DNA from: a virus
Taxonomy: Duplodnaviria; Heunggongvirae; Uroviricota; Caudoviricetes
Reading direction: 5' to 3' (one strand)
Virus record (IMG/VR): IMGVR_UViG_2925891887_000006
Coordinates: 1-51,857 of that record
Length of the DNA: 51,857 nucleotides
Shown: positions 1 to 51,857 of the stretch, in pieces
Layout of the letters: every line of letters begins with the position of its first letter
Position numbering within the stretch: position 1 is the first letter of the stretch
Program-made: the position numbers and the translations under genes
The notes under the pieces: model-generated
What the model saw: the letters and a program-made list of their open reading frames with translations, nothing else
Databases searched by the model: none
Told to the model about the DNA's origin: nothing

Positions 1-1206
1 TTACTTAGCGCATATTATTTTTTCTGCTAGAAAGCTAACTAAAGGAATATAGAAACTAACTAATTCTTCTGATTCAGTTAGAGGGATGTGACAATCCTCA
101 CGATTGTATTTGTCTGATGAGTGTACAAGTGCGTTTCTTATATGTTTCAGTACATGGGCTGTATTAGGAATCATATGCTCATTATTCTTAATATTTATGG
201 ATAAATTCTCGCCAAATATTTTTCTTGCTTTTGTGTAATGTTTCTCACCAATACTTTCTTCAAAATTTTCAATGAACTGCTTCAATTCATCCGGTTCAAT
301 ATATTTTTTAAGTACTCTAATCAACATGTCTTTTTCATCGGATTTATCATTATGTTTTTTGACAGTGTTTATTATTGACTCGATATCTGCTAATGATCCG
401 CTAAAATTTGTTGATTGTATGTTAGATCTTAGTTTAGCTTGTAACTCTTCTTCCGAAACACTTAGGAAGTTATATTCTAAAACATGATAATATGATAGGA
501 ATGATTGGCTTGGGAACTGGCTACTAACGGCAACTTTATAATAATTAACTAGATTTATATCATAGCTAGCAAAAGGAATATTGAGTTCAACTTCATCTTC
601 AGAAGTATATGCTATATTTAAAGAGCGGCGTTGTTTATATAGTTCCCAAGCTTGGCCGTAATCAACTGCTAGCTTGAATAAACAGCTATCGAAACATTTT
701 AATGCATCATCTAGCATTTTTTGCTGTTCGATTTTTCTCTTAAGATTATATTTTATTGTTATTGGAGTCCAAACAATAGTGTGGAAATAGACATATCCTA
801 AACGAACTCTATTAATCAGCCTTCTTTTTACAATTTTATCAATGAAGTTTTTGTAGTCTTCAGATTTAAAATGGCTAAGAGAAAATTCTTTGGTTGCTCT
901 TGATAGTTGTACTGTCTTTGATGAATTAGATTTGAATTCAAATGAAGGTGTTTCAAAAATATTTTGGTTTAATCGCTGAACAAAAACCTCAACTGTTCGA
1001 TAGCCAATCAATGTCCTCTTTTCAAGATCATATCGATATTGTCGGGATTTTGCAAAGTTAGATATTGCCTCATCATATCCTTCGTTGAATCTTACTTCCA
1101 CATCCTTGCCATCGATTTGTAAATATAATTTATCTTCTTGAACCTTACATTGAATGCCATTTGATTCGAAAACCTCTTTTACAAATTCAAAATTCATTTT
1201 TTTCAT
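1..1206 (-). CDS. Hypothetical 401-aa protein with C-terminal HEPN-like Rx4H motif (HIRNALVHS); candidate abortive-infection/defence cargo of the satellite
   Basis: Complete ORF with stop at 1..3; visibly AT-rich versus neighbours; lies distal to psu/delta where P4-like elements carry defence cargo. Confidence 0.6.
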   Translation of the reverse strand: MKKMNFEFVKEVFESNGIQCKVQEDKLYLQIDGKDVEVRFNEGYDEAISNFAKSRQYRYDLEKRTLIGYRTVEVFVQRLNQNIFETPSFEFKSNSSKTVQLSRATKEFSLSHFKSEDYKNFIDKIVKRRLINRVRLGYVYFHTIVWTPITIKYNLKRKIEQQKMLDDALKCFDSCLFKLAVDYGQAWELYKQRRSLNIAYTSEDEVELNIPFASYDINLVNYYKVAVSSQFPSQSFLSYYHVLEYNFLSVSEEELQAKLRSNIQSTNFSGSLADIESIINTVKKHNDKSDEKDMLIRVLKKYIEPDELKQFIENFEESIGEKHYTKARKIFGENLSINIKNNEHMIPNTAHVLKHIRNALVHSSDKYNREDCHIPLTESEELVSFYIPLVSFLAEKIICAK

Positions 1207-1908
1207 CCTTTTTCAATACACCGAAATGCAATACTTAATCTATCTAAACCATAACCTTTATAGAAGAATAAATATGAACATTGTTAACGGTCGAGGGAAA
1301 ATGCTCTAGTTCCTGCCTTCATGCTTCTCAAAGTGTCTTAGGTGTAAATAGCTGATATCTTGTGTGAAATGTTATCTTGTTGTAAATGGATTTGCAATGT
1401 TAACTCATGTAAAAAATAGATCATTGTCATAAAAAATGAAGTGTCTGCAAGTTAATAGGTCAGAACGCATGTAATCATAAACGGAACAAAAAACATAGCA
1501 GAAATAATGTCCGAGTTATCTACTGACATAACTAAAAAAATAATCTAAGTCTCGTCATTTCAGATAGCTTAGGAGGCTAATATCCATACCCGAATCATAG
1601 GATTTCCGTTGATAGGTAGCATATAAGAATGAGAGAAAATCAGCTGAGAGCGCATTAACCGATAGTGGTGGACTTATCCAGTTTGATTGATACAACGAAA
1701 CTGATAATGATAGTCGGTTAAGGTAGTTTAGCGCACAGCCCCGCACGCCTGCCCGCTTCGCTTAACAGACTGGTTTTCATGCATGCCATAAATCGTCTCA
1801 GTTACCACCATACAAAGGTTTTCGCCTCAAAAAAGGTGCATAAGACTCATGCGTTTTCATGCGCCATAGACATGCACTCATGCGCTCTCAGGCCAGCCAG
1901 GGAAAAGG

Positions 1909-1937
1909 TGTTAAAAATCCCGGCACTCGACCGGGAT
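1909..1937 (-). terminator. Intrinsic terminator downstream of ogr/delta
   Basis: Stem ATCCCGG/CCGGGAT with 7-nt loop at 1917..1937, followed on the minus strand by a T-run; about 20 nt after the delta stop. Confidence 0.5.
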
Positions 1938-1957
1938 TACGTGGGCGTTTTTTCTAA

Positions 1958-2239
1958 TCAGACAGGAATCTGCTGACGGCTTGACAGTTTTGACGCGGAG
2001 CCATAGCGATTGAGCGTTTGCTGTTGTTTTACCGGGGTTTGTGATTTGTCTGGTTCCTGTTCATTGCGCCGGGGTTTCATGATTATCTTATCCACACTCT
2101 CCAGTGCCGTAAATGTGCAGGAACATTCCAGATTCTGGCACTGATACCACGAGCGTTTAACTGACGGAGCTTCATAGGCTGCTGTTCTGGCGTGTGCAAC
2201 TGTACCGCATTCCGGACATTTAAGTGCCATTAATATCAC
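1958..2239 (-). CDS. Ogr/Delta-family zinc-finger late transcription activator
   Basis: CPECG...AHART...YQCQNLECSCTF matches the P2 Ogr / P4 Delta Cys4 pattern. Confidence 0.85.
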   Translation of the reverse strand: MILMALKCPECGTVAHARTAAYEAPSVKRSWYQCQNLECSCTFTALESVDKIIMKPRRNEQEPDKSQTPVKQQQTLNRYGSASKLSSRQQIPV

Positions 2240-2787
2240 TCCTGTATATCGTTAATGTCATTCAGGCGTTGCTGAAAACGCAGGTGTTGTGCCGGGGTGT
2301 AAGAGCCCTGGCAATCACGAATCATCCCGGGGTCAGGCATCAAACCGGATTCATCTAGGATCTCACGATAATCCCCGACAATTTCAGGCGGTGTTATTGC
2401 CAGCTGGCGAACCAGAGCACTGCGTAATATACGAAACGCAACGTCAACCCCTCCGCGTCCCTTCAGGAACGGAGCCAGTGCAGATGTCAGGGCTGCCCCA
2501 TTCGCCTGCATAAAATTGCTGAGAGCAGCTTCTGTGCAGGCCTCCATCAATAAATGCTGCGAGTAAATGCATTCGCGCGCAGCACAGTTAATTTGCCATT
2601 TCAGCACATCCAGACGTTCCCGCAGTAATTCGAGCTGTCGGGCATAATCTGCTGGTTTTTCTGTGGCAGTGAGGAGAGATGCTATCTGTTGTTCAACGGC
2701 TTTTCGGCTCTCACTATGTCCGGCCCACAGAATACGGGCATTCCGAAAACTGGTAAGTGCCTGGTCAGGTGTGCCTCGGGCCGTCAT
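2236..2787 (-). CDS. psu: Psu-like polarity suppression protein
   Basis: 183 aa; resembles P4 Psu as recalled (ALTSALAP, TPAQ segments); start overlaps sid stop. Confidence 0.6.
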   Translation of the reverse strand: MTARGTPDQALTSFRNARILWAGHSESRKAVEQQIASLLTATEKPADYARQLELLRERLDVLKWQINCAARECIYSQHLLMEACTEAALSNFMQANGAALTSALAPFLKGRGGVDVAFRILRSALVRQLAITPPEIVGDYREILDESGLMPDPGMIRDCQGSYTPAQHLRFQQRLNDINDIQE

Positions 2788-3527
2788 ACTGCTTTCTCCT
2801 TCTCAGCAAGTTCCTGACGAACCTTTATTTTATGCATAGCTGCCGGAGAGAGTTGATTACTGAAATCCAGACGCGCCGCATAATCCGGGGCAACTCCCGC
2901 CAGTTTAAACACCGGGTCCTGTTCAGGCATCGCATCGTTAGCCAGAGCCGGTCTGGTGATATGTTTATGAATAAAGTCTTTCAGCACTGTGTCCGGGTCA
3001 TTAACTGAATTCACCACACCCACAACGGCACTGGCTTCCCGGCCCATTGTGGATTTAAGCAGGCTCAGCGTCTGAATAAGCGCTTTTCCATGCGACTGCA
3101 TAAAATCTTCCCAGATTTGTTTTGCGCGAATATCTACAAGGATGTTATGCGCGTGGATATACTTTCCGGCTAATTCCGCAGCTTTCTGCGGCAAAAGTGC
3201 ATTTTCGCTTTCCTGAGCCGCCAGCAGCTCATCAAAATCCTCAAGCGTTTCTCGTCCCAGCGCAATTTCCGTGCGCAGTTTTTTCATTTCCTTTGAGACC
3301 ACGCCCTGACTTTCACGAAACAGCGTGCGCCACTCCTCATTCAGTGTGTTCGTCGTGGCTTCCATTTCAGCGCGACGCTGGCGGATTGTCGCAATATTAT
3401 CCGCTGCCGCTTTCTGCTGACGACGTGCTTCAAGCCATGCGTTTCTGGCTGTGTTCATGGTTTCCAGTGCCCGCTGCGTTACAGCCGGAAAAGTGGAAAG
3501 GTTGTTATTCACTGCGGTGTTGTTCAT
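2784..3527 (-). CDS. sid: Sid-like capsid size-determination (external scaffold) protein
   Basis: 247 aa, coiled-coil-like; EEWRTLFRESQGVVS resembles P4 Sid as recalled; position upstream of psu. Confidence 0.5.
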   Translation of the reverse strand: MNNTAVNNNLSTFPAVTQRALETMNTARNAWLEARRQQKAAADNIATIRQRRAEMEATTNTLNEEWRTLFRESQGVVSKEMKKLRTEIALGRETLEDFDELLAAQESENALLPQKAAELAGKYIHAHNILVDIRAKQIWEDFMQSHGKALIQTLSLLKSTMGREASAVVGVVNSVNDPDTVLKDFIHKHITRPALANDAMPEQDPVFKLAGVAPDYAARLDFSNQLSPAAMHKIKVRQELAEKEKAV

Positions 3528-3706
3528 GACTTCTCCTGTCGGGGTGGTTAGTTACGTCAATTGTGTCGTGGCTGACACAAGCACACTATCGGTGCTCAGT
3601 GTGTGGTGGCTGGCACAACGGGCGCTTGCGGTTATTCCGACGTGGCTATGAAAGCCAGCCAGATAAAAATGCCCACTGTTTCAGTCTGCTTTATGTCCCT
3701 GATGCG

Positions 3707-3894
3707 GTGGAACAGGTGAAACATGTGTTACACCTTTGTTTTATAAAGCATTTATATACACTGCACCGGTGGAACATCGCGGGTAACAAGGTGGAACAGC
3801 GGATTGGCTGGCGTTACATCTGTTCCACCTCACTATTTCAGAAGGTGGAACAGGTTCAGCCCTGTAAAATACGGTTGTTCCACCTGTTTCACCT
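3707..3894. repeat. Alpha-binding octamer iteron cluster (crr/ori-like): GGTGGAACA / TGTTCCACC, at least 6 copies in both orientations
   Basis: Copies at 3707, 3768, 3790, 3844 (plus) and 3821, 3877, 3886 (minus, last one TGTTTCACC variant), immediately downstream of the alpha gene. Confidence 0.65.
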
Positions 3895-3927
3895 GTTACC
3901 CTTAATAAATAAGACTCACGCAAAGTC

Positions 3928-6600
3928 TTAACCCGGCACCTCGCTGTTGAAGACATAGAGCCTGCGGGGATTCATCTCTGGCGGGCGAATGGTTGTCTGG
4001 AGTTTGCCATCAGTGGAGGGCAGCAGGTATCCACGATCTGCGCACAGACGCGCCACCTTGCGCGGGTCAAATCCCCTGCAGATTTCTTTCCAGCCGGACG
4101 GCATGACATAGAACGTAGTGACAGCTTCCGTGCCCTGCGCGGTACTGCCTTTCTCCACCCTGCGCCAGCCCACCATATTGCCGGGGCGGTTGCGCTCGTC
4201 ATACCAGTCTGCAAAGCGGCTGTACTGATTCGCGGTAAAGAAACTGCGAACCTGCTCCAGTGCGGCGATATCTTCCTGATTGGCGGTGTGCCCGCGATCT
4301 TTCAGCCATGCGTTCAGGCAGACGCGGGTTGCCCGCAGTGCTTCACCCTCAGGCCAGCCGGTGATACCCAGACGGGTTGCCAGTTCACCTGCCATCGCCA
4401 CCAGTGCAAAGCGGTTCACAGCCCGTCCCACCTGATTGCCTGCATCTTTCGGAGTCAGGGCGGCAGCATATTCCTTCATCAGCGATTTTGCCTGTGCCGT
4501 TAGTCCGTTAAGATCAGCGGTCAGTGCTTTCAGCCACTCCCGGAACGGCGAACCGTAGTAGCAGGACGTGGCCCATTCAAGATGCTCTGCCAGAGCCTTG
4601 CCGCTGTCGAAGCCGTGCAGCTCCTCAAAAACGCCAAACTTCCCGGAATCGCTGGGGATCTGGATCATCCTGACTTCCATCCCGGCAAAAGTACGCTCAC
4701 CGGCCTTTGCCGCATGTTCGGTCAGAGACAATTCGCCAGTTGAAAAGAACAACAGGCGCCACTGCTTACGGGTACGCAGCTCACCGTCCGTACCGGCACG
4801 GCCCTTGCCCTGACCGTTTGCCAGCATGTAGGCGATATTGCCTGCCTCGCGTCCGTCAACTTCCCGGATCTCATCAAGCATCATGGCGGCATCGTTGCGG
4901 CGGCTGGCGCATCCCTCCAGCGCGTTGCCGGTGGCCCGCCATGTCTGCCAGTAGTCAGGCCCGCCGCAGACGGAGGTTGCCGCTTTCATGGTGGTAGTCT
5001 TACCGTCTGTCGATTCCCCTTTGAGGTGGTAGCCGCCGCCGTCCATACCCACCAGCCGTAACAGTGGTGCAGCAAAGGCCAGGCTGACAGCAAATGCCAC
5101 GCGGGAGTTGCCGGTACAGTAGCGGGATACATGCTCCCGCCATTCCTCTGTTGTGCCCGACACGCGGAAATCACGCCCCTGCACGGAAGTGGTCTGGAGA
5201 ATGACACCCTCTGCACCTTCACCGCTGACCTCATCCTGCAGGACGTAAACCTGACCATGCCAGCCAGTACGACTGACGCAGGTCACGCGGCGTTCCGGTT
5301 TACACAGTGAGATATATTCCATCAGGCGTGCGCGTGCCTCACCGGTGGTGCTGATATAAGACAGCCCGTTAACCAGCAGTACCCGGCGCAGTTCCTCACC
5401 ACTGCCGCTCAGCATTTCCATCGGCATCGCCCAGCGGCGACACTCACCCCACGTATCTTCCCATTCCAGCAGTCGTCCGAAGTTACCGCCATCGGCATCG
5501 CAGGTGATTGCCGTCACACGCAGCGGGCTGCATATTTTGACGTTCTGGATCTCCGTCTCACCGTTGCGCTGTACCTGCTTTTCATACCAGAGATATTCCT
5601 GGGTAAGACGGAACCCGTGCGGCAGTTGCGTGCGGCCTTCCCCGCACAGTACCAGACCGTTGCGAAAGGCTTCACGGGCACGGGTAATACCATGCTCCCG
5701 ATGAAAGTCATTCCAGTCAGCCTTAATCTCTCCTGGTGGCAGCGTCATCCAGCCGCCAACAGATTTTGCCGCCCGTTCAGCAAAGGCTCTGCCGGGATTC
5801 TCCCCCCCGTCCTGAAAATCGTTATCACCGGCGATGATAATTTTTACCTCAGGCCAGCGTGCCCGCAGCGACTGCGCCACATTGGGCAGATTGCCCGCAG
5901 ATATGGCAGCCACTACGCATCCGGCAGTGAGCTGGCTTACCGTCAGCGCCGTAGCGTAACCTTCGGTAATCACCACCTGTACCGGTGGTTCAGACGGTAA
6001 CGGGCTGAGCGACACAAACGCGCCTTTCATCGTGCTGCCGGGCAGTATGCTTTTTTCACCCGTCGGGGCGATAAGCTGTGCACCGGTCACGGCTCCGGTA
6101 TTGGTCGTGAGTGGTAACAGCAGGGAACCGGCAGGAAAATCCTTACCGCTGATATGCTGCACGCTTCCGGTCAGAGAGGCCGGGTATCCGGCGAACCCTT
6201 TTCCTGTCAGATAGGCGCTTTCTCCCGTGTGGCTCTCTTTCATCAGCGCCGCCACGGTAAGACCCATGTCGCGTTTAGGGGCTTTTTGTCTGGCAGGCTT
6301 AACAGGCAGTTCCTGCACATCCGGCACATTAAGCATCTGCGCCACCTCCTGCGCAGCCTTTCTGACGCTGTAACCGGTTACGAGCTTAACCAGATCCAGA
6401 CCGTCACCATTGCCACACTGGCTGCAGATCCACGTCCCGCGCCCGTCAAGGTCATCAAGGCGAAAACGATCCTTGCCCCCACATTTCGGGCAGGGACCGT
6501 GCCTGCCGTTTTCAGGTACATCAATACGCAGCATCTGCAGAATAACGGGCCATTTCCCCCGCGCGGCGGCTGAAATCTGCGTAACCGTCTGTATTGTCAT
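3928..6600 (-). CDS. P4 alpha-type primase/helicase (N-terminal zinc ribbon, primase, P-loop helicase)
   Basis: 890 aa; CPKCGG...CSQCG zinc-binding motif; GESTDGKTT Walker A. Confidence 0.9.
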   Translation of the reverse strand: MTIQTVTQISAAARGKWPVILQMLRIDVPENGRHGPCPKCGGKDRFRLDDLDGRGTWICSQCGNGDGLDLVKLVTGYSVRKAAQEVAQMLNVPDVQELPVKPARQKAPKRDMGLTVAALMKESHTGESAYLTGKGFAGYPASLTGSVQHISGKDFPAGSLLLPLTTNTGAVTGAQLIAPTGEKSILPGSTMKGAFVSLSPLPSEPPVQVVITEGYATALTVSQLTAGCVVAAISAGNLPNVAQSLRARWPEVKIIIAGDNDFQDGGENPGRAFAERAAKSVGGWMTLPPGEIKADWNDFHREHGITRAREAFRNGLVLCGEGRTQLPHGFRLTQEYLWYEKQVQRNGETEIQNVKICSPLRVTAITCDADGGNFGRLLEWEDTWGECRRWAMPMEMLSGSGEELRRVLLVNGLSYISTTGEARARLMEYISLCKPERRVTCVSRTGWHGQVYVLQDEVSGEGAEGVILQTTSVQGRDFRVSGTTEEWREHVSRYCTGNSRVAFAVSLAFAAPLLRLVGMDGGGYHLKGESTDGKTTTMKAATSVCGGPDYWQTWRATGNALEGCASRRNDAAMMLDEIREVDGREAGNIAYMLANGQGKGRAGTDGELRTRKQWRLLFFSTGELSLTEHAAKAGERTFAGMEVRMIQIPSDSGKFGVFEELHGFDSGKALAEHLEWATSCYYGSPFREWLKALTADLNGLTAQAKSLMKEYAAALTPKDAGNQVGRAVNRFALVAMAGELATRLGITGWPEGEALRATRVCLNAWLKDRGHTANQEDIAALEQVRSFFTANQYSRFADWYDERNRPGNMVGWRRVEKGSTAQGTEAVTTFYVMPSGWKEICRGFDPRKVARLCADRGYLLPSTDGKLQTTIRPPEMNPRRLYVFNSEVPG

Positions 6601-6980
6601 ACTTCCCCCTGATACAACGTCACACCGGTACTGCAGCAGACATCAAAGGCCGCCGGAAGCGTGCGGTACATCTCCGCCATTACTTCACAACCGCGCGCGG
6701 TCAGTACCGGCGGCGCGGTCAGCAGTGACGGCTCCAGCATGTCAGTCAGCAGTGCCAGCGCGGCAGCGGCGCCCTGTGCTTCGCCGTACTCGTTAATCAG
6801 TGCGCACTCGATATGCAGCGCAATGGCCATTTCAATACGCTCCACCGTCAGGCTGTGCGGACCATACTGATCATTGCCAGTTTCGTTCAGCATTTTCTGC
6901 CGCCATGCTGAAGCAATAGCCCACCGGTAAAGCGCGGTGGTCATTTCTGCCGGGAAAATGGAAACCTGCGGCTGGTTCAT
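6597..6980 (-). CDS. Hypothetical protein, satellite early operon
   Basis: 127-aa ORF translationally coupled to alpha (4-nt overlap). Confidence 0.5.
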   Translation of the reverse strand: MNQPQVSIFPAEMTTALYRWAIASAWRQKMLNETGNDQYGPHSLTVERIEMAIALHIECALINEYGEAQGAAAALALLTDMLEPSLLTAPPVLTARGCEVMAEMYRTLPAAFDVCCSTGVTLYQGEV

Positions 6981-7261
6981 CTGGCACCTCCTTCAATCAG
7001 TGCGCAGCTGTGTGCAATATCCGTCAAATCTGCCCGCAGGTACTCCATCAGCGCGGCGACACCAGGCGCAAAGCCTGCGTCCAGTGCTCCGGCCTGAGAC
7101 GGGTATTCAGAAAAGAGAAGCTGGAGCATGTCGCAGGCATTTCTTGCGCGGGTCAGCTTTCCGAAACCGTCCTCTGACAACCCATAGGCAAAAGCACCGG
7201 TATTGTGTTTTTCAGGCAAAGTCTGGCCCTGAGCACCGTTGTGCCCGTTTGAAATATTCAT
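6977..7261 (-). CDS. Hypothetical protein, satellite early operon (epsilon position)
   Basis: 94-aa ORF overlapping the downstream gene start. Confidence 0.5.
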   Translation of the reverse strand: MNISNGHNGAQGQTLPEKHNTGAFAYGLSEDGFGKLTRARNACDMLQLLFSEYPSQAGALDAGFAPGVAALMEYLRADLTDIAHSCALIEGGAR

Positions 7262-7292
7262 TGTGGATTACTCCGTTTTCAGCGGTGTTTTG

Positions 7293-7652
7293 TCAGAGAA
7301 ACTTTGAATAGTGACCGTCATCAGGCTCAGCAGAACACCATATGCTACGCTCCCGCCAGCGGATAAATAGCACAGACGGATGCAGTGTCAGCGGGCCGGA
7401 ACCACTACCGCCTGCAGGAGCTGGTGCAGGCTTAAAGAGCGGTACATCAAACAGGCGCGTATATCGCTGTTCAAACCATGCCAGAGGGCAGGAAGAAAGC
7501 TGGTTGTCGCTGTCATGACGTATCAGCACTTCACAGCTGAATTCAGGATTAACCAGCGCCACAGAGGGCGAGGCTTCTATTAATCGGATAATCGTGACCG
7601 TCCAGCCACGTTCATGCTGCCAGCGTTCGCCGGGATGCGGATAATTACGCAT
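7293..7652 (-). CDS. Hypothetical protein, satellite early operon
   Basis: ORF-track frame; start placed at internal Met (MRNYPHPGERW) to limit overlap. Confidence 0.4.
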   Translation of the reverse strand: MRNYPHPGERWQHERGWTVTIIRLIEASPSVALVNPEFSCEVLIRHDSDNQLSSCPLAWFEQRYTRLFDVPLFKPAPAPAGGSGSGPLTLHPSVLFIRWRERSIWCSAEPDDGHYSKFL

Positions 7653-7821
7653 GTTCACCTCCGCAGGGAATGCGCCCGGCAAAGCTCAGTACATAGTCCG
7701 GGGCAAGTCTGCGCCGCGCTGATCGCTCGTTATCTGCGGTGATCCTTAACATTACCGGACGGGCATTACGTTGACTGCGGTTGATCGCCGCAAATAACCA
7801 GGTACACTTCTGTTTAGCCAT
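7645..7821 (-). CDS. Small basic protein, Icd/Kil-like (possible host cell-division inhibitor)
   Basis: 58 aa from internal Met MAKQKCTWLF; first gene of the leftward satellite operon. Confidence 0.45.
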   Translation of the reverse strand: MAKQKCTWLFAAINRSQRNARPVMLRITADNERSARRRLAPDYVLSFAGRIPCGGEHA

Positions 7822-7937
7822 CTTCGTTACCTCATATAACGTGCTGGTCAGACGCCTCGGTGGTGCTGCAAACACTCCGGGGCGTTGCTATTTTGTTTTT
7901 CTGTGTGTAATGTGTCATTACACATAAATACATTACA

Positions 7938-8132
7938 ATGGGTGTAATTGACGTGTCAACACACAAAAATGAAAGACGTGGGAATCCGCCATTCCAGTTC
8001 CGACTTGACCCTGAACTGCGTGAACTGATGGAACAAGCACAACAGCAGGATGGCGATGAATCGCTAGCGGCTTGGATCAAGCGCATTCTACGCAAAGAGT
8101 TACAAAGCCGAGGTTTAGAACCAAAGAATTGA
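7938..8132 (+). CDS. Ribbon-helix-helix (Arc/CopG-like) DNA-binding protein, candidate satellite repressor
   Basis: 64 aa; FQFRLDPELRELMEQA...AWIKRILRKEL fits a beta-strand plus two helices; divergent from the early operon, start embedded in palindromes. Confidence 0.5.
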   Translation: MGVIDVSTHKNERRGNPPFQFRLDPELRELMEQAQQQDGDESLAAWIKRILRKELQSRGLEPKN

Positions 8133-8181
8133 TTAATACGTTGGGGAGGCTTTTTTCTCCCCAGCTTTGTTAATATTGTCA

Positions 8182-8397
8182 TTACACTACTTCCTCCAAT
8201 CCTGCTGATTGAGCTTTAACCCACTGCCTAATTTCTTGTGCATCGTAAACAGATACCCGTTTTGAAATGCGTATAGATTTGGGAAATTCAGGATTGTTCT
8301 TTTCCCAGCGCCAGAGAGTAACCGTACTTATTTGCAAAAAGTCAGCAGTAGCTCGTGGGCGGGCATGTCCAGTGATAGGATAAGTTTTTAATGTCAT
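8182..8397 (-). CDS. alpA: AlpA/Vis-family transcriptional regulator
   Basis: 71 aa with HTH; typical partner of P4-type integrases. Confidence 0.8.
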   Translation of the reverse strand: MTLKTYPITGHARPRATADFLQISTVTLWRWEKNNPEFPKSIRISKRVSVYDAQEIRQWVKAQSAGLEEVV

Positions 8398-8499
8398 GAA
8401 ATTACCTGCCGTGTTATGTAATGAACACGGCAGATACTATGGGGATATCAAAATGCTGTGAAGGTAGTGTAATCAACTCTACCTGTAGATTGTTTCAGT

Positions 8500-9381
8500 C
8501 TACCCCTTTTGTTTTAATCCCGCATGATTAACCGCTAATCGTAATTTTCTTAAGATTTCTTGTTCATTAGTGATAAATATTGGAGGTAGCTCTCCTAAAT
8601 GTTTAATTATGGCGTTAGTCCACTTTTCAGGACTTATCTCTTTTCTTTCACCACGACATTCGCTTGGGTATTTTGCTAATATATATATGGCTGCATTTAA
8701 TAACCCCCCCCTATTTTTTGCATGATGCTCAGCAGTGTTATTTAATCGCTTGGGGATTTTAGGTTCAGATGAAATTCTTTTCGTAAGTAAACTTGGCATA
8801 GGAATTCCAGTTTTTACTGATTTCCATATTAACTCTAAATCTCTTCGCATGATAAGAAGATCTTCAAATGGAATATCAATGACCTTATTTCCTTCATATG
8901 AGGCCGTTGCCATCAAAACATTATCTCGTATTTTTACCGGTTTAAGCCTGAATTCATAATCTGGATCTATAGCTAATCCATTTTTTATGTCACTTATCAT
9001 ATCATCGGCGTACCAAATACCACAGGCAAATCCTATAATTTGAAGCCCATTTTCAAAATGTTCAAAGGAGTCATCTTTAAGGTCATACCATATTGTTGAA
9101 AATTCCATCTCTAGTGATTGATTAGTTAATACGGGATGAATTAAGTCAATTTCCATTTTCTGATTTTTATAGAGGAAATTAACATTAAATCTAACTGCAA
9201 GTCCATCCGCCTTGAATGCGATATTAAAAGCGCCTATTTCGTATAGGTGTAATAAATCATCAATCTCGCATTCTAATAGTCTTGAAGCGCGTTCAAATGA
9301 ACAATATTCTAATGGTGGTATTTTTTTGTCAATCCATAGATTTCCTAAGAATATAGTTTCATTCTCTTTTGAATGCTGCAT
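8500..9381 (-). CDS. Hypothetical AT-rich 293-aa protein between int and alpA (accessory cargo)
   Basis: Long ORF, low GC versus flanking int and alpA, no recognisable motif. Confidence 0.6.
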   Translation of the reverse strand: MQHSKENETIFLGNLWIDKKIPPLEYCSFERASRLLECEIDDLLHLYEIGAFNIAFKADGLAVRFNVNFLYKNQKMEIDLIHPVLTNQSLEMEFSTIWYDLKDDSFEHFENGLQIIGFACGIWYADDMISDIKNGLAIDPDYEFRLKPVKIRDNVLMATASYEGNKVIDIPFEDLLIMRRDLELIWKSVKTGIPMPSLLTKRISSEPKIPKRLNNTAEHHAKNRGGLLNAAIYILAKYPSECRGERKEISPEKWTNAIIKHLGELPPIFITNEQEILRKLRLAVNHAGLKQKG

Positions 9382-9411
9382 TATGACCTCTGTTTTAAAT
9401 TATAAGAAAAT

Positions 9412-10746
9412 TTAATTGATAATGTTAATACCTGATAAGTCATAAGGAGCATGAAATTCGTCCTTATTTAGTTCCAGATAATTAGACCACCATTGCATCA
9501 TTCTGCGGCGTTCCTGCATGTGCTGCGCAAGATGCACATATGCTGCCCGCACTTCGTTTCTTTCTTGGTGACTCATCTGCCGTTCAACTGCATCGCGTGA
9601 CCAGAGTCCTGATTCGGTCAGTGCAGAGCAGGCCATCGCCCTGAACCCATGCAAGCAAACATCACTTTGAGTGTCGTAACCCATCGTTCGCAGTGCTTTA
9701 TTAACTGTGTTTTCGCTCATCGGTTTATATGGGTTGCTGTCACCGGGGAAAACCAGCAGATATTCACCACTGATTTTCCTTATATCCTCCAGTACCCCGA
9801 TAGCCTGACTAGATAGCGGGACATAATGAGCAGCCCCCATCTTTGCACCCCGCTCTGAGAATTTAACCCCTGCGATCTCTTCACGTTGTCCTGGTATCGT
9901 CCATAGCCCATTTTCAATGTCGATCTCCTCCCATCTGGCATGTCGTAGTTCGCTGGATCGCACAAAAGTGTGCAGGGAAAATAGAACTGCTAGGCGAGTC
10001 AATGGTCTTCCCGTGTAACTTCTCGTTTTCGCTAACAGTTCAGGTAAACGTTCGAGAGGTAGTGCGGGGCGATGTCGTACTTTGGGGGTCGTAATTGCAC
10101 CTTTTAGATCGTGGGCAGGGTTGTAATCGACAATTCCACGTTGCACGGCATAACGGAAGATGCTCGTCATAGTGGTTTTTACCCGGCTCGTTGTGGCACC
10201 AATTCCTTTCTCAGTCATCTCAACCAGCATCGGCATCAAGTCACGGGTTTTGAGCGTATCGATAGGCTTTGAACCGATGGCAGGAAAGAGGTGGTTTTCC
10301 ATTTCTCGGAGAATTTTTTTACGGGTGATCTCTTTCCACTCAGGATGCCCTATCGTTCTACTATGCCACTCTCTGGCAACACTCTCGAACGTGGGGGAAA
10401 TTGGGTCTTCCTTTTTGGGTTTCTTTGCTTCGCGAGGATCACGACCATCGGCTAGTAGTTGCCTGGCTTCATCACGCCGTTTCCGCGCTGTTGCAAGTGA
10501 GACATCTGGGTAGACCCCTAATGCCAATGTCACTTGTTTTCCATCAAAACGATAATTCATACGCCAGTATTTTCCACCAGTCTTTCGTACCAGTAGATAC
10601 AAACTCCCTCCATCGGTAAGTTTGTAATCATTGGTCTTCGGCTTGGCGTTTTCTATCTGTTTGGGGGAAAGCACATTAATGGCCATATCTGTACTCATTT
10701 TGGTAGATTGATGGTATCTGCATATCGAACTGGGGAATACCATCAC
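9412..10746 (-). CDS. int: Tyrosine integrase, P4-type
   Basis: 444-aa ORF (true start may be an internal Met); N-terminal arm-binding-like region and C-terminal catalytic region; adjacent to att core copy. Confidence 0.9.
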   Translation of the reverse strand: MMVFPSSICRYHQSTKMSTDMAINVLSPKQIENAKPKTNDYKLTDGGSLYLLVRKTGGKYWRMNYRFDGKQVTLALGVYPDVSLATARKRRDEARQLLADGRDPREAKKPKKEDPISPTFESVAREWHSRTIGHPEWKEITRKKILREMENHLFPAIGSKPIDTLKTRDLMPMLVEMTEKGIGATTSRVKTTMTSIFRYAVQRGIVDYNPAHDLKGAITTPKVRHRPALPLERLPELLAKTRSYTGRPLTRLAVLFSLHTFVRSSELRHARWEEIDIENGLWTIPGQREEIAGVKFSERGAKMGAAHYVPLSSQAIGVLEDIRKISGEYLLVFPGDSNPYKPMSENTVNKALRTMGYDTQSDVCLHGFRAMACSALTESGLWSRDAVERQMSHQERNEVRAAYVHLAQHMQERRRMMQWWSNYLELNKDEFHAPYDLSGINIIN

Positions 10747-10872
10747 TTATACCATCACGAGGTTGTAATGTCATGAAATTAACTGAAATGAAAATCAGGC
10801 CGATTCGGTGATAACTTACTGTTTTTTTAAGTGGTTATGTAATGAAGTGAAATGTAGAGAAAGGTCTTTAAA

Positions 10873-10885
10873 GTGTCCCCTGCAG
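10873..10885. repeat. att core copy (GTGTCCCCTGCAG) at the satellite/prophage junction
   Basis: 13/13 identical to the 3' end of argW at 50777..50789. Confidence 0.6.
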
Positions 10886-10958
10886 ACATCTACTTGACGC
10901 GGCAGGGGATTGATTGGAATGGTGTTTTTTAGATGTGAAAAATATTTTACCCGCTATT

Positions 10959-11159
10959 TTACCCATTGGCGCGGCTTAAGAGCTTATTTTTGAATTCACA
11001 ATGGTCACGATATAACCATCTTGCTCGACCGTGGATAACTTTGGCTTTAGGCAGGTCGCCGGACTTAATCCGGTCGTAGATGAAGGTTTTACCGAAGCCA
11101 GTATCAGCCATGATGAATTTCAAATCAACCAGGGAATCAGGCTGTAGTTCGTGTTGCAT
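10959..11159 (-). CDS. torI: TorI-type excisionase (Xis)
   Basis: 66 aa; matches E. coli TorI as recalled; sits at the prophage end opposite int. Confidence 0.75.
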   Translation of the reverse strand: MQHELQPDSLVDLKFIMADTGFGKTFIYDRIKSGDLPKAKVIHGRARWLYRDHCEFKNKLLSRANG

Positions 11160-11200
11160 GAGTGCTATCTCCGAATAGGGAATCGAACCTGCAAATCAGG

Positions 11201-11221
11201 CAATAAAAAACCGCCATCAGG
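11201..11221 (-). terminator. Putative intrinsic terminator
   Basis: Short GC hairpin followed by T6 on the minus strand, just after the 54-aa gene. Confidence 0.35.
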
Positions 11222-11386
11222 CGTCTTGGTGTTCTTTCAGTTCTTCAATTCGAATATTGGTTACGTCTGCATGCGCTATCTGCGCCCATATCATCCAGTG
11301 GTTATAGCAGTCGTTGATGTTCTCGGCTTCGATAACTCTGTTGAATGGTTCTCCATTCCATTCACCTGTGACTCGGAAGTGCATTT
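11222..11386 (-). CDS. Small hypothetical phage protein (54 aa, MHFRVTGEWNGEPF...)
   Basis: Hand-translated; below the ORF-track size cutoff; GGAG 9 nt upstream of ATG. Confidence 0.45.
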
Positions 11387-11542
11387 ATCATCTCCATAAA
11401 ACAAAACCCGCCGTAGCGAGTTCAGATAAAAGAAATCCCCGCGAGTGCGAGGATTGTTATTGTCTTTGCTTCGTGCATTTGTCGCACTTTCTGCACCATC
11501 CAGATAGGCACATCCGTCCGCAATTAACACATATAGGCCACA

Positions 11543-11986
11543 TCATTTTTCCTCTTTTGGTTTATGAATCTGAACTGGCAAGTTGTAAGTTTGGCTTACA
11601 GGTTGGTTACTCTGAAGCATGGCGGCGCGGCAGGCGTTCCAGCCATCAACATAATCAAACGTATTGCTATCGTCTGGCTCGATTTCATCTGGCACTATCA
11701 GCACCGGCTGGACGGTGACATTGGCAAAGGCAGCACGCAACCCGGTTTTAATTTCTTCGATTTCATCAGAGCCAAGCGATGAGTCAGAAAGCGCATGGTG
11801 AAATGCGTAAGCCATGTCGTCGTTGATTTCTACAGGCACACTATCAGCCTTGCGGCGCTCCTGTAGCTCGCGCAGAGCCGCTACAACATAATGGCTATTG
11901 TGCTGGTCAGCCCACAGAATGAGCCGAATCAACGTTGCATTTGAAACGTATTCGTCTGTTAGTTTGCTATTGGTAAAAGTGGTCAT
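11543..11986 (-). CDS. Hypothetical early-left protein
   Basis: 147-aa ORF overlapping the upstream HNH stop. Confidence 0.55.
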   Translation of the reverse strand: MTTFTNSKLTDEYVSNATLIRLILWADQHNSHYVVAALRELQERRKADSVPVEINDDMAYAFHHALSDSSLGSDEIEEIKTGLRAAFANVTVQPVLIVPDEIEPDDSNTFDYVDGWNACRAAMLQSNQPVSQTYNLPVQIHKPKEEK

Positions 11987-12348
11987 GCCGTAGCCCCTTC
12001 TTGATATTTTTCAAACCAGAACACAACTGGGTCAGATTTCATTTCAACCAATCCCATACGAACCAGCGCTTTGCCTTTCCCGGACGCAAGGAATTCACGA
12101 CGACCATCACTGATAATTCGCCGATAATCTTCCAGACTACTGCAATGCTTGTGCAGATTGCATGGGTGGCATGCCGGAACCATGTTGGATATATCGTCAC
12201 GTTCCTGGTGAAGCATATTTCCATCAAAACGGATGACCGGTTTTACATGGTCTGCATGCCACTTTTCGCCAAGTTCGCAGCCGCAATAAGCGCAGCGACC
12301 ACCGAACTTCATGCGCAGTTCTGCGCGTTGTTTTTTCGTCAGTGACAT
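11983..12348 (-). CDS. HNH endonuclease
   Basis: CAYCG...HADHVKP...CHPCN motif. Confidence 0.75.
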   Translation of the reverse strand: MSLTKKQRAELRMKFGGRCAYCGCELGEKWHADHVKPVIRFDGNMLHQERDDISNMVPACHPCNLHKHCSSLEDYRRIISDGRREFLASGKGKALVRMGLVEMKSDPVVFWFEKYQEGATA

Positions 12349-12349
12349 A

Positions 12350-12568
12350 TCAGCTTTCCTTATACGGATTAATTTTATTGTGTAGTGTGTTGAATGGTCC
12401 CCATATCACATCGGTATATAACTCAATAATAGGTTCAATTATTTTCACGATTATCCAGACAAAAATTAGCGGGGATATCGGTATCATCAACACGATAAAC
12501 AGAATGAGAAACAAAAATTCTGTCGCTCTACTTTTTCGCGGATATTCTTTTCTGAATAATGTAGTCAT
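12350..12568 (-). CDS. Small membrane protein
   Basis: 72 aa with one long hydrophobic segment; AT-rich. Confidence 0.45.
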   Translation of the reverse strand: MTTLFRKEYPRKSRATEFLFLILFIVLMIPISPLIFVWIIVKIIEPIIELYTDVIWGPFNTLHNKINPYKES

Positions 12569-12600
12569 TTCTTACCGCCCTTTCGGGCGGCCTCCTGACA

Positions 12601-12813
12601 TTAATCGTTGTGATAACTCATAGCTTCATTTGCAGCATCAACTGGATCAACATCCCACCAGCAATAATTTGGTTCGACTCCTTCAGGTGTCCACGGCTCT
12701 AATTCATTTTTTGCCGCATTCTCGTCGCCAGTAATTTTAAAAATCTGCTCAGAAAATTTCCTCACCCACTCGTTATATTTTTCCGCATTAATGGTTTTCT
12801 GTGTATTTAACAT
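12601..12813 (-). CDS. Hypothetical protein
   Basis: 70-aa ORF, AT-rich. Confidence 0.45.
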   Translation of the reverse strand: MLNTQKTINAEKYNEWVRKFSEQIFKITGDENAAKNELEPWTPEGVEPNYCWWDVDPVDAANEAMSYHND

Positions 12814-12863
12814 AGATATACCTCCAGTTAAGGATTTGATTTTATTTACAGTGCTAAATTTAT

Positions 12864-13220
12864 TTATTCAGTTCTGGATTTCGTCGCCCTGCGTATCCGC
12901 GCTTTCGCGTTACGCTCAATCTGAATTAACTTTTCTATATTTTTCCGTCTTTCCTGTTCCTCCTGGCGCAATAGCCTTACATCATCTGCCAGTCTGGTTT
13001 CTCTTTTCGCCACAGAGAGCATCCAGTCAAACGGCTCCACAACTGCACCGCAGATTTTACAGCGGACCTGACGCTCTTTTTCGTCAACCCGGACAGAAGC
13101 GTGATGGCAGTATGGTCTTTCCGATGGCTCATAAAGAAAATTAACCTGATTACGTGGGTCATCCTCTTTTACCGGAAATAAAACAATATTACTTAACTCA
13201 TCTTCTGGTTTTATTTCCAC
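12864..13220 (-). CDS. Hypothetical protein with putative zinc ribbon
   Basis: 118 aa; C-x-H...CKIC pattern. Confidence 0.5.
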   Translation of the reverse strand: MEIKPEDELSNIVLFPVKEDDPRNQVNFLYEPSERPYCHHASVRVDEKERQVRCKICGAVVEPFDWMLSVAKRETRLADDVRLLRQEEQERRKNIEKLIQIERNAKARIRRATKSRTE

Positions 13221-13221
13221 G

Positions 13222-13755
13222 TCACTCTCCTTTGATGCGAATGCCAGCGACGCCGTGATTCATGTGGAATCCAAGCCTTGCCTGAGCTTCCTCTCTTGCT
13301 CTTACAGCATCAGAGAATTTAATGAAGCTACCAATGTGCTTGTGCTTACCATTTTCGCGTATGTAGGCAATCCATCTTTTATGGCTAGGATTCCAGGTAA
13401 CACCTGTGCAGCCTCCAATGTTGTCCTTTCGTATCGAAGAGTTCTTTTGGTTTCCCTGATTATCAACAAGGCGCAGATTCTCTATTCGGTTATCAGTTCG
13501 GTCGTGGTTAATGTGATCAACCTGCATGTCTGTTGGTATATCGCCATGAACAAGACACCACGCTAATCTATGAGCCTTATATCGACTCCCTTTGATTTGA
13601 ATTTCTACATAACCTTGAGCGCTGATTCCTCCGGCCCGCTTCCCTGCAATTCGAGTATTCCAAACCTTGCATGTGCGGCTGTCAGAAAACGAACTTGGTT
13701 CGCGCTTCTTCCAGAAAAAAATCCTTCCCATCGTAGTGAAGGTGTTCCTCAACAA
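13222..13755 (-). CDS. HNH homing-endonuclease-like protein with AP2-like domain
   Basis: HRLAW...DHINHDRTDNRIENLR; paralogue of CDS 25099..25623. Confidence 0.75.
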   Translation of the reverse strand: MLRNTFTTMGRIFFWKKREPSSFSDSRTCKVWNTRIAGKRAGGISAQGYVEIQIKGSRYKAHRLAWCLVHGDIPTDMQVDHINHDRTDNRIENLRLVDNQGNQKNSSIRKDNIGGCTGVTWNPSHKRWIAYIRENGKHKHIGSFIKFSDAVRAREEAQARLGFHMNHGVAGIRIKGE

Positions 13756-13984
13756 ATTCCTTTGTGATTACCTTTGCTTTACGCTGCGCCTGTTTGTCGA
13801 TGTTGCTCACTGTTTGCCTCCTTTGCGCCACATCGCATTCAGATATTTGTTTTGATTCACTGACGGAAAAGAATTTCTCTTAAGCAATTCCTCTCTCGGT
13901 GGCATTGGCTTTACGCGTTGGCGAATAATCATTTCTGCCGGAAGAATGCCGGGATTGTATGCAAGTCCTCTCATGGTAAATTCC

Positions 13985-14281
13985 TCAGTCATTACTGATA
14001 GCGCCATAGCGTGAGCGGTAATTACGCAGGCGCGGGTCGATATATTCAGGGAAGTGGGTATATGTGGCTTTGCGGAATGGTCGGATTGATGTTTCGTTTA
14101 TTCGGTCTTTTTCCTGTTTTTCTGCGAGTTGTATATCGCGTCGGTACTTCCGTTCTGCTTTTGTTTCTGGTGTCAGGGCAAGAAACGTGTCGAAAATGTT
14201 TTTGATATTTTCCAGCACCTCCGACTTGGAGCTACCGGAGCAGTTGCGCGGGTCATCCGCACCATACAGAGGCGCTGGCAT
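13985..14281 (-). CDS. Hypothetical protein
   Basis: 98-aa ORF. Confidence 0.45.
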
Positions 14282-14304
14282 AATGGGAGCCTTATTTTCA
14301 GTAA

Positions 14305-14892
14305 TCAGAAAGGAGGGTAATCGTTCTGGCTGTAACCATAATCATCTGCATGATTCTGGCTTACGTTTTTAGAGCGATTGTCTTTATCTTTGAGGCTGGC
14401 AACCATGTTGGCGATAGTTTCTGGTTGCTTGCCTTCCGCCTTTTCTTTAAGGGTTTGACCTGTTTGTGCAATAAACGGGATGCGTATTTCCATCTGGTAG
14501 CTGTCTGCGCCAGTCTTTTTGTTTGTGGTTAATACTTTCTGGAGCACTAACCCGATTTTCTTTCCATGAAATTCAGGAGCAACAAATTTACTGGCGGAAA
14601 CCATATGTTGCGTTAATTGTCCAATCCCGGCACACCCCATTATGGCGTGGACGACATTTGCGCCAAATTTATTTTCCGTTCCGTCATTTTTCTGAACACA
14701 AACGCTAAGATATTGGATTTTACGTCCGTCGTCGGATTCGCCAGAAAACTCAATAAATTTGGCTCCTTTTTCTGATTGCTTTAGTTCTGCTTCAGTAATG
14801 GTAATGATATGAGCGCCAGTTTCGTTAATAAAACCACCTTGCCCTGCGGTCAGTGCTGCTTCTTCGTTATAAGTAAAAATCACGTTGCTCAT
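14305..14892 (-). CDS. DUF669-like SSB-type protein with acidic C-terminal tip (DYPPF)
   Basis: 195 aa; translationally coupled to the Sak4-like ATPase; C-terminus resembles the SSB tail. Confidence 0.55.
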   Translation of the reverse strand: MSNVIFTYNEEAALTAGQGGFINETGAHIITITEAELKQSEKGAKFIEFSGESDDGRKIQYLSVCVQKNDGTENKFGANVVHAIMGCAGIGQLTQHMVSASKFVAPEFHGKKIGLVLQKVLTTNKKTGADSYQMEIRIPFIAQTGQTLKEKAEGKQPETIANMVASLKDKDNRSKNVSQNHADDYGYSQNDYPPF

Positions 14893-15569
14893 GCGGCGTT
14901 TTCCTTAATTTGATGAACATTATTGATGCCGTAGTAATCACAAACAGTGGCATCGACGAAAGAGAGATCGTTATCAATCTCATTGGAGCCAAACATTCCC
15001 ATTGGGGATTTAACAGTGTCTGCACCGTTGTTTTTTGTGGTGAAAAAGAACTGGTCATCACGGGTAAGGGTGCGAAGAACTATAGTAAACATGCCTTCGA
15101 CAGTGATTTTCTCGTCCAGCATTTTGCCGATAGTTTTCATTTTCACGCGCCCCATAGGGGTTTCTTCGGTGTGTGCAAGAAAATAGACTCTCAGGTCATC
15201 AGGTGCATCCTGTGCAGCCTTAATCACCTCCCATGCGTGGCGGCCTATCTCAGTAAATTTATCAAACGATTTTTCTTCTGAGCGGCGCATAAACTCATTG
15301 CTCATCACATACTGGAAGTCATCAACAATAACGATTCTTTTCCCGTATTCGTGAGCACGCTTAATTACGGCAACTATTACGTCCCATTTGTCAGTGGTAA
15401 CTACGGTTCCTTTTTTTGCTCTGGCATCCCATGCAAGCCAGTCTTTTGATTTAAATGGTAGCGGCTTGCCTATTGGTTTTATAAGTATTGCTTCCTCTGG
15501 ATTGATATTTCTCATGCTGGTTGATTTTCCGGTGCCAGATTCACCGAGTATTAATGTCGCAGTTCCCAT
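14889..15569 (-). CDS. Sak4-like RecA-fold ATPase (single-strand annealing/recombination)
   Basis: Walker A GESGTGKS near the N-terminus. Confidence 0.75.
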   Translation of the reverse strand: MGTATLILGESGTGKSTSMRNINPEEAILIKPIGKPLPFKSKDWLAWDARAKKGTVVTTDKWDVIVAVIKRAHEYGKRIVIVDDFQYVMSNEFMRRSEEKSFDKFTEIGRHAWEVIKAAQDAPDDLRVYFLAHTEETPMGRVKMKTIGKMLDEKITVEGMFTIVLRTLTRDDQFFFTTKNNGADTVKSPMGMFGSNEIDNDLSFVDATVCDYYGINNVHQIKENAA

Positions 15570-15577
15570 AATTTGCC

Positions 15578-15778
15578 TCAGAATGGTAATTCGGATGGGA
15601 CGGAAAGAAACTCGCGCTCATTCATTCGCTCTCTTTGAGCCTGCCATAAACAAAGTTGTTTCTTTGATTTATCTCCCGCTTTACGCCAGTAACGAGCCTC
15701 AGCAATGTGATATTCTCTTTTTAATCGACTTAATTCTGGAGTTTTCGCCAGTTCTACCGGAATCATTTTGACCTCCAT
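15578..15778 (-). CDS. Hypothetical protein
   Basis: 66-aa ORF. Confidence 0.4.
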   Translation of the reverse strand: MEVKMIPVELAKTPELSRLKREYHIAEARYWRKAGDKSKKQLCLWQAQRERMNEREFLSVPSELPF

Positions 15779-15868
15779 TTTCTGTAGGCTTCGATGGCCT
15801 CACGAAACATCTTTTCATCGCCAATAAAAGTGGCGATAGTGAATTTAGTCTGGATAGCCATAAGTGTT

Positions 15869-16009
15869 TTATCCATTTTTGGGAACTCCTGGCTGATTAA
15901 GTACGTCGATGAGTCGTTTCCATCCGTCACGTAATTTGCGGGTGATTCGTTCAAGTAAAGATTCGGAAGGGCAGCCAGCAACAGGCCACCCTGCAATGGC
16001 ATATTGCAT
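15869..16009 (-). CDS. Small hypothetical protein (46 aa, MQYAIAGWPV...)
   Basis: AAGGAG 7 nt upstream of the internal ATG; stop overlaps the next small ORF. Confidence 0.4.
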   Translation of the reverse strand: MQYAIAGWPVAGCPSESLLERITRKLRDGWKRLIDVLNQPGVPKNG

Positions 16010-16070
16010 GGTGTGCTCCTTATTTATACATAACGAAAACGCCTCGAGTGAAGCGTTATTGGTATGCATA

Positions 16071-16094
16071 TAAAAAGGCCCTCACACTGGAGGG
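16071..16094 (-). terminator. Intrinsic terminator inside the early-left operon
   Basis: GCCCTC-cagtgt-GAGGGC hairpin followed by CTTTTTAT on the minus strand. Confidence 0.55.
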
Positions 16095-16190
16095 CAAAGA
16101 AGATTTCCAATAATCAGAACAAGTCGGCTCCTGTTTAGTCACGAGCGACATTGCTCCGTGTATTCACTCGTTGGAATGAATACGCAGTGC

Positions 16191-16379
16191 TTATTCGTCA
16201 TGCATTTCAGGTAATTCTTCGTATTCGACGCCCCATACGAGTTTACACCAACTAACTCGCTCATATCTTTTACAGAAATCAGACCACATAACTTGTGTTC
16301 CATCATGGTTTGTTATTACTTCTGTAATATCACCAACACTAACAAAACTGGTATTAGAAGCAGTTATTTTTACTTTCAT
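16191..16379 (-). CDS. Hypothetical protein
   Basis: 62-aa ORF. Confidence 0.4.
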   Translation of the reverse strand: MKVKITASNTSFVSVGDITEVITNHDGTQVMWSDFCKRYERVSWCKLVWGVEYEELPEMHDE

Positions 16380-16675
16380 TATTCATCACCTATGGCTTTT
16401 TTGATAGCTTCGAGAGCCTTATTAACAGCTCCATACCATTCTGGATATGTTGTCTTTGTTCTATTTTTGGTTTGCTTAAGTAATAACTGAAGTGCTTCGA
16501 GAAGGTCAGGTGCTGCCGCTATTAGATTGGCATCTTCAATGCATTGAACTTCCTCACAGATTGCAATATACGAACGCCAGCCTGTGCCATTTTCAAGTGA
16601 GTCTGCCTGGATGATTTTAATCTCATCGCCATCCATCATTATTTCCCACTTACCTTCAGTACCTTTAAATTCCAT
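16379..16675 (-). CDS. Hypothetical protein
   Basis: 98-aa ORF. Confidence 0.5.
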   Translation of the reverse strand: MEFKGTEGKWEIMMDGDEIKIIQADSLENGTGWRSYIAICEEVQCIEDANLIAAAPDLLEALQLLLKQTKNRTKTTYPEWYGAVNKALEAIKKAIGDE

Positions 16676-16714
16676 GTTAGCCTCTGTTGTTTATGCCAAA
16701 AATAAAGGCCACCA

Positions 16715-16966
16715 TCAGGCAGCCTTGTTGTAAATGTTGCAGGTATCAAGTAAGTAATTAGATGGAGCGCCATAAATTATGAATTCATCGTTTGTCGGGT
16801 CCATCTCCATCTCTTGGCCTATTGCCATTCTTGCGTCAGTGTCATCAGAGGCGAAGCATAAAACAGCCCACGCACCCATTGTTTTAAAAAGAACTGCAAT
16901 TGGCTGTGGTTTTACTGAATTTGCGTTAGCGCGAAAATCACAAATCGCACTTTCATGAAACTCCAT
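16715..16966 (-). CDS. Hypothetical protein
   Basis: 83-aa ORF; hairpin plus T-run at its 3' end. Confidence 0.5.
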   Translation of the reverse strand: MEFHESAICDFRANANSVKPQPIAVLFKTMGAWAVLCFASDDTDARMAIGQEMEMDPTNDEFIIYGAPSNYLLDTCNIYNKAA

Positions 16967-17020
16967 ATATCACCTCAAATAAGTGGTTTGCTGCGAAAGT
17001 AAATACGCTTAAGTTACCTG

Positions 17021-17158
17021 TTATTTATCCCACCAAGTTCCGTATTTATCTATCCAGTTACACCAATCATCGACACTCCATTTTGTTGTGTCGCATTTTG
17101 GCAATTGGCATGAATATCTACCTTCTTTGTAAAGTCGGCGTTTGACTTTCTTGAGCAT
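17021..17158 (-). CDS. Small Cys/Trp-rich protein (45 aa)
   Basis: Hand-translated MLKKVKRRLYKEGRYSCQLPKCDTTKW... Confidence 0.35.
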   Translation of the reverse strand: MLKKVKRRLYKEGRYSCQLPKCDTTKWSVDDWCNWIDKYGTWWDK

Positions 17159-17343
17159 GACTACCTCAATCGTAATAAGCTAGAATTGATTTTCCGCGTT
17201 GCTTCTGGCGGCCTGAGCAGGTCACACCCATTTCACTGCGTGGCTTGCGGTAGTAAAGATTGTGCCTGTCTTTTAACCACATCAGGCTCGGTGGTTCTCG
17301 TGTACACCTACAGCGAGAAAAATAGTAAAATCCTCTCACCCCC

Positions 17344-17706
17344 TTATTTTGTCAGGGTGGTATCTCCTTCAGTTATGACCATTCGCCTTAATACTTTCCT
17401 TAAGTCGATGTAAAGTTGAAGGTCTCCATTTGCTGCGGCATCAGCCATTTTTTGCCTGACAAGCAGTAATGTTTCATACGGCTCAATAAGAATATCGTCA
17501 TGAGTAATTAGGTGAAGCGTTGCCGCATCAACTATTCCTAGAGCTGCGCCAAGTATCAAAAATTCCCTGCTATTTTTGTCGCATGAGGAGATAAGCGTAT
17601 TTAGCGCATACCTAATATTCTTTATAGCTGTTGTTAATGCTGCAATTTCTTCTATGGCGTCTTCTCCAATGAGCTTTTTAAGCTCATATTTTTCTTCCTG
17701 ACCCAT
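17344..17706 (-). CDS. Hypothetical early-left protein
   Basis: Start set at internal Met MGQEEKYE, with GAGG RBS, directly after the N-like gene stop. Confidence 0.5.
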   Translation of the reverse strand: MGQEEKYELKKLIGEDAIEEIAALTTAIKNIRYALNTLISSCDKNSREFLILGAALGIVDAATLHLITHDDILIEPYETLLLVRQKMADAAANGDLQLYIDLRKVLRRMVITEGDTTLTK

Positions 17707-17708
17707 AA

Positions 17709-17981
17709 TTACCTCGCCGTCAGTTGTTTTGATTTCCGGTAGCCTGCCGCGTAAATGGCTACGTTTGGCAGGCAAATACTTCCACTGCATTCATCTGCCT
17801 TCTTGCAGCGAAGGCTTCCGAGTGATGCTGCTTTATCTGCTCTGACGCAACCAGAGAGCTTTAGCTCAATTTTTCGCGCCAGTCGCTGCTCTTGCATTGC
17901 CTGTTCACGTTGAGCCTGTCTGCGTGCTCTGCGGCGATTTCTGGCGTTATCGTCAGCCAGATATGTAATGACTACTGTCAT
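17709..17981 (-). CDS. N-like antitermination protein (arginine-rich motif)
   Basis: NARNRRRARRQAQREQ near the N-terminus; first gene downstream of nutL. Confidence 0.55.
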   Translation of the reverse strand: MTVVITYLADDNARNRRRARRQAQREQAMQEQRLARKIELKLSGCVRADKAASLGSLRCKKADECSGSICLPNVAIYAAGYRKSKQLTAR

Positions 17982-18293
17982 GTTGACCTCCGATGAAACA
18001 ACTTTGGAATTTTTTTATTACAAAGTTGTTTCCTTCCCCGCCAATTAGACGGGGATGGAAGAGCATTTATGAGCCTTTATGGACTCTGCTCGATCAGTTC
18101 TATTTAATTAATCTCTCAATTGAATGTAAGTATTCACATAAATCCTCCTACCTCTTGTGCAGCTTTCTTGAATATGGTGGCGGCTGCACAACGCCTATGG
18201 AATTGACTTTGGCGGTGACGCGCCGGGTGCTTATCTTCCGGTTGCCGTCGTGCAGCTGCACTTCACGTCACCCCAAAGCCAACTACTCTTTGG

Positions 18294-18336
18294 TTCCCGC
18301 ATTTCGGCGGGACAATCCCATCAATGTTAAAGAGCC
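18294..18336 (-). promoter_or_regulatory. nutL (boxA GCTCTTTAACA plus boxB hairpin)
   Basis: boxB TCCCGCCGAAATGCGGGA on the minus strand matches the nutR hairpin; boxA-like element at 18325..18336. Confidence 0.65.
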
Positions 18337-18383
18337 TGCCAATCTTTTCCGTTTGGCTTCCAGCGTCCTGCTGATGGCTAAAG

Positions 18384-18424
18384 AATACTGTAGGTATTTT
18401 ATTGTGTAAATACCTAAGGTATTT
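18384..18424. promoter_or_regulatory. OL operator palindromes (PL region)
   Basis: AATACTGTAGGTATT and AAATACCTAAGGTATTT, same AATAC...GTATT half-sites as OR. Confidence 0.5.
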
Positions 18425-18555
18425 ATTTTTGATGAAATAATGATAAACAAATGAATACAAAGGATATTTATTTTTTTCGGTGTCTGCTTGTTCAGTGCTT
18501 TTTATGCGGGATAGGTGAAGTGGATCCCGATAGCTATTGCTGCCGGGATTATGGG

Positions 18556-18924
18556 TTAGTCAGCGAAGGTTAAGACGAGAATTACCTTAATGATGTCTGC
18601 TACAACAGACACGGCCATAGATAAACCAAAGACGATCCAAGCCATAGAGATGTCTTCACTACCATCGTATAGGGTTCCGTAATCACTGGTGTAAGGCGTA
18701 AATGTCGCGCCTTGATACAATAGGTATAAGCTTGATCCATAGAGGATAAATGCAGATATCCCTTGTATTGCTATGATCACTAGAATCATGAAACGAGCTG
18801 ATCTATGCGCCCAAGCCTGGCTTATTTTTTCTGATAGAGATTTCGCAATAAAAGCATGCGCTAAGCCGTAAATTGTTGAGATTGCCAACATCCCCAAAAA
18901 GCTTGCTATAGCGGTTCCAACCAT
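18556..18924 (-). CDS. Membrane protein (about 3 TM segments) co-transcribed downstream of cI (rex-like position)
   Basis: 122 aa with three long hydrophobic stretches; between cI and OL/PL. Confidence 0.6.
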   Translation of the reverse strand: MVGTAIASFLGMLAISTIYGLAHAFIAKSLSEKISQAWAHRSARFMILVIIAIQGISAFILYGSSLYLLYQGATFTPYTSDYGTLYDGSEDISMAWIVFGLSMAVSVVADIIKVILVLTFAD

Positions 18925-18942
18925 AAGCGCCCCCTTGCGTGA

Positions 18943-19659
18943 TCAAACCAGTCTGAGTTTTGTCTCAATTGCAACGCCTATAATCTTGCAGTTTCCATTG
19001 ATTGGCACGAGAGGCCATGCAGGATTAAGTCCCTTGAGGTATTTATTTCCGCCGTCGATTATCAGCTTCTTGAATGTTGCTTCGTTAGAGTCAGAAAGTT
19101 TTGCTATGACCAAGCTGCCGTTGATCGCCTCCCTTCCGGTATCGAAAAGAACGAATGTTCCCTCTGGAATGCTTAACCCAACCGGTGCCGTCATTGAATC
19201 ACCTTCCACTTTAAGCCAGAACGCATTACCTTGAATATGCGCGTCAGACTCAAGCCAAACATCTATGTCTTTAATGGTGTATGGTTCGCATGCTTCACAC
19301 CACGAGCCAGCCTGGATACTGCTTAACACCGGATACCTCTTTCCTGCTCTGTATTCCCCTGCATACCTTACGTTGGCATCGCTCTTAAGGCTTTCTGCCT
19401 GTTCTGCAACCTTGGCAGCAATTGACTGGCTAAAATCAGCAATTGAGACTTGCAACAATCGTGCAAAACCAGATGCAACCTCAACGTTTAGCGCATTTCT
19501 GCCATTAAGATAATGCCCTACCGCTCCTTGGGTGATACCCAGTTCATCAGCGATTGAGTATTGGGTTATTCCCAATTCTTTCTTTTTTGACTCATACAAA
19601 GCCTTAAGCCGCTTAGCGTCTTCCAGCTGTTCTGTCGTCAGTGATTTTTTATTTTCCAT
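18943..19659 (-). CDS. cI: CI-type repressor (HTH plus S24 LexA-like autopeptidase)
   Basis: N-terminal HTH; C-terminal GDSM and Lys of the Ser-Lys dyad. Confidence 0.9.
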   Translation of the reverse strand: MENKKSLTTEQLEDAKRLKALYESKKKELGITQYSIADELGITQGAVGHYLNGRNALNVEVASGFARLLQVSIADFSQSIAAKVAEQAESLKSDANVRYAGEYRAGKRYPVLSSIQAGSWCEACEPYTIKDIDVWLESDAHIQGNAFWLKVEGDSMTAPVGLSIPEGTFVLFDTGREAINGSLVIAKLSDSNEATFKKLIIDGGNKYLKGLNPAWPLVPINGNCKIIGVAIETKLRLV

Positions 19660-19694
19660 AGCTTAATTCTAATAGCTAAGGTACTTAAACTAAA

Positions 19695-19735
19695 AATACC
19701 CTGAGTATTGATTGCTTTGAATACCTGTAGTATTC
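19695..19735. promoter_or_regulatory. OR operator palindromes (PR/PRM region)
   Basis: AATACCCTGAGTATT and GAATACCTGTAGTATTC between divergent cI and cro. Confidence 0.55.
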
Positions 19736-19759
19736 TTTGTTCATGGTTAATAACGGAGA

Positions 19760-19960
19760 GTGCATATGATTCGAATGACACTTGCCGATTACGCCAAAAT
19801 CCATGGACAGGCTAAAGCAGCCAGTGACTTTGGTGTAATCCAGTGCGCTATCAGCAAGGCCATTCTGGCAGGCCGTAACATCATGGTTACGGTAAAGCCT
19901 GATGGCAGTGTGATTGGAGAGGAAGTTCGTCCTTTCCCAAGCAACAAGAAAAACAAATAG
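19760..19960 (+). CDS. cro: Cro repressor
   Basis: Strong similarity to lambda Cro as recalled (GQ.K.A.D.GV.Q.AI.KAI.AGR...DGSV..EEV.PFPSNKK). Confidence 0.85.
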
Positions 19961-19966
19961 TAACAC

Positions 19967-20011
19967 CGCTCTTTAACAGTCATGGTCCACATTCCCGCCG
20001 AAATGCGGGAA
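19967..20011 (+). promoter_or_regulatory. nutR (boxA CGCTCTTTAACA plus boxB hairpin)
   Basis: boxA at 19967..19978; boxB TTCCCGCCGAAATGCGGGAA at 19992..20011, directly after cro. Confidence 0.7.
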
Positions 20012-20068
20012 TACAACGCGCATAAGTTGATGCGCATAACTTCTTATTAGTTAAGGAAATACTTACAT

Positions 20069-20347
20069 ATGCAACTTACAAGTACTCGCAAGAAAGCGAA
20101 TGCAATTACAAGCAACATCCTGAATCGAATTGCTGTACGTGGTCAGCGAAAGGTTGCCGACGCGTTAGGGATTAATGAATCGCAAATTTCGCGATGGAAA
20201 GACAGCTTCATCCCAAAGATGGCCATGCTTCTGGCTGTGCTGGAGTGGGGTGTTGAAGACGAGGAATTAGCGGAGCTGGCAAAGAAAGTAGCCATGGTGC
20301 TGACAAAAGAAAAGCCTCAAGACTGCGGCAACAGTTTTGAGGCCTGA
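20069..20347 (+). CDS. cII: CII transcriptional activator
   Basis: Matches lambda CII as recalled (SQISRWK...IPK..MLLAVLEWGV). Confidence 0.85.
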   Translation: MQLTSTRKKANAITSNILNRIAVRGQRKVADALGINESQISRWKDSFIPKMAMLLAVLEWGVEDEELAELAKKVAMVLTKEKPQDCGNSFEA

Positions 20348-20381
20348 TGTAGAAAGACTGGATCAATCCACAGGAGTAATT

Positions 20382-20543
20382 ATGACAAAACGTCGTAAGA
20401 AATACCAGGAAAAAGAAGAGATTCGACACCCTGATTCACCTGAGGGATTAGTGGTAGCCGCAGCAAATAACAGGGCGTTCGCAGAGCGCCTTGTTGGTGT
20501 TTACAGACTAGCCAAAGCAGGAGTGAAACATGGGCGTCGTTAA
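20382..20543 (+). CDS. Small basic hypothetical protein
   Basis: Internal Met MTKRRKKYQEK of ORF 20337..20543. Confidence 0.35.
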   Translation: MTKRRKKYQEKEEIRHPDSPEGLVVAAANNRAFAERLVGVYRLAKAGVKHGRR

Positions 20544-21420
20544 GTTAGCTGATTACAGGCATAACCCTGTACAACATCAGGAGGCATCCAGTATGGGGTA
20601 TGTCTCTATACACCGCCAGTTTATGGACAGCAGGCTCTATAAGGACTCTCAGGCAGTACATCTTTGGCTTCACTTAATCCTCAAGGCTAATCACGAATCT
20701 ACTGTCGTCAATACGGATATCGGTCCGATAACTGTTGATCGCGGTCAGATGATAACTGGACGCCCGTCGCTGGTCAGAGAAACATTCATCCCCGACAACA
20801 AAGTTCGGAGCTTATTACGGACTTTTGAGTCGAAAGGGATGCTTAATATTTGCTCGATGGGGAAGAAATTTAGCCTGTTTACAATCGTTAAATATGACGA
20901 TTTTCAGGCAAAAAATTGTCCAACGGTTGTCCAACGGTTGTCCAACGCAAACACCAGTAATGGCGCGGCTCTCAGCGGAGATTGTCCAACGGTTGTCCAA
21001 CGGTTGTCCATAAACAATAATATAAATAATATCTCTAATACTGACGTATTAGAGAGTGCCACAGCAGACAAAAAGTCTGACAAGAAAAAACCTTCCGTTA
21101 GCTGTCAGGATGTTGTCGATGCTTACCACGAAATCCTTCCTGAAGCGCCAAGAATCCGCGCACTGAATGACAAGCGTAAAAACCAGATCCGAACGTTCTG
21201 GCGCAAAGCCGGAGTGATAACCCGCCAGCTTGACGGGCATGGGTTCACAATGCAGGACTGGAGAAATTATTTGAGCTACGTAGGCGAAAATTGCCGATGG
21301 ATGTTCGAAGAGCGTCCAAACCATCAACGCGGAACTGTCTGGCACAAAAAGGGATTTGATTTCCTGCTTAACGATAATACCTACCTGAAAGTTCGTGAGG
21401 GTGAACACGATGACCGATAA
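20530..21420 (+). CDS. Replication initiator (lambda O / P22 gp18-like) with ori iterons inside the gene
   Basis: 296 aa; internal peptide repeat NCPTVVQRLS reflects the DNA iterons; followed by a helicase gene. Confidence 0.8.
   Translation: MGVVKLADYRHNPVQHQEASSMGYVSIHRQFMDSRLYKDSQAVHLWLHLILKANHESTVVNTDIGPITVDRGQMITGRPSLVRETFIPDNKVRSLLRTFESKGMLNICSMGKKFSLFTIVKYDDFQAKNCPTVVQRLSNANTSNGAALSGDCPTVVQRLSINNNINNISNTDVLESATADKKSDKKKPSVSCQDVVDAYHEILPEAPRIRALNDKRKNQIRTFWRKAGVITRQLDGHGFTMQDWRNYLSYVGENCRWMFEERPNHQRGTVWHKKGFDFLLNDNTYLKVREGEHDDR
20916..21014 (+). repeat. Origin iterons: TTGTCCAACGG x3, spacer, x3, then AT-rich tract
   Basis: Copies at 20916, 20927, 20938, 20982, 20993, 21004, followed by ATAAACAATAATATAAATAATAT. 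Confidence 0.75.
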
Positions 21421-22846
21421 TTTTTATGCGCCGCCCCATAGCATCGAGGCAGAGCAGGCGGTGATTGGTGGATTGCTTCTGGATGATGACAGCAGTGAGC
21501 GCGTCCGGAAGGTTCTGGCGATGCTGAAGCCTGATTCATTTTACAGCCGGCCACACAAAATCATTTTCGAAGAAATAACCAGAATGCACCGTGAGCAAAA
21601 GCCAGTAGATGGCCTGACGCTTTTCGATGAACTGGAGCGTAAATCGTTAACGGCGTCTGTTGGCGGTTTTGCTTATATCGCTGAGATCGCAAAGAACACG
21701 CCAAGCGCAGCAAACATCGTTGCCTATGCAATGCAGGTTCGCGAAACCGCAATGGAACGCTACGCCATCAACCGCATGACTGAAGCGACGGAATTGCTCT
21801 ATTCCCGCAACGGAATGACTGCAACGCAGAAGTACGAAGCTATTCAGTCGATTTTCACGCAACTGACAGACCATGCAAAAACCGGATCGCGTCGCGGCCT
21901 TCGCTCATTTGGTGAGGTCATGGAAGACTGGGTTAGCGACCTTGAGAAGCGATTTGACCCGTCAGGCGAACAACGGGGAATGAGCACAGGGATCCCATCG
22001 CTGGACAGGATGCTGTCACCGAAAGGTCTGGTGAAAGGCTCTCTGTTTGTCATTGGCGCTCGCCCTAAGATGGGGAAAACGACGCTATACAGCCAGATGG
22101 CAATCAACTGCGCAGTGCATGAGAAAAAGCCCGCTCTGATGTTCAGCCTTGAAATGCCCGGTGACCAGATACTGGAAAAACTGGTAGGACAGAAGTCAGG
22201 TGTTAACCCGAATATTTTTTACCTTCCAGCGACAAATGACGCTGATGACGGCTATCAGGGTGATTACGATGGTGACTTCAACAGGGCGATCGAAACAGCC
22301 AATCGCTTGAGTGAAATCGACCTGCTTTACATCGACGACACGCCGGGATTATCTCTGGCTCAAATCGTCAGTGAAAGCCGTCGAATCAAGCGAGAAAAAG
22401 GATGTGTTGGCATGATTCTGGTCGATTACCTGACACTAATGACCGCTGAGAAGGCCGATCGCAACGACCTTGCTTACGGCATGATCACCAAAGGACTGAA
22501 GAACCTTGCCAAAGAGCTTGATTGCGTTGTTGTGCTTCTGACACAGCTTAACCGCGCATTGGAAAGCCGAACCAATAAACGCCCATTACCAAGTGACTCG
22601 CGCGATACAGGACAGATTGAACAGGATTGCGATTATTGGGTGGGGATCCATCGTGAAGGTGCTTTTGATGACAGTGTTCCACCTGGTGAAACCGAACTAA
22701 TCCTTCGTCTCAATCGTCATGGCAATACCGGCACGGTGTATTGCATTCAGGCAAATGGCGCTATTTATGACACAGACCAACAGTCTGCTGAAATGCGCCG
22801 CCGTGAACGCGAGGAACCGCAGTCCAAGAAGAAAGGAGGATTCTGA
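21395..22846 (+). CDS. Replicative DNA helicase (DnaB-like, P22 gp12-type)
   Basis: Walker A GARPKMGKTT; DnaB-like N- and C-domains. Confidence 0.9.
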   Translation: MRVNTMTDNFYAPPHSIEAEQAVIGGLLLDDDSSERVRKVLAMLKPDSFYSRPHKIIFEEITRMHREQKPVDGLTLFDELERKSLTASVGGFAYIAEIAKNTPSAANIVAYAMQVRETAMERYAINRMTEATELLYSRNGMTATQKYEAIQSIFTQLTDHAKTGSRRGLRSFGEVMEDWVSDLEKRFDPSGEQRGMSTGIPSLDRMLSPKGLVKGSLFVIGARPKMGKTTLYSQMAINCAVHEKKPALMFSLEMPGDQILEKLVGQKSGVNPNIFYLPATNDADDGYQGDYDGDFNRAIETANRLSEIDLLYIDDTPGLSLAQIVSESRRIKREKGCVGMILVDYLTLMTAEKADRNDLAYGMITKGLKNLAKELDCVVVLLTQLNRALESRTNKRPLPSDSRDTGQIEQDCDYWVGIHREGAFDDSVPPGETELILRLNRHGNTGTVYCIQANGAIYDTDQQSAEMRRREREEPQSKKKGGF

Positions 22847-22876
22847 TGACCATCTACATCACTGAGCTAATAACAG

Positions 22877-22903
22877 GGGCTATTTACACAGTAGCCCTTT
22901 TTT
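22877..22903 (+). terminator. Intrinsic terminator after the replication module
   Basis: GGGCTA-9 nt-TAGCCC followed by TTTTTT. Confidence 0.6.
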
Positions 22904-22930
22904 ATTGGATTAAGAACGAGGGGGATCCTG

Positions 22931-23143
22931 ATGGACACCGTTAACGGAATGTGTTCAGACGCGCCGCGTGCCAAAAAATGTAAATGCGGAAAATCACCGA
23001 CAATATTCGACATGGAGAACGGGTGCCAAATCTACTGCGCTAACCACGCTGTTGTGGCGGCCGCGAATTATCGCAGTGCGGTAACGGAGTGGAATAACCT
23101 GAAATCTGTTAGAGAGGGAAGTCATGAAAAAACTAACCTTTGA
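22931..23143 (+). CDS. Cys-rich hypothetical protein
   Basis: 70-aa ORF. Confidence 0.45.
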   Translation: MDTVNGMCSDAPRAKKCKCGKSPTIFDMENGCQIYCANHAVVAAANYRSAVTEWNNLKSVREGSHEKTNL

Positions 23144-23564
23144 AATTCGATCTCCAGCACATCAGCAAAACGCTATTCACGCAGTACAGCAAATCCTTCC
23201 AGACCCAACCAAACCAATCGTAGTAACCATTCAGGAACGCAACCGCAGCTTAGACCAGAATCGAAAGCTTTGGGCTTGCCTTGGTGACGTCTCTCGTCAG
23301 GTTGAATGGCATGGTCGCTGGCTGGATGCAGAAAGCTGGAAGTGCGTTTTTACAGCAGCATTAAAGCAGCAGGACGTTGTTCCTAACCTTGCCGGGAATG
23401 GCTTTGTGGTAATAGGCCAGTCAACCAGCAGGATGCGTGTAAGCGAATTTGCGGAGCTATTAGAGCTTATACAGGCATTCGGTACAGAGCGTGGCGTTAA
23501 GTGGTCAGACGAAGCGCGACTGGCTCTCGAATGGAAAGCGCGATGGGGAGATCGGGCTGCATGA
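23124..23564 (+). CDS. ninB: NinB (Orf-family recombination mediator)
   Basis: 146 aa; lambda NinB-like. Confidence 0.8.
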   Translation: MKKLTFEIRSPAHQQNAIHAVQQILPDPTKPIVVTIQERNRSLDQNRKLWACLGDVSRQVEWHGRWLDAESWKCVFTAALKQQDVVPNLAGNGFVVIGQSTSRMRVSEFAELLELIQAFGTERGVKWSDEARLALEWKARWGDRAA

Positions 23565-24088
23565 CTATCAAATCAAATACGCCAGCACACGACAAGGACT
23601 GCTGGCAAACGCCGCTTTGGCTTTTTGATGCGCTGGATATTGAGTTTGGATTCTGGCTGGATTCAGCAGCGAGCGACAAAAATGCTCTGTGCGCTCACTG
23701 GCTAACTGAGGCCGACGACGCGCTCAATTCTGAGTGGGTAAGCCACGGTGCAATCTGGAATAACCCACCGTACAGCAATATCAGGCCGTGGGTGGAAAAA
23801 GCCGCTGAGCAGTGCATACAACAGCGACAGACGGTAGTTATGCTTGTGCCAGAGGATATGTCAGTCGGATGGTTCAGCAAGGCTCTGGAGAGTGTCGACG
23901 AAGTTCGCATTATCACTGATGGACGGATTAATTTTATCGAACCATCGACAGGGTTGGAGAAGAAGGGAAACAGCAAAGGCTCCATGCTGCTGATTTGGCG
24001 ACCGTTCATCAGTCCTCGACGGATGTTTACTACCGTATCCAAAGCGGCATTGATGGCGATCGGGCAGGGCGTCAGGAGGGCGGCATGA
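23561..24088 (+). CDS. Phage N6-adenine DNA methyltransferase (Dam-like, orphan)
   Basis: NPPY motif (IWNNPPYSN); ATGA overlap with ninB stop. Confidence 0.8.
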
Positions 24089-24267
24089 GGCGACAGCGAC
24101 GAAGTTTCACCGACATCATCTGCGAAAACTGCAAATACCTTCCAACGAAACGCTCCAGAAATAAACGCAAGCCAATCCCAAAAGAATCTGACGTAAAAAC
24201 CTTCAATTACACGGCTCACCTGTGGGATATCCGGTGGCTTAGAGAACGTGCGAGGAAAACAAGGTGA
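24085..24267 (+). CDS. ninE: NinE
   Basis: [23 protein letters not shown]... matches lambda NinE as recalled. Confidence 0.8.
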
Positions 24268-24437
24268 TTGACCCAAATCGAAGTTACGAACAAGGAAGTG
24301 TCGAGCGAGCTTTAACGTGCGCTAACTGCGGTCAGAAGCTGCATGTGCTGGAAGTTCACGTGTGCTCCGATTGCTGCGCAGAACTGATGAGCGATCCGAA
24401 TAGCTCAATGTACGAGGAAGAAGACGATGGTGATTAG
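24264..24437 (+). CDS. ninF: NinF (GTG start)
   Basis: Hand-translated [34 protein letters not shown]...; below ORF-track cutoff. Confidence 0.6.
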
Positions 24438-24819
24438 CCGATACGGACAAATAACGTTTAAACATTTTCAAGACAATCCAACATGGGCTGCTGCGGCTGG
24501 ATATGACTTTAATTATTTTGATTGTCTGTCAGTCGCATGTATTGCAACTACCAATGTTGCTAACAACATAATCGATGAATTCTTGGATTTTCCAGAATAT
24601 CAGGTCAGAGAGTTGCCTGCATTTTTTGTGAAAGTATCTGTTGCTACAGCTCTGTTATTTATTTTGTTATTCGCATATCCATTGCTTGCCGTATTTGTTT
24701 ATGTGAGATGCAAGCACTCACAAAAGGAATACAGCGGAGAGCATACCGATATTACCAGCACAAATATGCGAGTGTGGTTGAGGAGATGCCAAGAGAATTG
24801 GGGGAGACGTCATGGCTAA
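24427..24819 (+). CDS. Hypothetical protein with C-terminal TM segment (nin-region insert)
   Basis: 130 aa; AT-rich; hydrophobic stretch LPAFFVKVSVATALLFILLFAYPLLAVFVYV. Confidence 0.5.
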   Translation: MVISRYGQITFKHFQDNPTWAAAAGYDFNYFDCLSVACIATTNVANNIIDEFLDFPEYQVRELPAFFVKVSVATALLFILLFAYPLLAVFVYVRCKHSQKEYSGEHTDITSTNMRVWLRRCQENWGRRHG

Positions 24820-25102
24820 CCTACGCAAAGAAGCTCGCGGCAGAGAATGCCAGGTACGTATTTACGGCGTATGCAATGGTAATCCTGAAACTACAGTTCT
24901 GGCACATTACCGGATGGCTGGAATTTGCGGAACGGGAATGAAACCTGACGACCTGATCGGTGCATGGGCTTGTAGTGACTGCCACGCGGAGATCGACCGA
25001 CGCACAAGGATTCTCGACAACAAAGACGCCAGACTTTACCACCTCGAAGGCGTGATCAGGACGCAGGCGATACTGCTGAAGGAGGGAAAGATTAAGCCAT
25101 GA
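24812..25102 (+). CDS. YbcO-like (DUF1364) Cys-rich protein
   Basis: 96 aa with several Cys/His; resembles the gene that precedes rusA in lambdoid prophages. Confidence 0.55.
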   Translation: MANLRKEARGRECQVRIYGVCNGNPETTVLAHYRMAGICGTGMKPDDLIGAWACSDCHAEIDRRTRILDNKDARLYHLEGVIRTQAILLKEGKIKP

Positions 25103-25623
25103 ACGGTAAAAGATATCCAACACAAAAAGAAATCAATGAATTGTATGAATATAATAGCGAAACAGGTTTGTTTATATACAAGAGAAGAGAAAGTGTAAGA
25201 GAGTGCTGGAATTCAACATATGCCGGTAAGATTGCTGGTTCTATAGATGAAAAAGGATACGTTCGTATATCTGTAAATAAAAAAGTTTGTCGAGCTCATA
25301 GAATCGCATGGATATCCTTTTATGGAAGTGAACCTGATGGGGAAATTGACCACATAAATGGAATTAAAAGTGATAACAGAATATGCAATTTGCGCGTTGT
25401 AGATGATAAACAGAACTCAAGGAACAGAAAAAAGCCTATTAATAATCGCTCTGGAGTAATGGGTGTTGCCTACTATAAGAAGAATAAAAAGTGGGGCGCA
25501 TATATAAACAGTGATAATAAAAAGATATTTCTTGGATTATACGATGACATATCTCTAGCCGTTAATGCCAGAAAATTGGCGGAATCACGATTGGGGTATC
25601 ACCATAATCATGGGAGAGGATAA
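25099..25623 (+). CDS. HNH homing-endonuclease-like protein with AP2-like domain
   Basis: HRIAW...DHINGIKSDNRICNLR; AT-rich; paralogue of 13222..13755. Confidence 0.75.
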   Translation: MNGKRYPTQKEINELYEYNSETGLFIYKRRESVRECWNSTYAGKIAGSIDEKGYVRISVNKKVCRAHRIAWISFYGSEPDGEIDHINGIKSDNRICNLRVVDDKQNSRNRKKPINNRSGVMGVAYYKKNKKWGAYINSDNKKIFLGLYDDISLAVNARKLAESRLGYHHNHGRG

Positions 25624-25986
25624 ATGGCAGAATACAGATTCACACTTCCGTACCCACCGTCGCTGAACACCTACTGGCGAAGACGGGGAAGCCAATACTA
25701 CATCAGCGATAAAGGCCAGAAATACCGAAAAGACGTTCAGCAAATCATCCGCCAACTCAAGTTAGACATTTTCACCAAATCACGACTCCGCATCAAAGTC
25801 ATCGCAGACGTTCCAGACTCCCGCCGCCGCGACCTCGATAACATCCTGAAGGGTTTACTCGACTCCCTTATCCACGCCGGATTTGCGGAAGACGACGAGC
25901 AATTCGATGACATTCGCGTAATTCGTGGTGTGAAAGTACCAGGCGGACGGCTTGGAATAAAAATCACCGAACTGGAGAACGCATGA
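25624..25986 (+). CDS. rusA: RusA Holliday-junction resolvase
   Basis: 120 aa; RusA family pattern. Confidence 0.85.
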   Translation: MAEYRFTLPYPPSLNTYWRRRGSQYYISDKGQKYRKDVQQIIRQLKLDIFTKSRLRIKVIADVPDSRRRDLDNILKGLLDSLIHAGFAEDDEQFDDIRVIRGVKVPGGRLGIKITELENA

Positions 25987-26171
25987 ACGCCACAATTCAA
26001 ACGATACCAGAGCTTCTTATCCAGACACGAGGCAATCAGACCGAAGTGGCGAGGATGCTTTCCTGCGCAAGAGGAACAGTGCTCAAGTACAACCGAGACA
26101 GCAAAGGTGAGCGTCACGTAATAGTTAACGGCGTCCTGATGGTCAAACAGGGCAAGAGGGGTAGACCATGA
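25983..26171 (+). CDS. ninH: NinH
   Basis: GNQTEVAR...SRGTV.KY motif as in lambda NinH. Confidence 0.7.
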   Translation: MNATIQTIPELLIQTRGNQTEVARMLSCARGTVLKYNRDSKGERHVIVNGVLMVKQGKRGRP

Positions 26172-26791
26172 GACTCGAAAGTGTAGCTAAATTTCATTCG
26201 CCAAAAAGCCCGATGATGAGCGACTCACCACGGGCCACGGCTTCTGACTCCCTTTCCGGTACTGATGTGATGGCTGCTATGGGGATGGCACAATCACAAG
26301 CCGGATTCGGAATGGCTGCATTCTGCGGTAAGCATGAACTCAGCCAGAACGACAAACAAAAGGCTATCAACTATCTGATGCAATTTGCACACAAGGTATC
26401 GGGGAAATACCGTGGTGTGGCAAAGCTCGAAGGAAATACTAAGGCAAAGGTACTGCAAGTGCTCGCAACATTCGCTTATGCGGATTATTGCCGTAGTGCC
26501 GCGACGCCGGGCGCAAGATGCAGAGATTGCCACGGTACAGGCCGTGCGGTTGATATAGCCAAAACAGAGCAGTGGGGGAGAGTTGTTGAGAAAGAGTGCG
26601 GAAGATGCAAAGGTGTCGGCTATTCAAGGATGCCAGCAAGCGCCGCATATCGCGCTGTAACGATGCTAATCCCCAACCTTACCCAACCCACATGGTCACG
26701 CACTGTTAAGCCGCTGTATGACGCTCTGGTGGTGCAATGCCACAAAGAAGAGTCAATCGCAGACAACATTTTGAATGCGGTCACACGTTAG
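26168..26791 (+). CDS. Q: Late antiterminator Q (lambda type)
   Basis: 207 aa; essentially the lambda Q sequence as recalled. Confidence 0.9.
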   Translation: MRLESVAKFHSPKSPMMSDSPRATASDSLSGTDVMAAMGMAQSQAGFGMAAFCGKHELSQNDKQKAINYLMQFAHKVSGKYRGVAKLEGNTKAKVLQVLATFAYADYCRSAATPGARCRDCHGTGRAVDIAKTEQWGRVVEKECGRCKGVGYSRMPASAAYRAVTMLIPNLTQPTWSRTVKPLYDALVVQCHKEESIADNILNAVTR

Positions 26792-26833
26792 CAGCATGAT
26801 TGCCACGGATGGCAACATATTAACGGCATGATA

Positions 26834-26862
26834 TTGACTTTTTGAATAAAGTTGGGTAAATT
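26834..26862 (+). promoter_or_regulatory. Late promoter PR' (-35 TTGACT, 17-bp spacer, -10 TAAATT), overlapping qut
   Basis: Sequence matches the lambda PR' region as recalled. Confidence 0.7.
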
Positions 26863-27004
26863 TGACCCAACGATGGGTTAATTCGCTCGTTGTGGTAGTG
26901 AGATAAAAAGAGGCGGCGCTTACTACCGATTCCGCCTAGTTGGTCACTTCGACGTATCGTCTGGAACTCCAACCATCGCAGGCTGAGAGGTCTGCAAAAT
27001 GCAA

Positions 27005-27061
27005 TCCCGAAACAGTTCGCAGGTAATAGTTAGAGCCTGCATAACGGTTTCGGGATTTTTT
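27005..27061 (+). terminator. tR' terminator (end of the short 6S-type late leader)
   Basis: TCCCGAAAC...GTTTCGGGA hairpin followed by TTTTTTAT. Confidence 0.75.
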
Positions 27062-27513
27062 ATATCTGTGCAACAGGTAAGAGCATTGAACCCGCAGACC
27101 TCGCGGAATTGGTGAAAGGTGCCGCGCAGTGCTCTTATCGTTGTGGTGAAGCTCAATGGCGAGCTAGCAGATAGGCGACAGTGAAAATACTAGTCATGTA
27201 GCTGACCGCCGCGCGTACTGCAATCGGCAGCGCACCGATGGAAGCCGGTTCGATTCCGGCCGCCACAACCCAAACTGAGCCGTAGCCACTGGCTATCCTG
27301 AATTCATCAGTGATAGTTACGCTGCTGCCTTCTACACATGATCTTCGTGAAAGCGGGTGGCAGGAGGTCGCGCTAACAACCTCCTGCCGTTTTGCCCGTG
27401 CATATCGGTCACGAACAAATCTGATTACTAAACACAGTAGCCTGGATTTGTTCTATCAGTAATCGACCTTATTCCTAATTAAATAGAGCAAATCCCCTTA
27501 TTGGGGGTAAGAC

Positions 27514-27837
27514 ATGAAGATGCCAGAAAAACATGACCTGTTAGCCGCGATTCTCGCGGCAAAGGAACAAGGCATCGGGGCAATCCTTGCGTTTGCAATG
27601 GCGTACCTTCGCGGCAGATATAATGGCGGTGCGTTTACAAAAACAGTAATCGACGCAACGATGTGCGCCATTATCGCCTGGTTCATTCGTGACCTTCTCG
27701 ACTTCGCCGGACTAAGTAGCAATCTCGCTTATATAACGAGCGTGTTCATCGGCTACATCGGTACTGACTCGATTGGTTCGCTTATCAAACGCTTCGCTGC
27801 TAAAAAAGCCGGAGTAGAAGATGGTGGAAATCAATAA
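27514..27837 (+). CDS. S: Holin S (lambda type, dual-start MKM)
   Basis: 107 aa; near-identical to lambda S as recalled. Confidence 0.9.
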
Positions 27838-28297
27838 TCAACGTAAGGCGTTCCTCGATATGCTGGCGTGGTCAGAGGGAACTGATAACGGACGACAGAA
27901 AACCAGAAATCATGGTTATGACGTCATTGTAGGCGGAGAGCTATTCACTGATTACTCCGATCACCCTCGCAAACTTGTCACGCTAAACCCAAAACTCAAA
28001 TCAACAGCAGCCGGACGTTACCAGCTTCTTTCCCGTTGGTGGGATGCCTATCGTAAGCAGCTTGGCCTGAAAGACTTCTCTCCGAAAAGCCAGGACGCTG
28101 TTGCGCTGCAGCAGATTAAAGAGCGTGGCGCTTTACCGATGATTGACCGCGGTGATATTCGTCAGGCAATTGACCGTTGCAGTAATATCTGGGCTTCACT
28201 TCCGGGGGCTGGTTATGGTCAGTTCGAGCATAAGGCTGACAGCCTGATTGCAAAATTCAAAGAGGCTGGCGGAACGGTCAGAGAGATTGATGTATGA
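27821..28297 (+). CDS. R: Endolysin R (lytic transglycosylase)
   Basis: 158 aa; lambda R-like. Confidence 0.9.
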
Positions 28298-28731
28298 GCA
28301 GAGTAACCGCGATTATCTCTGCTCTGGTTATCTGCATCATCGTCTGCCTGTCATGGGCTGTTAATCATTACCGTGATAACGCCATGACCTACAAAGAGCA
28401 GCGCGATAAGGCCACATCCACAATCGCTGACATGCAGAAGCGTCAACGTGATGTAGCAGAACTTGACGCCAGATACACAAAGGAGCTTGCTGATGCTAAC
28501 GCGACTATCGAAAGCCTCCGTGCTGATGTTTCTGCTGGGCGTAAGCGCCTGCAAGTCGCCGCCACCTGTGCAAAGTCAACGACCGGAGCCAGCAGCATGG
28601 GCGATGGAGAAAGCCCAAGACTTACAGCAGATGCTGAACTCAATTATTACCGTCTCCGAAGTGGAATCGACAGGATAACCGCGCAGGTTAACTACCTGCA
28701 GGAGTACATCAGGACTCAGTGCCTGAAATAA
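28294..28731 (+). CDS. Rz: Rz i-spanin
   Basis: N-terminal TM then coiled coil; lambda Rz-like. Confidence 0.85.
28463..28678 (+). CDS. Rz1: Rz1 o-spanin lipoprotein, embedded in Rz in the +1 frame
   Basis: Lipobox-like LLGVSAC followed by a Pro-rich segment; start codon uncertain (28463 or 28493). Confidence 0.6.
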
Positions 28732-28896
28732 TTTTTTTGCAAATCACAAAGTCCATTTAATGAGCCTCGCGAAAAGCGGGGCTTTTTTATATCTGAATTT
28801 CACAGCGCATCTCACGCGCATATTAACGAGAGCCTTTCAGTAAGCGAGCCTGAGAAAAGCCGTTATAGGTGGCGACCTCTCTCGGGCGGCTTTTCT

Positions 28897-29451
28897 GTGA
28901 GACAGGCTCACTTTCTAAAAGGTAAAGACGCTATGAATCATCAATTGGCTAATCTCGATTTCCGGGACATGGTGGTTGTTTCTGGTGATCGCGTGATCAC
29001 AACCTCCCGCAAGGTAGCAGCTTACTTCGACAAGCAGCATCACCACATCATTCAGAAAATCGAAAAGCTAGACTGTTCGGATGAATTTCTAACCAGCAAC
29101 TTTTCGCGGGTTACCTATGAACACAAGGGTAATCAGTATGTTGAATATGAAATTTCCAAAGACGGCGCGATGTACATCATCATGTCGTTTACCGGCAAAA
29201 AAGCTGCCGCCATCAAAGAGGCGTTTATCAAAGCATTTAATTGGATGCGTGACAGGCTGATGGAGTTGGCTCACTCATACCAAAGAGAGCACAACGAGTT
29301 AATGCTGGAGTTCATGAAGGAAAAGGATGTTGCCAGTATGTCAGGACGCTTGCTGAACCGCTGGGGCAGGATCAAAAAACCGCAACTCATAGCAAGAATC
29401 GAAAGGCTTGAGCAGCAGGCGCAAATATCGATCCCCGGACTGCCAAAGTGA
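28897..29451 (+). CDS. Rha-family phage regulatory protein
   Basis: Rha-like N-terminal domain (DMVVVSGDRVITTSRKVAAYFDKQHHHI); probable start at internal Met MNHQ. Confidence 0.65.
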   Translation: MRQAHFLKGKDAMNHQLANLDFRDMVVVSGDRVITTSRKVAAYFDKQHHHIIQKIEKLDCSDEFLTSNFSRVTYEHKGNQYVEYEISKDGAMYIIMSFTGKKAAAIKEAFIKAFNWMRDRLMELAHSYQREHNELMLEFMKEKDVASMSGRLLNRWGRIKKPQLIARIERLEQQAQISIPGLPK

Positions 29452-29794
29452 CCATTCCAAAGCCCATCTACTGGTGGGCTTGATAATGAAACCGTGATTT
29501 ACATCCCTCACAATCCAGGTATGTAAAAGCTGGATCATGCGAGAACGGATTTAACTAAATCTGTGCGCCACCAGTTAACGGCAGTACCACGAAACAACCC
29601 AAGCCAGTAAGTGGGGAAATAACACTGGCAGCCACTGAAAGATGAACCTCCTGCCTTATGGCAAAAAAGATTCTTTGTGGTGGCGGACTGATGGAAAAAC
29701 ATCGGATAGAATCAAGCAGTGGCTAGGGTAGCTCCCGAAAAGCGGACTCGTCACCGCCTGCCACTGAATCTATGGCGAACAACTAGACGAGGTT

Positions 29795-30013
29795 GTGATG
29801 GATGATAACGGAAACCAATGGATCAATGTTGAACACCGACTACCAGAAAGCAAAGAAGGAATGTGGTCTAAAGAGGTTATAGCTCTTACTGATACTGGTG
29901 ACGTGTTCAAACTATCATGTATGGGCTCTTACTGGCAGAGAACCAAGGCATTCATCGATTCAGGAGCAAGCAAGGTTACACACTGGATGCCGCTTAATTA
30001 CCCAGATGATTAA
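29795..30013 (+). CDS. DUF551-like protein
   Basis: W..V..RLPE near the N-terminus and THWMPL near the C-terminus. Confidence 0.55.
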   Translation: MMDDNGNQWINVEHRLPESKEGMWSKEVIALTDTGDVFKLSCMGSYWQRTKAFIDSGASKVTHWMPLNYPDD

Positions 30014-30160
30014 AACGGATGAAAAATGAAAGGTCGCTCAGGCGGCCTTTTTTATTGCCATCACAAAAGCCATTCCTTACTGAGTGGCTTTGATAATGGC
30101 TTATACCCTACACGGGATAACTTAACTGATATCCCTTTTAACGGATAAACGGAGCCAACA

Positions 30161-30403
30161 ATGGCAGAGATTATTCCCATGACTGAAGAACAGAAATTCC
30201 AGTTAGAGATTTACAAACTGGTCATGAACCAGAACGCAGCCGCAGAGGAAGCATTTCAGTTCATTGGCACTGACGAACTGAAGCTTGAGCTATTCAAAAT
30301 TCACTTCCAGTCAGGCGGCGCTAATTCGGATATCACGATCCGCACATTCGAAGCAGTGCGTAAATCTAAGGAAGCGTTAGACCTGTTCACTACCGGAGCG
30401 TAA
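30161..30403 (+). CDS. Hypothetical protein
   Basis: 80-aa ORF. Confidence 0.45.
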   Translation: MAEIIPMTEEQKFQLEIYKLVMNQNAAAEEAFQFIGTDELKLELFKIHFQSGGANSDITIRTFEAVRKSKEALDLFTTGA

Positions 30404-30482
30404 ACATGGCAACTCAGGGCTTCGACAACCCATCCAAATTCCGCGATGAATGGGATAAGCAAGCAGAAGGGAAATAATCAAT

Positions 30483-30971
30483 ATGGCAGCACCAAAGGGC
30501 AACCGATTTTGGGAGGCCCGCAGTAGTCATGGGCGAAATCCTAAATTCGAATCGCCTGAGGCGCTGTGGGCTGCTTGTTGTGAATACTTCGAGTGGGCTG
30601 ATGATAACCCACTATGGGAGGGTAAGGTATTTTCATATCAGGGAGAAATAATTAAGGCTAATGTCCCTAAGATGCGAGCCATGACTATTTCAGGATTGTG
30701 TACCTTCCTTGATATCACCAGGCAAACATGGGGAACCTTCCGGTCAATGGAAGGTTTTTCTGACGTCACATCACGAGCGGAAGACATCATCTACGACCAG
30801 AAATTCTCTGGCGCAGCCGCTGACCTTCTCAACGCTAACATCATCGCCCGTGATTTGGGCCTCAAAGAGCAGTCGCAAGTTGAAGACGTGACACCTGATA
30901 AGGGAGATCGCGATAAGCGACGCTCTCGTATCAAGGAGCTATTCAACCGTGGAACTGGACGCGATTCTTGA
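30483..30971 (+). CDS. Terminase small subunit (P22 gp3-like)
   Basis: 162 aa; immediately precedes and overlaps the large terminase. Confidence 0.8.
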
Positions 30972-32448
30972 TAACCTGAGCGACGAAGAGCAAATAGAAT
31001 TGCTCGAGCTACTCGAAGAAGAAGAGAACTACCGTAACACACACCTGCTATATGAATTTACGCCATACAGCAAACAGCGTGAGTTCATCGACGCCGGACA
31101 TGACTATCCAGAGCGATGTTTTATGGCTGGTAACCAGCTTGGTAAGTCATTTACTGGTGCTGCTGAAGTCGCGTTTCACCTTACAGGGCGTTATCCGGGA
31201 ACAAAAGGCTATCCTGCTGATGGTAAATATGGTGGGGAGTGGAAAGGTAAGCGTTTCTATGAGCCTGTTGTCTTCTGGATTGGCGGCGAGACAAACGAGA
31301 CTGTAACCAAAACGACTCAACGCATCCTGTGTGGTCGTATCGAAGAGAATGATGAGCCAGGCTACGGTTCCATACCTAAAGAAGACATCATTAGCTGGAA
31401 GAAGTCTCCTTTCTTTCCGAACCTTGTTGATCATCTTCTGGTTAAGCATCACACGGCTGATGGCGTTGAAGATGGCATTTCAATCTGCTACTTCAAGCCA
31501 TACTCGCAAGGCCGTGCTCGCTGGCAGGGTGACACAATCCACGGCGTGTGGTTTGACGAAGAGCCACCATACAGCATTTATGGCGAAGGTCTTACCCGTA
31601 CCAACAAATACGGGCAATTCTCAATTCTGACGTTTACCCCGCTGATGGGGATGTCTGACGTTGTTACCAAGTTCCTGAAGAATCCCAGCAAGTCGCAGAA
31701 AGTGGTCAACATGACCATCTATGACGCTGAGCACTACACCGAAGAGCAGAAAGAGCAAATCATCGCATCCTATCCTGAGCATGAGAGAGAGGCGCGTGCT
31801 CGCGGTATTCCTACGATGGGTAGCGGTCGAATCTTCCAGATACCGGAAGAGACGATTAAGTGTCAGCCGTTCGAGTGTCCTGATCACTTTTACGTAATTG
31901 GCGGGATGGATTTCGGATGGGATCACCCTCAGGCGCAGGTTCAGCTTTGGTGGGATAAGGACGCAGACACAATCTACGTTTCACGCGTGTGGAAGGCGAA
32001 AGAAAAAACAGCCGTTCAGGCGTGGGGAGCCGTTAAATCATGGGCGCATAAAGTGCCAACCGCATGGCCTCATGACGGAAACCAGCATGAGAAGGGCGGC
32101 GGTGAGCAGCTCAAAGGGCAGTATGCAGACGCTGGTTTTATGATGTTGCAGGAGCATGCGACATGGCCTGATGGCGGTAATGCTGTGGAGCCTGGCATCA
32201 CTGAATTGCGCGACATGATGCTCGATGGTCGCTTCAAAGTATTCAACACCTGTGAGCCATTCTTTGAGGAGTTCCGCCTCTATCACCGTGATGAAAACGG
32301 GAAGATCGTCAAGCTTAACGACGACGTTCTCTCAGCCGTTCGCTATGCATACATGATGCGCCGCTTCGCCAAAATGATGCGCGACATCAAAAAACCAAAA
32401 GAGAAAAAGATACCAGCCCCAATCAGGCCCATCGCACGGAGAACTTAA
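30949..32448 (+). CDS. Terminase large subunit (P22 gp2-like)
   Basis: 499 aa; ATPase and nuclease regions. Confidence 0.9.
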
Positions 32449-34614
32449 ATGGCCGACGAAAACAGACTCAATTCCATTCTGTGTAAGTTTGACGCAGACT
32501 GGATGGCGAGCGATGAAGCCAGAACCGAGGCGACAAATGACCTGTTTTTTAGCCGAGTGTCGCAATGGGATGACTGGCTATCAAACTACACCACCCTGCA
32601 ATATCGCGGACAATTCGATGTTGTTCGCCCAGTGGTCAGGAAACTGGTCGCAGAGATGCGCCGGAACCCTATCGACGTTCTCTTCCGGCCCAAAGACGGC
32701 GCTAATCCTGATGCAGCCGATGTGTTGATGGGGATGTATCGTACTGATATGCGCCATAACACGGCAAAGATTGCCGTTAACGTTGGCGTTCGTGAGCAGA
32801 TAGAGTCCGGCGTTGGTGCATGGCGTCTGGTCACACAGTACGAAGACAACGATCCAACAAGCAACAATCAGGTAATCAGACGCCTGCCAATCCATGAGGC
32901 CTGCTCACACGTCATATGGGACGCCAACAGCAAGCAGATGGATAAGAGCGACGCTAAGCACTGCACGGTGATTAACGCCTTGTCACGCAATGGCTGGAAA
33001 GAGTTCGCAGAGGATTACGGTATTGATCCGGACACCTTGCCATCTTTCCAGAATCCGAACGACACATGGCTGTTTCCGTGGGTATCGAATGATGTCGTCT
33101 ACGTCGCTGAGTATTACGAGGTAGAAGAGAAGAAGGAGAAAGTCTTCATCTACCGCGACCCGCTGACAGGTGAGCCGGTCAGCTATTACCAGCAGGATAT
33201 CAAAGACGTCATCGACGACCTGGCTAATCGTGGATTCATTAAGGTAGCAGAGCGCAAGGTGAAGCGTCGGCGTGTGTATAAGTCGATCATCACCTGCACG
33301 CAGATACTGAAAGACCGCGAGAAGATAGCTGGAGAGCATATCCCAATCGTTCCAGTGTATGGCGAATGGTCATTCGCTGGTGACAAGGAGTGCTACGAAG
33401 GAGTGGTAAGGCTGACGAAAGACGGTCAGCGCCTTCGTAACATGATCATGTCATTCAACGCCGATATTGTTGGTCGTTCACCGAAGAAGAAACCGACCTT
33501 CTTCCCTGAGCAAATCGAAGGCTACGAATACATGTACGGTGGAAATGATGACTATCCGTACTATCTCCAGAACAGGACTGATGAAAACGGTAACGACCTG
33601 CCGATTGGTCCAATCTCCTACATGGAAAACCCTGAAGTGCCGCAAGCCAACGCTTACATGCTTGAGGCTGCCACCAACGCAGTGAAAGAGGTGGCTAGTC
33701 TTGGCGTGGATGCACAGGCAGCAAACTCTCAGGTCTCTTTCGATACCGTCAATCAACTGAACATGCGGTCAGACCTTGAGACATACGTGTTTCAGGATAA
33801 CCTGGCTACCGCAATGCGGCGTGATGGCGAGATTTATGCCTCAATGGTCAATGATATTTATGACATCCCTCGTCATGTAACGCTGACACTTGAAGATGGA
33901 AGCGAGAAAGACGTTCAACTCTACGCGCAAGTTGTCGATTACCAGTCCGGTAATGTGGTCACACTCAACGACATTCGCGGTCGCTACGAGTGCTATATAG
34001 GAGTTGGACCATCCTTCCAGAGCATGAAGGAACAGAACCGCGCAGAGATTCAGGAGTTACTCACCAAGGTTCCGCAAGGTACTCCAGAGTTCCAGATGCT
34101 GATGCTGCAATACTTCACGCTGCTTGACGGTAAAGGCGTCGAGATGATGCGAGAGTATGCGAACAAGCAACTGGTGATGATGGGGCTGAAGAAACCAGAA
34201 ACACCTGAAGAGATGGAGATGGTGCAGCAGGCACAACAACAGCCGCAGCAGCCATCAGCAGAGCAAATTCAGGCGCAGGGTATCCTTCTGCAAGGTCAGG
34301 CTGAATTGCTCAAGGCAGAGAACCAACAGGCGCAGATTCAGGTTGAAGCTGCCAAGGTTGAAGCCCAAAACCAACTCAACGCCGCGAAGATTGCAGAAAT
34401 CTTCAACAATATGGACCTCGACAAGCAGGCAGAACTGCGTGAGTACCTCAAGCTCGTAGGTCAATTCCAGCAACAGCGCAGCAAAGATGCTCGTGCTAAC
34501 GCTGAGCTGCTTCTTAAAGATGCAGACCAGACTCATTCACAACGCATGGATTTCGCGAATCTTATGCGTCAAGTTCAAATCCCCTCCGGCGGAGTAGCCG
34601 AGACACCTCAATAA
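32449..34614 (+). CDS. Portal protein (P22 gp1-like)
   Basis: 721 aa; long stretches match the P22 portal as recalled. Confidence 0.9.
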
Positions 34615-34627
34615 GAGAGAGTTAATC

Positions 34628-35539
34628 ATGGAACAAACCACCGACATTCAGGCTTCTGAAGAATTAACCCTGCCCGGCAATCATGCAGCGGCATCTGTTG
34701 ATGGCTTAGTTGTCGATAATGCCAACGACAACGCAGGTCAGGAAGAAGGCTTCGAGATTGTCCTGAAAGACGATGAGAAACCAAAACAAGACCCGGCAAC
34801 TAATGCTGAATTTGCCCGTCGCCGCATAGAACGCAAACGCCAGCGTGAGCTTGAGCAGCAGATGGAAGCGGTTAAGCGTGGAGAGTTGCCGGAGCACCTG
34901 CGGGTGAACCCTGAGTTACCAAAACAACCAGACCCTAACGATTATCTTTCCGAAGATGCACTGGCTAAGTACGACTATGACCAGAGCCGCGCCCTGGCTG
35001 CCTTCCAGCAGGCAAACAGTGAATGGCAGATCAAGGCTATGGACGCACGAAGCCAGGCTGTAGCCGAGCAGGGCCGCAAAACTCAGGAGTTCACCCAGCA
35101 ATCAGCGCAATACGTCGAGGCAGCCCGTAAGCACTACGACGCAGCGGAAAAGCTCAATATCCCTGACTATCAGGAGAAAGAGGATGCATTCATGCAACTG
35201 GTGCCGCCAGCAGTCGGTGCCGACATCATGCGCCTCTTCCCGGAGAAATCCGCTGCTCTCATGTATCACCTTGGTGCTAATCCTGAGAAAACACGCCAGT
35301 TGCTGGCGATGGACGGGCAATCCGCGCTGATTGAACTCACTCGACTGTCAGAACGTTTAACTCTCAAGCCTCGAGCCAAGCCTGTTTCAGAAGCCCCGTT
35401 ACCTGATGAACCCATTCAGGGACACGCTGTTGCTGCAAATATCTCTGCGATTGAAAAGCAGATGGAAGCGGCAGCAAACAAAGGGGATGTAGAGACATAC
35501 CGCAAGCTCAAGGCGCAACTGAATAAAGGAATTCGATAA
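34628..35539 (+). CDS. Scaffolding protein (P22 gp8-like)
   Basis: 303 aa, charged and helical; between portal and coat. Confidence 0.8.
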
Positions 35540-36834
35540 TGGCATTAAATGAAGGTCAACTGGTCACGTATGCTCTGGATGAAATCATCGAAACCATCCA
35601 GAACCTGACGCCAATGGCGTCCAAAGTGACAAAATACACCCCTCCGGCAGAATCCATGCAGCGTTCAAGCAACACCGTGTGGATGCCTGTTGAGCAGGAA
35701 GCGCCAACCCAGACTGGCTGGGATTTAACTGGCAACGCAACAGGGATTCTGGAACTCTCCGTGAAATGCAACATGGGCGATCCGGATAACGATTTCTTCG
35801 AGCTTCGTGCAGATGACCTGCGTGATGAGCGTTCTTACCGTCGCCGCATCCAGGCATCCGCCAAAAAACTGGCGAATAACATTGAGTCAGCGATTGCCAA
35901 ACAGGCAACTGAAATGGGCTCGCTTGTTGTTCACGATACCCGCGCAATTGGTCCATCTACTGGACTGTCTGGCTGGGATTTTGTGTCTGATGCAGAGCGC
36001 CTGATGTTCTCCCGTGAGCTAAACCGCGATATGGGCATCAGTTACTTCCTGAACCCTGACGATTACCGCAAAGCAGGACGCAACCTGGTAGATGGTGACA
36101 TCTTCGGGCGCGTTCCTGAAGAAGCGTATCGCAACGGTACCATTCAGCGTCAGATTGCTGGCTTTGATGAAATTCTTCGCTCACCGAAACTTCCGGCTGT
36201 TACCAAGTCAACCGCTACTGGTGTAACTGTTTCTGGTGCGCAGAAGTTTAAGCCGCAGGCATACACCCTTGATACCGATAGTAACAAAGAGAACGTCGAT
36301 AACCGTGTTGCAACGGTGACCGTATCCTCCACCACCGGGTTTAAGCGCGGCGACAAAATCAGCTTCACTGGTGTGAAATTCCTGTCTCAGATGGCGAAGA
36401 ACGTGCTGACTGATGATGCGACTTTCTCAATCACCCGTGTGATCGATGGTACTCACATCGAAATCACGCCGAAGCCGATTGCGCTTGATGACGCGTCACT
36501 GACAAAAGAAGAGAAGGCTTACGCTAATGTAAACACCTCTCTTGCTGATACCACTCCGGTAAACGTTCTGAACGTGGCAACAACCACCGCTAACGTGTTC
36601 TGGGCTGATGACTCAATCCGCCTGCTGTCTCAACCGATCCCGGTAACCCATGAACTGTTTGCTGGCATGAAAACGTCTTCCTTCAGCATTCCTGGTATTG
36701 GTGTTAACGGCATCTTCGCAACGCAGGGTGATATCAACACTCTGTCTGGTAAGTGCCGTATTGCTGTGTGGTATTCAGCATGTGCTGTACGACCAGAGGC
36801 AATTGGTGTTGGTCTGCCTAACCAGACCGCGTGA
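35539..36834 (+). CDS. Major coat protein (P22 gp5-like)
   Basis: 431 aa; matches P22 coat as recalled. Confidence 0.9.
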
Positions 36835-36842
36835 TAACCAGA

Positions 36843-36866
36843 GGGAGCTTAGGCTCCCTTTTCTAT
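36843..36866 (+). terminator. Intrinsic terminator after the coat gene
   Basis: GGGAGC-TTAG-GCTCCC followed by TTTTCTATT. Confidence 0.65.
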
Positions 36867-36877
36867 TGGAGATACCA

Positions 36878-37483
36878 ATGAGCATAATGATTTTTCAGGC
36901 TGGCGGAGATACCAAAATCTGGGGGCGCAAGCTGAAAACGAAAACCGTTGATCCTGATGATGTAGCTGTGCACTTAGCAAATGGCTGGTATAAGCACCCT
37001 GACGATGTTCCTGATGCTCCTCTTGTTGGTGATCAAATTGGGAGTGTTGGCGGAGGTGAAACTTCCCCAGTTGATATGGGCGAAGTGTCCGACGGTTATC
37101 ACACTTTTAACGAGCTTTACGCTCACCGAGTGCGCCTCTTCTCATCGCTGATGCATGCTTACGCTGAGCTTTCGTGGTGGTCTCGCAAACACAGTGACGG
37201 TGAAGAGTGGGATGGCTGGATCATTGCTGGTATCACCACTCCAGAAGGCGAAATCACTTATCACCTACCTGTTGAAGAAATCGAGTTCCTTCCTGAAGGT
37301 ACTGAGCTTGAGTTCGGGAAAGAGTGGGATGGTCATGAAGCAAATGATGTTCTTGGACGACTCCTGAGTTTGCGTCCGGCTATTGCAGAGCCAGAGCCAG
37401 AGCCAGAGCCAGAAGAAAAACAGCGTAAAAAGCCTGGTCGAAAACCTAAGGCGGCAGCAGATGAACCTGACAACGAAGGGTGA
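36878..37483 (+). CDS. Hypothetical acidic protein with (EP)n repeat tail, post-coat moron
   Basis: Start at Met [10 protein letters not shown] after the terminator; GAGCCA x4 hexamer repeat at 37388..37411. Confidence 0.5.
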
Positions 37484-37961
37484 TTTAGTCCTTGCGGCAT
37501 TACGTAAGCTCGGTGTGGCATCAAATGCCACGTTAACAGATGTCGAACCGCAGTCTATGGAAGACGGCGTCAACGACCTTGAAATGATGATGGCTGAATG
37601 GCTTGGCGGTGATGCGTCACCTGGTATCAACGTTGGCTACATTTTTGCTGATGCAGATGTCGCTCCGGATCCGGGCGATGAGCACGGTTTATCAAATAAC
37701 GCTATCAATGCCGTCATTTTTAACCTTGCCTGCCGCATTGCTCCAGATTATGCGCTGGAAGCGTCTGCAAAACTTATAACCACTGCCAGATACGGGAAAG
37801 AGCGACTCGTCAAACTGTCTGCAATGGACAGAGCAAAAGCCGCTAAATGTAAGTCCGGTTATCCAAACCGTATGCCTGTCGGTAGCGGTAACCAGTTGGC
37901 GAAGTGGAATGGTTGGAATTACTTCCACCGGAAGGAACCTTGCGATAACGGGGGCGAATAA
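37461..37961 (+). CDS. Head-completion/tail accessory protein (P22 gp4-like)
   Basis: 166 aa from internal ATG ([10 protein letters not shown]...); matches gp4 as recalled. Confidence 0.8.
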
Positions 37962-39380
37962 ATGCCTATTCAGCAACTTCCGCTTATGAAAGGTGTCGGC
38001 AAAGACTTCCGAAATGCCGACTATATCGACTATCTGCCAGTGAATATGCTGGCTACACCCAAAGAAATCCTGAACAGCAGCGGATATCTTCGCTCATTCC
38101 CGGGCATTGCCAAACGTTCTGATGTGAACGGTATATCGCGCGGCGTCGAGTACAACATGGCGCAGAGTGCTGTTTATCGCGTGTGTGGTGGCAAGCTGTA
38201 TAAGGGCGAAAGTGAAGTCGGTGATGTTGCCGGAAGTGGTCGTGTATCAATGGCGCATGGTCGGACATCTCAGGCTGTAGGCGTTAATGGTCAACTGGTC
38301 GAGTATCGCTATGATGGCACGGTTAAAACCGTCTCAAACTGGCCTACAGACAGCGGATTCACGCAGTATGAGTTAGGCTCAGTCCGTGACATTACGCGTT
38401 TACGTGGGCGTTATGCGTGGTCAAAAGACGGCACTGATTCATGGTTCATCACTGACCTTGAAGACGAATCGCATCCTGACCGCTACAGCGCACAATATCG
38501 CGCAGAATCGCAGCCGGACGGCATCATCGGAATCGGAACATGGCGAGACTTCATCGTCTGCTTTGGTTCATCGACGATTGAATATTTTTCCCTGACAGGT
38601 GCAACCACCGTTGGTGCCGCTTTGTATGTCGCCCAGCCATCACTGATGGTGCAGAAAGGCATTGCCGGAACCTACTGCAAAACGCCGTTTGCTGACTCGT
38701 ATGCGTTCATCAGCAATCCGGCAACAGGCGCGCCGTCTGTGTACGTCATCGGCTCCGGTCAGGTATCACCAATCTCCAGCGCGAGCATTGAGAAAATCCT
38801 CCGCTCCTACACTGCTGATGAACTGGCTGATGGCGTGATGGAGTCTCTGCGATTTGATGCGCATGAGCTGCTGATTATCCACCTTCCTCGCCATGTTCTC
38901 GTGTACGACGCATCTTCAAGCGCCAATGGTCCGCAATGGTGCGTACTGAAAACAGGACTGTATGACGATGTGTACCGCGCTATCGACTTCATTTACGAAG
39001 GCAATCAGATAACGTGCGGCGATAAGCTGGAATCGGTGACCGGGAAATTGCAGTTCGACATCAGCAGCCAGTACGACAAGCAACAGGAACACCTTCTGTT
39101 TACTCCACTGTTCAAAGCGGATAACGCCAGAGTTTTCGACCTTGAAGTTGAATCTTCAACTGGCGTTGCGCAGTACGCCGACCGCCTGTTCCTCTCTGCA
39201 ACCACTGACGGCATAAATTACGGGCGTGAGCAGATGATTGAGCAGAATGAACCGTTCGTTTACGACAAACGCGTTTTGTGGAAGCGAGTAGGGCGCATCA
39301 GGAAAAATGTTGGCTTCAAATTGCGCGTTATCACGAAGTCACCTGTCACTCTGTCTGGTGCTCAGATAAGGATTGAGTAA
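37962..39380 (+). CDS. Tail accessory protein (P22 gp10-like)
   Basis: 472 aa; near-identical to gp10 as recalled. Confidence 0.9.
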
Positions 39381-40228
39381 TGGCGGATTCGAATCTCAAT
39401 AAGCCGGTAATCACTCAGGCTACACGGCTCGATACATCAATCCTTCCACGCAATATCTTCTCGCAGTCGTATCTGCTTTACGTTATCGCACAGGGCACTG
39501 ATGTTGGTAACGTGGCTAACAAAGCCAACGAGGCCGGACAGGGCGCTTATGACGCACAAGTCAGGAACGATGAGCAGGATGTGATTCTGGTCGATCACGA
39601 AATTCGACTGGCATCGGCTGAAGCGAAGATACAGGACCACGAAACAAGGATCACTAACGCAGAAGCGGCGATAGTCAACCTTGATTCACGATTAACGACA
39701 GCAGAAAACGATATTGATTATCTGACGGATGAAGTTGCCGCCATTCAAAACACGCTTTCAGACCATGAAACGCGCATTAATGCTCTGGAGTATGCCACTA
39801 CGCGCAAGAAGTCAGAGGTTGTTTACTCTGGCGTATCTGTAACCATCCCGACAGCGCCGACCAACCTTGTTAGCCTGCTGAAAACGCTCACGCCGTCATC
39901 CGGCACGTTGGCACCATTCTTCGACACCGTTAACAACAAGATGGTTGTGTTCAACGAGAACAAAACCCTGTTCTTCAAGCTGTCGATTGTCGGGACGTGG
40001 CCCAGCGGAACCACCAACAGATCAATGCAGCTAACCTTTTCCGGCTCTGTTCCTGACACGTTGGTCAGCAGTCGTAATGCGGCGACAACAACCGACAACA
40101 TCCTGTTAGCTACGTTCTTCAGCGTGGATAAAGACGGCTTTCTTGCCACAAATGGCAGTACGTTAACCATCCAGTCAAATGGTGCGGCGTTTACTGCCAC
40201 AACCATCAAGATAATCGCGGAGCAGTAA
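39380..40228 (+). CDS. Tail needle (P22 gp26-like) with extended C-terminal knob-type domain
   Basis: N-terminal 60 aa match gp26; C-terminal part differs and is longer than P22 gp26. Confidence 0.8.
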
Positions 40229-40683
40229 TGATTCAGTTCAAACCAACGCGAAATATCGACCTGATCGAAGCAGTCGGAAATCACCCTGACATTATTGCCG
40301 GGAGCAACAACGGCGATGGATACGACTACAAGCCTGAATGCCATTACTTTGAGGTGAACGTGCACGGGCAGTTCGGCGGCATTGTTTACTATCAGGAGAT
40401 TCAGCCGCTTACATTAGATTGCCACGCCATGTACCTGCCAGAGATTCGCGGCTTCAGCAAGGAAATCGGGCTGGCGTTCTGGCGATACATTCTGACTAAC
40501 ACCACCGTTCAGTGCGTCACATCGTTCGCTGCACGCAAATTCCGCCACGGTCAGATGTACTGCGCAATGATTGGCCTTAAGCGTGTAGGAACCATCAAGA
40601 AATACTTCAAAGGCGTGGATGACGTGACGTTTTACAGCGCCACACGCGAAGAACTAATCGACTTCCTGAATCACGGGAGATAG
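40228..40683 (+). CDS. Virion assembly protein at the gp14 position
   Basis: 151 aa; call is by synteny between tail needle and ejection proteins. Confidence 0.5.
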   Translation: MIQFKPTRNIDLIEAVGNHPDIIAGSNNGDGYDYKPECHYFEVNVHGQFGGIVYYQEIQPLTLDCHAMYLPEIRGFSKEIGLAFWRYILTNTTVQCVTSFAARKFRHGQMYCAMIGLKRVGTIKKYFKGVDDVTFYSATREELIDFLNHGR

Positions 40684-40685
40684 CC

Positions 40686-41381
40686 ATGTTATATGCATTT
40701 AAGCTGGGCAAAAAACTGCGCGGCGAGGAACCTTGGTGCCCTGAAAAAGGCGGGAAAGGTGGTAGCTCTGATAAAAGCGCAAAGTATGCAGCAGAAGCCC
40801 AGAAGTATGCTGCAGACCTGCAAAATCAGCAGTGGCAGACGATCATGAAAAACCTTGCTCCGTTCACGCCACTCGCTCAGCAGTACGTATCACAATTGCA
40901 GAATCTTTCCTCTCTTCAGGGGCAAGGTCAGGCACTTAACCAGTATTACAACTCTCAGCAGTACAAAGATCTTGCTGGTCAGGCTCGCTATCAGAGTCTG
41001 GCTGCAGCGGAAGCAACAGGTGGATTGGGTTCCACTGCAACCGGTAATCAGTTAGCAACAATCGCACCAACGCTTGGTCAGCAGTGGCTGTCTGGTCAGA
41101 TGAACAACTACCAGAATCTGGCAAATATTGGTCTTGGCGCACTGCAAGGTCAGGCAAACGCCGGGCAGACATATGCCAACAACATGAGTCAGATTTCGCA
41201 GCAAAGTGCGGCTCTTGCCGCTGCTAATGCCAATAAACCATCAGGTCTTCAGACAGCAATTAGCGGCGGAGCTTCAGGGGCTATGACTGGCGCTGCTCTT
41301 GGCTCTATTGTTCCAGGACTTGGCACTGGATTAGGTGCGGCAATTGGCGGCGGACTTGGCCTGCTTGGCTCGTTGTTTTAA
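40686..41381 (+). CDS. Ejection protein (P22 gp7-like)
   Basis: 231 aa; Q/G/A-rich low-complexity composition typical of gp7. Confidence 0.75.
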   Translation: MLYAFKLGKKLRGEEPWCPEKGGKGGSSDKSAKYAAEAQKYAADLQNQQWQTIMKNLAPFTPLAQQYVSQLQNLSSLQGQGQALNQYYNSQQYKDLAGQARYQSLAAAEATGGLGSTATGNQLATIAPTLGQQWLSGQMNNYQNLANIGLGALQGQANAGQTYANNMSQISQQSAALAAANANKPSGLQTAISGGASGAMTGAALGSIVPGLGTGLGAAIGGGLGLLGSLF

Positions 41382-41390
41382 GGGGTAATC

Positions 41391-42722
41391 ATGGCTACTT
41401 GGCAAGGAACAAACGGCGGATTGTTGGCTGGTATCGGCGGCGTCAACTCAAACGCTCCGAGCGTAAATGACATCGGCAATACGCTTCAGCTTATCAGGCA
41501 GAACAATGATATTGAGCGTTCAGGCGCTAACAATGTTGGGCTGACTGCTTTGCAAGGCCTTTCAGGTATTGCAGGGGTGTTTCAGCAGGAAAAGCAGGCT
41601 CAGCGGCAGAAAGAATTTCAGCAGGCGTACGCTAATGCTTATGCGTCTGGTGATCGCAGTGCTTTGCGTCAGTTGGCTACTCAATATCCAGACCAGATTG
41701 AATCCGTTCGTAAAGGCATGGGATTCATTGATGAAGATCAGCGTAATTCTATCGGCACCTTAGCGGCTGGCGCACGCCTTGCGTCATCGTCTCCAGAAGC
41801 AATGCAATCATGGCTGCAAAACAACGCCGGTGAGTTAGCTCGTGTTGGCGTTAATCCTCAGGACGTCGCTCAGATGTACCAACAGAACCCGCGGCAGTTC
41901 GGCGAATTTGTCGATCACCTGGGGATGAACAGTCTCGGACCCGAAAAATACTTTGATCTACAGGATAAAATGCAGGGTCGCCAGGTTACCATGCGCGGTC
42001 AGGATCTGGATTCGCAAACCGCCGCTCGGAATCAGGCAATCACAATGCGCGGGCAAGATATCCAGGCGAATTTAGGTCAGCAGCGCATTAATCTGGACGC
42101 AGAAACAAACCGCATTAACAACGAAAATAAGCGCCTTGACCGGATGCTATCAGCAGAAACTAACGACCTGAAGCGCCAGGAAATACAGAGCCGCATAGCA
42201 GCCAACAACCAGCAGTTGCAGCAGAAGCAGCAAGCGCTAAATGATGGCTACAAAGACGGCATCAACACCCTCACAACCAGCATGTTCACTCTGAACGATA
42301 TCGTTAGTTCTCCTTCACTTAAGAGCATTACAGGCTTACGTGGAGTAATCCCCAACGTTCCAGGCTCACAGGCTGCAGACACTCAGGCACGACTTGATAC
42401 CTTTAAATCCCAAGCATACCTGACAGCGGTTCAGGCCATGCGAGGCATGGGCGCACTTTCTGATGCCGAGGGCAAAAAGCTCGACCAGGCTGTTGGTTCG
42501 CTGCAGAACTCGCAGAGCGAGGAGTCCTTTCGTCGCAACGCTGGCGTCATCCTGAACACGCTCAACCAGAAGCGTAATGAGGCGGTTGGTAAGTACGTTC
42601 AGCAAAACGGTATCAAGCGAGTGGAAGCGCCTCAGGCTTCTATAGATTACCTGAAGCAGCACCCCGAGCTGTCAATCGACTTCATTAATCGCTACGGATA
42701 TCTTCCATCTTTGGGGCAGTAA
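41391..42722 (+). CDS. Ejection protein (P22 gp20-like)
   Basis: 443 aa; synteny and composition. Confidence 0.75.
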   Translation: MATWQGTNGGLLAGIGGVNSNAPSVNDIGNTLQLIRQNNDIERSGANNVGLTALQGLSGIAGVFQQEKQAQRQKEFQQAYANAYASGDRSALRQLATQYPDQIESVRKGMGFIDEDQRNSIGTLAAGARLASSSPEAMQSWLQNNAGELARVGVNPQDVAQMYQQNPRQFGEFVDHLGMNSLGPEKYFDLQDKMQGRQVTMRGQDLDSQTAARNQAITMRGQDIQANLGQQRINLDAETNRINNENKRLDRMLSAETNDLKRQEIQSRIAANNQQLQQKQQALNDGYKDGINTLTTSMFTLNDIVSSPSLKSITGLRGVIPNVPGSQAADTQARLDTFKSQAYLTAVQAMRGMGALSDAEGKKLDQAVGSLQNSQSEESFRRNAGVILNTLNQKRNEAVGKYVQQNGIKRVEAPQASIDYLKQHPELSIDFINRYGYLPSLGQ

Positions 42723-45491
42723 ATGGCTAATTACCGTGATTTGTTAGAGCAGGCTGGCGCACGTTACGGTGTGCCAGAAGGGTTGATGACTGCACTGGGT
42801 GCCAAGGAGTCTTCTTACAACCCTGCCGCAGTAAGCTCCGCCGGGGCTGTAGGATTGACTCAGGTCATGCCTGGGACATGGCGTGATATGGGTTATACCG
42901 ATGAGCAAATGCAAAACCCAGAATATCAGGCTGACGCTGGTGCGCGCTATCTGGCAAAGATGTACCAGCAGTTTGGTAACTGGCGTGACGCTCTTCAGGC
43001 TTATCACGACGGTCCCGGCAACGTTATGAAGGCAAAGCGTGGTGAATATACGCCAGGACCTGAAGGCCGCGGTTACGTTGATGAACGCTTTGCTCAATGG
43101 GCGGGTGACCCGGTGACAGACTCAACAGTCGAACAGCGCGCCACCTCTGCAAAGGTACATCCTCAGCAAGACCCTAACAACCCGTTTGCACAACTGGAAG
43201 CACAGTCATCCGAACAAGTATCGGCATCAGGCGTGCAGTCAGACCCAAATAATCCATTTGCTCAGATTGAGCAGCAGGCAGCCAGTCAGCAGCCACCTCA
43301 ACCCGTAAGTTCTGCCGCACCGAAACCTGTTCAGCAACAAACAGTTAATCAGGCCAATAATGAACCAGCACGTGAAGAACCATCATTGATGCAACAAGCT
43401 GGCGATTGGCTCACAGGTGGTCAAAGTGCAGGGCAAATTGCAGAGCAGGCTGGTCGTGGTCTGGTAAACATACCATTTGACGTATTGCAGGGTGGCGCGA
43501 GTCTGATTAATGCAATCAGTCAGGGGCTTGGTGGGCCAAAAGTATTGGATGATGTCTATCGTCCAGTCGACCGACCGACAGATCCTTACGCGCAAGCTGG
43601 AGAGTCAATAGGCGGTTATCTTGTTCCTGGAGCAGGTGTAACTGGAAACATGGTCATTGGTTCTCTCGCTGACGCGGCGAATCAACGGGGTGATTTTGCC
43701 GAAAATGCCGCTATTAATGCCGGACTTAACATTGCTACGCATGGCCTGATAAATGGCGTTACCCATGGTGTTCGTGGTGCATCAAATATAATTAGTGGCA
43801 ATAAAACATCTGCACAGAGAGCGACCACTGCGGCAACAGAAACATCACCATTCTCCGGTACTGCGCCAACAGAAACATCACCATTCTCCGGTGATGCCGC
43901 TGCAGCAACAAATCCTGCGGTTCATGCCGCAGAGGCAAGAGCAGCACAAGGTGTACCAATGACGCCTGCGACGAGGGACCCAGAGGAGGTCGTCCGCACA
44001 GTAGCAGCACAAAAAAGGCCAAATCTCGCTTCATCGCTTGATGAACTAGATATCAATCCTCAGGCTGAAGTTCTGGAGTCTGCTGAAAGGCTTAATGTTG
44101 ATTCATTACTCCCTTCACACTTTTCCGGGAACGAGCAATACAAGGCAGTTGAGCAAGCAATCAAGTCCCGTGCGGGTTCTGCTCTACGGGTGCAGGAAAA
44201 TGAAGCAATCAGGCAACTAGCACAGGGCGCGGGGGAGATAATTGATCGCGTTTCCGGTGCAAAAGATGCTCTTGGTATGAGCGACAAGTTTATTGATACG
44301 ATCAATGGAAGAATGTCTGCGCTGATGAAACGAAGCGACCAGCTTTATCGCAATGTTGAAAAGGCGATGCCTGCAGGTGCAAAAATTGATGCGCCATCAA
44401 CAAGGTCAATGCTCAAACAGGTGGCAGAAGATCTTGGCGGGATGAAAAACCTTGACCCTATTGAAAAGAGAGTCTTTCGGGCAGTTAATCCAGGCAAGAA
44501 CGGCGCATTAACTTATGCAAATCTCAATAAGCAACGACGACTTGTTGGTGATGCACTTCATAAGAAGTCTGGACCATATAAAGATGCTGATCGCGCTGCT
44601 TTATCGAGGCTTTACGGTTCGCTCGCCGATGATCAAAAGACGGCGCTGTCAGAGACAAATGCATTACGTGATTTTGAAGTTGCTCAGAGGCTTGTTCAGA
44701 TGCGAAAAAGCATGGAAGAGCAAATGATTAATCTAACTGGCAGAACGCTGAACGGTGATGTTTCTCGCAAAGCAACTACAGCACTACAGGCAATGTCGAA
44801 AGGCGATGCCAAAGGATTTCGTGAATTGATGCAAAACACGCCGTCCAGGAAGCTAAGAACCGAGCTACTGGGAACAGGTCTTCGGGATATGCTTTCGAAC
44901 GGAAAACGTGGCGCTGATTTTAATCCTGCAGGGTTTGCTGACTGGTATCAAAACATGTTAGCAAACGGGCAGATGCGCAATCTTGCCCGACATTTACCAA
45001 AAGAGACTATGTCAGGTCTGAACGATGTATATAAGGTCGCAAAGGCTATCAAAGATGCAAAATCTTACGAGATAACTACAGGAAGACTAAACGAGTTCGT
45101 CAAACGGTTTAATCGCGTCACTGCGGCAAATGAATTTGTTGCTAACCATGCCCAACGCATTGGCACTGCGGTTGGTTCAACTGTGTCAGGACCGTTCAGT
45201 GCAGTAGGTGCTGTTGCTGGGTCAGAAATTGGGGCAAAAGTCGCCAGCAAAATCAGGGCGATGGGCGGCGCTGCATCAATGGAATCTGCAGAAAAGCTAA
45301 TTAGCTCACCAGAATTCCAGAAAGCAGCAAGGCTGGCAGTAAAACAAGCACCAGAAAGCATCGTTGATACAACTGTAAGACGCTCTTCTGCTTGGCGCTC
45401 GTTTTACAACTCACTTCCAGAATCAGATAAGAAAACCATATCAAGGCTAGGCATCATGTACTGGATGAACAGTGATGATAACCAGAAGTAA
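42723..45491 (+). CDS. Ejection protein (gp16-like) fused to N-terminal lytic transglycosylase (SLT) domain
   Basis: 922 aa; N-terminal [27 protein letters not shown] is an SLT signature. Confidence 0.8.
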
Positions 45492-45673
45492 CGGAAAGCC
45501 ACGGATGGTTAGCTGCTGTCTTTTTTATATAGCTCTTTGAGCGTATCAAAGACAATTTTCTTAACCATATCAGATTGTTGGTCTGCAATACGCGATGCTA
45601 TTGGTAGCGATGAATTCAATCGCTTGTCGAGAGCTGGTATTGTCGCCTCGTTAAGCGGTATGAATGAATAGCT

Positions 45674-46057
45674 TTATCTAATGTTGCTGCTACTGTTGCA
45701 TGTGACGGTGTTTCCAAATCCTGAATTGCAGTTTGTATATGTGTCAACGCGCGTTGGGTAAGGTTGAGTTATAACAGGCTGGCGCGCTTTTTGCTCGATC
45801 GCTTGCATTGTGTTTACAGCCTGATAATTCAATAAAGCCTGCTGGAATGCTTGGCTTTGCGCTATTTGTTGGGCTTGTTCTTGGCTTTGTAATTGAACAT
45901 AAAGATTCTGAAGCTCAAGTCTTGCCTGTGCGTCACTTATCTTGCCTTCATCTACACCTTGCCCGAGCATCTTTGCAGCAAGGACATACAGCTTAGGTGT
46001 TGGTGCTGATGCCATGCGTGAGTCGTTCTTCACACTGGCATCAAGGCAATTAGCCAT
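45674..46057 (-). CDS. Hypothetical Q-rich protein; same frame continues after its TAA into an Mnt-C-terminus-like segment (45509..45673)
   Basis: 127-aa ORF; downstream in-frame 54 codons end ...VKKIVFDTLKELYKK, resembling the C-terminal region of P22 Mnt as recalled. Confidence 0.35.
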   Translation of the reverse strand: MANCLDASVKNDSRMASAPTPKLYVLAAKMLGQGVDEGKISDAQARLELQNLYVQLQSQEQAQQIAQSQAFQQALLNYQAVNTMQAIEQKARQPVITQPYPTRVDTYTNCNSGFGNTVTCNSSSNIR

Positions 46058-46069
46058 ATCGCTAAGCTT

Positions 46070-47017
46070 TTGATAGCGTTGTTCGCAACTTGCTTGATAG
46101 TCACTTACTTTTGCGCATCCAACCAGCAGAAGCTTGGTAAGGTTGCTGATAACGAGACTATTTCAAAACTTCAGTCATATCGTGATGAGCTTGTTCGCAA
46201 TGCTGGCCCTGATGGTCCGGTAAATCTGGATTTGAAGCAATTAAGCGACCTGCGCAGCCAGTTCAGAATGGACGTGAAGGGTGAGCGACCAGTGTTACCA
46301 AACCGTTCCGATGCCGCCATTCAGCGCGTTTACAAGGCAATGACTGACGATATCAATGGTGCCATTGGTCAGAATCTTGGCAACGATACTCTACGTAAAT
46401 ATCAGCAGGCCAATGCCGTCTACGCTGACGAAGCGGCGAAACTAAAGAATACCAGGCTGAAGAATGTTCTCATGAAAGGCGACCTGACGCCGGAAGTTGT
46501 CAACAACATGCTATTCAGCAAGAACAAATCGGAAATTAAGACGCTGTATAACTCAGTTGGTCGTGTTGGCAGGGCGCAAATGCGCAATGGCATCATTGGA
46601 AAGGCGATGGAGAAATCAGGTGGTTCCCCTGACCAGTTCCTTCGACAGCTTAACATCCTGCAAAACCAGACTGGCATCACATTTAAAGGTCAGGATGCTG
46701 CTTATCTGAAAGGATTGAAAAACTACCTGCAATCCACGCAGCAGGCTGCAAAAGCGGCAGTAACAACACCAACAGGGCAGCAAACCATCCCGTTCATTAT
46801 CGGATATGGGACGGCAATGAACCCGGCGACAACTGGTGCAGCAGTAAGCTACGGACTTCTTACTCGCGCCTATGAGAGCGAACTATTCAGAAATGCAATG
46901 CTCCGAATGGCAAATACCCCACGCGGATCAACAGCGTTTGAGAAAGCCATGCAGCAGGCGCAAAAGGCCATTAACGCCCTGACTCAGGGTGCCAAGTCTG
47001 ATGCGTTGTCATGGTAA
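46070..47017 (+). CDS. Partial paralogue of the ejection-protein C-terminal region (possible gene remnant; no ATG start)
   Basis: 315-aa ORF starting at TTG; motif SDAAIQRVYKAMTDD parallels [17 protein letters not shown] in the 922-aa protein. Confidence 0.35.
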   Translation: MIALFATCLIVTYFCASNQQKLGKVADNETISKLQSYRDELVRNAGPDGPVNLDLKQLSDLRSQFRMDVKGERPVLPNRSDAAIQRVYKAMTDDINGAIGQNLGNDTLRKYQQANAVYADEAAKLKNTRLKNVLMKGDLTPEVVNNMLFSKNKSEIKTLYNSVGRVGRAQMRNGIIGKAMEKSGGSPDQFLRQLNILQNQTGITFKGQDAAYLKGLKNYLQSTQQAAKAAVTTPTGQQTIPFIIGYGTAMNPATTGAAVSYGLLTRAYESELFRNAMLRMANTPRGSTAFEKAMQQAQKAINALTQGAKSDALSW

Positions 47018-47208
47018 TGTAGATGTAAATTACAGTTAAAAATTAAATTGCTATGGAGTTGATTGAGCTTTTTGCTTACATTAATGCAAATTTTCTGCAT
47101 TAATGTGTGTTTAATATGAATAGAAGATCATTTTTCAAATCAATAGCGTCATTTGTAGCATTAACTCCATTATCTTCTTTATCAAACATGTCTAATAGGA
47201 TTGCACAC

Positions 47209-49341
47209 ATGACTAATATAACACCAAATGTGGTTATAGGAATGCCTTCGCAACTTTTCACTATGGCGCGTTCTTTTAAAGCCGTAGCCAATGGCAAAAT
47301 TTATATCGGTAAAATTGACACTGACCCGGTAAATCCAGAAAACCAGATCCAGGTTTATGTGGAGAACGAAGATGGCTCTCATGTTCCTGTTTCTCAACCA
47401 ATCATCATTAACGCTGCTGGTTATCCGGTATATAACGGACAGATTGCCAAATTCGTTACCGTGCAAGGCCATTCTATGGCTGTATACGATGCGTATGGAG
47501 CGCAGCAGTTCTATTTTCCTAATGTGCTGAAGTATGATCCTGATCAGTTAAGGCAGGAGCTTTCTGCAAAAAGAGGCTCATCACTAATCACATACACAAA
47601 TCCAAATGGCCCAGGAGTTCCTATGCCTTTGGATGTGCGCGTTGGGCAAACTTATTTTATGTCTGATTATGGTGTATCCCCATCTTCGACGGCAGAAGAG
47701 AATACTGCAAGGATTAACTCGGTATTTTCGTCACTAGGCGGGAAACCTTTCATTACCCAATTTGTTTTTGATTGCAAAGGGGTTGTGCTAATAAACGGTT
47801 CTTTACTGCTAAAAAACAATATGGATATATTGATTCACGTAGGAACAGAGATTAGAAACGTTGCTGGCACAAACAGACCTGTATTTATCAGTGAGTATTG
47901 GTTCAAGACCATATCAAGCCCTTCAGATTTGACTCAAAAATCTGATTATCTCGGGATTCGTGGTGGCGGCATTATAAATTATAACAAATCAGGCACTGCC
48001 CCTGGAGGGCTTAATACCCATGCTGTCTGTATAGCCGGTGTTAAAAGGTTAAAACTTGGTGGTAATTTAAAAGTCGGTGGTGCGTTTAAATACGCGTATC
48101 TCGTTGCGAATATCGATTATTTAGATGCTCAAAACTTGGAGTTTGATAACGGGTCAGATGGGCTTCACCTCCAACCTCCAATTTACCATGCTTATGTGCG
48201 AAATCTACGAGGGCATACTGGCGATGATTTATTTGCAATGACTGGCGGTGATTACAGTTCATATGATTTAGGTACTCGTGGAGACTTCTCGTTTATCGAT
48301 GTTGAGGGGCTATTTAATGACAATACCCTTTGCGCTGTAAAACTTGCTGGCAATGCAGGTGTGGAATTTAAACACGTAACAGTACGCGGCATTCACGGAA
48401 CATGTCAGCATGCTCCGGTAAGAATTTGGGCTGATCATAACCTAACAAAAACAACGGTTAAATACGCAGGATTTGATGATATATCCGCTATTCCTGGAAA
48501 GGGCCATGCACTGTGTGAAATTTACGACCGTGGCCTGGGCGAAGTGTTTGCTGATCAAGTGGTAGTGGAGGGTGTATCTACTAACTTAACTAATATATCC
48601 ACGCCTGTTGTTGACGTTAGGGGGTCTGTTGGTGTCACTGTTTATAACTTAGACATGGATGTGCCAAGAAATTCTAAGTTTGGATTCGCATGTGGTGATG
48701 GATCTGGAAATGATAAATCAAGAATCTTTAACGTTAATATCAAGTCAAAAAATACTTCGTTAAGTGCTGACCAATACAGTTCATTATGTCTGGTTACTCG
48801 TGGCGTTGTGGACAACGTAATTCTCAGCGGAGCGGTGGACCATAAATCGGCGGCGACCCTTGTTCAGCATCGTGGAGGAACCCTGAAGAACATAACCGTT
48901 AATAATATTACATATTCAAACGGTCACGTATTTAGGCAGTTTGTGGCTAATTCTGATAACTCAACTCCTACGCTGCACCTAAATAATCTAATTGGCACAA
49001 ATAGCGGGAAACTTGCTTTATTCCATAAAGGAGGTGTAGTTTCAGCAAATAATGTTACACTGCTATCAACAAGTGGAAATCCGATAGAGACTACAGAGTC
49101 TGGGATTGTGGATATTTATGGTTCTATTAACTACGGGAATTCTCTAATACCATCAACTAAAGAGGATGGATTTTATTACAGAGCTTATGGATTTGGCCTA
49201 GCAGTTGATGCTTCAAATCTCCAAAGATACGGTGTTCAGTTTTGCAAAAATTCAAATCCTTCATTTTCAACAGGAGTTGGGTTAATAGCTTTTGCTGAAG
49301 GTACAGGATGGAAGAATATAGTAACAGGAAATTTGGGATAG
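47209..49341 (+). CDS. Tailspike protein with P22-like head-binding domain and divergent receptor-binding domain
   Basis: From MTNITPNVV: [34 protein letters not shown] matches the P22 gp9 N-terminal domain; remainder AT-rich and divergent. Confidence 0.85.
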
Positions 49342-49455
49342 ATATTAATTGTGATTCTTAATAATAGTATTTTCTGAAGAAACTTACTTAAATAATCAAG
49401 CACAAAGCCTTGCACTGGTTTGCAAGGCTTTGTGTCATTCGCTAGTTAAGGTTTA

Positions 49456-50613
49456 TCACTCCACCTTTTCATCAAGCCAGTCCGCCCACCACTGCATCAT
49501 TTCTCTGCGCTTATCGAGATACTGAGCATGGTTGTAAATCCCGCGCACAGATCCGCCGTTGGCATGTGCAAGTTGCACTTCAATAGCGTCAGCAGGCCAT
49601 TCGTGCTCGTTCATAATCGTGCTGAATTCATGCCTGAATCCGTGACCGCTTTCCAGACCTTCATAGCCGATTTGTTTGATCACAAGCAATACCGCGTTCT
49701 CGCAGATTGGCTTCTTCTTATCGTTGCGCCCGGCAAAAACAAACTCTGATACTGGTTTAGTGATGGAGCTTAGCGTAGTGAGAAGTTCAACCACCTGGTC
49801 TGACATCGGGACCACATGAATTTTGCGTCCTTTCATCACACTGGCGTCGATGGTGATAATCCTGTTTTCAAAATCGACGTTCTTCCATAGCATGGAACGA
49901 AGCTCTTTCGTTCTTAGGGCAGTGTAGCGTAAAACTTTGGTCGCAATGAGCGATACGATACTTCCTGAAAATGTTGCCAGTGCTTTGTTGAATGCCGGGA
50001 TCTGGTCTGCAGGAAGAAACGGGAAGTTCTTCTTGCGGTATCCCTTCATGGCGTCAGCAAGGTCAGGTGCCGGGTTATATTTAGCCCTACCAGTGACAAT
50101 AGCGTAACGAAAAACCTCGCCGCATCTTCTGCGGGCTTTGTTGGCTCGCTCCATTGCACCGCGATCTTCAAATCTGCGGATTACTTCCAGCAGTTGCATC
50201 GGCTCAATATCCTGAATCTCAAGGCCGCCGATGATGGGTAAAATGTCGTCATCAAACATTTTGGCAAGTTCAGTTGCATAGCCTACTGACCAGACTTGCT
50301 TCTTGTGCTCGTACCATTCCTTGTAAATCGCACTAAAGGAATTGTTGTTAGACGAAGCCTTTTTCGCTTTTACCGGATCGATGCCAACCGAGATGTCTTT
50401 CCTCGCGGTCCATGCTTTATCTCTTGCCTCCTGCAAAGTCATTAGCGGATATTTTCCTACGGTCAGGATTTTCTCCTTACCGTCAATCTTGTAGCGAAGC
50501 TGCCATACCTTTTTCCCTGACACAGGGACATAAAGGTACAGGCCATTACCATCGAGAAGGCGGTATGGTTTTTCTTTCGGCTTTGCTGCTTCAATCTGCT
50601 TAACGGTGAGCAT
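49456..50613 (-). CDS. intS: Tyrosine integrase, IntS type, adjacent to argW
   Basis: Start at MLTVKQIEAAK (internal Met of ORF 49456..50649); matches E. coli IntS as recalled. Confidence 0.85.
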   Translation of the reverse strand: MLTVKQIEAAKPKEKPYRLLDGNGLYLYVPVSGKKVWQLRYKIDGKEKILTVGKYPLMTLQEARDKAWTARKDISVGIDPVKAKKASSNNNSFSAIYKEWYEHKKQVWSVGYATELAKMFDDDILPIIGGLEIQDIEPMQLLEVIRRFEDRGAMERANKARRRCGEVFRYAIVTGRAKYNPAPDLADAMKGYRKKNFPFLPADQIPAFNKALATFSGSIVSLIATKVLRYTALRTKELRSMLWKNVDFENRIITIDASVMKGRKIHVVPMSDQVVELLTTLSSITKPVSEFVFAGRNDKKKPICENAVLLVIKQIGYEGLESGHGFRHEFSTIMNEHEWPADAIEVQLAHANGGSVRGIYNHAQYLDKRREMMQWWADWLDEKVE

Positions 50614-50774
50614 GGGTAAAAATCCGGTGGGTAAAATTATTTTATCCACTTTTTACCCGTCATGGAGTGCGGCTGTCAACGATCTGACGCGAACCATGAC
50701 GAACTGCGAATCTACGGAAGGCTTGATATTCAGGGGATTTTGCGGACTGGTACGGATGAGAGCGAACTGATAAA

Positions 50775-50849
50775 TGGTGTCCCCTGCAGGAATCGAACCT
50801 GCAATTAGCCCTTAGGAGGGGCTCGTTATATCCATTTAACTAAGAGGAC
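50775..50849 (-). tRNA. argW: tRNA-Arg (anticodon CCU)
   Basis: Minus-strand GTCCTCTTAGTTAAATGGATATAACGAGCCCCTCCTAAGGGCTAATTGCAGGTTCGATTCCTGCAGGGGACACCA; cloverleaf with CCU anticodon and encoded CCA. Confidence 0.92.
50777..50789. repeat. att core within the 3' end of argW (GTGTCCCCTGCAG)
   Basis: Identical 13-mer at 10873..10885. Confidence 0.6.
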
Positions 50850-50924
50850 AATGCGGCATGAGTATACCCGCTAATGGACTGCGGGGTAAGTACGCTGCCG
50901 CTCGATTGCTTAAACCCTCGCCAT

Positions 50925-51857
50925 TTATGCTGGGTTTTTATCATTTTTCTTAATGTTTTCCGCACGTTCTGCTTTTTGGCGTGCTTCTGCTTTACGCTTG
51001 TTGCTCATGTCGTTACGAATCTGTGCATGACTCATTAACGCGAAGATAAAGGTGCCGCCGCAGATGTTCCCCGCTAAAGTAGGTAGTGCGAAGGGCCAGA
51101 TGAAATCGCTCCAGTGCAGCGTGCCGTTAAACACCAGATAGAGGATTTCAACAGAACCGACAACGATGTGGGTGGTGTCACCCAGTGCAATAAGCCAGGT
51201 CATCAATATAATCACCACAATCTTTGCCGCACCCGCAGCAGGAAACATCCAAACCATAGTGGCGATCAGCCAGCCGGAAATGATCGCGTTGGCAAACATC
51301 TCGCTGGGGGTGTTCTTCATCACATCCATGCCGATTTTGACAAATGCATCGCGAGTTTCTTCATTGAAGATAGGCATATATTCAAATGCCCATGCAGCAA
51401 TACCTGTCCCGAGAATATTACCCAGCAGCACGACGCCCCATAATCGCATAAGTAAGCCGACGTTGCTCATTGTCGGTTTTTGCATGACGGGTAGTACCGC
51501 AGTCACGGTGTTTTCGGTAAATAATTGCTGGCGGGCCATAATGACGATAATAAAACCAAAGGTATAACCGAGATTCTCCAGTAAGAAGCTGCCTGGCACT
51601 CCTTCCAGTTCGACATGAAATATCCCTTTTGCCAGTAGCGAAGCGCCCATCGACAGACCCGCCGCAATGGCTGACCACAGTAGCGCCATTGCGTCGCGTT
51701 CCAGCTCTTTTTCACCATCCTGGCGGATATGCTCATGAATTGCCATCGCCCGGGAGGGGAGTCGGTCTTCATCTATTTCTATTTTTTTGCCGCGCTCTTT
51801 TTCTTCGCTCTCAACTTCAATTTCGTCGCTGTGTTGATCAATTTTGTCGTTGTCCAT
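50925..51857 (-). CDS. yfdC: Inner-membrane formate/nitrite-transporter-family protein YfdC (host gene)
   Basis: 310-aa multi-TM ORF; matches E. coli YfdC as recalled and the known yfdC-argW-intS synteny. Confidence 0.8.
   Translation of the reverse strand: MDNDKIDQHSDEIEVESEEKERGKKIEIDEDRLPSRAMAIHEHIRQDGEKELERDAMALLWSAIAAGLSMGASLLAKGIFHVELEGVPGSFLLENLGYTFGFIIVIMARQQLFTENTVTAVLPVMQKPTMSNVGLLMRLWGVVLLGNILGTGIAAWAFEYMPIFNEETRDAFVKIGMDVMKNTPSEMFANAIISGWLIATMVWMFPAAGAAKIVVIILMTWLIALGDTTHIVVGSVEILYLVFNGTLHWSDFIWPFALPTLAGNICGGTFIFALMSHAQIRNDMSNKRKAEARQKAERAENIKKNDKNPA

Follow-up and report, generated by a model that had tools for sequence, protein, structure and literature searches.

The cos-adjacent locus of P4 satellites is a hotspot for defence genes (Rousset et al. 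2022, PMC9122126), and phage defence has been shown for six of eight P4 hotspot loci of unknown function (2026 preprint). Two described systems come closest to the gene examined here. ApeA (Gao et al. 2020; Juozapaitis et al. 2026 preprint, 10.64898/2026.01.26.701840) is a single-gene system in which a C-terminal HEPN domain with insertions follows a non-HEPN N-terminal region; Table S1 of Rousset et al. lists it as single-gene HEPN cargo in P4 hotspots. Dazbog (Millman et al. 2022) is an abortive-infection system that requires DzbA, a DUF262 protein that senses methylated DNA, alongside DzbB; a dzbB deletion was unobtainable, "possibly due to toxicity", which fits a regulator as well as an effector. 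HEPN domains in general carry a conserved Rx4-6H motif, in which the arginine is usually followed by a polar residue, and catalytic families keep such a pattern invariant (Anantharaman 2013, PMC3710099). The gene described here lies in a P4-like satellite of E. coli. Its identity as AT-rich foreign cargo at a cos-adjacent hotspot is supported, and a role in phage defence is inferred; on balance, we favour the reading that it encodes a stand-alone, two-domain anti-phage HEPN ribonuclease protein carried as swappable cargo.

The window (the whole stretch of DNA analysed, 51,857 nt) begins exactly at the stop codon of the cargo ORF (TTA on the plus strand, TAA in the gene) and takes in the satellite and an intact argW gene, the integration target (Table 1). 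The left att fragment lies outside, 522-543 bp to the left of window position 1, and matches argW at 22 of 23 positions; the satellite between the two argW fragments measures about 11.4 kb. The interval between argW and the csc genes holds the satellite and a P22-like prophage in tandem. The cargo gene had been placed just distal to ogr/delta, psu and sid, and the profile matches in this region confirmed that order, with the primase beyond. The stretch from 1207 to 3600, compared by blastn with 50,697 phage records, P4 included, gave no match.

Table 1. Features of the cargo locus, the satellite and its integration site (window coordinates; protein residues in 401-aa numbering).
Feature	Position	Strand	Basis or remark
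Cargo gene, 398-aa protein, RefSeq WP_001008529.1	1..1197	-	ORF, RefSeq, homologue N-termini, Shine-Dalgarno sequence
C-terminal all-helical domain, residues ~215-401, predicted HEPN fold of MauJ/DzbB-C type	4..564	-	Conserved half
RNALVH (R357-H362), Rx4H motif of HEPN catalytic type	121..138	-	Codons AGA AAC GCA CTT GTA CAC
N-terminal alpha/beta domain, residues 4-190, putative sensor	637..1197	-	Variable
AT-rich (33.6% GC) cargo-specific upstream region, Shine-Dalgarno sequence at 1206-1210	1198..1730	-	Only in the 39 gene-carrying genomes
cos-like 19-nt core GGCGTGCGGGGCTGTGCGC, exact backbone/cargo boundary	1731..1749	-	Local alignment to P4 cos junction GCAAAGCGGGCG/GGCGAGGCGGGG
Conserved satellite backbone (cos region), delta stop to cargo	1731..1957		88-97% identity, ~810 E. 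coli genomes with other cargo
Candidate sid-psu-delta terminator, 9-bp GC-rich hairpin then U-rich stretch	~1905..1929	-	29 nt past delta stop
delta/ogr	1958-2239	-	Pfam Ogr_Delta 7e-16
psu	2236-2787	-	Pfam Psu 9e-44
sid-like (Sid/Psu-like) gene	2784-3527	-	Pfam Psu 2e-9
alpha-like primase (Zn-ribbon, Toprim, DUF927), co-directional with late genes	3928..6600	-	Pfam
Satellite tyrosine integrase, element end opposite cargo	9412..10686	-	RefSeq annotation
argW 3'-end fragment GTGTCCCCTGCAG, right att remnant of satellite	10873..10885	+	
Intact tRNA-Arg(CCT) argW, integration target	50775..50849	-	

Among 5,426 complete genomes of E. coli, 849 had the junction between satellite backbone and cargo, and only 39 had segment 1-1730. 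In these 39 genomes the cargo gene was intact at a DNA identity of at least 99%; the 522 bp to its left likewise occurred in 39 genomes and end at the argW att fragment. Other genomes carried DRT3, an ABC-three-component (ABC-3C) system, a St85-family retron or SIR2 with HerA at the same junction. The element has psu, delta, sid, alpha and int, the gene lies directly beside cos, and the locus is variable, with known defence systems as its alternative occupants, as expected of the variable anti-phage cargo position that had been proposed for it. The hotspot of Rousset et al. is likewise filled by variable cargo immediately after cos, with known defence systems as alternatives; the satellite differs from theirs in that alpha, sid, psu and delta all point in the same direction and the integrase lies at the far end. 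Because of this gene order, the cargo is found between cos and att instead of between psu and int, so that search pipelines bounded by psu and int could miss it. The locus shows that in this P4-like subfamily, with its altered order of genes, the hotspot has its place between cos and att.

The ORF as listed spans 1..1206 on the minus strand (401 aa, ATG start). Its true start is probably M4, the ATG at 1197-1195, which gives 398 aa: RefSeq annotates the same start, the N-termini of homologues begin there too, and an AAGGA Shine-Dalgarno sequence (1210-1206) precedes it by 8 nt. The gene has a GC content of 31.1%, against 50.8% for delta-psu-sid and 58.9% for alpha (backbone 51-59%), which bears out its description as an AT-rich ORF on a GC-richer backbone. 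The initial annotation also described a 750-bp AT-rich leader ending in a terminator behind the delta operon, and this was partly upheld. Only 1198-1730 is AT-rich, cargo-specific sequence; the remainder (51.1% GC) is conserved backbone. Right at the cos-like site the GC content jumps from 34% to 51%, and backbone homology in the ~810 genomes with other cargo stops at 1731-1739. In an ungapped comparison, the cos-like core and the P2/P4 19-mer agree at just 11 of 19 positions, and the P2 and 186 cos 19-mers had no match in the window at up to three mismatches; the site was recognised from local alignment only. As for the terminator, a hairpin followed by a U-rich stretch is present (RNA fold centroid -13.5 kcal/mol), but it escaped the consensus terminator scan, and its 71-nt segment showed no folding advantage over shuffled versions (z = -0.78). 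The promoter presumably lies within the AT-rich upstream region; a consensus promoter and terminator scan of the minus strand over 1198-1957 returned nothing, with no sigma-70 match and overall counts no higher than in shuffled sequence.

The cargo module as a whole is 2.25 kb long with sharp edges, the cos-like core on one side and the argW att fragment on the other; it corresponds to about 3252290-3254541 of NZ_CP031134.1. Partner genes had been suggested as possible just outside the window. There are none: the 522 bp between the stop codon and the att end hold no ORF longer than 44 aa, and no conserved neighbour accompanied the homologues in Escherichia, Serratia, Pectobacterium, Pantoea, Aeromonas, Pseudomonas, Vreelandella, Ralstonia or Pandoraea. 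These flanks bear on the alternative that the protein is an addiction toxin, similar to those of toxin-antitoxin systems, which stabilises the satellite by means of an unrecognised small RNA or short-ORF antitoxin and defends only secondarily. HEPN proteins are frequent toxins of this kind (HepT, or AbiF with its RNA antitoxin), the gene is accompanied on either side by about 520 bp of AT-rich DNA that is otherwise unexplained, and an N-truncated variant of the protein was found. Against it, a search of both flanks with TRF and Rfam for an RNA antitoxin yielded only a 9-bp repeat of 3.2 copies at the att end, with neither tandem repeats like those of type III antitoxins nor a significant Rfam match; the left flank lacks any longer ORF; a conserved neighbour is missing throughout the homologues examined; and the flanks are not kept with the gene in other genera, where homologues have no comparably long upstream region (the preceding gene is 49 bp away in Pantoea, and in Pectobacterium about 140 bp away). 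We regard the addiction toxin as improbable.

The motif from which a HEPN assignment had been proposed, HIRNALVHS, occupies residues 355-363 of the 401-aa numbering. An Rx4H motif can occur by chance, and 38% of 5,000 shuffles of the cargo protein contained one. What gives it meaning here is that R357, N358 and H362 do not vary among 61 homologues, the most distant of which are about 35% identical. Also invariant in the same set are H241, E244, E291, E316, H344, K354, D365 and R369. An AF2 model of the protein (pLDDT 88) predicted a HEPN fold for the C-terminal domain, its core an up-and-down four-helix bundle, so that the assignment made from the motif was corroborated by structure prediction. 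Models of the HEPN clan were matched below threshold, DUF4145 by 10 of the 61 members (best E 6e-4) and HEPN_Apea by one (E = 0.02), as was the PADLOC model for RT-associated HEPN proteins by 12. In other comparisons, Foldseek against the PDB gave nothing below E = 0.65, the family profile HMM against all PDB sequences gave only a spurious NS1 match (E = 1.1), hhalign of the cargo family against one single HEPN_Swt1 sequence gave nothing, NCBIfam gave no matches and PHROGs only noise. The N-terminal domain is beta-rich. Among homologues it is far less conserved than the C-terminal domain (32% versus 58% identity), which is the usual pattern of a sensor joined to an effector.

The family to which the protein belongs is large: grouping at 50% identity yields 1,544 clusters, most of them full-length at about 400 aa, and 163 of the clusters lie at E <=1e-30. 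Satellites of Pectobacterium, Serratia and Pantoea carry a homologue at the same position after delta. Elsewhere, homologues adjoin the PADLOC candidates PDC-M34 and PDC-S59 or NERD with UvrD; a point against a role in defence is that several (Pseudomonas, Aeromonas, Pandoraea) lie among ordinary genes without defence neighbours. Since the family is also found outside satellites, the gene is not one of the satellite life cycle. Non-catalytic binding modules are known among HEPN domains. A second alternative is that the protein has the HEPN fold but leaves RNA uncut, acting instead as a regulator or adaptor that binds ligands or nucleic acids and has some other accessory role, for example in the interplay of satellite and helper or in host physiology. 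This we consider unlikely: the R, N and H of RNxxxH and several charged residues around them are invariant, the pattern of catalytic HEPN families (PMC3710099), the swappable slot is otherwise filled by proven defence systems, and the occurrence of the family outside satellites argues against a satellite function. A catalytic HEPN domain remains our preferred reading.

Beyond its motif, the protein had been matched to no named defence family. For the protein as a whole this stands, but the C-terminal half does have named relatives, the C-terminal domain of DzbB and Pfam MauJ. DzbB (PDLC03836) was the only PADLOC match, at E = 2e-9 and 35 bits for the cargo protein and 7.5e-11 at best among the 61 members. 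The DzbB C-terminal domain, of about 190 residues and homologous to that of the cargo protein, matched 54 of the 61, with E-values of 1e-14 to 1e-4 for nearly all family members. This match would be expected of a remnant or orphan Dazbog, a DzbB without DzbA and inactive alone. The alignment, however, covers only positions 181-334 of 341 in the DzbB profile, for the cargo protein and its family alike, and the N-terminal half is unlike DzbB. A DzbA/DUF262 gene was absent from the 2.25-kb module and from the vicinity of the nine homologues examined. The gene also belongs to a well-conserved full-length family of its own (the 163 clusters given above), and its integrity at near-identity across the 39 genomes speaks against decay; an orphan Dazbog is thus very improbable. 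With Pfam PF17419 (MauJ), 53 of the 61 members matched below threshold, the cargo protein at 22.1 bits against a cut-off of 28. A relative on a Priestia plasmid passes the MauJ threshold and aligns with the cargo family at an hhalign probability of 98.8%; YYHxxEYxF and RNALxHS are conserved in the pair, so that even this distant relative retains the RNxxxH motif. The name MauJ implies methylamine metabolism, and nothing in the cargo locus supports that; no description of MauJ as a HEPN or defence family was found in the literature searched. Searches by accession, by diagnostic peptides and by MauJ with phage returned nothing relevant, nor did the accessible part of the supplementary tables of Rousset et al.

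ApeA shares with the cargo protein a single-gene organisation, a C-terminal HEPN domain with insertions and a non-HEPN N-terminal region. The two differ in size and build: ApeA has about 580 aa in three mostly helical domains and forms decamers or dodecamers, and the cargo protein has 398 aa in two domains, the N-terminal one alpha/beta, with no Mid domain. It could nonetheless be a divergent ApeA that works identically, as a doughnut-shaped oligomer activated by a deoxydinucleotide and cleaving tRNA anticodon loops. Three relatives bear the UniRef label "ApeA N-terminal domain-containing protein", and the single HEPN_Apea match and the shared habitat in P4 hotspots point the same way. Neither the Pfam nor the PADLOC models of ApeA matched the cargo protein, though, and the Pfam models missed the three labelled relatives as well. 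Together with the differences in length and domain content, this makes identity with ApeA highly unlikely. By analogy, the ApeA mechanism (ligand-activated cleavage of tRNA anticodon loops leading to abortive infection) may still serve as the best working model for the cargo protein.

Among other HEPN families, HepT/HI0074, AbiV, the C-terminal domain of AbiA and Csm6 are only 8-13% identical in sequence to the cargo protein; HepT depends on an MNT antitoxin, and AbiA includes a polymerase domain. Unlike minimal and Abi-type HEPN proteins, the cargo protein has an unrelated N-terminal domain of its own and long insertions in the HEPN core. DARNA/PD-T7-3 was rejected as a relative since its HEPN domain is N-terminal, and the protein fits none of the P4 systems that have recently received names (Crouga, Bandua, Aernus, Toga, Reve and Hailong).

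For a stand-alone anti-phage HEPN ribonuclease, the following sequence of events can be proposed. The C-terminal domain would dimerise, as in other HEPN enzymes, bringing two RNxxxH motifs into a composite active site. The fast-evolving N-terminal domain may act as a sensor or regulator and hold the nuclease inactive until it meets a cue derived from the phage. The activated protein might then cut cellular or phage RNA, perhaps at tRNA anticodon loops, for which ApeA, DARNA and PrrC offer precedents. By the same analogy, translation would stop and infection would be aborted, protecting the clonal population, the satellite and the host. To a specialist this proposal should seem plausible rather than startling, since both HEPN effectors and genes of unknown function are expected in P4 hotspots. 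Its validation would bring a new single-protein defence system, very compact at 1.2 kb, from an E. coli lineage background that is common in the clinic. It would also assign a function to a large family whose members are now called "hypothetical" or, misleadingly, "MauJ", and hint at the role of DzbB.

A bolder version can be offered only tentatively. The gene may be the first E. coli representative of a widespread family, as yet without a name, of one-gene abortive-infection systems (about 1,500 clusters at 50% identity) that joins a MauJ-type HEPN ribonuclease to an undescribed alpha/beta sensor, with the topology of T3SS chaperones or YbjN and direct recognition of a phage protein or peptide. 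Were this true, DzbB would be the ribonuclease effector of Dazbog, and Pfam MauJ would need to be re-annotated as a defence HEPN family. A point against the anti-phage reading is that a tblastn search of the 50,697 phage records with the cargo protein found no homologue. A plasmid search returned two distant matches, each over about half to two-thirds of the protein, with the HEPN half included.

E. coli chromosomes, NZ_CP031134.1 among them, carry a sequence identical to the window, and that record supplied the DNA left of position 1. The satellite is bounded on the left by a piece of the argW tRNA 3′ end, 522-543 bp left of position 1 (GGTGT-CCCTGCAGGAATCGAA, identical to argW at 22 of 23 positions); a 13-bp argW fragment between the integrase and torI forms the right end, and an intact argW lies past a P22-like prophage ending in IntS. 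These positions show that the satellite (about 11.4 kb) and the prophage form a tandem integration at argW (window parts 1-10885, 10873-10885, 11179-11194 and 50775-50849), the junctions being marked by three partial argW copies. The prophage, with its IntS and TorI-like Xis, is not a P2-type helper. The genes alpha, sid, psu and delta all run in one direction, with the integrase at the opposite end of the satellite; this P4-like layout (1731-6600) is non-canonical, as the corresponding genes diverge in P4. Delta, after psu, is a short Ogr-like protein. RefSeq names the Sid-like capsid-size gene "septation initiation protein", apparently an annotation error that arose from the abbreviation SID.

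Features of the satellite and of the cargo protein
Feature	Position	Strand	GC	Basis
Cargo gene	1-1197	minus	31.1%	
Cargo upstream DNA	1198-1730		33.6%	
Cos-like 19-nt core	1749 to 1731	minus		alignment with P4 end junction
Region between cargo and delta	1731-1957		51.1%	
Ogr/Delta	1958-2239			Pfam, E 7e-16
Psu	2236-2787			Pfam, E 9e-44
Sid/Psu-like protein	2784-3527			Pfam
delta-psu-sid			50.8%	
Alpha primase, Zn-ribbon/Toprim/DUF927	3928-6600		58.9%	Pfam
WP_001164795.1 gene	8500-9381	minus	about 32-38%	
Integrase	9412-10686			
Right argW fragment	10873-10885			
Intact argW	50775-50849			
Alpha/beta domain	about residues 4-190			AlphaFold2 model
Disordered linker	between the two domains			AlphaFold2 model
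All-helical domain	about residues 215-400			AlphaFold2 model

Comparisons at both edges establish that the cargo is a sharply bounded 2.25-kb module with one gene. Left of the att fragment lies ordinary chromosome, found beside tRNA-Arg in 2,637 genomes; only 39 genomes have the 522 bp from att to the cargo-gene stop. Among 5,426 complete E. coli genomes, 849 match the query, about 810 of them solely from 1731-1739 onward (88-97% identity), and positions 1-1730 are present in only 39. The break in conservation is a cos-like site, whose minus strand, GCGAAGCGGGCA/GGCGTGCGGGGCTGTGCGC, aligns with the P4 end junction, GCAAAGCGGGCG/GGCGAGGCGGGGAAAGCAC. Its core and the P2/P4 19-mer are alike at only 11 of 19 positions, ungapped; together with the gene layout, this hints that the helper differs in cos specificity. 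Other genomes carry, at the same junction, Drt3a/Drt3b, an ABC-three-component system, a St85-family retron with its effector, or SIR2 with a HerA-like ATPase. The slot is the cos-adjacent hotspot that Rousset et al. 2022 (PMC9122126) described for P4-like satellites, and the cargo position assigned in the initial annotation was correct. Cargo lies between psu and int in the P4 hotspot, whereas in the co-directional subfamily it lies between cos and att. In strain Ec-2844 (retrieved locus L018, NZ_CM192136.1, 3219-4447; window about 1700-1730), IS2 sits between the cargo upstream region and cos, and the cargo gene is nonetheless intact.

A minus-strand ORF listed as 401 aa (1..1206) has its stop codon on the first bases of the window. 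Translation most likely starts at the fourth codon (ATG at 1197-1195, giving 398 aa), because RefSeq begins there (WP_001008529.1, "hypothetical protein"), the N-termini of aligned homologues coincide with M4, and 8 nt 5′ of this ATG there is an AAGGA Shine-Dalgarno (1210-1206), which overlaps the first ATG. The gene is AT-rich against the GC-richer satellite genes, as first noticed. The proposed 750-bp AT-rich leader, however, consists of two separate parts: only 1198-1730 is AT-rich and belongs to the cargo, while 1731-1957 is conserved satellite backbone that includes the cos-like site. A consensus promoter scan of 1198-1730 found nothing, and the long region 5′ of the gene is not kept with homologues elsewhere. 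A terminator had also been proposed after delta; a 9-bp GC-rich hairpin with a U-rich tail does lie in the backbone part, 29 nt past the delta stop, and is a reasonable but unproven candidate, although a consensus terminator scan did not call it. A second AT-rich satellite gene, encoding a hypothetical 293-aa protein (WP_001164795.1), lies between an HTH/AlpA-like gene and the integrase; PADLOC gave no match for it, and the gene may mark a further accessory or hotspot locus.

The suspected partner genes beyond the window edge did not materialize: the 522 bp from the cargo stop to att contain no ORF >44 aa, and nine homologues from other genera have no common neighbour. Neither flank holds a tandem-repeat RNA locus or an Rfam match. 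The protein is quite unlikely to be an addiction toxin kept in check by a hidden antitoxin. Homologues in Pectobacterium, Serratia, and Pantoea closely follow an Ogr/Delta gene of P4-like elements, that of Vreelandella is in an integrase island, that of Ralstonia adjoins a NERD-UvrD helicase, and those of Pseudomonas, Aeromonas, and Pandoraea stand alone. PADLOC identified several unannotated neighbours as defence candidates (PDC-M34A/B; PDC-S59, E 1e-190; NERD+UvrD). On a Pantoea metagenome contig (L014, 1523-2738), the homologue comes right after a PDC-M34A/B pair (DUF5343 + HEPN_Swt1) in a P4-like hotspot, which thus holds two different HEPN proteins. The Pseudomonas sediminis and Aeromonas veronii homologues (L007, 4144-5709; L015, 5786-7423) lie directly 3′ of a PAS-PAS-MCP (Aer-like) chemoreceptor gene; this adjacency may reflect coincidence, a common insertion site, or joint transfer.

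A word-indexed search returned 398 homologues, nearly all full-length (about 400 aa), from Enterobacterales, Aeromonas, Pseudomonas, Halomonadaceae, Burkholderiales, Desulfuromonadota, and metagenomes; an exhaustive profile search gave 1,544 cluster representatives (50% identity) at E <=1e-3, 163 of them at E <=1e-30. The AlphaFold2 model is confident (pLDDT 88), and a HEPN fold is predicted for the C-terminus, as anticipated. Searches of the PDB with Foldseek and with a sequence profile gave no match for this domain. Weak matches to DUF4145, a HEPN-clan family (10 of 61 members), and to the RT-associated HEPN of PADLOC (12 of 61) point the same way. The PADLOC DzbB profile matched the query at E 2e-9 and 54 of the 61 members, always within about positions 180-335 of 341, and Pfam MauJ matched 53, every one below threshold. 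These consistent matches argue for a C-terminal module that is a predicted HEPN of the MauJ/DzbB-C type.

The Rx4H motif on which the initial annotation relied is present (HIRNALVHS, residues 355-363; RNALVH encoded at 121-138, minus strand), although Rx4H occurs in 38% of 5,000 shuffles of the protein; the bare motif is no proof, and its weight comes only from conservation and structural context. Across a 61-sequence alignment, with identity down to about 35%, R357, N358, and H362 are invariant, giving RNxxxH, as are H241, E244, E291, E316, H344, K354, D365, and R369, among others. Mean identity to the query is 58% in the C-terminal half versus 32% in the N-terminal half, with 56 versus 5 near-invariant columns: a conserved effector half is joined to a variable N-terminal half. 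It is unlikely that the protein is a HEPN without catalytic activity serving another accessory role. Protein record P0013 (238 aa) is an N-terminally truncated variant, 97% identical and known from 25 member sequences, whose first residue corresponds to residue 161 in the 398-aa protein (M164 of the 401-aa form). With the HEPN domain and just the end of the N-terminal domain left, this variant may represent pseudogenisation or a re-start.

By analogy, the protein probably acts as a HEPN-dimer RNase with an N-terminal sensor in abortive infection. Dimerisation via the HEPN domains would create a composite RNase site; the protein would remain inactive until the N-terminal domain senses an infection cue, and would then cleave tRNA or other RNA, arresting translation and aborting the infection. 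The models for this mechanism are ApeA (10.64898/2026.01.26.701840), DARNA/PD-T7-3 (10.64898/2026.02.22.705581), and PrrC. ApeA itself has about 580 aa and three helical domains, whereas the cargo protein has 398 aa and two domains; the ApeA models gave no match, and a divergent ApeA is very improbable. An orphan remnant of Dazbog (DzbA + DzbB) is hardly credible, since a DzbA/DUF262 gene is absent and the DzbB profile is matched over only part of its length. DARNA was rejected because its HEPN domain is N-terminal. None of the systems named in the accessible text of the 2022 and 2026 P4 hotspot studies is the cargo protein, and its accession and peptides are absent from the searchable literature. 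It is best described as belonging to an unnamed family of single-protein HEPN candidates in a hotspot of known type. The finding is solid, and such a gene at such a locus is what specialists would expect. In a 2026 preprint, six of eight randomly chosen unknown P4 hotspot loci are reported to defend.

The main added value would come from the shared module, if it does explain DzbB and lead to re-annotation of the "MauJ" family (PF17419). A Priestia plasmid protein named "MauJ" by PGAP exceeds the Pfam MauJ threshold and matches the cargo family at an hhalign probability of 98.8%, with YYHxxEYxF and RNALxHS kept. The Pfam name seems ill-chosen for a HEPN-type defence module. On Priestia megaterium plasmid pB1.3 (L020, 1716-3098), a 460-aa relative that PGAP calls "methylamine utilization protein MauJ" adjoins a CHAT-domain protein.

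Follow-up and report, generated by a model that had tools for sequence, protein, structure and literature searches.

A fast-evolving, integrase-contiguous gene of a P4-like satellite as a candidate component of its int-alpA excision switch

What does an AT-rich gene of no recognized family do between the integrase gene and alpA of a P4-like satellite? We address this question for ORF293, a 293-aa frame with an ATG start at 8500..9381 on the minus strand of a 51,857-nucleotide stretch of viral DNA (IMG/VR record IMGVR_UViG_2925891887_000006; the window). An earlier note, made from the letters of this DNA alone, had pointed out a low-GC frame of this length between an integrase gene and alpA, and its position, flanks and composition are all confirmed. 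The GC content of ORF293 is 33.7% (0.337, with a GC3 of 0.252), against 0.476 for int, 0.421 for alpA and 0.589 for the primase gene. The P4-like satellite that carries ORF293 lies at tRNA-Arg, with the tRNA gene itself at 50775-50849 and a 13-nt copy of its 3' end (GTGTCCCCTGCAG, 10873..10885) forming the int-proximal att remnant and the right boundary of the satellite. The upstream partner of ORF293 is a P4-type tyrosine integrase gene (int, 9412..10746, minus strand; start at 10686 in RefSeq) whose product has Arm-DNA-bind_3, Phage_int_M and Phage_integrase domains. The downstream partner is alpA (8182..8397, minus strand), which encodes a 71-aa Phage_AlpA protein (PF05930, E 1.6e-7). All three genes are on the same strand: the int stop codon (9412-9414) lies 30 nt from the start of ORF293, and alpA follows 102 nt beyond its end. 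A GAGG ribosome binding site (9390-9387) is placed 5 nt 5' of the ATG, and a consensus scan predicts a promoter (TTAACA-18 nt-TATAAT, 9399..9428, minus strand, 11/12 consensus matches) that lies within the 3'-terminal part of int and 18 nt ahead of the ATG. No terminator was found between int and ORF293.

ORF293 is a genuine gene under purifying selection, beyond a chance ORF. Measured against alleles of 66-92% identity, its dN/dS is 0.09-0.22, and with its frame intact in the window it is not the pseudogene fragment that the earlier note had thought conceivable. An identical or near-identical gene is present in 67 of 5426 complete E. coli genomes, and the exact protein, annotated only as a "hypothetical protein" (WP_001164795.1), is recorded on 915 contigs. 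In a few strains the gene is disrupted by IS1 insertions or truncation; because such disruptions occur, ORF293 is dispensable for satellite carriage. The gene also diverges steeply, with identity dropping to 24-29% in comparisons that leave int, alpA and primase at 73-98%. A low dN/dS combined with such divergence is what would be expected of a specificity determinant.

The family to which ORF293 belongs, here called X, is large and has escaped annotation. An exhaustive profile search returned 532 cluster representatives at E<=1e-3, so that the family, as judged by profile similarity, comprises at least 532 clusters at 50% identity. Sequence profiles from Pfam, PADLOC, PHROGs, NCBIfam and the PDB gave nothing usable for ORF293 and 94 relatives, and PADLOC returned no family for ORF293 at E<=1, in line with the earlier description of an uncharacterized protein without recognizable motifs. 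The best PDB match, 3k21, aligned in part to a His-tag/TEV linker (HHHHHHSSGRENLYFQG) and is regarded here as spurious, and Pfam did not confirm a "DUF4388" label that UniRef gives to one relative from Xenorhabdus. A tblastn search of 50,697 phage records found no relative of ORF293. This bears out the remark in the earlier note that P4 has no such gene, as does the canonical P4-like gene order, in which int is not adjacent to alpA (PMC8628076). [quoted passage not shown]

Within satellites, the family has a fixed place. In every locus examined (>35), X directly follows a tyrosine integrase gene of the Arm-DNA-bind_3 type on its 3' side, at an int-X gap of -4 to +96 nt, and wherever the downstream flank is long enough an alpA-type gene follows 3' on the same strand. 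The >35 loci offered no other genomic context. The order int-X-alpA occurs in E. coli, Yersinia, Pantoea, Kosakonia, Pectobacterium, Intestinirhabdus, Tatumella and Klebsiella, extends to distant X members of about 20% identity, and is kept across integrases that are ~25% identical and across several primase types. We conclude that X occupies this place in P4-like, PICI-like and fis-integrated (PICMI-type) satellites of Gammaproteobacteria, and that ORF293 is the integrase-contiguous gene of a P4-like satellite, a functional and fast-evolving member of the family. A sample of 27 fis-site loci with an integrase, picked by att site instead of by the protein, has X directly after int in 15, with an overlap of 4 or 1 nt in 13 of these 15; overlaps are also found in L029, L041 and L052. 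The ATGA translational overlap indicates that these genes are expressed in a manner coupled with the recombinase.

Composition says less about this slot than it might appear to. The GC content of the slot gene is below that of int in 20 of 20 measured loci, usually by 10-18 points and whatever the family. Low GC is a standing trait of slot occupants and does not in itself signal recent arrival; since every occupant is AT-rich, composition is uninformative on recent acquisition, and low GC beside an integrase should not be read as "recently acquired defense cargo". The earlier note had taken the composition contrast as a hint of cargo such as defense, anti-defense or toxin genes. That suggestion is weakened, though not refuted, by the low GC in all 20 loci, the fixed position, the lack of a PADLOC match and the need for a PICMI counterpart in excision.

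The content of the int-alpA interval does vary between satellites, a comparison the earlier note had recommended: it can hold gene Y, DUF6387, a PICMI-type IOLG gene, yfjH or, in EcCICFT073, nothing. Sister elements with 98% identical primases have unrelated genes in the slot, and ORF293 is accordingly no universally conserved P4-like gene of known function, the other outcome that would have spoken against the earlier note. EcCICFT073 is helper-inducible with its slot empty. Because of this element and the sisters with unrelated genes, the role of ORF293 is not universal to alpA-type switches. DUF6387, the Y proteins (212-235 aa) and YfjH occupy the int-alpA slot of related satellites or cryptic prophages and, like ORF293, are AT-rich relative to int, with DUF6387 and Y members overlapping int by 1-4 nt. 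As homologues all three were rejected: neither Y nor DUF6387 is related to ORF293 by hhalign or hmmsearch --max, and YfjH is encoded on the opposite strand and has no HMM match. Prophage CP4-57 of E. coli K-12 has the arrangement intA-yfjH-alpA, with a YfjH of 318 aa.

The sole functional datum on genes of this slot comes from the PICMI satellites of Vibrionaceae, where iolg of PICMI115 is essential for excision: once it is deleted, a helper no longer induces excision, and packaging and transduction are lost as well (Barcia-Cruz et al. 2024, PMC10803314). In these satellites int and iolg are constitutive and alpA is induced, and genes of the IOLG/ICG class are placed between these two on their strand; an iolg shares 1, 4 or 13 nt with int, and an icg adjoins it (PMC10803314). 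By position ORF293 falls within this class. It shares slot and orientation, and many of its relatives share the 4-nt (ATGA) or 1-nt overlap with int; IOLG/ICG proteins resemble X in having no recognizable domain, in a slot that holds mutually unrelated families or none, and in a GC content below that of alpA. The likeness does not extend to homology, as comparison of the ORF293 family with the 195-aa PICMI115 IOLG, recovered from loci L286 and L282, gave none (hmmsearch --max E about 0.1; hhalign probability 0.1%). ORF293 also differs from IOLG in its 30-nt distance from int, as in the icg type, and in possibly having its own promoter, and while PICMI are 6-kb elements with a virulent helper phage, ORF293 resides in a P4-like satellite of a temperate helper. 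Genes of this slot are thus widespread beyond Vibrio, in enterobacterial satellites that include P4-like elements of clinical E. coli.

Structure prediction was confident and divides ORF293 into three: first comes an acidic winged helix resembling those of MerR and excisionases, then a beta domain that is hypervariable, and the C-terminus is helical, basic and conserved. The predicted winged helix (codons 21-69; 9175..9321, minus strand) has the beta-alpha-alpha-beta-beta fold of AlpA, Vis, Xis, TorI and MerR and is the best-conserved part of X proteins family-wide. It differs from MerR and excisionase domains in being acidic (median net charge -2), in a second helix devoid of basic residues, in the lack of basic or polar contacts to DNA in that helix and the wing, and in its fusion to ~220 more residues of no recognized fold. 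Pfam models for HTH_17 (PF12728), Phage_AlpA (PF05930) and MerR (PF00376/PF13411) had no match in ORF293 and 94 relatives, and alignment of the family with AlpA by hhalign was not significant (E 0.017, probability 2.7%). The recognition helix follows the consensus V-[E/D]-D-L-I-H-W, in which Asp42 is 99% conserved. Because the domain is acidic, with an essentially invariant Asp and no basic residue in its recognition helix, DNA binding by the winged helix appears doubtful.

The middle domain (codons 70-191; 8809..9174, minus strand) is modeled as beta-rich, with a net charge of about -9, and ends in a conserved helix with a DL.I motif (residues 173-191). In its beta part only G121-x-W123 and P148 are conserved; identity between subfamilies is 7-21%, and alignment A1 holds two alternative architectures. 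The C-terminal domain (codons 214-293; 8503..8742, minus strand), a predicted four-helix unit, is basic and conserved, with the motif ER.A.NRE.LL.AAI..L...P.EC.G..KEISPEKW...PP..I...L..A. Between elements with just 20-41% identity in Int and AlpA, this domain retains 52-61%. No DNA-binding fold was recognized in it, and X proteins are acidic overall (median pI 5.6).

The short interval between ORF293 and alpA contains two tandem palindromes, which are candidate binding sites. O1 (GTAGAC-tgaaacaa-TCTAC; 8485..8503, minus strand) overlaps the ORF293 stop codon (TAG, 8502-8500), and O2 (GTAGAGT-tgatt-ACACTAC; 8464..8482, minus strand) ends its right arm 1 nt before the -35 of a predicted alpA promoter (8434..8462, minus strand; -35 TTCACA at 8462-8457, 17-nt spacer, -10 TAGTAT at 8439-8434). 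Similar -35/-10-like geometry can be seen by eye in L002, L006, L011 and L013. O1 and O2 are the sole matches to their motif in the window, where chance would give 0.27, and a scan of viral contigs for the O2 pattern mostly returned chance matches. Among 19 comparison loci, palindromes of this type are present in 7 of the 9 with a C-terminal domain at least 52% identical to that of ORF293, although in most of these AlpA is 20-31% and Int 27-41% identical; the strict motif is missing in the other 2. The 10 loci with other C-terminal types have none, including L009 and L044, whose AlpA (82-88%) and Int (73-77%) are far closer to those of the window. On these alignments O1/O2 co-vary with the C-terminal domain without alpA or int following, a pattern that is to be read with two confounders, physical adjacency (<60 nt) and shared locus ancestry. 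It is the half-site sequence, and not pairing alone, that is kept across highly diverged elements. The distant X members L055 and L058 both have tandem palindromes, with the same AGGTA/TACCT core.

Other identities for these repeats were considered. As plain intrinsic terminators O1/O2 fit poorly, given a weak RNA fold (z -1.5) and no T-run in the window, and we keep this possibility only within the excision-cofactor alternative discussed below. In L002, L029, L057 and L058 the stop codon precedes an inverted repeat with a T-run behind it, and these could be plain terminators. The activator site of Ogr/Delta at P2 and P4 late promoters, TGT-N12-ACA, is by eye a poor fit to the array. Further downstream, a leader hairpin (core CTGCCGTGTT-N8-AACACGGCAG, 13 bp; 8403..8436, minus strand) pairs the alpA Shine-Dalgarno sequence, with a predicted fold of -19.7 kcal/mol (z -7.0). 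The alpA promoter region is swapped together with ORF293 alleles, and allele breakpoints fall between the array and promoter on one side and this hairpin on the other. The hairpin goes with alpA rather than with ORF293, and is retained alongside alpA in L009 and L044, where the X allele differs. As an ORF293 operator we considered, and rejected, an inverted repeat located at the start codon of alpA, since it is kept with alpA in L009 and L044 despite their different X allele. Rfam found no P4 CI/C4-like or other RNA family in positions 1-12000 at the gathering threshold.

Our leading, though tentative, proposal from these sequence patterns, to which we give a little less than even chances, is that ORF293 is a component of an excision and induction switch between int and alpA and probably binds O1/O2. 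In the resident state, ORF293 would be made with or just after integrase, by read-through or from the putative promoter at 9399-9428. Its basic C-terminal helical domain, as dimers, would then bind O1/O2 between its own stop codon and the alpA -35, as the co-variation suggests, while the acidic winged helix and the hypervariable beta domain could contact Int, AlpA or a helper-phage product, making alpA expression, and hence excision, conditional. The leader hairpin over the alpA ribosome binding site may in addition shield alpA from read-through translation. That such a gene should be required for excision has a precedent, by analogy, in a non-homologous gene of the same slot.

Two further functional accounts must be weighed against this switch, both of them less probable. 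ORF293 could be an excision cofactor only, an accessory directionality or architectural factor that, as has been proposed for PICMI IOLG, partners Int and AlpA within the excisive complex at the att sites, with no part in transcription, in which case O1/O2 would be a weak terminator, an mRNA-end structure or unrelated. We regard this as unlikely but worth retaining: the PICMI precedent comes from a gene with no homology to ORF293, elements with an empty slot excise anyway (EcCICFT073), and a C-terminal domain conserved at 52-61% beside Int at 27-41% and AlpA at 20-31% would be odd if its partners were element-specific. The conservation of the O1/O2 half-sites in sequence, together with their weak fold as RNA, is likewise awkward for this account. 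Somewhat less probable again is accessory cargo: the satellite would have a second variable spot, filled by a stand-alone gene for a toxin, for defense or for anti-defense (e.g., an acidic protein resembling a DNA mimic). Satellites are known to carry defense genes, and another gene of this very element matches DzbB; ORF293 has low GC, an acidic product and its own strong promoter-like site, it diverges fast around a hypervariable central domain, it tolerates IS1 insertions and truncation, and sisters with near-identical primases fill its slot with unrelated genes or leave it empty. Yet defense genes typically occur in varied contexts, whereas X is seen only as int-X-alpA and in no phage genome, and PADLOC, Pfam, NCBIfam and PHROG are all without a match. 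The int-alpA interval is also absent from the described P4 defense hotspots, which are int-psu, sid-alpA and primase-att (PMC8628076). Low GC is common to all occupants, and the excision gene iolg is no exception when set against its alpA; the ATGA overlap with int indicates expression coupled to the recombinase.

The reading of ORF293 as a frame without protein function, either in decay or retained as AT-rich spacer DNA that insulates int from alpA or binds H-NS, is close to refuted, and we consider it highly improbable. It would account for the AT-richness of all slot occupants and for disruption in some strains, but not for a dN/dS of 0.09-0.22, a 293-aa frame kept intact in DNA of 33.7% GC, a confident three-domain structure prediction or the conserved motifs shared by 532 diverged full-length relatives.

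The switch proposal would speak to how helpers turn on alpA in Gram-negative satellites. Gram-negative PICIs are reported to depend on the activator AlpA and not on a repressor; no repressor is known, nor is the route by which a helper switches alpA on (PMC6092414). In a stronger and more speculative version, which we think unlikely as a whole, X proteins would be the regulators, missing until now, by which AlpA-type satellites sense their helper, with the middle domain recognizing a helper protein and the C-terminal domain opening or unblocking the alpA promoter at O1/O2. Were it true, P4-like, PICI-like and PICMI-like satellites would gain a functional counterpart of Gram-positive Stl with an unrelated fold, and the excision need for PICMI iolg-class genes would be explained as well. 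To this question we contribute a confident structural model, the division of the protein into three domains and, in O1/O2, a candidate cis-element that appears to co-vary with one of these domains. The comparison with Stl (Rpr) of SaPIs and other Gram-positive PICIs is one of functional analogy only. Like ORF293, Stl is encoded beside int where the inducible operon begins, and ORF293 may work in a similar way, with a conserved HTH-type N-terminus, a putative sensor region that diverges widely and alleles that differ strongly among otherwise similar elements. The two have no sequence or fold match past a generic winged helix, and while stl is divergent from the operon it represses (PMC6092414), ORF293 is co-directional with alpA.

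Elsewhere in the satellite, the other AT-rich gene (1-1206) matches DzbB of Dazbog in PADLOC (2.2e-9), and this DzbB-like gene is the real hotspot cargo of the element.

The AT-rich reading frame between int and alpA of the P4-like satellite, here ORF293, is a genuine gene. Its extent is as the earlier note gave it (8500..9381, minus strand, 293 aa, ATG start); a GAGG lies 5 nt 5' of the ATG, and 30 nt separate the int stop codon from the start. The product is annotated as 'hypothetical protein' (WP_001164795.1), the exact protein is recorded on 915 contigs with cluster mates in Salmonella and Klebsiella, and the sequence occurs in 67 of 5426 complete E. coli genomes, chromosomal and single-copy in each. 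Its dN/dS is 0.22 against a 92%-identical allele and 0.09 against a 66%-identical one (protein identity). IS1 interrupts ORF293 in E. coli CE0021a and E41 (matches H41 and H53), and in ETEC1716-1739 (H63, H64, H71) a deletion takes alpA and the 3' part of ORF293, leaving a truncated copy. These natural insertions and truncations indicate that ORF293 is dispensable for carriage of the element.

The gene sits in an unusual layout. It is flanked by int (9412-10746, minus), a P4-type tyrosine integrase with Arm-DNA-bind_3, Phage_int_M and Phage_integrase domains, and by alpA (8182-8397, minus, PF05930), beyond which come an Icd-like gene, two small ORFs, a DUF5375 gene, the TOPRIM+DUF927 primase (3928-6600), two Psu-family genes and an Ogr/Delta gene. 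With X for a slot gene of the ORF293 family, the slot being the int-alpA interval, this reads int-X-alpA-icd-...-alpha-psu-psu-delta-hotspot. The canonical P4-like order is int-psu-delta-sid-alpA-epsilon-alpha, with variable int-psu and sid-alpA intervals (De Sousa and Rocha, PMC8628076); an int adjoining the alpA/alpha side was reported as rare (PMC8628076), and a 2026 survey added a third variable region, primase-att (PMC13586616). Neither survey describes an int-alpA hotspot, and the gene order seen here is thus atypical for P4-like elements. The satellite ends in a 13-nt copy of the tRNA-Arg 3' end (10873-10885), and a prophage of about 40 kb (10886-50774), itself carrying a small HTH/excisionase-like gene (10959-11159), separates its int end from the tRNA-Arg(CCU) gene (50775-50849). 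E. coli 5444 has the satellite immediately adjoining the tRNA, with no prophage between; tRNA-Arg(CCU) is a tandem integration site of the two elements. An Rfam scan of 1-12000 detected no C4/CI-type RNA.

ORF293 matches nothing in Pfam, PADLOC, PHROGs, NCBIfam or PDB sequence profiles, and none of 94 relatives has a significant Pfam match. A word-indexed search found only 12 relatives, while an exhaustive HMMER search yielded 532 representatives of clusters with E<=1e-3, 153 of them reaching E<=1e-10; most are 270-330 aa long and matched over near full length. With that many representatives and no known-family match, the family is both large and unnamed; public sources label its members 'hypothetical' throughout, and 50,697 deposited phage genomes hold no relative. 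The only nominally significant PDB sequence match, 3k21 (alignment A2, E 3e-4), is an artefact lying partly on the expression tag (HHHHHHSSGRENLYFQG), which resembles the family's H..ER.A.NRE motif and is worth keeping in mind in profile searches.

An AlphaFold2 model built with the 94-sequence alignment (mean pLDDT 84.6, pTM 0.66) places a beta-alpha-alpha-beta-beta winged helix at residues about 21-69, the best-conserved segment of the family. Its profile relation to AlpA is not significant (hhalign E 0.017, probability 2.7%), the register being correct. The winged helix is acidic (median net charge -2), with a recognition-helix consensus V-[E/D]-D-L-I-H-W and an Asp42 that is 99% conserved, a composition that is unusual for a DNA-contacting helix. 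Residues 70-172 form a hypervariable, strongly acidic beta-rich domain with 7-21% identity between subfamilies, and it takes two or more alternative architectures. Next come a conserved helix and a linker modelled with low confidence, then a basic C-terminal four-helix domain (residues 214-293), which carries the family's strongest motif, ER.A.NRE.LL.AAI..L...P.EC.G..KEISPEKW...PP, and has no match in PDB or BFVD.

The earlier note had read the composition contrast as suggesting separately acquired cargo, such as a defence, anti-defence or toxin gene. The contrast is real (GC 0.337 and GC3 0.252, vs int 0.476, alpA 0.421 and primase 0.589), but it is common to all slot occupants and gives no sign of recent arrival: each of the 20 loci measured has a slot gene lower in GC than its int, as a rule by 10-18 points, be it an ORF293-family member, an unrelated protein (Y) or YfjH, and the pattern recurs at fis-site loci. 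Low GC is thus a standing property of the slot, kept over long divergence under purifying selection. Genomic context also argues against cargo. Every family member with readable flanks is immediately preceded, on its own strand, by an integrase of the Arm-DNA-bind_3 type, and an AlpA-family gene follows wherever the downstream flank is long enough. The members sampled include relatives of close and of intermediate similarity in E. coli, Yersinia, Pantoea, Kosakonia, Pectobacterium, Intestinirhabdus, Tatumella and Klebsiella, and five distant members of about 20% identity. The int->X->alpA order holds across three replication modules (DUF927 primase, D5_N/DUF5906 primase, split Toprim+DUF927), with integrases down to 25% and AlpA down to 20% identical to those of the window. 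Among the loci examined no member was seen outside this arrangement, and a family so invariably placed is not scattered cargo. We consider a cargo or defence role unlikely.

What does vary is the content of the slot, as the comparison of int-alpA intervals proposed in the earlier note brings out: X, Y, DUF6387, yfjH or none. Elements with a primase 97-99% identical to the window's (L027-L053) are mosaic in the int-proximal module. An ORF293-family member fills the slot next to int types >=74% or about 39% identical to that of the window, and a Y of 212-235 aa next to int types of about 46% or 27% identity; in one element the slot is empty. The integrases of this set fall into four or more types (27-98% identity), every type paired with a slot gene and an alpA of its own, so int, slot gene and alpA are exchanged by recombination as one block while the replication module stays constant. 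E. coli K-12 CP4-57 differs in carrying yfjH, unrelated to ORF293 and on the opposite strand, and in the model PICI EcCICFT073 the interval is a gap of just 365 bp.

A precedent exists in Vibrio PICMI satellites, where iolg, a function-unassigned gene between int and alpA that overlaps int by 4 nt, is needed for the satellite to be excised, packaged and transduced upon helper induction. Expression of int and iolg is constitutive, that of alpA is induced by the helper; across PICMIs, iolg or 'int-contiguous' (icg) genes fall into 13 unrelated families, and a few elements lack such a gene (PMC10803314). Using the PICMI att repeat, we drew fis-integrated satellites from IMG/VR (27 loci with an integrase). 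In 15 of these loci the gene right behind int belongs to the ORF293 family, with a 4- or 1-nt overlap in 13, which makes the family a bona fide occupant of the iolg/icg slot. Other int-overlapping genes fill the slot in eight loci, seven of these being of the Pfam DUF6387 family, and the remaining four lack a slot gene or end at a contig edge. The DUF6387 slot genes in L210, L215, L227, L239, L249 and L260 are AT-rich, encode 280-290 aa and overlap int by 4 or 1 nt; the L210 protein matches Pfam DUF6387 at E 6.5e-28 and the others are its close relatives, giving DUF6387 a defined genomic niche. The PICMI115-type IOLG (195 aa), recovered via the AlpA sequence in the PMC10803314 supplement, has no homology to the ORF293 family detectable by sequence comparison, and is thus a positional counterpart rather than a homologue.

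Between ORF293 and alpA lies a candidate cis-element. Two palindromes, O1 (GTAGAC-N8-TCTAC, 8485-8503), which begins at the ORF293 stop codon, and O2 (GTAGAGT-N5-ACACTAC, 8464-8482), are centred about two helical turns apart and are the sole motif matches in the 51.8-kb window (chance expectation 0.27). One base separates O2 from the -35 of a predicted alpA promoter (TTCACA, 8462-8457; -10 TAGTAT, 8439-8434). Relatives with an ORF293-type C-terminal domain have an equal palindrome arrangement with GTA[C/G]AG half-sites (GGTACAGT-N6-ACTGTACC in L011), followed by a similarly positioned -35/-10-like pair. Of nine loci sharing >=52% C-terminal-domain identity with ORF293, seven have such palindromes, even though in most AlpA is just 20-31% and Int just 27-41% identical to the window's; of ten loci with other C-terminal types, including L009 and L044 (AlpA 82-88%, Int 73-77%), none has them. 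O1/O2 lie <60 nt from the C-terminal-domain coding sequence, so linkage contributes to this co-variation, and the loci are mutually non-independent. Loci with other C-terminal types have their own, different palindromes, and the distant members L055 and L058 have tandem ones with a common AGGTA/TACCT core. In the window, the RNA fold of O1-O2 is no better than shuffles (z -1.5); in some relatives a T-run follows the repeat, which could then be a terminator.

The allele breakpoint falls between O1/O2 plus promoter and the alpA leader, where a 13-bp hairpin (8403-8436, -19.7 kcal/mol, z -7.0) is predicted to sequester the Shine-Dalgarno sequence of alpA by base pairing. Leader hairpins are likewise predicted in L009, L013, L002, L041, L057, L060, L282 and L286. 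The window-type hairpin stays with alpA whichever X allele is present, those of other alpA types differ in sequence but share the position, and in PICMI the alpA start codon lies within the 3' arm. None is predicted in EcCICFT073, which has no slot gene, or in CP4-57, where yfjH is on the opposite strand. Because the predicted -10 adjoins the 5' arm, transcripts from this promoter should lack part of that arm, and int/ORF293 read-through transcripts would bear the closed hairpin. These few cases suggest that the hairpin may insulate alpA translation from upstream read-through.

The best-supported interpretation is that ORF293, like iolg, is part of an int-alpA switch module and not hotspot cargo. 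From synteny, architecture and co-variation we tentatively propose a specific mechanism, which falls somewhat short of probable: the C-terminal domain would bind the O1/O2 palindromes at the promoter of alpA, Int, AlpA or a helper product would be the partner contacted by the acidic winged helix and variable domain, and alpA expression and excision would thereby be gated. A pure excision-cofactor role is rather unlikely, and functions outside those considered take up the remainder. Whatever its role, it is not universal, since there are helper-inducible elements without a slot gene and natural disruptions are tolerated. Int-overlapping or int-contiguous satellite genes as a kind were already described in 2024 in Vibrio; what is added here is the family itself, large, unnamed and built of three defined domains, its occurrence in Enterobacterales satellites of the P4-like and PICI-like kinds, and the palindromes associated with it. 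The main value of these findings is that they make the switch-on of alpA-type satellites experimentally approachable.

Three further observations concern neighboring or related elements. A 22.9-kb circular, non-mobilizable K. pneumoniae 'plasmid' (NZ_CP033626.1, L287) encodes int, a 317-aa ORF293-family member, an AlpA-like HTH protein, an antirepressor, Icd-like and PerC proteins and a tape-measure protein, and resembles a satellite in its excised form that was submitted as a plasmid. The satellite's other AT-rich gene (1-1206, minus, 401 aa), with which the window begins, lies after delta in the canonical P4 hotspot; PADLOC gives a match to the Dazbog defence protein DzbB (E 2.2e-9, residues 207-397), and Pfam a weak one to MauJ. 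The YlcI/YnfO-Icd-like segment adjoining alpA (7800-8130) has 78-86% identical copies on E. coli plasmids (33 plasmid places) and in many chromosomal elements.

Follow-up and report, generated by a model that had tools for sequence, protein, structure and literature searches.

Evidence for a tandem array of a P4-family satellite and a P22-like prophage at the tRNA gene argW

Introduction

The tRNA gene argW is known as a highly variable hot spot beside the dsd/csc region (PMC3032704). Among the elements described at this site is KplE1 (CPS-53) of Escherichia coli K-12, a 10-kb remnant whose IntS/TorI integration module is of the same kind as those of HK620, Sf6 and CUS-3. In K-12 each end of the module carries a 16-nt core, published as CTGCAGGGGACACCAT, and a conserved TAAA motif is common to the P' sites (PMC2951348). 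The satellite P4 targets leuX and has the order int-cII-(beta,gop)-cos-(psu,delta,sid), divergent from the alpha operon, with its cargo between cos and int. In the hotspots of P4-like elements, variable cargo adjoins cos (PMC9122126). When several elements accumulate at one site, each integration regenerates the core on either side of the insert, and one of these copies is then the target of a second element (PMC7192596).

Here we describe a stretch of viral DNA of 51,857 nucleotides (the window) in which elements related to both of these systems lie next to each other beside argW. We conclude, with a probability of roughly 0.9, that most of a two-unit tandem array is contained in positions 1-50789, with a P4-family satellite and a P22-like phage inserted at this gene.

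Results

Two units that also occur alone

About 60 complete genomes carry the satellite with 80% or more of its length covered, and most of the matches listed stop exactly at position 10885. In the satellite-only genomes that were inspected argW follows directly after this position, and five more junctions of this type were present in metagenome contigs. The IntS/TorI phage module occurs alone in K-12 and many other genomes, where homology begins exactly at position 10873. In addition, the empty site, with the distal flank fused to argW, exists as one 100%-identical piece in many genomes, 1415 genomes covering at least 80% of it. The initial annotation had read the locus as sequential insertion into a single attB and had proposed a comparison with empty argW loci; the finding of each unit alone and of the empty site in other E. 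coli agrees with that reading. As it had also stated, both integrase genes lie on the tRNA-proximal side of their own element.

The two units are contiguous, and their integrases have the same domain architecture (Arm-DNA-bind_3, Phage_int_M and Phage_integrase in the satellite enzyme) with 30% identity, as might be expected if, for example, a phage had captured a P4-like module to become a single composite element with two integrases; the 13-bp sequence shared by the two boundaries would then be an internal relic. This explanation is hardly credible, since each unit is found alone at argW with the break in homology exactly at the 13-mer and since each has arm-type sites of its own on both ends. 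Moreover, the sizes of 11.4 and 39.9 kb are near those of P4 (11.6 kb) and of the phages IME10 and APC_JM3.2 (39.6-39.8 kb).

The P4-family satellite

The unit distal to the tRNA gene is about 11.4 kb long, extending from about position -541 to 10885, and has no annotated structural genes. Its order is att-int-orf293-alpA...alpha-sid-psu-delta-cos-cargo-att, and the features of both units are listed in Table 1. The core P4-like set is present, comprising int, the alpha primase, sid, psu, delta and alpA/vis (including PF05930, PF04606, PF07455 and DUF927/Toprim). Identity to the P4 proteins is 52% for Int, 37% over 321 aa for alpha and 38% for orf106, while the Delta-like protein is half-size and 45% identical to half of P4 Delta, with NF007241 below its cutoff. 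The Sid-like protein also matches Pfam Psu (1.8e-9), and an Icd homologue lies in the early region. Relatedness to P4 was seen at the protein level only, a megablast search of the phage collection with the satellite giving no match. The core genes and the size of about 11.4 kb agree with the initial description of a P4-like satellite, with the refinement that the likeness to P4 is distant and the gene order different. Homologues of the Sid, Psu and Delta named in that description are indeed encoded, together with the alpha-type primase, within positions 1958-6600, only distantly like those of P4.

No epsilon homologue was detected by BLASTP against P4 epsilon at E<=0.01, two small hypothetical ORFs lying in that place, and the 293-aa ORF had no match in Pfam, NCBIfam or PADLOC. 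The cargo ORF, which occupies the variable "hotspot" position of P4-type elements, showed a weak PADLOC match to DzbB (2e-9, C-terminal half only) and a sub-threshold Pfam match to MauJ, with no match in an NCBIfam search.

The cos-like site is the best local alignment to the P4 cos junction and has the same relative position and orientation, with just 11/19 positions identical to the P2/P4 cohesive end; a strict P2/P4 cos 19-mer is absent at up to three mismatches. The block is kept in the divergent EC1515 satellite, where conservation stops right after it. Comparison of the delta-to-cargo spacer with phages gave a single, uninformative 31-nt match in a Yersinia phage and no matching helper cos.

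Helper-dependent packaging into small P2-type capsids is putative for this satellite. The initial remark that the window has no P2-like helper is true though uninformative: no P2-like genes were found in the window, the large prophage being P22-like. In 22AR0322, the closest complete genome with the tandem, a P2-family capsid match lies elsewhere in the genome, so that the absence of a helper from the window is unremarkable.

Table 1. Positions of the features of the satellite, the prophage and argW in the window
Feature	Position	Strand	Basis or remark
Cargo ORF, 401 aa (ORF) / 398 aa (PGAP)	1-1206	-	Between cos-like site and distal att
cos-like sequence GCGAAGCGGGCA|GGCGTGCGGGGCTGTGCGC	1731-1761	-	Downstream of delta, upstream of cargo ORF
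Delta-like (Ogr/Delta zinc finger) activator, 90 aa, single-domain	1958-2230	-	PF04606
Psu homologue, 183 aa	2236-2787	-	Pfam Psu 9e-44; 30% identity to P4 Psu
Sid-like capsid-size protein, 247 aa	2784-3527	-	24% identity to P4 Sid over 226 aa, 1e-11
alpha-type primase/helicase, 890 aa	3928-6600	-	Zn_Ribbon_Prim, Toprim_3, DUF927 domains
Satellite early region	6597-8397	-	DUF5375 protein (P4 orf106-like), two hypothetical ORFs, Icd-like peptide, AlpA/Vis-type HTH protein
AlpA/Vis-type HTH protein, 71 aa	8182-8397	-	PF05930 Phage_AlpA
293-aa ORF	8500-9381	-	Between int and AlpA-like gene
Satellite integrase, 424 aa from PGAP start	9412-10686	-	ORF runs to 10746 from GTG
Satellite arm-type sites ATACCATCA	10709-10757	.	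Inverted at 10709; 12-bp-spaced pair at 10737 and 10749
Hybrid att site	10873-10885	+	Left arm, satellite integrase-side; right arm, prophage TorI-side
Two TTTTACCC repeats 12 bp apart, candidate IntS arm-type sites	10945-10964	+	TorI side
torI, prophage excisionase (recombination directionality factor), 66 aa	10959-11159	-	100% identical to K-12 TorI
P22-like (Lederbergvirus-type) prophage body	11160-49455	.	Nucleotide matches and PGAP annotation of closest relative
16-nt fragment identical to argW 50790-50805 (T arm)	11179-11194	+	20 nt upstream of torI start codon
intS, prophage integrase, 385 aa	49456-50613	-	100% identical to K-12 IntS
Full 16-nt KplE1-type core ATGGTGTCCCCTGCAG	50774-50789	+	argW 3' end
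argW, tRNA-Arg(CCU), intact target gene	50775-50849	-	ARAGORN (tRNA-Arg(CCT))

The P22-like prophage

The tRNA-proximal unit (10873-50789, 39.9 kb) is a full-length P22-like genome. It carries a lambdoid early region with recombination and anti-RecBCD genes, then immunity, replication, a nin region and lysis genes, and P22-type genes for the terminase, portal, scaffold, coat, ejection proteins and tailspike. Over the late genes, phages IME10 and APC_JM3.2 match it at about 96% nucleotide identity. The genes for IntS and TorI are at opposite ends of the prophage, with intS abutting argW. The TTTTACCC repeats on the TorI side are candidate arm-type sites of IntS. The T-arm fragment upstream of torI, whose counterpart in argW (50790-50805) is contiguous with the core, is also present upstream of torI in K-12 KplE1.

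In P22-type headful packaging, DNA is taken up starting at the terminase genes and continuing across the late genes. We considered lateral transduction of the satellite by this phage and rejected it: the terminase and late genes are oriented so as to lead to intS, argW and yfdC and not to the satellite.

The 13-mer is the overlap of two cores

The sequence GTGTCCCCTGCAG has exactly two matches in the window, at 10873-10885 and 50777-50789, both on the + strand, against a mean of 0.01 matches in shuffled sequence, where two were reached in 0 of 100 shuffles. No third copy occurs inside the window with up to two mismatches. The proximal copy equals the last 13 nt of argW minus the terminal CA, covering the T-stem 3' strand, the acceptor 3' strand, the discriminator and the first C of CCA; the distal copy lies between the satellite integrase gene and torI. 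The initial annotation had placed the two copies at the 3' end of argW and between the P4-type int and the TorI-type xis, and the exact match, the integrase domains and the 100% identity of TorI agree with this. It had also named the possibility that the 13-mer was a piece of a longer unrelated conserved block, which is ruled out because the sequence next to the 13-mer diverges at once on both sides.

The 13 bp were first taken as the att core. They are truly shared; the core as such is a different matter, since from the sequences the 13 bp are the intersection of a 16-bp IntS/TorI core and a 21-bp satellite core. Positions 10873-10885 form the boundary of both elements, satellite-only genomes matching up to 10885 and phage-only genomes from 10873. 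Because the integrase-side arm of the satellite is joined here to the TorI-side arm of the phage, this middle copy keeps only 13 bp. For IntS, the proximal core copy is 16/16 and the distal copy has 13 contiguous nt (14/16), so that a duplicated 16-nt core is not seen. This shortfall comes from the satellite arm, or the target used, and does not speak against membership of the KplE1-type module.

The target of the satellite integrase would be a block identical to argW over as much as 21 bp (GTGTCCCCTGCAGGAATCGAA), with ATACCATCA arm sites on either side. This 9-mer occurs in five copies in 35 kb, all beside the two att copies of the satellite. On the integrase side an inverted copy and a 12-bp-spaced pair lie about 115 bp from the core, and on the other side a pair lies about 52 bp from it, so that the layout is almost superimposable on that of P4 attP, where the arm repeats are at 112 and 53 bp.

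A satellite att copy had been predicted to the left of the window. For the left flank we relied on relatives that share the satellite at 100% identity over 1-11200. Every relative with the identical satellite carries a third copy, TGGTGTCCC(C)TGCAGGAATCGAA, which lies between cscB and the 401-aa ORF, about 540 bp to the left of the start of the window. A direct repeat of the tRNA 3' end is thus present at every unit boundary, with two copies in the window and the third in relatives. In most relatives this distal copy has a 1-nt deletion in its C run, which has three C in L001, L002, L006 and L010-L012, four in two strains and five in one. Part of this variation in C-run length could be homopolymer sequencing error.

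Order of insertion

Each integration would have duplicated the 3' end of argW. In the proposed first step, the satellite would integrate and displace the native 3' end with its CCA far to the left, leaving argW without an encoded CCA. In the second step, the P22-like phage would enter the regenerated argW by a crossover inside the 13 bp, and the CCA would be restored from the phage arm. In the window argW is 75 nt long with CCA, the same as in K-12, whereas the argW of satellite-only genomes is 73 nt long without CCA, and the TGG (= CCA) of the proximal core comes from the phage-borne arm. We had regarded this TGG/CCA pattern as proof that the satellite was first, and dropped it, since the reverse order gives the same junctions; the order of insertion therefore rests on population evidence.

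On that evidence, rather than from its sequence, the satellite was very probably the first to insert. One 100%-identical satellite adjoins different prophages, and the junction is 97.9-100% identical in the nine complete-genome records that carry it. The genome 22AR0322 is identical to the window over 1-11200 only, its prophage being just mosaically related to that of the window, and no complete genome was found to cover positions 9000-24000. In the metagenome contig L019 another island also lies between this satellite and argW.

If the P22-like phage had been first at argW, and the satellite had later entered the distal (secondary) att copy of the phage, the product would be identical base for base provided that the satellite crossover fell inside the shared 13 bp, as we reason from the junction sequences, and secondary sites in arrays are known targets (PMC7192596). 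However, the satellite is 100% conserved and mostly occurs without a phage, while the phages next to it vary. In a lysogen, the intact argW should also be the preferred target of an incoming satellite, yet the reverse-order junction that this would give was present in 0 of 5426 genomes. Furthermore, the distal copy of the phage lacks the 8 bp GAATCGAA of the 21-bp identity block of the satellite, and, if other tRNA-targeting P4-type integrases are a guide, the missing part probably contains the region of crossover. Insertion of the phage first is thus improbable.

Mobility of the two units

When IntS and TorI excise the phage, the satellite-only state should be restored, with the predicted phage attP junction ...GATAAATGGTGTCCCCTGCAGACATC...; the predicted attP junction of the satellite is ...TTTAAAGTGTCCCCTGCAGGAATCGAATCATTTT.... 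The tRNA-side half-core of the satellite (GAATCGAA, T loop) is now 40 kb from the integrase-side arm, and therefore excision of the satellite is probably impaired while the prophage is resident. A hierarchical "lock", in which satellite excision would need prior excision of the phage, combined with opposite CCA effects of the two elements on maturation of an AGG-decoding tRNA, is a tentative suggestion that we consider rather unlikely.

The 1-nt deletion in the distal att copy of most strains means that the satellite may no longer excise precisely, and the satellite could instead be a fixed, immobile remnant (a domesticated island), making the array a live phage beside a fossil. Also consistent with this view are the IS insertions in some satellite copies, a cos unlike that of P2/P4, and the 100% identity over many strains, as in vertical inheritance. 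The excised attP junction of the satellite was not found among viral and metagenome contigs, a weak negative, as assemblies rarely capture such forms. In contrast, every satellite gene that can be recognised is an intact ORF, none being flagged as a pseudogene, and the cos-like block and arm sites are conserved with an otherwise about 80% identical satellite, which points to selection on mobility functions; the differences in the C run may in part be sequencing error of the kind mentioned above. We judge a fossil satellite possible but doubtful.

Discussion

The prophage carries the same IntS and TorI (100% to K-12) as the KplE1-type module and the same 16-nt core at the tRNA gene, with intS, torI and the argW T-arm fragment placed in the same way. 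It differs from K-12 KplE1 in being a full-length genome and not a remnant, in its distal core of 13 contiguous nt (14/16), and in its target, an argW regenerated by the satellite. The satellite shares with P4 its size of about 11.4 kb, the lack of structural genes, integration in the 3' end of a tRNA gene, and variable cargo beside a cos-like site. Unlike P4, it targets argW and not leuX, has no nucleotide similarity to P4 at the megablast level, and carries its P4-homologous ORFs all on one strand, with psu preceding delta. In addition, its att lies between cargo and int, neither an epsilon nor a cI-RNA homologue was detected, and the cohesive-end motif is 11/19.

The tandem arrays at tRNA genes in the Islander and TIGER descriptions form by the same mechanism, with no difference in principle. 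The argW locus is a clear, if commonplace, case of elements stacked at a tRNA gene that is an integration hot spot; all its parts are of known kinds, and current concepts are unchanged by it. We found no prior description of this pairing, a P4-family satellite with a P22-like phage of non-helper type, or of the CCA being lost and then restored.

The main consequence is for annotation, in which the 51-kb insertion is to be split at 10873-10885 into satellite and prophage, each with its integrase and att sites. On the tentative suggestion above, the lock would link unrelated mobile elements, and the satellite would remove the encoded CCA from argW and the phage would repair it. The satellite-only argW also raises the question whether a tRNA gene without an encoded CCA stays fully functional. 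Overall, the natural series of empty, satellite-only, phage-only and tandem loci suits the study of integrases on hybrid att sites, and the same series could show whether a resident prophage immobilises a neighbouring satellite.

The two att copies in the window

Over the 51,857 bp of the window the 13-mer GTGTCCCCTGCAG has exactly two plus-strand matches (10873-10885 and 50777-50789), against a chance expectation of 0.01 matches on average (none of 100 dinucleotide-preserving shuffles reached two); the window holds no further copy with up to two mismatches. The single tRNA detected by ARAGORN is tRNA-Arg(CCT) (Table), and the second match therefore spans the T-stem 3' strand, the acceptor 3' strand, the discriminator and the first C of CCA, in line with the initial annotation, which had read it as the 3' end of argW and had placed the other copy between a P4-type int, here to its left, and a TorI-type xis, to its right. 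The satellite integrase and IntS share 30% identity. Since the flanks of the two copies are unrelated to each other on both sides, the 13-mer is not the visible portion of a longer shared block.

Table. Features of the satellite and prophage at argW (window coordinates unless a locus of a satellite-bearing relative, L001, L007, L008 or L013, is named)
Feature	Position	Strand	Remarks
Cargo ORF, 401 aa	1-1206	-	AT-rich
cos-like motif	~1731-1761	-	Position equivalent to P4's; 11/19 positions match the P2/P4 cohesive end
Delta homologue			45% identity to P4 Delta; single half-size domain
Psu homologue			30% identity to P4 Psu
Sid homologue			24% identity to P4 Sid
alpha homologue			37% identity to P4 alpha
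orf106 homologue			38% identity to P4 orf106
293-aa ORF	8500-9381	-	
Satellite integrase	9412-10686	-	Tyrosine integrase; Arm-DNA-bind_3, Phage_int_M, Phage_integrase domains; 52% identical to P4 Int
ATACCATCA, integrase side	10709 (inverted); 10737 and 10749 (12-bp-spaced pair)		~115 bp from core
ATACCATCA, far side			12-bp-spaced pair, ~52 bp beyond distal att copy
torI	10959-11159	-	66 codons; product 100% identical to K-12 TorI
GGAATCGAACCTGCAA	11179-11194		20 nt upstream of torI start codon
GGTTGTCCAAC-type 11-bp repeats	20904-21010		Two groups ~66 bp apart
922-aa ORF	42723-45491		33-bp tandem duplication at 43827-43892, perfect but one
intS	49456-50613	-	Adjoins argW; 100% identical to K-12 IntS
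argW, tRNA-Arg(CCT)	50775-50849	-	
Displaced argW end, C-run variants	L001 11457-11478; L007/L008 ~601-623; L013		TGTCCCC at 604 in L007/L008

A P4-family satellite as the distal unit

The distal unit belongs to the P4 family of satellites: it encodes distant homologues of P4 proteins, together with an Icd homologue and an AlpA/Vis-type HTH protein. The Sid, Psu and Delta genes named in the initial annotation are present, with the refinement that they are distant from those of P4 and that the gene order, att-int-orf293-alpA...alpha-sid-psu-delta-(cos-like)-cargo-att, is unlike P4's. All P4-homologous ORFs lie on one strand, there are no structural genes, and megablast of the satellite against phage records gave no similarity to any.

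The block strongly conserved with a divergent sister satellite ends at the cos-like motif and variable cargo starts directly after it, in agreement with the "hotspot next to cos" published for P4-like elements (PMC9122126). The 401-aa cargo ORF in this hotspot matches DzbB (Dazbog), a PADLOC model, only weakly and in its C-terminal part, and MauJ below threshold, and is thus a candidate anti-phage gene; the exact protein occurs in 1936 blocks of the assembly index. The 293-aa ORF, between int and the AlpA-like gene, has no Pfam, NCBIfam or PADLOC match, and a different, similar-sized ORF at this place in the satellite of E. coli EC1515 suggests a second variable slot.

A third att copy left of the window in relatives

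E. coli 22AR0322 carries a 100% identical copy of the satellite (window 1-11200), at least 80% of which is present in about 60 complete genomes. The satellite's second att copy had been predicted to lie to the left, and we found TGGTGTCCCTGCAGGAATCGAA about 540 bp left of window position 1 in 22AR0322, strain 5444 and three further assemblies, between cscB and the 401-aa ORF. The native gene's TGG (CCA) is part of TGGTGTCCCTGCAGGAATCGAA, which marks this copy as the original argW 3' end, now displaced; the match to argW extends to GAATCGAA, giving the satellite an identity block of up to 21 bp. In this copy the C run comprises three C in most strains and in the divergent EC1515 satellite, four in TCM_B_2 and CE0021a, and five in one assembly, which could reflect decay of the displaced fragment, a difference borne by attP or, in part, homopolymer sequencing error.

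Arm-type sites lend independent support to the satellite att copies: within 35 kb there are five instances of the 9-mer ATACCATCA, every one beside one of these two copies. The annotated P4 attP has the same layout, with an inverted repeat at the start of int, a 12-bp pair at a distance of 112 bp from the core and another pair at 53 bp on its opposite side. The far-side pair also occurs in the EC1515 satellite.

At locus L001 the csc sucrose genes stand in for dsdC/dsdX, and the ~440 bp between cscB and the displaced argW end (11016-11456) contain a DUF4942 gene fragment; this stretch looks like what an earlier island left behind at this hot spot.

A P22-like prophage as the proximal unit

The unit next to argW is a prophage of P22-like type that carries a KplE1 module. 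Its late region, with terminase, portal, coat, ejection proteins and tailspike, is ~96% identical to phages IME10 and APC_JM3.2. In the closest annotated relative the lambdoid early region is complete and the morphogenesis genes are of P22 type, none being flagged as a pseudogene. The IntS/TorI recombination module is common to HK620, Sf6 and CUS-3, and the published KplE1 core, CTGCAGGGGACACCAT, matches the 16-nt repeat ATGGTGTCCCCTGCAG that flanks the remnant prophage KplE1/CPS-53 in K-12 (PMC2951348). The tRNA-side copy in the window is the full 16 nt (50774-50789), whereas the far copy (10873-10885) is preceded by AAA rather than ATG.

The 16-nt GGAATCGAACCTGCAA beside torI equals the argW T arm (50790-50805) and is kept in K-12 KplE1 (locus L004, 12276-12291). 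Because GGAATCGAACCTGCAA is contiguous with the 16-nt core in argW, torI with its flanks (~290 bp) looks like an insertion that splits a 31-nt 3' segment of argW. The GGTTGTCCAAC-type repeats, clustered within the prophage replication gene, look like lambdoid origin iterons.

Single units, empty sites and other tandems

Among the matches listed for satellite-bearing genomes, most stop exactly at 10885; in the satellite-only genomes inspected the rest of argW follows directly, and metagenome contigs supply five more satellite-argW junctions. In genomes with only an IntS/TorI prophage the match begins exactly at 10873. The comparison with empty loci proposed in the initial annotation was made with a synthetic fusion of the distal flank straight to argW, which is a single 100%-identical piece in many genomes and at least 80% covered in 1415. 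The third copy and the unrelated 13-mer flanks thus leave the proposed tandem standing.

A torI-bearing prophage likewise forms a tandem with the sister satellite of EC1515 (L006, 2744-14290; junction ~82% identical), where the middle att copy has only 12 nt in common (TGTCCCCTGCAG). The sister satellite is without psu, and carries a DUF4062 cargo gene and, near its distal end, a gene annotated "phage portal protein". In metagenome contig ERZ1023658 NODE-2710 (L019, ~3022-3099), what comes next after the satellite's integrase-side arm and full 21-bp core is another element instead of argW; it has paired GTGCCCC motifs (P4-like arm repeats) and carries both a serine recombinase gene and a large helicase-like ORF. 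This island is a second kind of tandem partner, using the same 21-bp site.

Nothing P2-like is present in the window, as first noted. A composite of the tandem junction and 530 nt of P2 gene N, searched against complete genomes, matched two places in 22AR0322 and the junction alone one, indicating a P2-family capsid gene elsewhere in that genome; no such gene was found in strain 44 or in three tandem-bearing ETEC strains. Earlier work had already recorded P4-like elements in hosts that lack a resident P2, for example strain 042.

Order of insertion

By themselves, the junction sequences are compatible with either order of insertion, since the same three sites would arise if a satellite recombined within the 13 bp of the phage's distal copy. 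Indirect evidence favours the satellite having come first. It is 100% conserved and in most cases stands without a phage, yet the prophages of the window (11200-49400) and of 22AR0322 (NZ_CP195467.1) are only mosaically related, with blocks of 86-99% identity and unrelated segments between. The tandem junction occurs in nine complete-genome records (12 including divergent satellites), with a phage arm 97.9-100% identical, and the reverse-order junction in none of 5426 genomes. In the metagenome contig L019, too, satellite and argW are separated by an island other than this phage, the one described above, whose P4-like arm repeats are of the GGGGGCA type. Integrases of the P4 type that target tRNA genes usually exchange strands in the T-loop part; the phage's distal copy is without GAATCGAA, the T-loop part of the satellite's block, which would be a further point for satellite-first insertion.

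Consequences for argW and the satellite

That tandem arrays form at tRNA genes, and by what mechanism, is established (PMC7192596); argW is known as a variable hot spot beside csc and dsd genes (PMC3032704), and P4-like satellites are abundant (PMC8628076). The array described here is a well-resolved instance of this known phenomenon, and our results support the initial interpretation, refined as to the phage core, the satellite's remoteness from P4 and its gene order, and the order of insertion.

In satellite-only strains argW ends in GGGGACAC, with TTT next to it, and the gene call, 73 nt long, lacks CCA (L002, 18873-18945), whereas in the window and in K-12 it has 75 nt with CCA, the TGG being supplied by the phage arm. 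From these sequences, the phage arm would restore in the tandem state the TGG (CCA) lost in satellite-only strains. The integrase-side arm of the satellite now abuts CTGCAG followed by ACATCTAC rather than by GAATCGAA. If the T-loop segment is required for strand exchange, satellite excision would be impossible until IntS and TorI remove the phage.

Follow-up and report, generated by a model that had tools for sequence, protein, structure and literature searches.

HNH nuclease genes in a P22-like prophage of Escherichia coli, including a probable homing endonuclease gene between ybcO and rusA

Introduction

Homing endonucleases have been well studied in the lytic T-even phages and far less in temperate lambdoid or P22-like phages. 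The HNH-AP2 family of homing endonucleases was reportedly described by Magnani et al. in 2004. Another HNH enzyme, I-HmuI from Bacillus phage SPO1, is encoded within an intron and has nicking activity. It is an elongated monomer of 174 amino acids: the nuclease occupies one end, and the other carries a DNA-binding module that terminates in a helix-turn-helix.

[quoted passage not shown] These genes are present in only some related phages, they lie at boundaries of genetic exchange, and they decay by frameshift, which is a typical signature of HEGs (PMC10448857). The free-standing HEGs of T-even phages (the Seg proteins and MobE) spread by "intronless homing" (PMC2988022, PMC2790892): an endonuclease gene that lies between conserved genes is spread by gene conversion, and the flanking markers are co-converted. 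Most of the T4 enzymes are of the GIY-YIG type, and they often cut hundreds of base pairs away from their own gene. Finally, in gene 31 of Salmonella phage epsilon34, the N-terminus of eaE is fused to an HNH homing endonuclease (PMC2629481), which is reported to be related to enzymes from Lactobacillus phages.

Here we analyze a P22-like prophage of E. coli (IMG/VR record IMGVR_UViG_2925891887_000006, positions 1 to 51,857; we call this whole stretch of 51,857 nucleotides the window). It contains three HNH nuclease genes, which we refer to as HNH-A, HNH-B, and HNH-C. All three had been reported in an earlier note on this DNA, and we found their ORFs where that note had placed them. RefSeq already labels these genes as HNH endonucleases. 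Because the HNH-AP2 family and intronless homing are already known, HNH-B is not a new kind of element: it is a well-documented additional case, and it remains an instance of a known mechanism.

Results and discussion

HNH-A and HNH-B are paralogs with a predicted AP2-like domain

HNH-A and HNH-B are paralogous, as had been claimed (BLASTP: 41% identity over 157 amino acids, E = 8e-38). Both of them match HNH_3 (PF13392; 65.5 bits for HNH-A and 60.7 bits for HNH-B, with a cutoff of 24.8 bits), whereas the ICP1 genes are too diverged to match this profile. Across 67 homologs, including HNH-A and HNH-B, residues H67, D84, H85, N87, N97, and N109 are invariant. The catalytic and metal-binding D-H...N...N columns of the beta-beta-alpha-metal finger are among them, and they align with the corresponding HNH_3 motif of I-HmuI. 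I-HmuI (PDB 1u3e) is the best match in the PDB by sequence (E = 0.0096) and has the same length as HNH-B.

Both proteins had also been described as HNH plus AP2-like. The HNH half of this description holds by Pfam, but the AP2 half does not: HNH-A scores 21.5 bits against the AP2 profile (threshold 33.3), and AP2 was not detected in HNH-B with the Pfam sequence profile. Many homologs of HNH-A and HNH-B do match PF00847 (AP2). A sequence search of the PDB did not give a significant AP2 match (WRI1, E = 0.34), and it was structure prediction that settled the question. In the AF2 model of HNH-B (pLDDT 94), residues 123–165 form a beta-beta-beta-alpha fold that superposes on the AP2 domains of TEM1, WRI1, and AtERF1 with an rmsd of 1.1–1.4 Å over 45–50 columns. 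The model, along with the AP2 matches of the homologs, supports an AP2-like C-terminal domain in the two paralogs.

The best structural match to the entire model is I-HmuI (Foldseek E = 3.9e-4, probability 1.00), and AP2 domains come next. The global TM-score is only 0.42, which is consistent with a different orientation of the domains. Like I-HmuI, HNH-B is predicted to be elongated, with the nuclease and the DNA-binding module at opposite ends. Unlike I-HmuI, HNH-B is free-standing, and its C-terminal module is AP2-like instead of a helix-turn-helix.

HNH-B is an exact insertion between ybcO and rusA

HNH-B (25099..25623, plus strand) encodes a protein of 174 amino acids and is a candidate free-standing HEG. 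Upstream is ybcO (DUF1364; 24812..25102, plus strand; PF07102, 148 bits), and downstream is rusA, which encodes a Holliday-junction resolvase (25624..25986, plus strand; PF05866, 60.9 bits). In empty alleles such as those of relatives L002 and L003, ybcO overlaps the start of rusA. The two genes are indeed usually adjacent, and HNH-B splits them, as the earlier note had stated: when we searched 5,426 complete E. coli genomes, the uninterrupted junction (80 nt) turned up in at least 796 of them (about 15%), with up to 4 copies per genome. HNH-B itself is found in 32 of these 5,426 genomes (0.6%), always at the ybcO|rusA site, so that ~4% of these sites are occupied. The earlier note had held that conserved vertical inheritance, with no insertion polymorphism, would count against homing; instead, HNH-B is polymorphic for presence.

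Comparison of the alleles with and without HNH-B indicates that HNH-B is an exact insertion of a 525-bp ORF. (The automatic gap placement by MAFFT was arbitrary for this insertion, and we set the junctions by direct comparison instead.) At the left junction (25099..25105, plus strand), HNH-B begins with ATGAACG. As rusA begins with the same ATGAACG in the empty alleles, the start codon of HNH-B is the former start codon of rusA. It overlaps the stop codon of ybcO (ATGA), and by taking over this start codon, HNH-B remains translationally coupled to ybcO. The 3' end of HNH-B (GGGAGAGGATAA; 25612..25623, plus strand) contains a Shine-Dalgarno-like sequence and the stop codon, and the new ATG of rusA follows directly. 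In other words, the last codons of HNH-B supply rusA with a new Shine-Dalgarno sequence and ATG. We examined 23 loci and found the same two junctions in each, despite differing upstream nin genes and Q types, and the ORF is intact in every full-length locus. The paralogs had been described as sitting in intergenic slots, which is inaccurate: they are ORF-exact insertions without any spacer.

The GC content of HNH-B is 0.349 (35%), as compared to 0.497 (50%) for the nin region. HNH-A had been called AT-rich as well, but at 0.456 it is slightly above the early-left operon (0.436), so this claim holds for HNH-B only. Among 5.8 billion proteins, we found no relatives with between 99% and ~55% identity. 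The low GC content and this gap suggest that HNH-B is of foreign origin.

HNH-B is linked to a recoded patch of rusA

The carrier allele also differs from the empty alleles beside the insertion: a patch at the 5' end of rusA (25624..25668, plus strand) has 14 linked substitutions in the first 44 nt, which alter 4 codons nonsynonymously and 5 synonymously. The rest of rusA has just 4 substitutions in 319 nt (Fisher test, p = 4e-11). The exact patch occurs only together with HNH-B (32/32 E. coli genomes and 18/18 viral contigs from IMG/VR), and we found no match in IMG/VR to the patch without the HNH gene. One contig seemed to combine the patch with a different HNH gene (44% identical), but this contig starts inside HNH-B, and the other paralog is 3.5 kb away. 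We also looked for a lineage that might have donated the patch, and an exact 32-mer from it had no matches in 185,579 species-representative genomes. We infer that the patch is either a disrupted target site, which would be immune, or a co-converted flank from the donor; it could be a mere flank from the donor lineage that does not determine immunity. The patch alters a GC-rich element, CCGCCGTCGG, whose reverse complement, ACCGAC, resembles the DRE core that is bound by plant AP2 domains. This element might be contacted by the AP2-like domain, and it is too short for statistics, so we view it as a lead.

HNH-B and the recoded 44 nt of rusA form a 569-bp unit that is nearly invariant, with flanks that are 3–4% diverged. 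Among 21 haplotypes, nucleotide diversity (pi) is 0.007 for HNH-B and 0 for the patch, versus 0.040 for ybcO and 0.031 for the remainder of rusA. The flanks have recombined right up to the edges of the unit: polymorphisms at position -2 and at rusA +45 occur in all four combinations among the loci with HNH-B, and both states at -2 are found in empty alleles. Also, the window's ybcO resembles an empty allele more closely than it does the other alleles with HNH-B.

The best explanation, and one that we consider likely, is that the ybcO|rusA junction of lambdoid and P22-like prophages was invaded by HNH-B, a free-standing homing endonuclease gene of the HNH-AP2 type. As in the T-even phages, the endonuclease gene lies between conserved genes, and gene conversion would spread it and carry flanking markers along. 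HNH-B would be expressed from the nin operon during lytic growth. The elongated, I-HmuI-like enzyme, with its N-terminal and HNH portion and its AP2-like domain, would bind ~40 bp that cover the empty junction together with the 5' end of rusA, and it would nick or cut this site in a co-resident phage or prophage that lacks the HEG. The phage's recombination functions would then repair the break from the copy with the HEG, so that the gene is copied in with short co-conversion tracts. The insertion, together with the 14 substitutions, would protect the carrier allele from the enzyme. HNH-B is an HNH enzyme, unlike most of the T4 enzymes, and the linked recoding is 0–45 bp from the insert, which suggests a nearby target, as for intron-encoded enzymes.

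Could the HNH genes instead be ordinary lambdoid modules that arose by one illegitimate insertion and were spread or shuffled only by general homologous recombination at gene boundaries that are conserved, with no role for the nuclease? The early-left and nin regions of lambdoid phages are pervasively mosaic, few of the ybcO|rusA sites are occupied, and, as described below, HNH-A has variable neighbors on both sides and HNH-C alternates with another cassette that has the same termini. Ordinary homologous recombination in the flanks, without any endonuclease, could also leave low diversity around an insertion that happened once in an ancestor. However, around an invariant cassette, and in many backgrounds, exchange in the flanks reaches as close as 2 nt on the left and ~5 nt past the patch on the other side. 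This fits short conversion tracts initiated by breaks better than random crossovers. Known HEGs have the same HNH-AP2 architecture, and several paralogs occur at distinct sites. In relatives L009 and L010, a third paralog (39–42% identical to HNH-A and HNH-B) is inserted within the coding sequence of ninF, which is intact in the window (24264..24437, plus strand), and other HNH-AP2 paralogs lie between Rz and Rha or in tandem. Given this evidence, we think that passive spread is unlikely. The ~4% occupancy is not what would be expected for a highly efficient drive at equilibrium; it could reflect a recent arrival of HNH-B or the rarity of co-infection by temperate phages.

Another idea is that HNH-B, and perhaps HNH-C, has been domesticated and helps the phage, for instance by cutting the ybcO|rusA junctions of competing lambdoid phages and so excluding them (marker exclusion), or by acting along with RusA- or NinG-type recombination. 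It would then not be purely selfish. HNH-B does lie among the recombination and repair genes of the nin region, whose expression is maintained by the capture of the start codon and the donation of the Shine-Dalgarno sequence. Its ORF has been kept intact, and the putatively sensitive junctions are common in E. coli. But HNH-B is rare, the great majority of related prophages do without it, and there is no regulatory or partner gene whose presence tracks it; its paralog HNH-A decays by frameshift. Domestication therefore seems improbable to us.

HNH-A is a frameshifted paralog in the early-left operon

The earlier note had placed HNH-A at 13222..13755. There is an ORF at this location, but it covers only the C-terminal portion of a gene of 195 codons (13222..13810, minus strand) that is frameshifted, as shown by alignment with the intact copies in L013–L015. 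Intact HNH-A has 195 amino acids and begins with a GTG that overlaps the stop codon of a DUF2737 gene (13807..13974, minus strand; 107 bits), which is its usual upstream neighbor. In the window, a +1 frameshift splits HNH-A into an N-terminal fragment (13682..13810) and the C-terminal ORF (13222..13731 or 13755). The frameshift lies in a run of seven As (13715..13721; T7 on the coding strand, or minus strand) that is T6 in the intact copies, and deleting one A restores the frame. The T7 allele is also found in relatives L004 and L012. This copy of HNH-A is probably inactive.

The first 10 codons of HNH-A (13781..13810, minus strand) share ~80% identity with the 5' end of ead/Ea22 from L005 and L018, and ead/Ea22 is the gene that follows DUF2737 in prophages that lack HNH-A. 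These codons appear to be an initiation region captured from ead/Ea22. Gene 31 of epsilon34 has the same "captured start" design as HNH-A and HNH-B (with their ead/Ea22 and rusA starts), although it involves a different ea gene. The 3' end of HNH-A (AAAGGAGAGTGA; 13222..13233, minus strand) is analogous to that of HNH-B.

HNH-A is rare, being present at 99% identity or above in 16 genomes, and its neighbors vary on both sides across the relatives. This variation means that no single target site is defined, and site-specific homing is less clear than for HNH-B. Among the relatives that we compared, we found neither a consistent downstream flank nor a pair of alleles with and without the insertion at an empty site. 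Nor did we find patch-like recoding of the 3' end of DUF2737 that is linked to HNH-A: the same ending occurs in alleles with HNH-A and in some empty alleles. In IMG/VR, HNH-A was found at one locus only, which is too few for statistics. HNH-A is probably an older or decaying paralog of the same kind as HNH-B, which was fused to an ead/Ea22-type start after DUF2737 and has been shuffled as a mosaic module of the early-left operon. HNH-A and HNH-B do resemble the ICP1 genes in their variable presence among related phages, their decay by frameshift, and their location at boundaries of genetic exchange; ICP1-type phages are lytic, while the P22-like/lambdoid prophage that carries HNH-A and HNH-B is temperate.

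HNH-C is an unrelated HNH in a replacement cassette

HNH-C (11983..12348, minus strand) is a variable accessory gene that encodes 121 amino acids, with no separate DNA-binding domain. It matches PF01844 (28.2 bits, with a cutoff of 21.4) and phrog_2118 ("HNH endonuclease", E = 7e-57). It is unrelated to HNH-A and HNH-B, as had been claimed, and we rejected the idea that it is their paralog. HNH-C is present in full in 384 genomes. In relatives L019 and L020, a pair of ORFs (87 and 55 amino acids) replaces it, and the last 15 codons and stop codon of HNH-C (11983..12030, minus strand) exactly match the end of the 55-amino-acid ORF in prophages without HNH-C. This common terminus, which overlaps the ATG of the next gene, looks like a mosaic junction. 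By this comparison, the small HNH-C gene belongs to a replacement cassette, and we see nothing that points to homing. Across the three genes, we see capture of the start codon and donation of the Shine-Dalgarno sequence in HNH-A and HNH-B, and common termini in HNH-C.

The size of HNH-C and its HNH motif are similar to those of HK97 gp74, so HNH-C might be a packaging-associated nuclease that assists terminase. But HNH-C belongs to the early-left operon and lies 19 kb away from terminase (an ORF of large-terminase size is at 30949..32448), and the terminase sits in a P22-like structural module of the headful type. Also, most of the related prophages lack HNH-C and have unrelated small ORFs in its place. 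We rejected a role in packaging, which is very improbable.

Three small ORFs had been noted between HNH-C and HNH-A (12350..13220), and they belong to real phage families. All are on the minus strand: a DUF4014 ORF (12350..12568, GC content 0.338), a phrog_4659 ORF (12601..12813, 0.385), and a Zn-ribbon-like ORF from phrog_1621 (orf118; 12864..13220, 0.448).

Taken over the three genes, the proposal that they are homing endonucleases is partly supported. The exact-site polymorphism, aberrant GC content, linkage to the recoded flank, and near-invariance argue for homing by HNH-B; the case for HNH-A is weaker; and HNH-C has no sign of it.

Implications for mosaic prophages

HNH-B is a natural experiment, with a mobile unit of 569 bp, hundreds of empty alleles, and a candidate recognition region of 40 bp that contains the 14 linked substitutions. 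Because the enzyme is small (174 amino acids) and its target is predicted, its specificity and its homing from prophage to prophage are directly testable.

We speculate, and it is a fairly unlikely idea, that HNH-AP2 genes act as weapons or as drivers of exchange among co-resident lambdoid prophages, and that capturing a start codon while donating a Shine-Dalgarno sequence is a general rule of entry. If so, then upon induction or infection, HNH-B would cut ybcO|rusA in resident or co-infecting relatives, leading to gene conversion or to the exclusion of rival markers at a mosaic boundary. The same rule of entry would let nuclease genes move into coupled phage operons without polar effects. The origin of the mosaic junctions at gene boundaries in lambdoid phages is an old question, and under such a rule homing endonucleases would contribute significantly to them.

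The prophage and its three HNH genes

The window contains a P22-like prophage with an integrase gene (9412..10746), early-left and early-right/nin operons, ORFs the size of terminase, portal, scaffold, and coat genes (30.9–36.8 kb), a tailspike-sized ORF (47.1–49.3 kb), and a tRNA-Arg(CCT) gene (50775..50849). Its early operons include three HNH genes: HNH-C (11983..12348, minus strand) and HNH-A (13222..13810 in full, minus strand) in the early-left operon, and HNH-B (25099..25623, plus strand) in the nin region. An earlier note, made from the sequence alone, had placed these ORFs correctly throughout. As it proposed, HNH-A (as 13222..13755) and HNH-B are paralogs (41% identity over 157 residues, E = 8e-38) and HNH-C is not related to them: it matches a different profile, PF01844 (28.2 bits, with a cut-off of 21.4). 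The three small ORFs that it described between HNH-C and HNH-A exist, and each is a member of a known phage family (DUF4014/phrog_1832, phrog_4659, and phrog_1621). It also put HNH-A and HNH-B in intergenic slots, but there is no spacer on either side.

In our collection of 5,426 complete E. coli genomes, the closest relative of the window's early-left arm is CP195467 (97.9%) and that of its nin region is CP066366 (97.7%); the prophage is thus a mosaic whose combination of parts the collection does not include. None of the 5,426 contains both HNH-A and HNH-B. Next to the integrase gene, on its outer side, a 293-aa ORF (8500..9381, minus strand) lies in very AT-rich DNA (GC about 0.33); it may be prophage cargo or part of a flanking island.

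HNH-B is inserted exactly between ybcO and rusA

We found HNH-B in 32 of the 5,426 genomes, always with at least 99% identity. The nin region is common among these genomes, and at least 796 of them have an uninterrupted 80-nt ybcO|rusA junction, with up to four copies per genome; about 4% of sites are occupied. We inspected occupied loci in six chromosomes of E. coli and in 17 viral contigs of IMG/VR; in each of them HNH-B separates ybcO from rusA, and the junctions are identical. (In the window, these neighbors match PF07102 and PF05866, as expected from the earlier note.) The surroundings vary: KilAC antirepressor, NinX, or small ORFs on the 5' side, and different types of Q antiterminator on the 3' side. 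HNH-B is thus an ORF-exact insertion at one site.

In empty alleles, the start of rusA overlaps the stop of ybcO (ATGA), and rusA opens with ATGAACGAATAT... In occupied alleles, the ATGAACG of the empty rusA start opens HNH-B instead (MNG...), so the insert captures rusA's translation start and stays coupled to ybcO. HNH-B ends with GGGAGAGGATAA, and rusA restarts directly afterwards with ATGGCAGAATAC..., so the end of the insert supplies rusA with a Shine-Dalgarno-like sequence and a new ATG. E. coli CP147050 (L011 748..1938) has lost ybcO and the 5' part of HNH-B to an IS1A insertion/deletion; the truncated HNH ORF that remains is still joined to a rusA with the altered 5' end described below.

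Another variable slot of the nin region separates ninF from ybcO. In relatives it contains a KilAC antirepressor or a 70-aa ORF; in the window it contains a 130-aa AT-rich ORF (24427..24819, plus strand; local GC about 0.39) of unknown function (phrog_2638), with one hydrophobic segment.

A recoded patch of rusA accompanies HNH-B

The first 44 nt of rusA, directly 3' of HNH-B, differ between occupied and empty alleles at 14 positions (four nonsynonymous and five synonymous codon changes). Across the other 319 nt, occupied and empty alleles differ at 1–10 positions, which is the range seen among occupied alleles. For instance, between the window and one empty allele (L003), there are 14 differences in the 44-nt patch versus 4 in the remaining 319 nt (Fisher p = 4e-11). 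A megablast search with the patch returned exactly 32 genomes, which are the 32 with HNH-B. An exact 32-mer from the patch was found in 18 viral contigs, of which 17 are the HNH-B contigs; the eighteenth begins inside HNH-B and contains 145 nt of its 3' end with one mismatch. The 32-mer had no match in 185,579 species, with one genome for each. The patch is in perfect linkage with HNH-B.

Two of the patch substitutions (within 25650..25665, plus strand) alter the presumed target's only GC-rich element. This element reads CCGCCGTCGG in empty alleles; on the opposite strand it includes ACCGAC, which is the DRE core to which plant AP2 domains bind. It could be the AP2 contact of HNH-B, although it is too short for statistical evaluation.

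Low diversity within the insert, and exchange up to its edges

Across 23 occupied loci, which represent 21 haplotypes, nucleotide diversity was 0.0073 in HNH-B and 0 in the patch, versus 0.040 in ybcO and 0.031 in the rest of rusA. The window's ybcO has 6 differences from an empty allele but 10–20 from other occupied alleles. Also, two C/T polymorphisms, one 2 nt 5' of the start codon and one at rusA +45, show all four combinations across the occupied loci, and empty alleles have both states of the –2 polymorphism, which implies exchange with HEG-less backgrounds (those lacking the putative homing endonuclease gene) up to both edges. The unit bounded by this exchange is 569 bp (25099..25667).

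The main rival to homing is that a single old insertion spread passively by ordinary recombination. This would likewise yield an island of low diversity, and the low occupancy of the site favors it. Passive spread agrees less well with flanks that were exchanged, in many backgrounds, to only a few nucleotides from each edge, and with several paralogs at distinct sites (see below).

In a collection of 5.8 billion proteins, HNH-B belongs to a 99% cluster of E. coli proteins, and the next relatives are no higher than about 55% identity. This gap and the gene's low GC content (0.349, versus 0.497 elsewhere in the nin region) suggest that HNH-B came from a foreign source recently. The earlier note described both paralogs as AT-rich, which is not the case for HNH-A (0.456, versus 0.436 for the early-left operon).

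HNH-A is frameshifted, and no single target site can be defined for it

HNH-A is found at 99% identity or above in 16 genomes, none of which has HNH-B. The intact gene has 195 codons and a GTG start that overlaps the stop of DUF2737 (GTGA). A run of T is seven long in the window and in two genomes with the same early-left arrangement, and six long in the others. The resulting frameshift cuts off the first 32 codons; removing one base restores the full ORF, so the ORF at 13222..13755 is the C-terminal part of HNH-A. The window's HNH-A is probably inactive. If translation began again at the ATG at 13731, the first helix and strand of the modeled N-terminal domain would be missing.

The first ten codons of HNH-A share about 80% identity with the 5' end of ead/Ea22, the gene that follows DUF2737 in prophages without HNH-A. 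So, like HNH-B, HNH-A appears to be joined to the initiation region of the gene whose place it took. Gene 31 of the P22-like phage epsilon34 has been described as having this design too (PMC2629481). Homology between HNH-A loci stops exactly at the stop codon, and the next gene varies by prophage; AAAGGAGAGTGA again provides a Shine-Dalgarno sequence for whichever gene follows. IMG/VR includes a 90%-identical copy with different neighbors on both sides. A single target site cannot be defined for HNH-A. An HNH-A-free prophage in E. coli CP116900 has an annotated HNH endonuclease gene directly after ssb in the early-left operon (L017 3030..3453).

HNH-C is a cassette of the lambdoid mosaic

HNH-C is complete in 384 genomes, and another 318 match only its last 45–51 nt. 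Prophages with the partial match have an 87-aa ORF and a 55-aa ORF between DUF4014 and the downstream gene. HNH-C shares its first few codons with the 87-aa ORF and its last 15 codons with the 55-aa ORF (11983..12030 in the window, minus strand; 1501..1548 in L019 and L020), and this terminus overlaps the start of the next gene in both arrangements. By these comparisons, HNH-C is a cassette replacement typical of lambdoid mosaics, and the identical ends are a shared terminus at a mosaic junction. Homing or packaging roles for HNH-C are unsupported because it lacks a separate DNA-binding domain and is 19 kb away from the terminase gene.

Domains and further paralogs

Both HNH-A (65.5 bits) and HNH-B (60.7 bits) are far above the cut-off for Pfam's HNH_3 (24.8 bits). 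The AP2-like label from the earlier note is unsupported at Pfam's threshold: HNH-A scores 21.5 bits against a threshold of 33.3, and HNH-B has no AP2 match. Yet many homologs have precomputed AP2 matches, and an AlphaFold model of HNH-B (from a 67-sequence alignment; mean pLDDT 94) has a C-terminal beta-beta-beta-alpha unit (residues 123–165) that superposes at 1.1–1.4 Å on the AP2 domains of plant TEM1, WRI1, and AtERF1. The model thus supports an AP2-like C-terminal domain. The best overall structural match to the model is the HNH homing endonuclease I-HmuI (E = 3.9e-4), which is also the top PDB match by sequence.

The HNH_3 family of HNH-A and HNH-B is mobile in lambdoid phages. A tblastn search placed relatives of HNH-B in 3,541 phage records; none of these relatives reaches 60% identity, and many have a homing-endonuclease annotation. 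A third paralog (168 aa, 39–42% identical to HNH-A and HNH-B, HNH_3 70 bits) lies inside the ninF coding sequence of E. coli CP018953 and CP183996 (445..951 in both L009 and L010) and splits ninF into two fragments; both prophages also contain HNH-B. The window's ninF (24264..24437) is intact. A fourth paralog (L042 2477..3028, IMGVR_UViG_3300045988_022724; 183 aa, with 44% identity to HNH-B) occupies a further insertion site of the family, with the Rz lysis gene on one side and a Rha-family gene on the other; this contig also has HNH-B at ybcO|rusA. A more distant HNH_3 gene (148 aa) is directly upstream of HNH-A, in tandem, in E. coli CP178707 (L015 2584..3030). It adjoins a DUF2737 pseudogene, and its last residues, RKGGNQ, mimic the C-terminus of DUF2737.

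HNH-B as a probable homing endonuclease gene

The earlier note found the nin copy consistent with invasion by a homing endonuclease, and the insertion polymorphism and linked flank of HNH-B support this. Of the readings considered, the best supported makes HNH-B a free-standing homing endonuclease gene that is active or was so recently. The nin operon would express HNH-B during lytic growth. The protein would bind a stretch of about 40 bp that spans the empty junction and the 5' end of rusA, with its AP2-like domain at the distal GC-rich end, and then nick or cut. The phage's recombination functions would repair the break from an occupied copy, which would copy the gene in, and the insertion and the 14 substitutions would shield the carrier allele. 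Intronless homing with co-conversion of flanks has been described (PMC2988022, PMC2790892). HNH-AP2 proteins are a family of homing endonucleases, and frameshift decay is a signature of such genes (PMC10448857).

The HNH-AP2 protein family, the combination of folds, and the mechanism are already known, and these genes already have an HNH endonuclease annotation in RefSeq. The new parts are the HNH-B element itself, its exact site and anatomy, and the population-level evidence that pinpoints a candidate target.

Follow-up and report, generated by a model that had tools for sequence, protein, structure and literature searches.

A predicted HK620-type N/nut antitermination module in the early region of a P22-like Escherichia coli prophage

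In a P22-like (Lederbergvirus-like) prophage of Escherichia coli, the early region described here very probably encodes a canonical lambdoid module for processive N/nut antitermination, with the specificity type of HK620. The window, i.e. the whole stretch of 51,857 nucleotides that was analysed, consists of the prophage and host flank, with no phage matches before about 10.9 kb. What was observed directly is the set of sequence elements with their homology and synteny, and the inheritance of the N protein ARM together with the boxB hairpin. The region and the immunity region of phage HK620 (AF335538 = NC_002730) are 97.9% identical, and the HK620 GenBank record annotates N, nutL, nutR, pL, pR, tL2A-D, tR1 and tR2 at the corresponding places and itself words the nut sites as 'putative'. 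Because the module is essentially identical to the annotated HK620 one, it is real, not new; the preliminary description of this DNA had presented the system as newly noticed, and in this it was preceded by the HK620 record, where N, nutL and nutR are already named. A full-text literature search, whose coverage did not extend to the HK620 genome paper, returned no paper in which HK620-type N or nut had been tested. The following features make up the module and its surroundings.

18382..18410, minus strand: early leftward promoter pL (TTTACA-17-TATTCT), from a promoter scan; HK620 pL (L001 3915-3950) maps to ~18375-18410 by alignment coordinates.
18325..18335, minus strand: nutL boxA core GCUCUUUAACA, preceded by G to give GGCUCUUUAACA; motif search; inside the HK620-annotated nutL.
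18295..18312, minus strand: nutL boxB hairpin UCCCGC-CGAAAU-GCGGGA, with a 6-bp stem and a 6-nt loop; repeat search and fold; invariant in the IMG/VR loci examined.
18205..18280, minus strand: long N-leader stem GGCUUUGGGGUGACG...CGUCACCGCCAAAGUC; leader fold, z = -5.7.
17997..18201, minus strand: structured cassette, an insertion of ~205 nt in the N leader that HK620 and mEpX2 lack.
17709..17981, minus strand: N gene, 90 aa, with the ARM at about residues 12-28 (NARNRRRARRQAQREQA) and a Shine-Dalgarno sequence GGAGG at 17987-17991; Pfam and phrog profile matches.
17344..17706, minus strand: hkaQ-like gene directly after N; phrog_7374 and HK620 annotation.
17166..17262, minus strand: remnant of an alternative N C-terminus (..YYRKPRSEMGVTCSGRQKQRGKSILAYYD), matched to positions 126-172 of phrog_271.
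16695..16726, minus strand: first intrinsic-terminator-like hairpin and T tract past N in the pL operon; consensus scan (hairpin 16726->16705), at the end of the 16715-16966 gene.
16028..16095, minus strand: pair of tandem sites resembling intrinsic terminators, located upstream of cIII and equivalent to HK620 tL2A/tL2B; consensus scan (16078-16095 with a T tract, and 16038-16057).
18943..19659, minus strand: cI repressor (HTH_3 and Peptidase_S24); Pfam and HK620 annotation.
19766..19960, plus strand: cro; Pfam Cro, 91 bits, and HK620 annotation.
19968..19978, plus strand: nutR boxA core GCUCUUUAACA, preceded by C to give CGCUCUUUAACA; motif search; inside the HK620-annotated nutR.
19993..20010, plus strand: nutR boxB hairpin, its 18-nt core identical to that of nutL and its stem lengthened by two A-U pairs (19991-20012); repeat search and fold.
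22875..22909, plus strand: strong site resembling an intrinsic terminator, located past the DnaB-like P gene where HK620 has tR2, and the putative barrier before the nin/Q region; consensus scan.

All of the sequence-level features of a lambdoid N/nut system were found. On the left, pL is followed by nutL (18295-18335) and then by N, the first gene of the pL operon; on the right, nutR (19968-20010) lies between the end of cro and the start of cII at 20069. Read in the sense of its transcript, each nut site consists of boxA, a short spacer and boxB, and the left and right sites share one boxB sequence. Both sites have the boxA core GCTCTTTAACA, oriented along the early leftward or rightward transcript, as had been claimed for a boxA-like element before each hairpin, while the 12-mer CGCTCTTTAACA given for that element is exact at nutR only, nutL reading GGCTCTTTAACA. 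As read in the nascent RNA, boxA GCUCUUUAACA matches the rrn consensus core. The 11-mer by itself is not rare, since 30 of 100 shuffled sequences gave at least two matches at no more than one mismatch. The spacer between boxA and boxB is 12 nt at nutL and 14 nt at nutR, and these distances are kept in 100/100 L-type and 99 R-type IMG/VR copies, respectively. The placement of nutR directly after cro was also borne out, with boxA beginning 7 nt past the cro stop codon (19960).

In a search of the whole window, the 19-mer TCCCGCCGAAATGCGGGAA that contains boxB had exactly two copies, at 18294-18312 on the minus strand and 19993-20011 on the plus strand, and no third copy at up to three mismatches; none of 100 shuffled windows had two matches. 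The same 19-nt hairpin had been reported twice, and both exact copies are confirmed, but the plus-strand start given as 19992 includes one extra T, which pairs with A20011, so that the 19-mer itself starts at 19993. RNA folding of both sites, proposed as a check in the preliminary description, gave the predicted hairpin at nutL (6 bp, 6-nt loop, -10.5 kcal/mol, z = -2.7) and at nutR (8 bp, 6-nt loop, -12.5 kcal/mol, z = -4.8). No base-pair covariation was found in boxB, whose 18-nt core is unchanged in ~200 IMG/VR copies; the sole variation in the boxB region among them is one flanking base in the nutR stem extension. Since boxB is invariant in every relative, covariation does not provide independent support for the hairpin. 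An Rfam scan of 15500-21000 at E <= 1 matched only the lambda cIII thermoregulator (15964-16022) and no nut, boxB or put family.

CGAAAU is unlike the boxB loops of lambda (GAAAA and GAAGA), P22 (GACAA) and phage 21 (CUAACC). With its 6-nt loop on a 6-bp stem, the hairpin falls outside the lambda/P22 class of boxB, which has a Watson-Crick-closed GNRNA pentaloop on a 5-bp stem. Its geometry of 6 bp and 6 nt agrees with the phage 21 class, but the loops are alike at only three of the six positions and the stems have different sequences. Conceivably, the GAAA inside CGAAAU folds as a tetraloop with a C-U mismatch as its closing pair.

As had been described, nutL lies upstream of a leftward arginine-rich 90-aa gene, the minus-strand ORF 17709-17981 carrying NARNRRRARRQAQREQ. 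Its product belongs to the lambdoid N family, with 58.4 bits to Pfam PF25694 N_peptide over residues 11-90 (cut-off 27.9) and E = 4.8e-34 to phrog_271, and is 96.7-98.9% identical to the N proteins of HK630, HK140 and JEP4 and 97% identical to that of HK620. The protein is a mosaic, with a central segment almost as in phage 21 N (55% identity over residues 1-64, with residues 33-62 nearly identical) and a C-terminal segment like that of 933W N (95% identity over residues 69-90; 52% to P22 gp24 over residues 39-90). The proposed alignment of the ARM was likewise productive: the core NARNRRRARR aligns with the block A-x-[TSN]-R-[RY]-x-x-R-R common to lambda, P22, phage 21 and 933W N. By sequence homology to characterized N proteins, the central region is a candidate NusA-binding region and the C-terminal region a candidate RNA-polymerase-binding region. 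For H-19B N, experiments have established roles for the ARM (12-RSRRRER-18) and for the RNA-polymerase-binding domain at the C-terminus (PMC3526286). The same string RSRRRER is also found in 933W N. A sequence search of the PDB with N matched no N-protein entry; a match to RNF168 at E = 0.55 was spurious. The C-terminus of the downstream remnant (YYRKPRSEMGVTCSGRQKQRGKSILAYYD) is fused to the present ARM in 101-aa N variants of IMG/VR.

The N leader differs among relatives. Its long stem has seven pairs with compensatory changes across five leader types and has the same sequence at its base as the N-leader stem of lambda, where a separate fold of the lambda leader also predicted this base. The inserted cassette includes a start-stop element, AGGAGG-N5-AUGUGA, and its 3' hairpin (17995-18032) adjoins the ribosome-binding site of N. 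It is 99% identical in CUS-3, where it is annotated as 'bsq5 boundary sequence', and 70% identical in HK140, and the insertion is also present in 22 IMG/VR loci. This insertion may change the expression of N.

Terminator-like sites lie downstream of nut in both early operons; as consensus matches, they have a putative function. The two sites named in the preliminary description of the leftward operon were both recovered by the consensus scan, each with a T tract (16095->16078 and 16726->16705). The tandem sites were placed via alignment coordinates at HK620 tL2A/tL2B (L001 2327-2354 and 2295-2316), with 16095->16078 falling on tL2A, and the site at 16695..16726 sits in a segment (16191-17262) that is absent from HK620.

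The specificity of the pair was approached through relatives. Relatives of N were counted in 503 IMG/VR stretches; the exact boxB sequence is on no fewer than 118 contigs, 87 of which have a divergent L and R pair. The spacing of the pair ranges from 1152 to 2990 bp, so different immunity regions are bracketed. When loci were selected by boxB, an N gene of the NARNRRRARR type was found downstream at 96/96 L-type sites with enough flanking DNA, and this ARM was fused to at least four different N C-termini. Fourteen L-type loci at one point thought to be without N were resolved by a wider search into ten with longer leader insertions and four cut by contig ends. When loci were selected by N, boxB was present at nutL in 77 and at nutR in 74 of 80. 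ARM type and boxB type are thus inherited together across several N C-termini and immunity regions, with three exceptions. L159 has a lambda-type N with lambda nutL/nutR, and this N gene lies downstream of it as an additional N, with no cognate boxB within 7 kb; L153 probably has the same orphan arrangement; and in L161 an IS element interrupts the locus at a contig end. A natural swap is seen in HK629, where the C-terminal 54 residues of N are 96% identical to those of the window N but the ARM and the boxBs are those of phage 21. Because ARM and boxB stay together whatever the N C-terminus or immunity region, and given the HK629 swap, a distinct N/boxB specificity is supported at the level of sequence. 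The same suggestion in the preliminary description thus gains support from the co-inheritance, the swap and a loop unlike those of lambda, P22 and phage 21.

N peptide-RNA complexes have been solved structurally for the lambda, P22 and phage 21 classes. We tentatively suggest, with somewhat less than even confidence, that the HK620-type pair (NARNRRRARRQAQREQA with UCCCGC-CGAAAU-GCGGGA) represents a recognition mode apart from these three, possibly a C-U-closed GAAA tetraloop read without the Trp stacking of lambda N.

By homology to lambda, P22, phage 21 and H-19B, we infer the following binding events and terminator readthrough. Upon loss of the repressor, RNA polymerase would start at pL and pR and transcribe nutL and nutR. 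In the nascent RNA, boxA GCUCUUUAACA would recruit NusB/NusE, and boxB (stem UCCCGC/GCGGGA, loop CGAAAU) would be bound by the N-terminal ARM of the 90-aa N, whose phage 21-like central part and 933W-like C-terminal part are expected to contact NusA and RNA polymerase. The polymerase so modified would pass the terminators of the pL operon (16705-16726; tL2A/B, 16038-16095) and, on the right, continue past tR1 and the strong terminator at 22875-22899 in the direction of the nin/Q region.

One alternative is that the module is decayed in a defective prophage, its elements being relics of an antitermination system that no longer operates. The window, with its host flank and phage matches only from ~10.9 kb, would suit such a history, as would the 205-nt leader insertion relative to HK620, the truncated second N C-terminus downstream and the missing tL1 and hkaP segment. 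However, N is intact and nearly identical to the N proteins of JEP4, HK140, HK630 and HK620, both nut sites are the consensus of more than 100 relatives, the leader insertion recurs in phage CUS-3 and the 22 IMG/VR loci, and cI, cro, cII, O and P are full length; we therefore regard decay as unlikely.

Less probable still are two readings that question the partnership of N and boxB. The protein could be an exclusion factor like HK022 Nun, binding boxB RNA of competitor phages and arresting their transcription without antitermination of its own genome. Nun is encoded at the genome position of N and, like N, has an ARM at its N-terminus (PMC4124055), and the second N copy of L159, which has no cognate boxB and whose phage relies on lambda N/nut, would suit a role in trans. 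Yet the cognate boxB lies in the phage's own nutL and nutR and accompanies the ARM in nearly all relatives, homology to N of phage 21, 933W and P22 is seen in the central and C-terminal parts, and both early operons contain terminator-like barriers of the kind overcome by antiterminators. Judged on its nut sites, the locus does not fit the HK022 Nun-type class, for which the ARM would be directed at the boxB of another phage and cognate nut sites would be missing from the phage itself. It is equally improbable that the hairpins are terminators, RNA-stability elements or DNA-level protein sites duplicated through the symmetry of the immunity region. The unobtainable boxB covariation leaves room for this, as does the position of nutR at lambda's Rho-dependent tR1 region, HK620 annotating tR1 directly past nutR. 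But neither hairpin is followed by a T tract or was flagged by the terminator scan; both have the same RNA sense relative to their promoters, with boxA at a fixed distance before them; and the hairpin tracks the type of ARM, not of repressor or operator, the same pair bracketing immunity regions of 1.15-2.99 kb.

The N/nut module is thus a textbook lambdoid early antitermination switch and, annotated in this exact version in the HK620 record, is already known. It carries little weight as a discovery, and its remaining value is comparative: it offers a clean natural case of an RNA-binding peptide and a hairpin inherited as a module across mosaic N proteins and immunity regions, and E. coli prophages commonly carry this N/boxB specificity, as the counts of N relatives and boxB contigs given above indicate. 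Should the distinct recognition mode be true, the pair would be functionally orthogonal to those of lambda, P22 and phage 21, providing a natural and very widespread fourth orthogonal tethering pair and a further data point on the co-evolution of ARM peptide and hairpin through module exchange.

The closest known system is that of HK620, which has an identical boxA-spacer-boxB at both nut sites, a 90-aa N, the same arrangement of cI, cro, cII, pL and pR, and tL2A/B and tR2 in the same positions. Unlike HK620, the window has the 205-nt N-leader cassette (also in CUS-3 and HK140) and lacks the hkaP and tL1 segment, in place of which it has 1.07 kb of other small genes (16191-17262). The same N/nut module is also found in HK630, HK140, CUS-3, JEP4 and IME10. 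Phage 21, whose N/nut sequences were taken from the phage DE3 and HK629 records, is nearly identical in N residues 33-62 and likewise has the consensus boxA GCUCUUUAACA, spacers that resemble those of the window (AUCGACGGACU versus AUUGAUGGGAUUG) and a boxB whose stem is 6 bp and whose loop is 6 nt. It differs in the ARM (GTAKSRYKARRAELIAERR versus DDNARNRRRARRQAQREQA), in its boxBs (CUCAAC-CUAACC-GUUGAG and UCACCU-CUAACC-GGGUGA) and in the C-terminus of N, which is lambda-like in phage 21 but 933W/P22-like in the window. In lambda, the ARM core AQTRRRERRAEKQAQ resembles ARNRRRARRQAQ here, the boxB loops GAAAA and GAAGA recall the GAAA inside CGAAAU, and the N-leader stem has the same base, GGCUUUGGGGUG...CACC.CCAAAG; lambda differs in having a 5-bp boxB stem with a pentaloop and a weaker boxA, CGCUCUUA, and the window N has no equivalent of Trp18 and no significant similarity to lambda N over the whole protein (E = 0.09). 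P22 gp24 and H-19B/933W N differ in their ARMs and in a pentaloop boxB (GCGCUGACAAAGCGC), and 933W N is 127 aa long, but they share with the window N the C-terminal module ..G.(I/V)CLPNVAIYAAGYRKSKQLTAR. The RNA-polymerase-binding domain of H-19B N is made up of its last 27 residues (PMC3526286).

The predicted N-type antitermination system lies in the immunity region of a P22-like prophage, in which cI, cro and cII are followed by an O-like gene and then by P, which is DnaB-like. Homology to phages does not start before ~10.9 kb of the window, and P22-like head genes are found farther right. Segment 17300-20400 is 97.9% identical to coliphages HK620 (AF335538) and HK630 over 93% of its length. 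The HK620 record annotates a 90-aa "antitermination protein N", the sites "nutL; putative N-utilization leftward" and "nutR; putative N-utilization rightward", and pL, pR, OL1-3/OR1-3, tR1, tL1, tL2A-D and tR2. Pairwise alignment places its nutL (record coordinates 3835-3876) at 18295-18336 and its nutR (5505-5550) at ~19967-20012, so mapped, the two nut sites of the preliminary description coincide exactly with the annotated ones. The terminator that it had placed at 16071-16094 is HK620 tL2A, according to a terminator scan and alignment mapping.

Features of the region (window coordinates; strand where assigned)
16095->16038, minus: tL2A and tL2B, just upstream of cIII (tL2B hairpin, 16038-16057); terminator scan
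16379-16675: phrog_1273 gene, in the 16191-17262 segment
16715-16966: phrog_2471 gene, same segment
16726->16705, minus: terminator-like site, in the 1.07-kb segment that HK620 is without; scan
17021-17158: DUF5484 gene, same segment
17709-17981, minus: N, 90-aa ORF with NARNRRRARRQAQREQ; ORF call
17987-17991, minus: N Shine-Dalgarno GGAGG
17997-18201, minus: structured leader cassette, ~205 nt, between nutL and N; absent from HK620 and mEpX2
18205-18280, minus: long leader stem GGCUUUGGGGUGACG...CGUCACCGCCAAAGUC, part common to relatives; folding
18294-18312, minus: boxB 19-mer TCCCGCCGAAATGCGGGAA, left copy; sequence scan
18325-18335, minus: boxA core GCTCTTTAACA of nutL; sequence scan
18943-19659, minus: cI; gene order
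19766-19960, plus: cro; gene order
19968-19978, plus: boxA core GCTCTTTAACA of nutR; sequence scan
19993-20011, plus: boxB 19-mer TCCCGCCGAAATGCGGGAA, right copy; sequence scan
20069-20347, plus: cII; gene order
22875-22899, plus: terminator-like site following P, where HK620 has tR2; scan

The tL1 and hkaP segment of HK620 is missing from the window, where a 1.07-kb segment of small genes (16191-17262) takes its place. A predicted 122-aa membrane protein (18556-18924, minus strand; phrog_6534), homologous to HK620 hkaS, is encoded between cI and pL, the slot of lambda rexAB. At the start of the cIII-like gene, the Rfam cIII thermoregulator element Lambda_thermo matches in full length at 15964-16022 on the minus strand (88.5 bits; gathering score, 50).

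The arginine-rich 90-aa ORF was found as described, and its product matches Pfam N_peptide (PF25694; 58.4 bits against a gathering score of 27.9) and phrog_271, "anti-termination protein N-like" (E = 5e-34). By sequence, this N is a mosaic of three parts. Residues 1-32 form a private arginine-rich motif (ARM), residues 33-62 are nearly identical to phage 21 N (55% identity over residues 1-64, E = 3e-20), and residues 69-90 match the 933W N C-terminus at 95% identity; identity to P22 gp24 is 52% over residues 39-90. In a multiple alignment the ARM core ARNRRRARR shares columns with those of lambda (AQTRRRERR), P22 (AKTRRHERR), phage 21 (AKSRYKARR) and 933W (SRSRRRERL). In H-19B N, the ARM is experimentally required for antitermination and the RNA-polymerase-binding domain has been shown to be the last 27 residues (PMC3526286); the H-19B motif given there, RSRRRER, occurs also in 933W N. 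Downstream of N and an hkaQ-like gene, the window retains a vestigial alternative N C-terminus (YYRKPRSEMGVTCSGRQKQRGKSILAYYD; 17166-17262, minus strand). Because this type of C-terminus is joined to the HK620-type ARM in intact 101-aa N proteins in IMG/VR, the arrangement suggests that an insertion into an older N gene brought in the present N 3' end and hkaQ.

Even with up to three mismatches tolerated, the 51.9-kb window has just two copies of the 19-mer TCCCGCCGAAATGCGGGAA, and none of 100 shuffles contained two, which bears out the identical hairpins on the two strands. Folded as RNA, each site gives the stem UCCCGC/GCGGGA (6 bp) and the loop CGAAAU, the nutR stem being longer by two A-U pairs (nutR, -12.5 kcal/mol, z = -4.8; nutL, -10.5 kcal/mol, z = -2.7). 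No T tract follows either hairpin. The boxA-like element said to precede each hairpin was recovered at both as a core, with CGCTCTTTAACA exact only on the right and GGCTCTTTAACA on the left. The bare 11-mer is not statistically unusual, since two or more matches, with one mismatch allowed, turned up in 30 of 100 shuffles; the telling point is its position, 12 nt (left) or 14 nt (right) upstream of the hairpin and on that hairpin's strand. This core, GCUCUUUAACA, is present also in P22 and phage 21, and it matches the rrn consensus. NusB:NusE binds rrn boxA ~10-fold more tightly than lambda boxA (PMC2800207).

The proposal of a distinct N/boxB specificity was examined in both directions, by selecting loci on boxB and on N. 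An exact-match IMG/VR scan found boxB in at least 118 contigs. Among the matches listed, 87 contigs carry a divergent left/right pair; the spacing within pairs runs from 1152 to 2990 bp, so several different repressor/cro modules are flanked by the same nut pair. All 96 left-type sites with enough downstream DNA among these matches lead to an N with a NARNRRRARR-type ARM (at most one substitution), joined to at least four C-terminal modules in proteins of 86 to 101 aa. Conversely, the best 80 of 503 IMG/VR relatives selected by N carry boxB at nutL in 77 cases and at nutR in 74, and the 18-nt boxB core does not vary among them. HK629 is a natural ARM swap: its N agrees with the window's N over the C-terminal 54 residues (96% identity) and has a phage 21-type ARM, and its boxBs are of phage 21 type (nutL CUCAAC-CUAACC-GUUGAG, nutR UCACCU-CUAACA-GGGUGA). 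The exceptions are informative. In locus L161 an IS3-family element interrupts the leader, and the contig stops within the IS; L159 (IMGVR_UViG_2595698474_000001) and probably L153 pair a lambda-type N with nutL and nutR of lambda, and farther downstream they have a second N gene, of HK620 type, that lacks a cognate boxB within 7 kb. In L159, with tandem N genes at 2016-2348 and 3501-3773, an intact HK620-type N lies as an orphan ~1.15 kb downstream of the 110-aa lambda-type N. Given the co-occurrence both ways, the HK629 swap and the differing loop, a separate specificity for the HK620-type pair is well supported by comparison.

In HK620 and mEpX2, 107 nt separate boxB from the N AUG; here the leader measures 313 nt, owing to a 205-nt insertion at 17997-18201 (minus strand). 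The leader as a whole is strongly structured (z = -5.7). Its 18205-18280 stem has compensatory changes at seven pairs among five leader types compared, and a stem sharing this base sequence is predicted in the lambda N leader. The lambda stem is an RNase III-processed element controlling N translation. The cassette, found in 22 IMG/VR loci (for example, L003, L090, L104, L019 and L105), CUS-3 and HK140, exists as two variants ~70% identical and as mosaics of both. The cassette keeps a start-stop AGGAGG-N5-AUGUGA, a G+C-rich hairpin (CCCCGTCTAATTGGCGGGG versus GCCCCTCAGTTCGAGGGGC, pairing still possible) and a 3' hairpin (17995-18032) adjoining the N ribosome-binding site. It may modulate the translation of N, and its sole annotation in CUS-3 is 'bsq5 boundary sequence'. 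Other inserts at the same place are a 39-aa hydrophobic ORF (MLDIMTNPILGGLVTTFAICFGF...), an HNH/AP2-like ORF and an IS3-family element, and another, of 251 nt, lies directly 3' of boxB; leader lengths range from 107 to 618 nt (IMG/VR loci including L008, L056, L086, L161, L020 and L103). The nutL-to-N leader is thus an insertion hot spot.

By homology, the mechanism would be the standard lambdoid one, for which we infer every binding and readthrough step. NusB/NusE would bind boxA, the ARM would contact boxB, and the central and C-terminal parts of N would engage NusA and RNA polymerase. Polymerase so modified would then read through the sites at 16726->16705 and tL2A/tL2B (16095->16038) on the minus strand and 22875-22899 on the plus strand.

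Our literature search found no biochemical or structural study of the very common HK620-type N/boxB specificity. As the preliminary description held, the loop CGAAAU differs from those of lambda (GAAGA/GAAAA) and P22 (GACAA, shared with 933W), all on 5-bp stems. The 933W nutL (2954-3020 of the 933W locus L124) has a boxB (GCGCUGACAAAGCGC) identical to that of the P22 nutL (3161-3194 of the P22 locus L123), despite N proteins that differ in length and much of their sequence. Phage 21, with the loop CUAACC, is closest in geometry (6-bp stem, 6-nt loop), boxA and spacers. The present boxB falls outside the lambda/P22 pentaloop class and would share only geometry with the phage 21 hexaloop class. 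All the sequence-level defining features of lambdoid N/nut systems that we examined are present, and the system belongs to that family. Its specificity type is common to HK620, HK630, HK140, CUS-3, JEP4 and IME10, and the module is already known, because its features are annotated in the public record of HK620.
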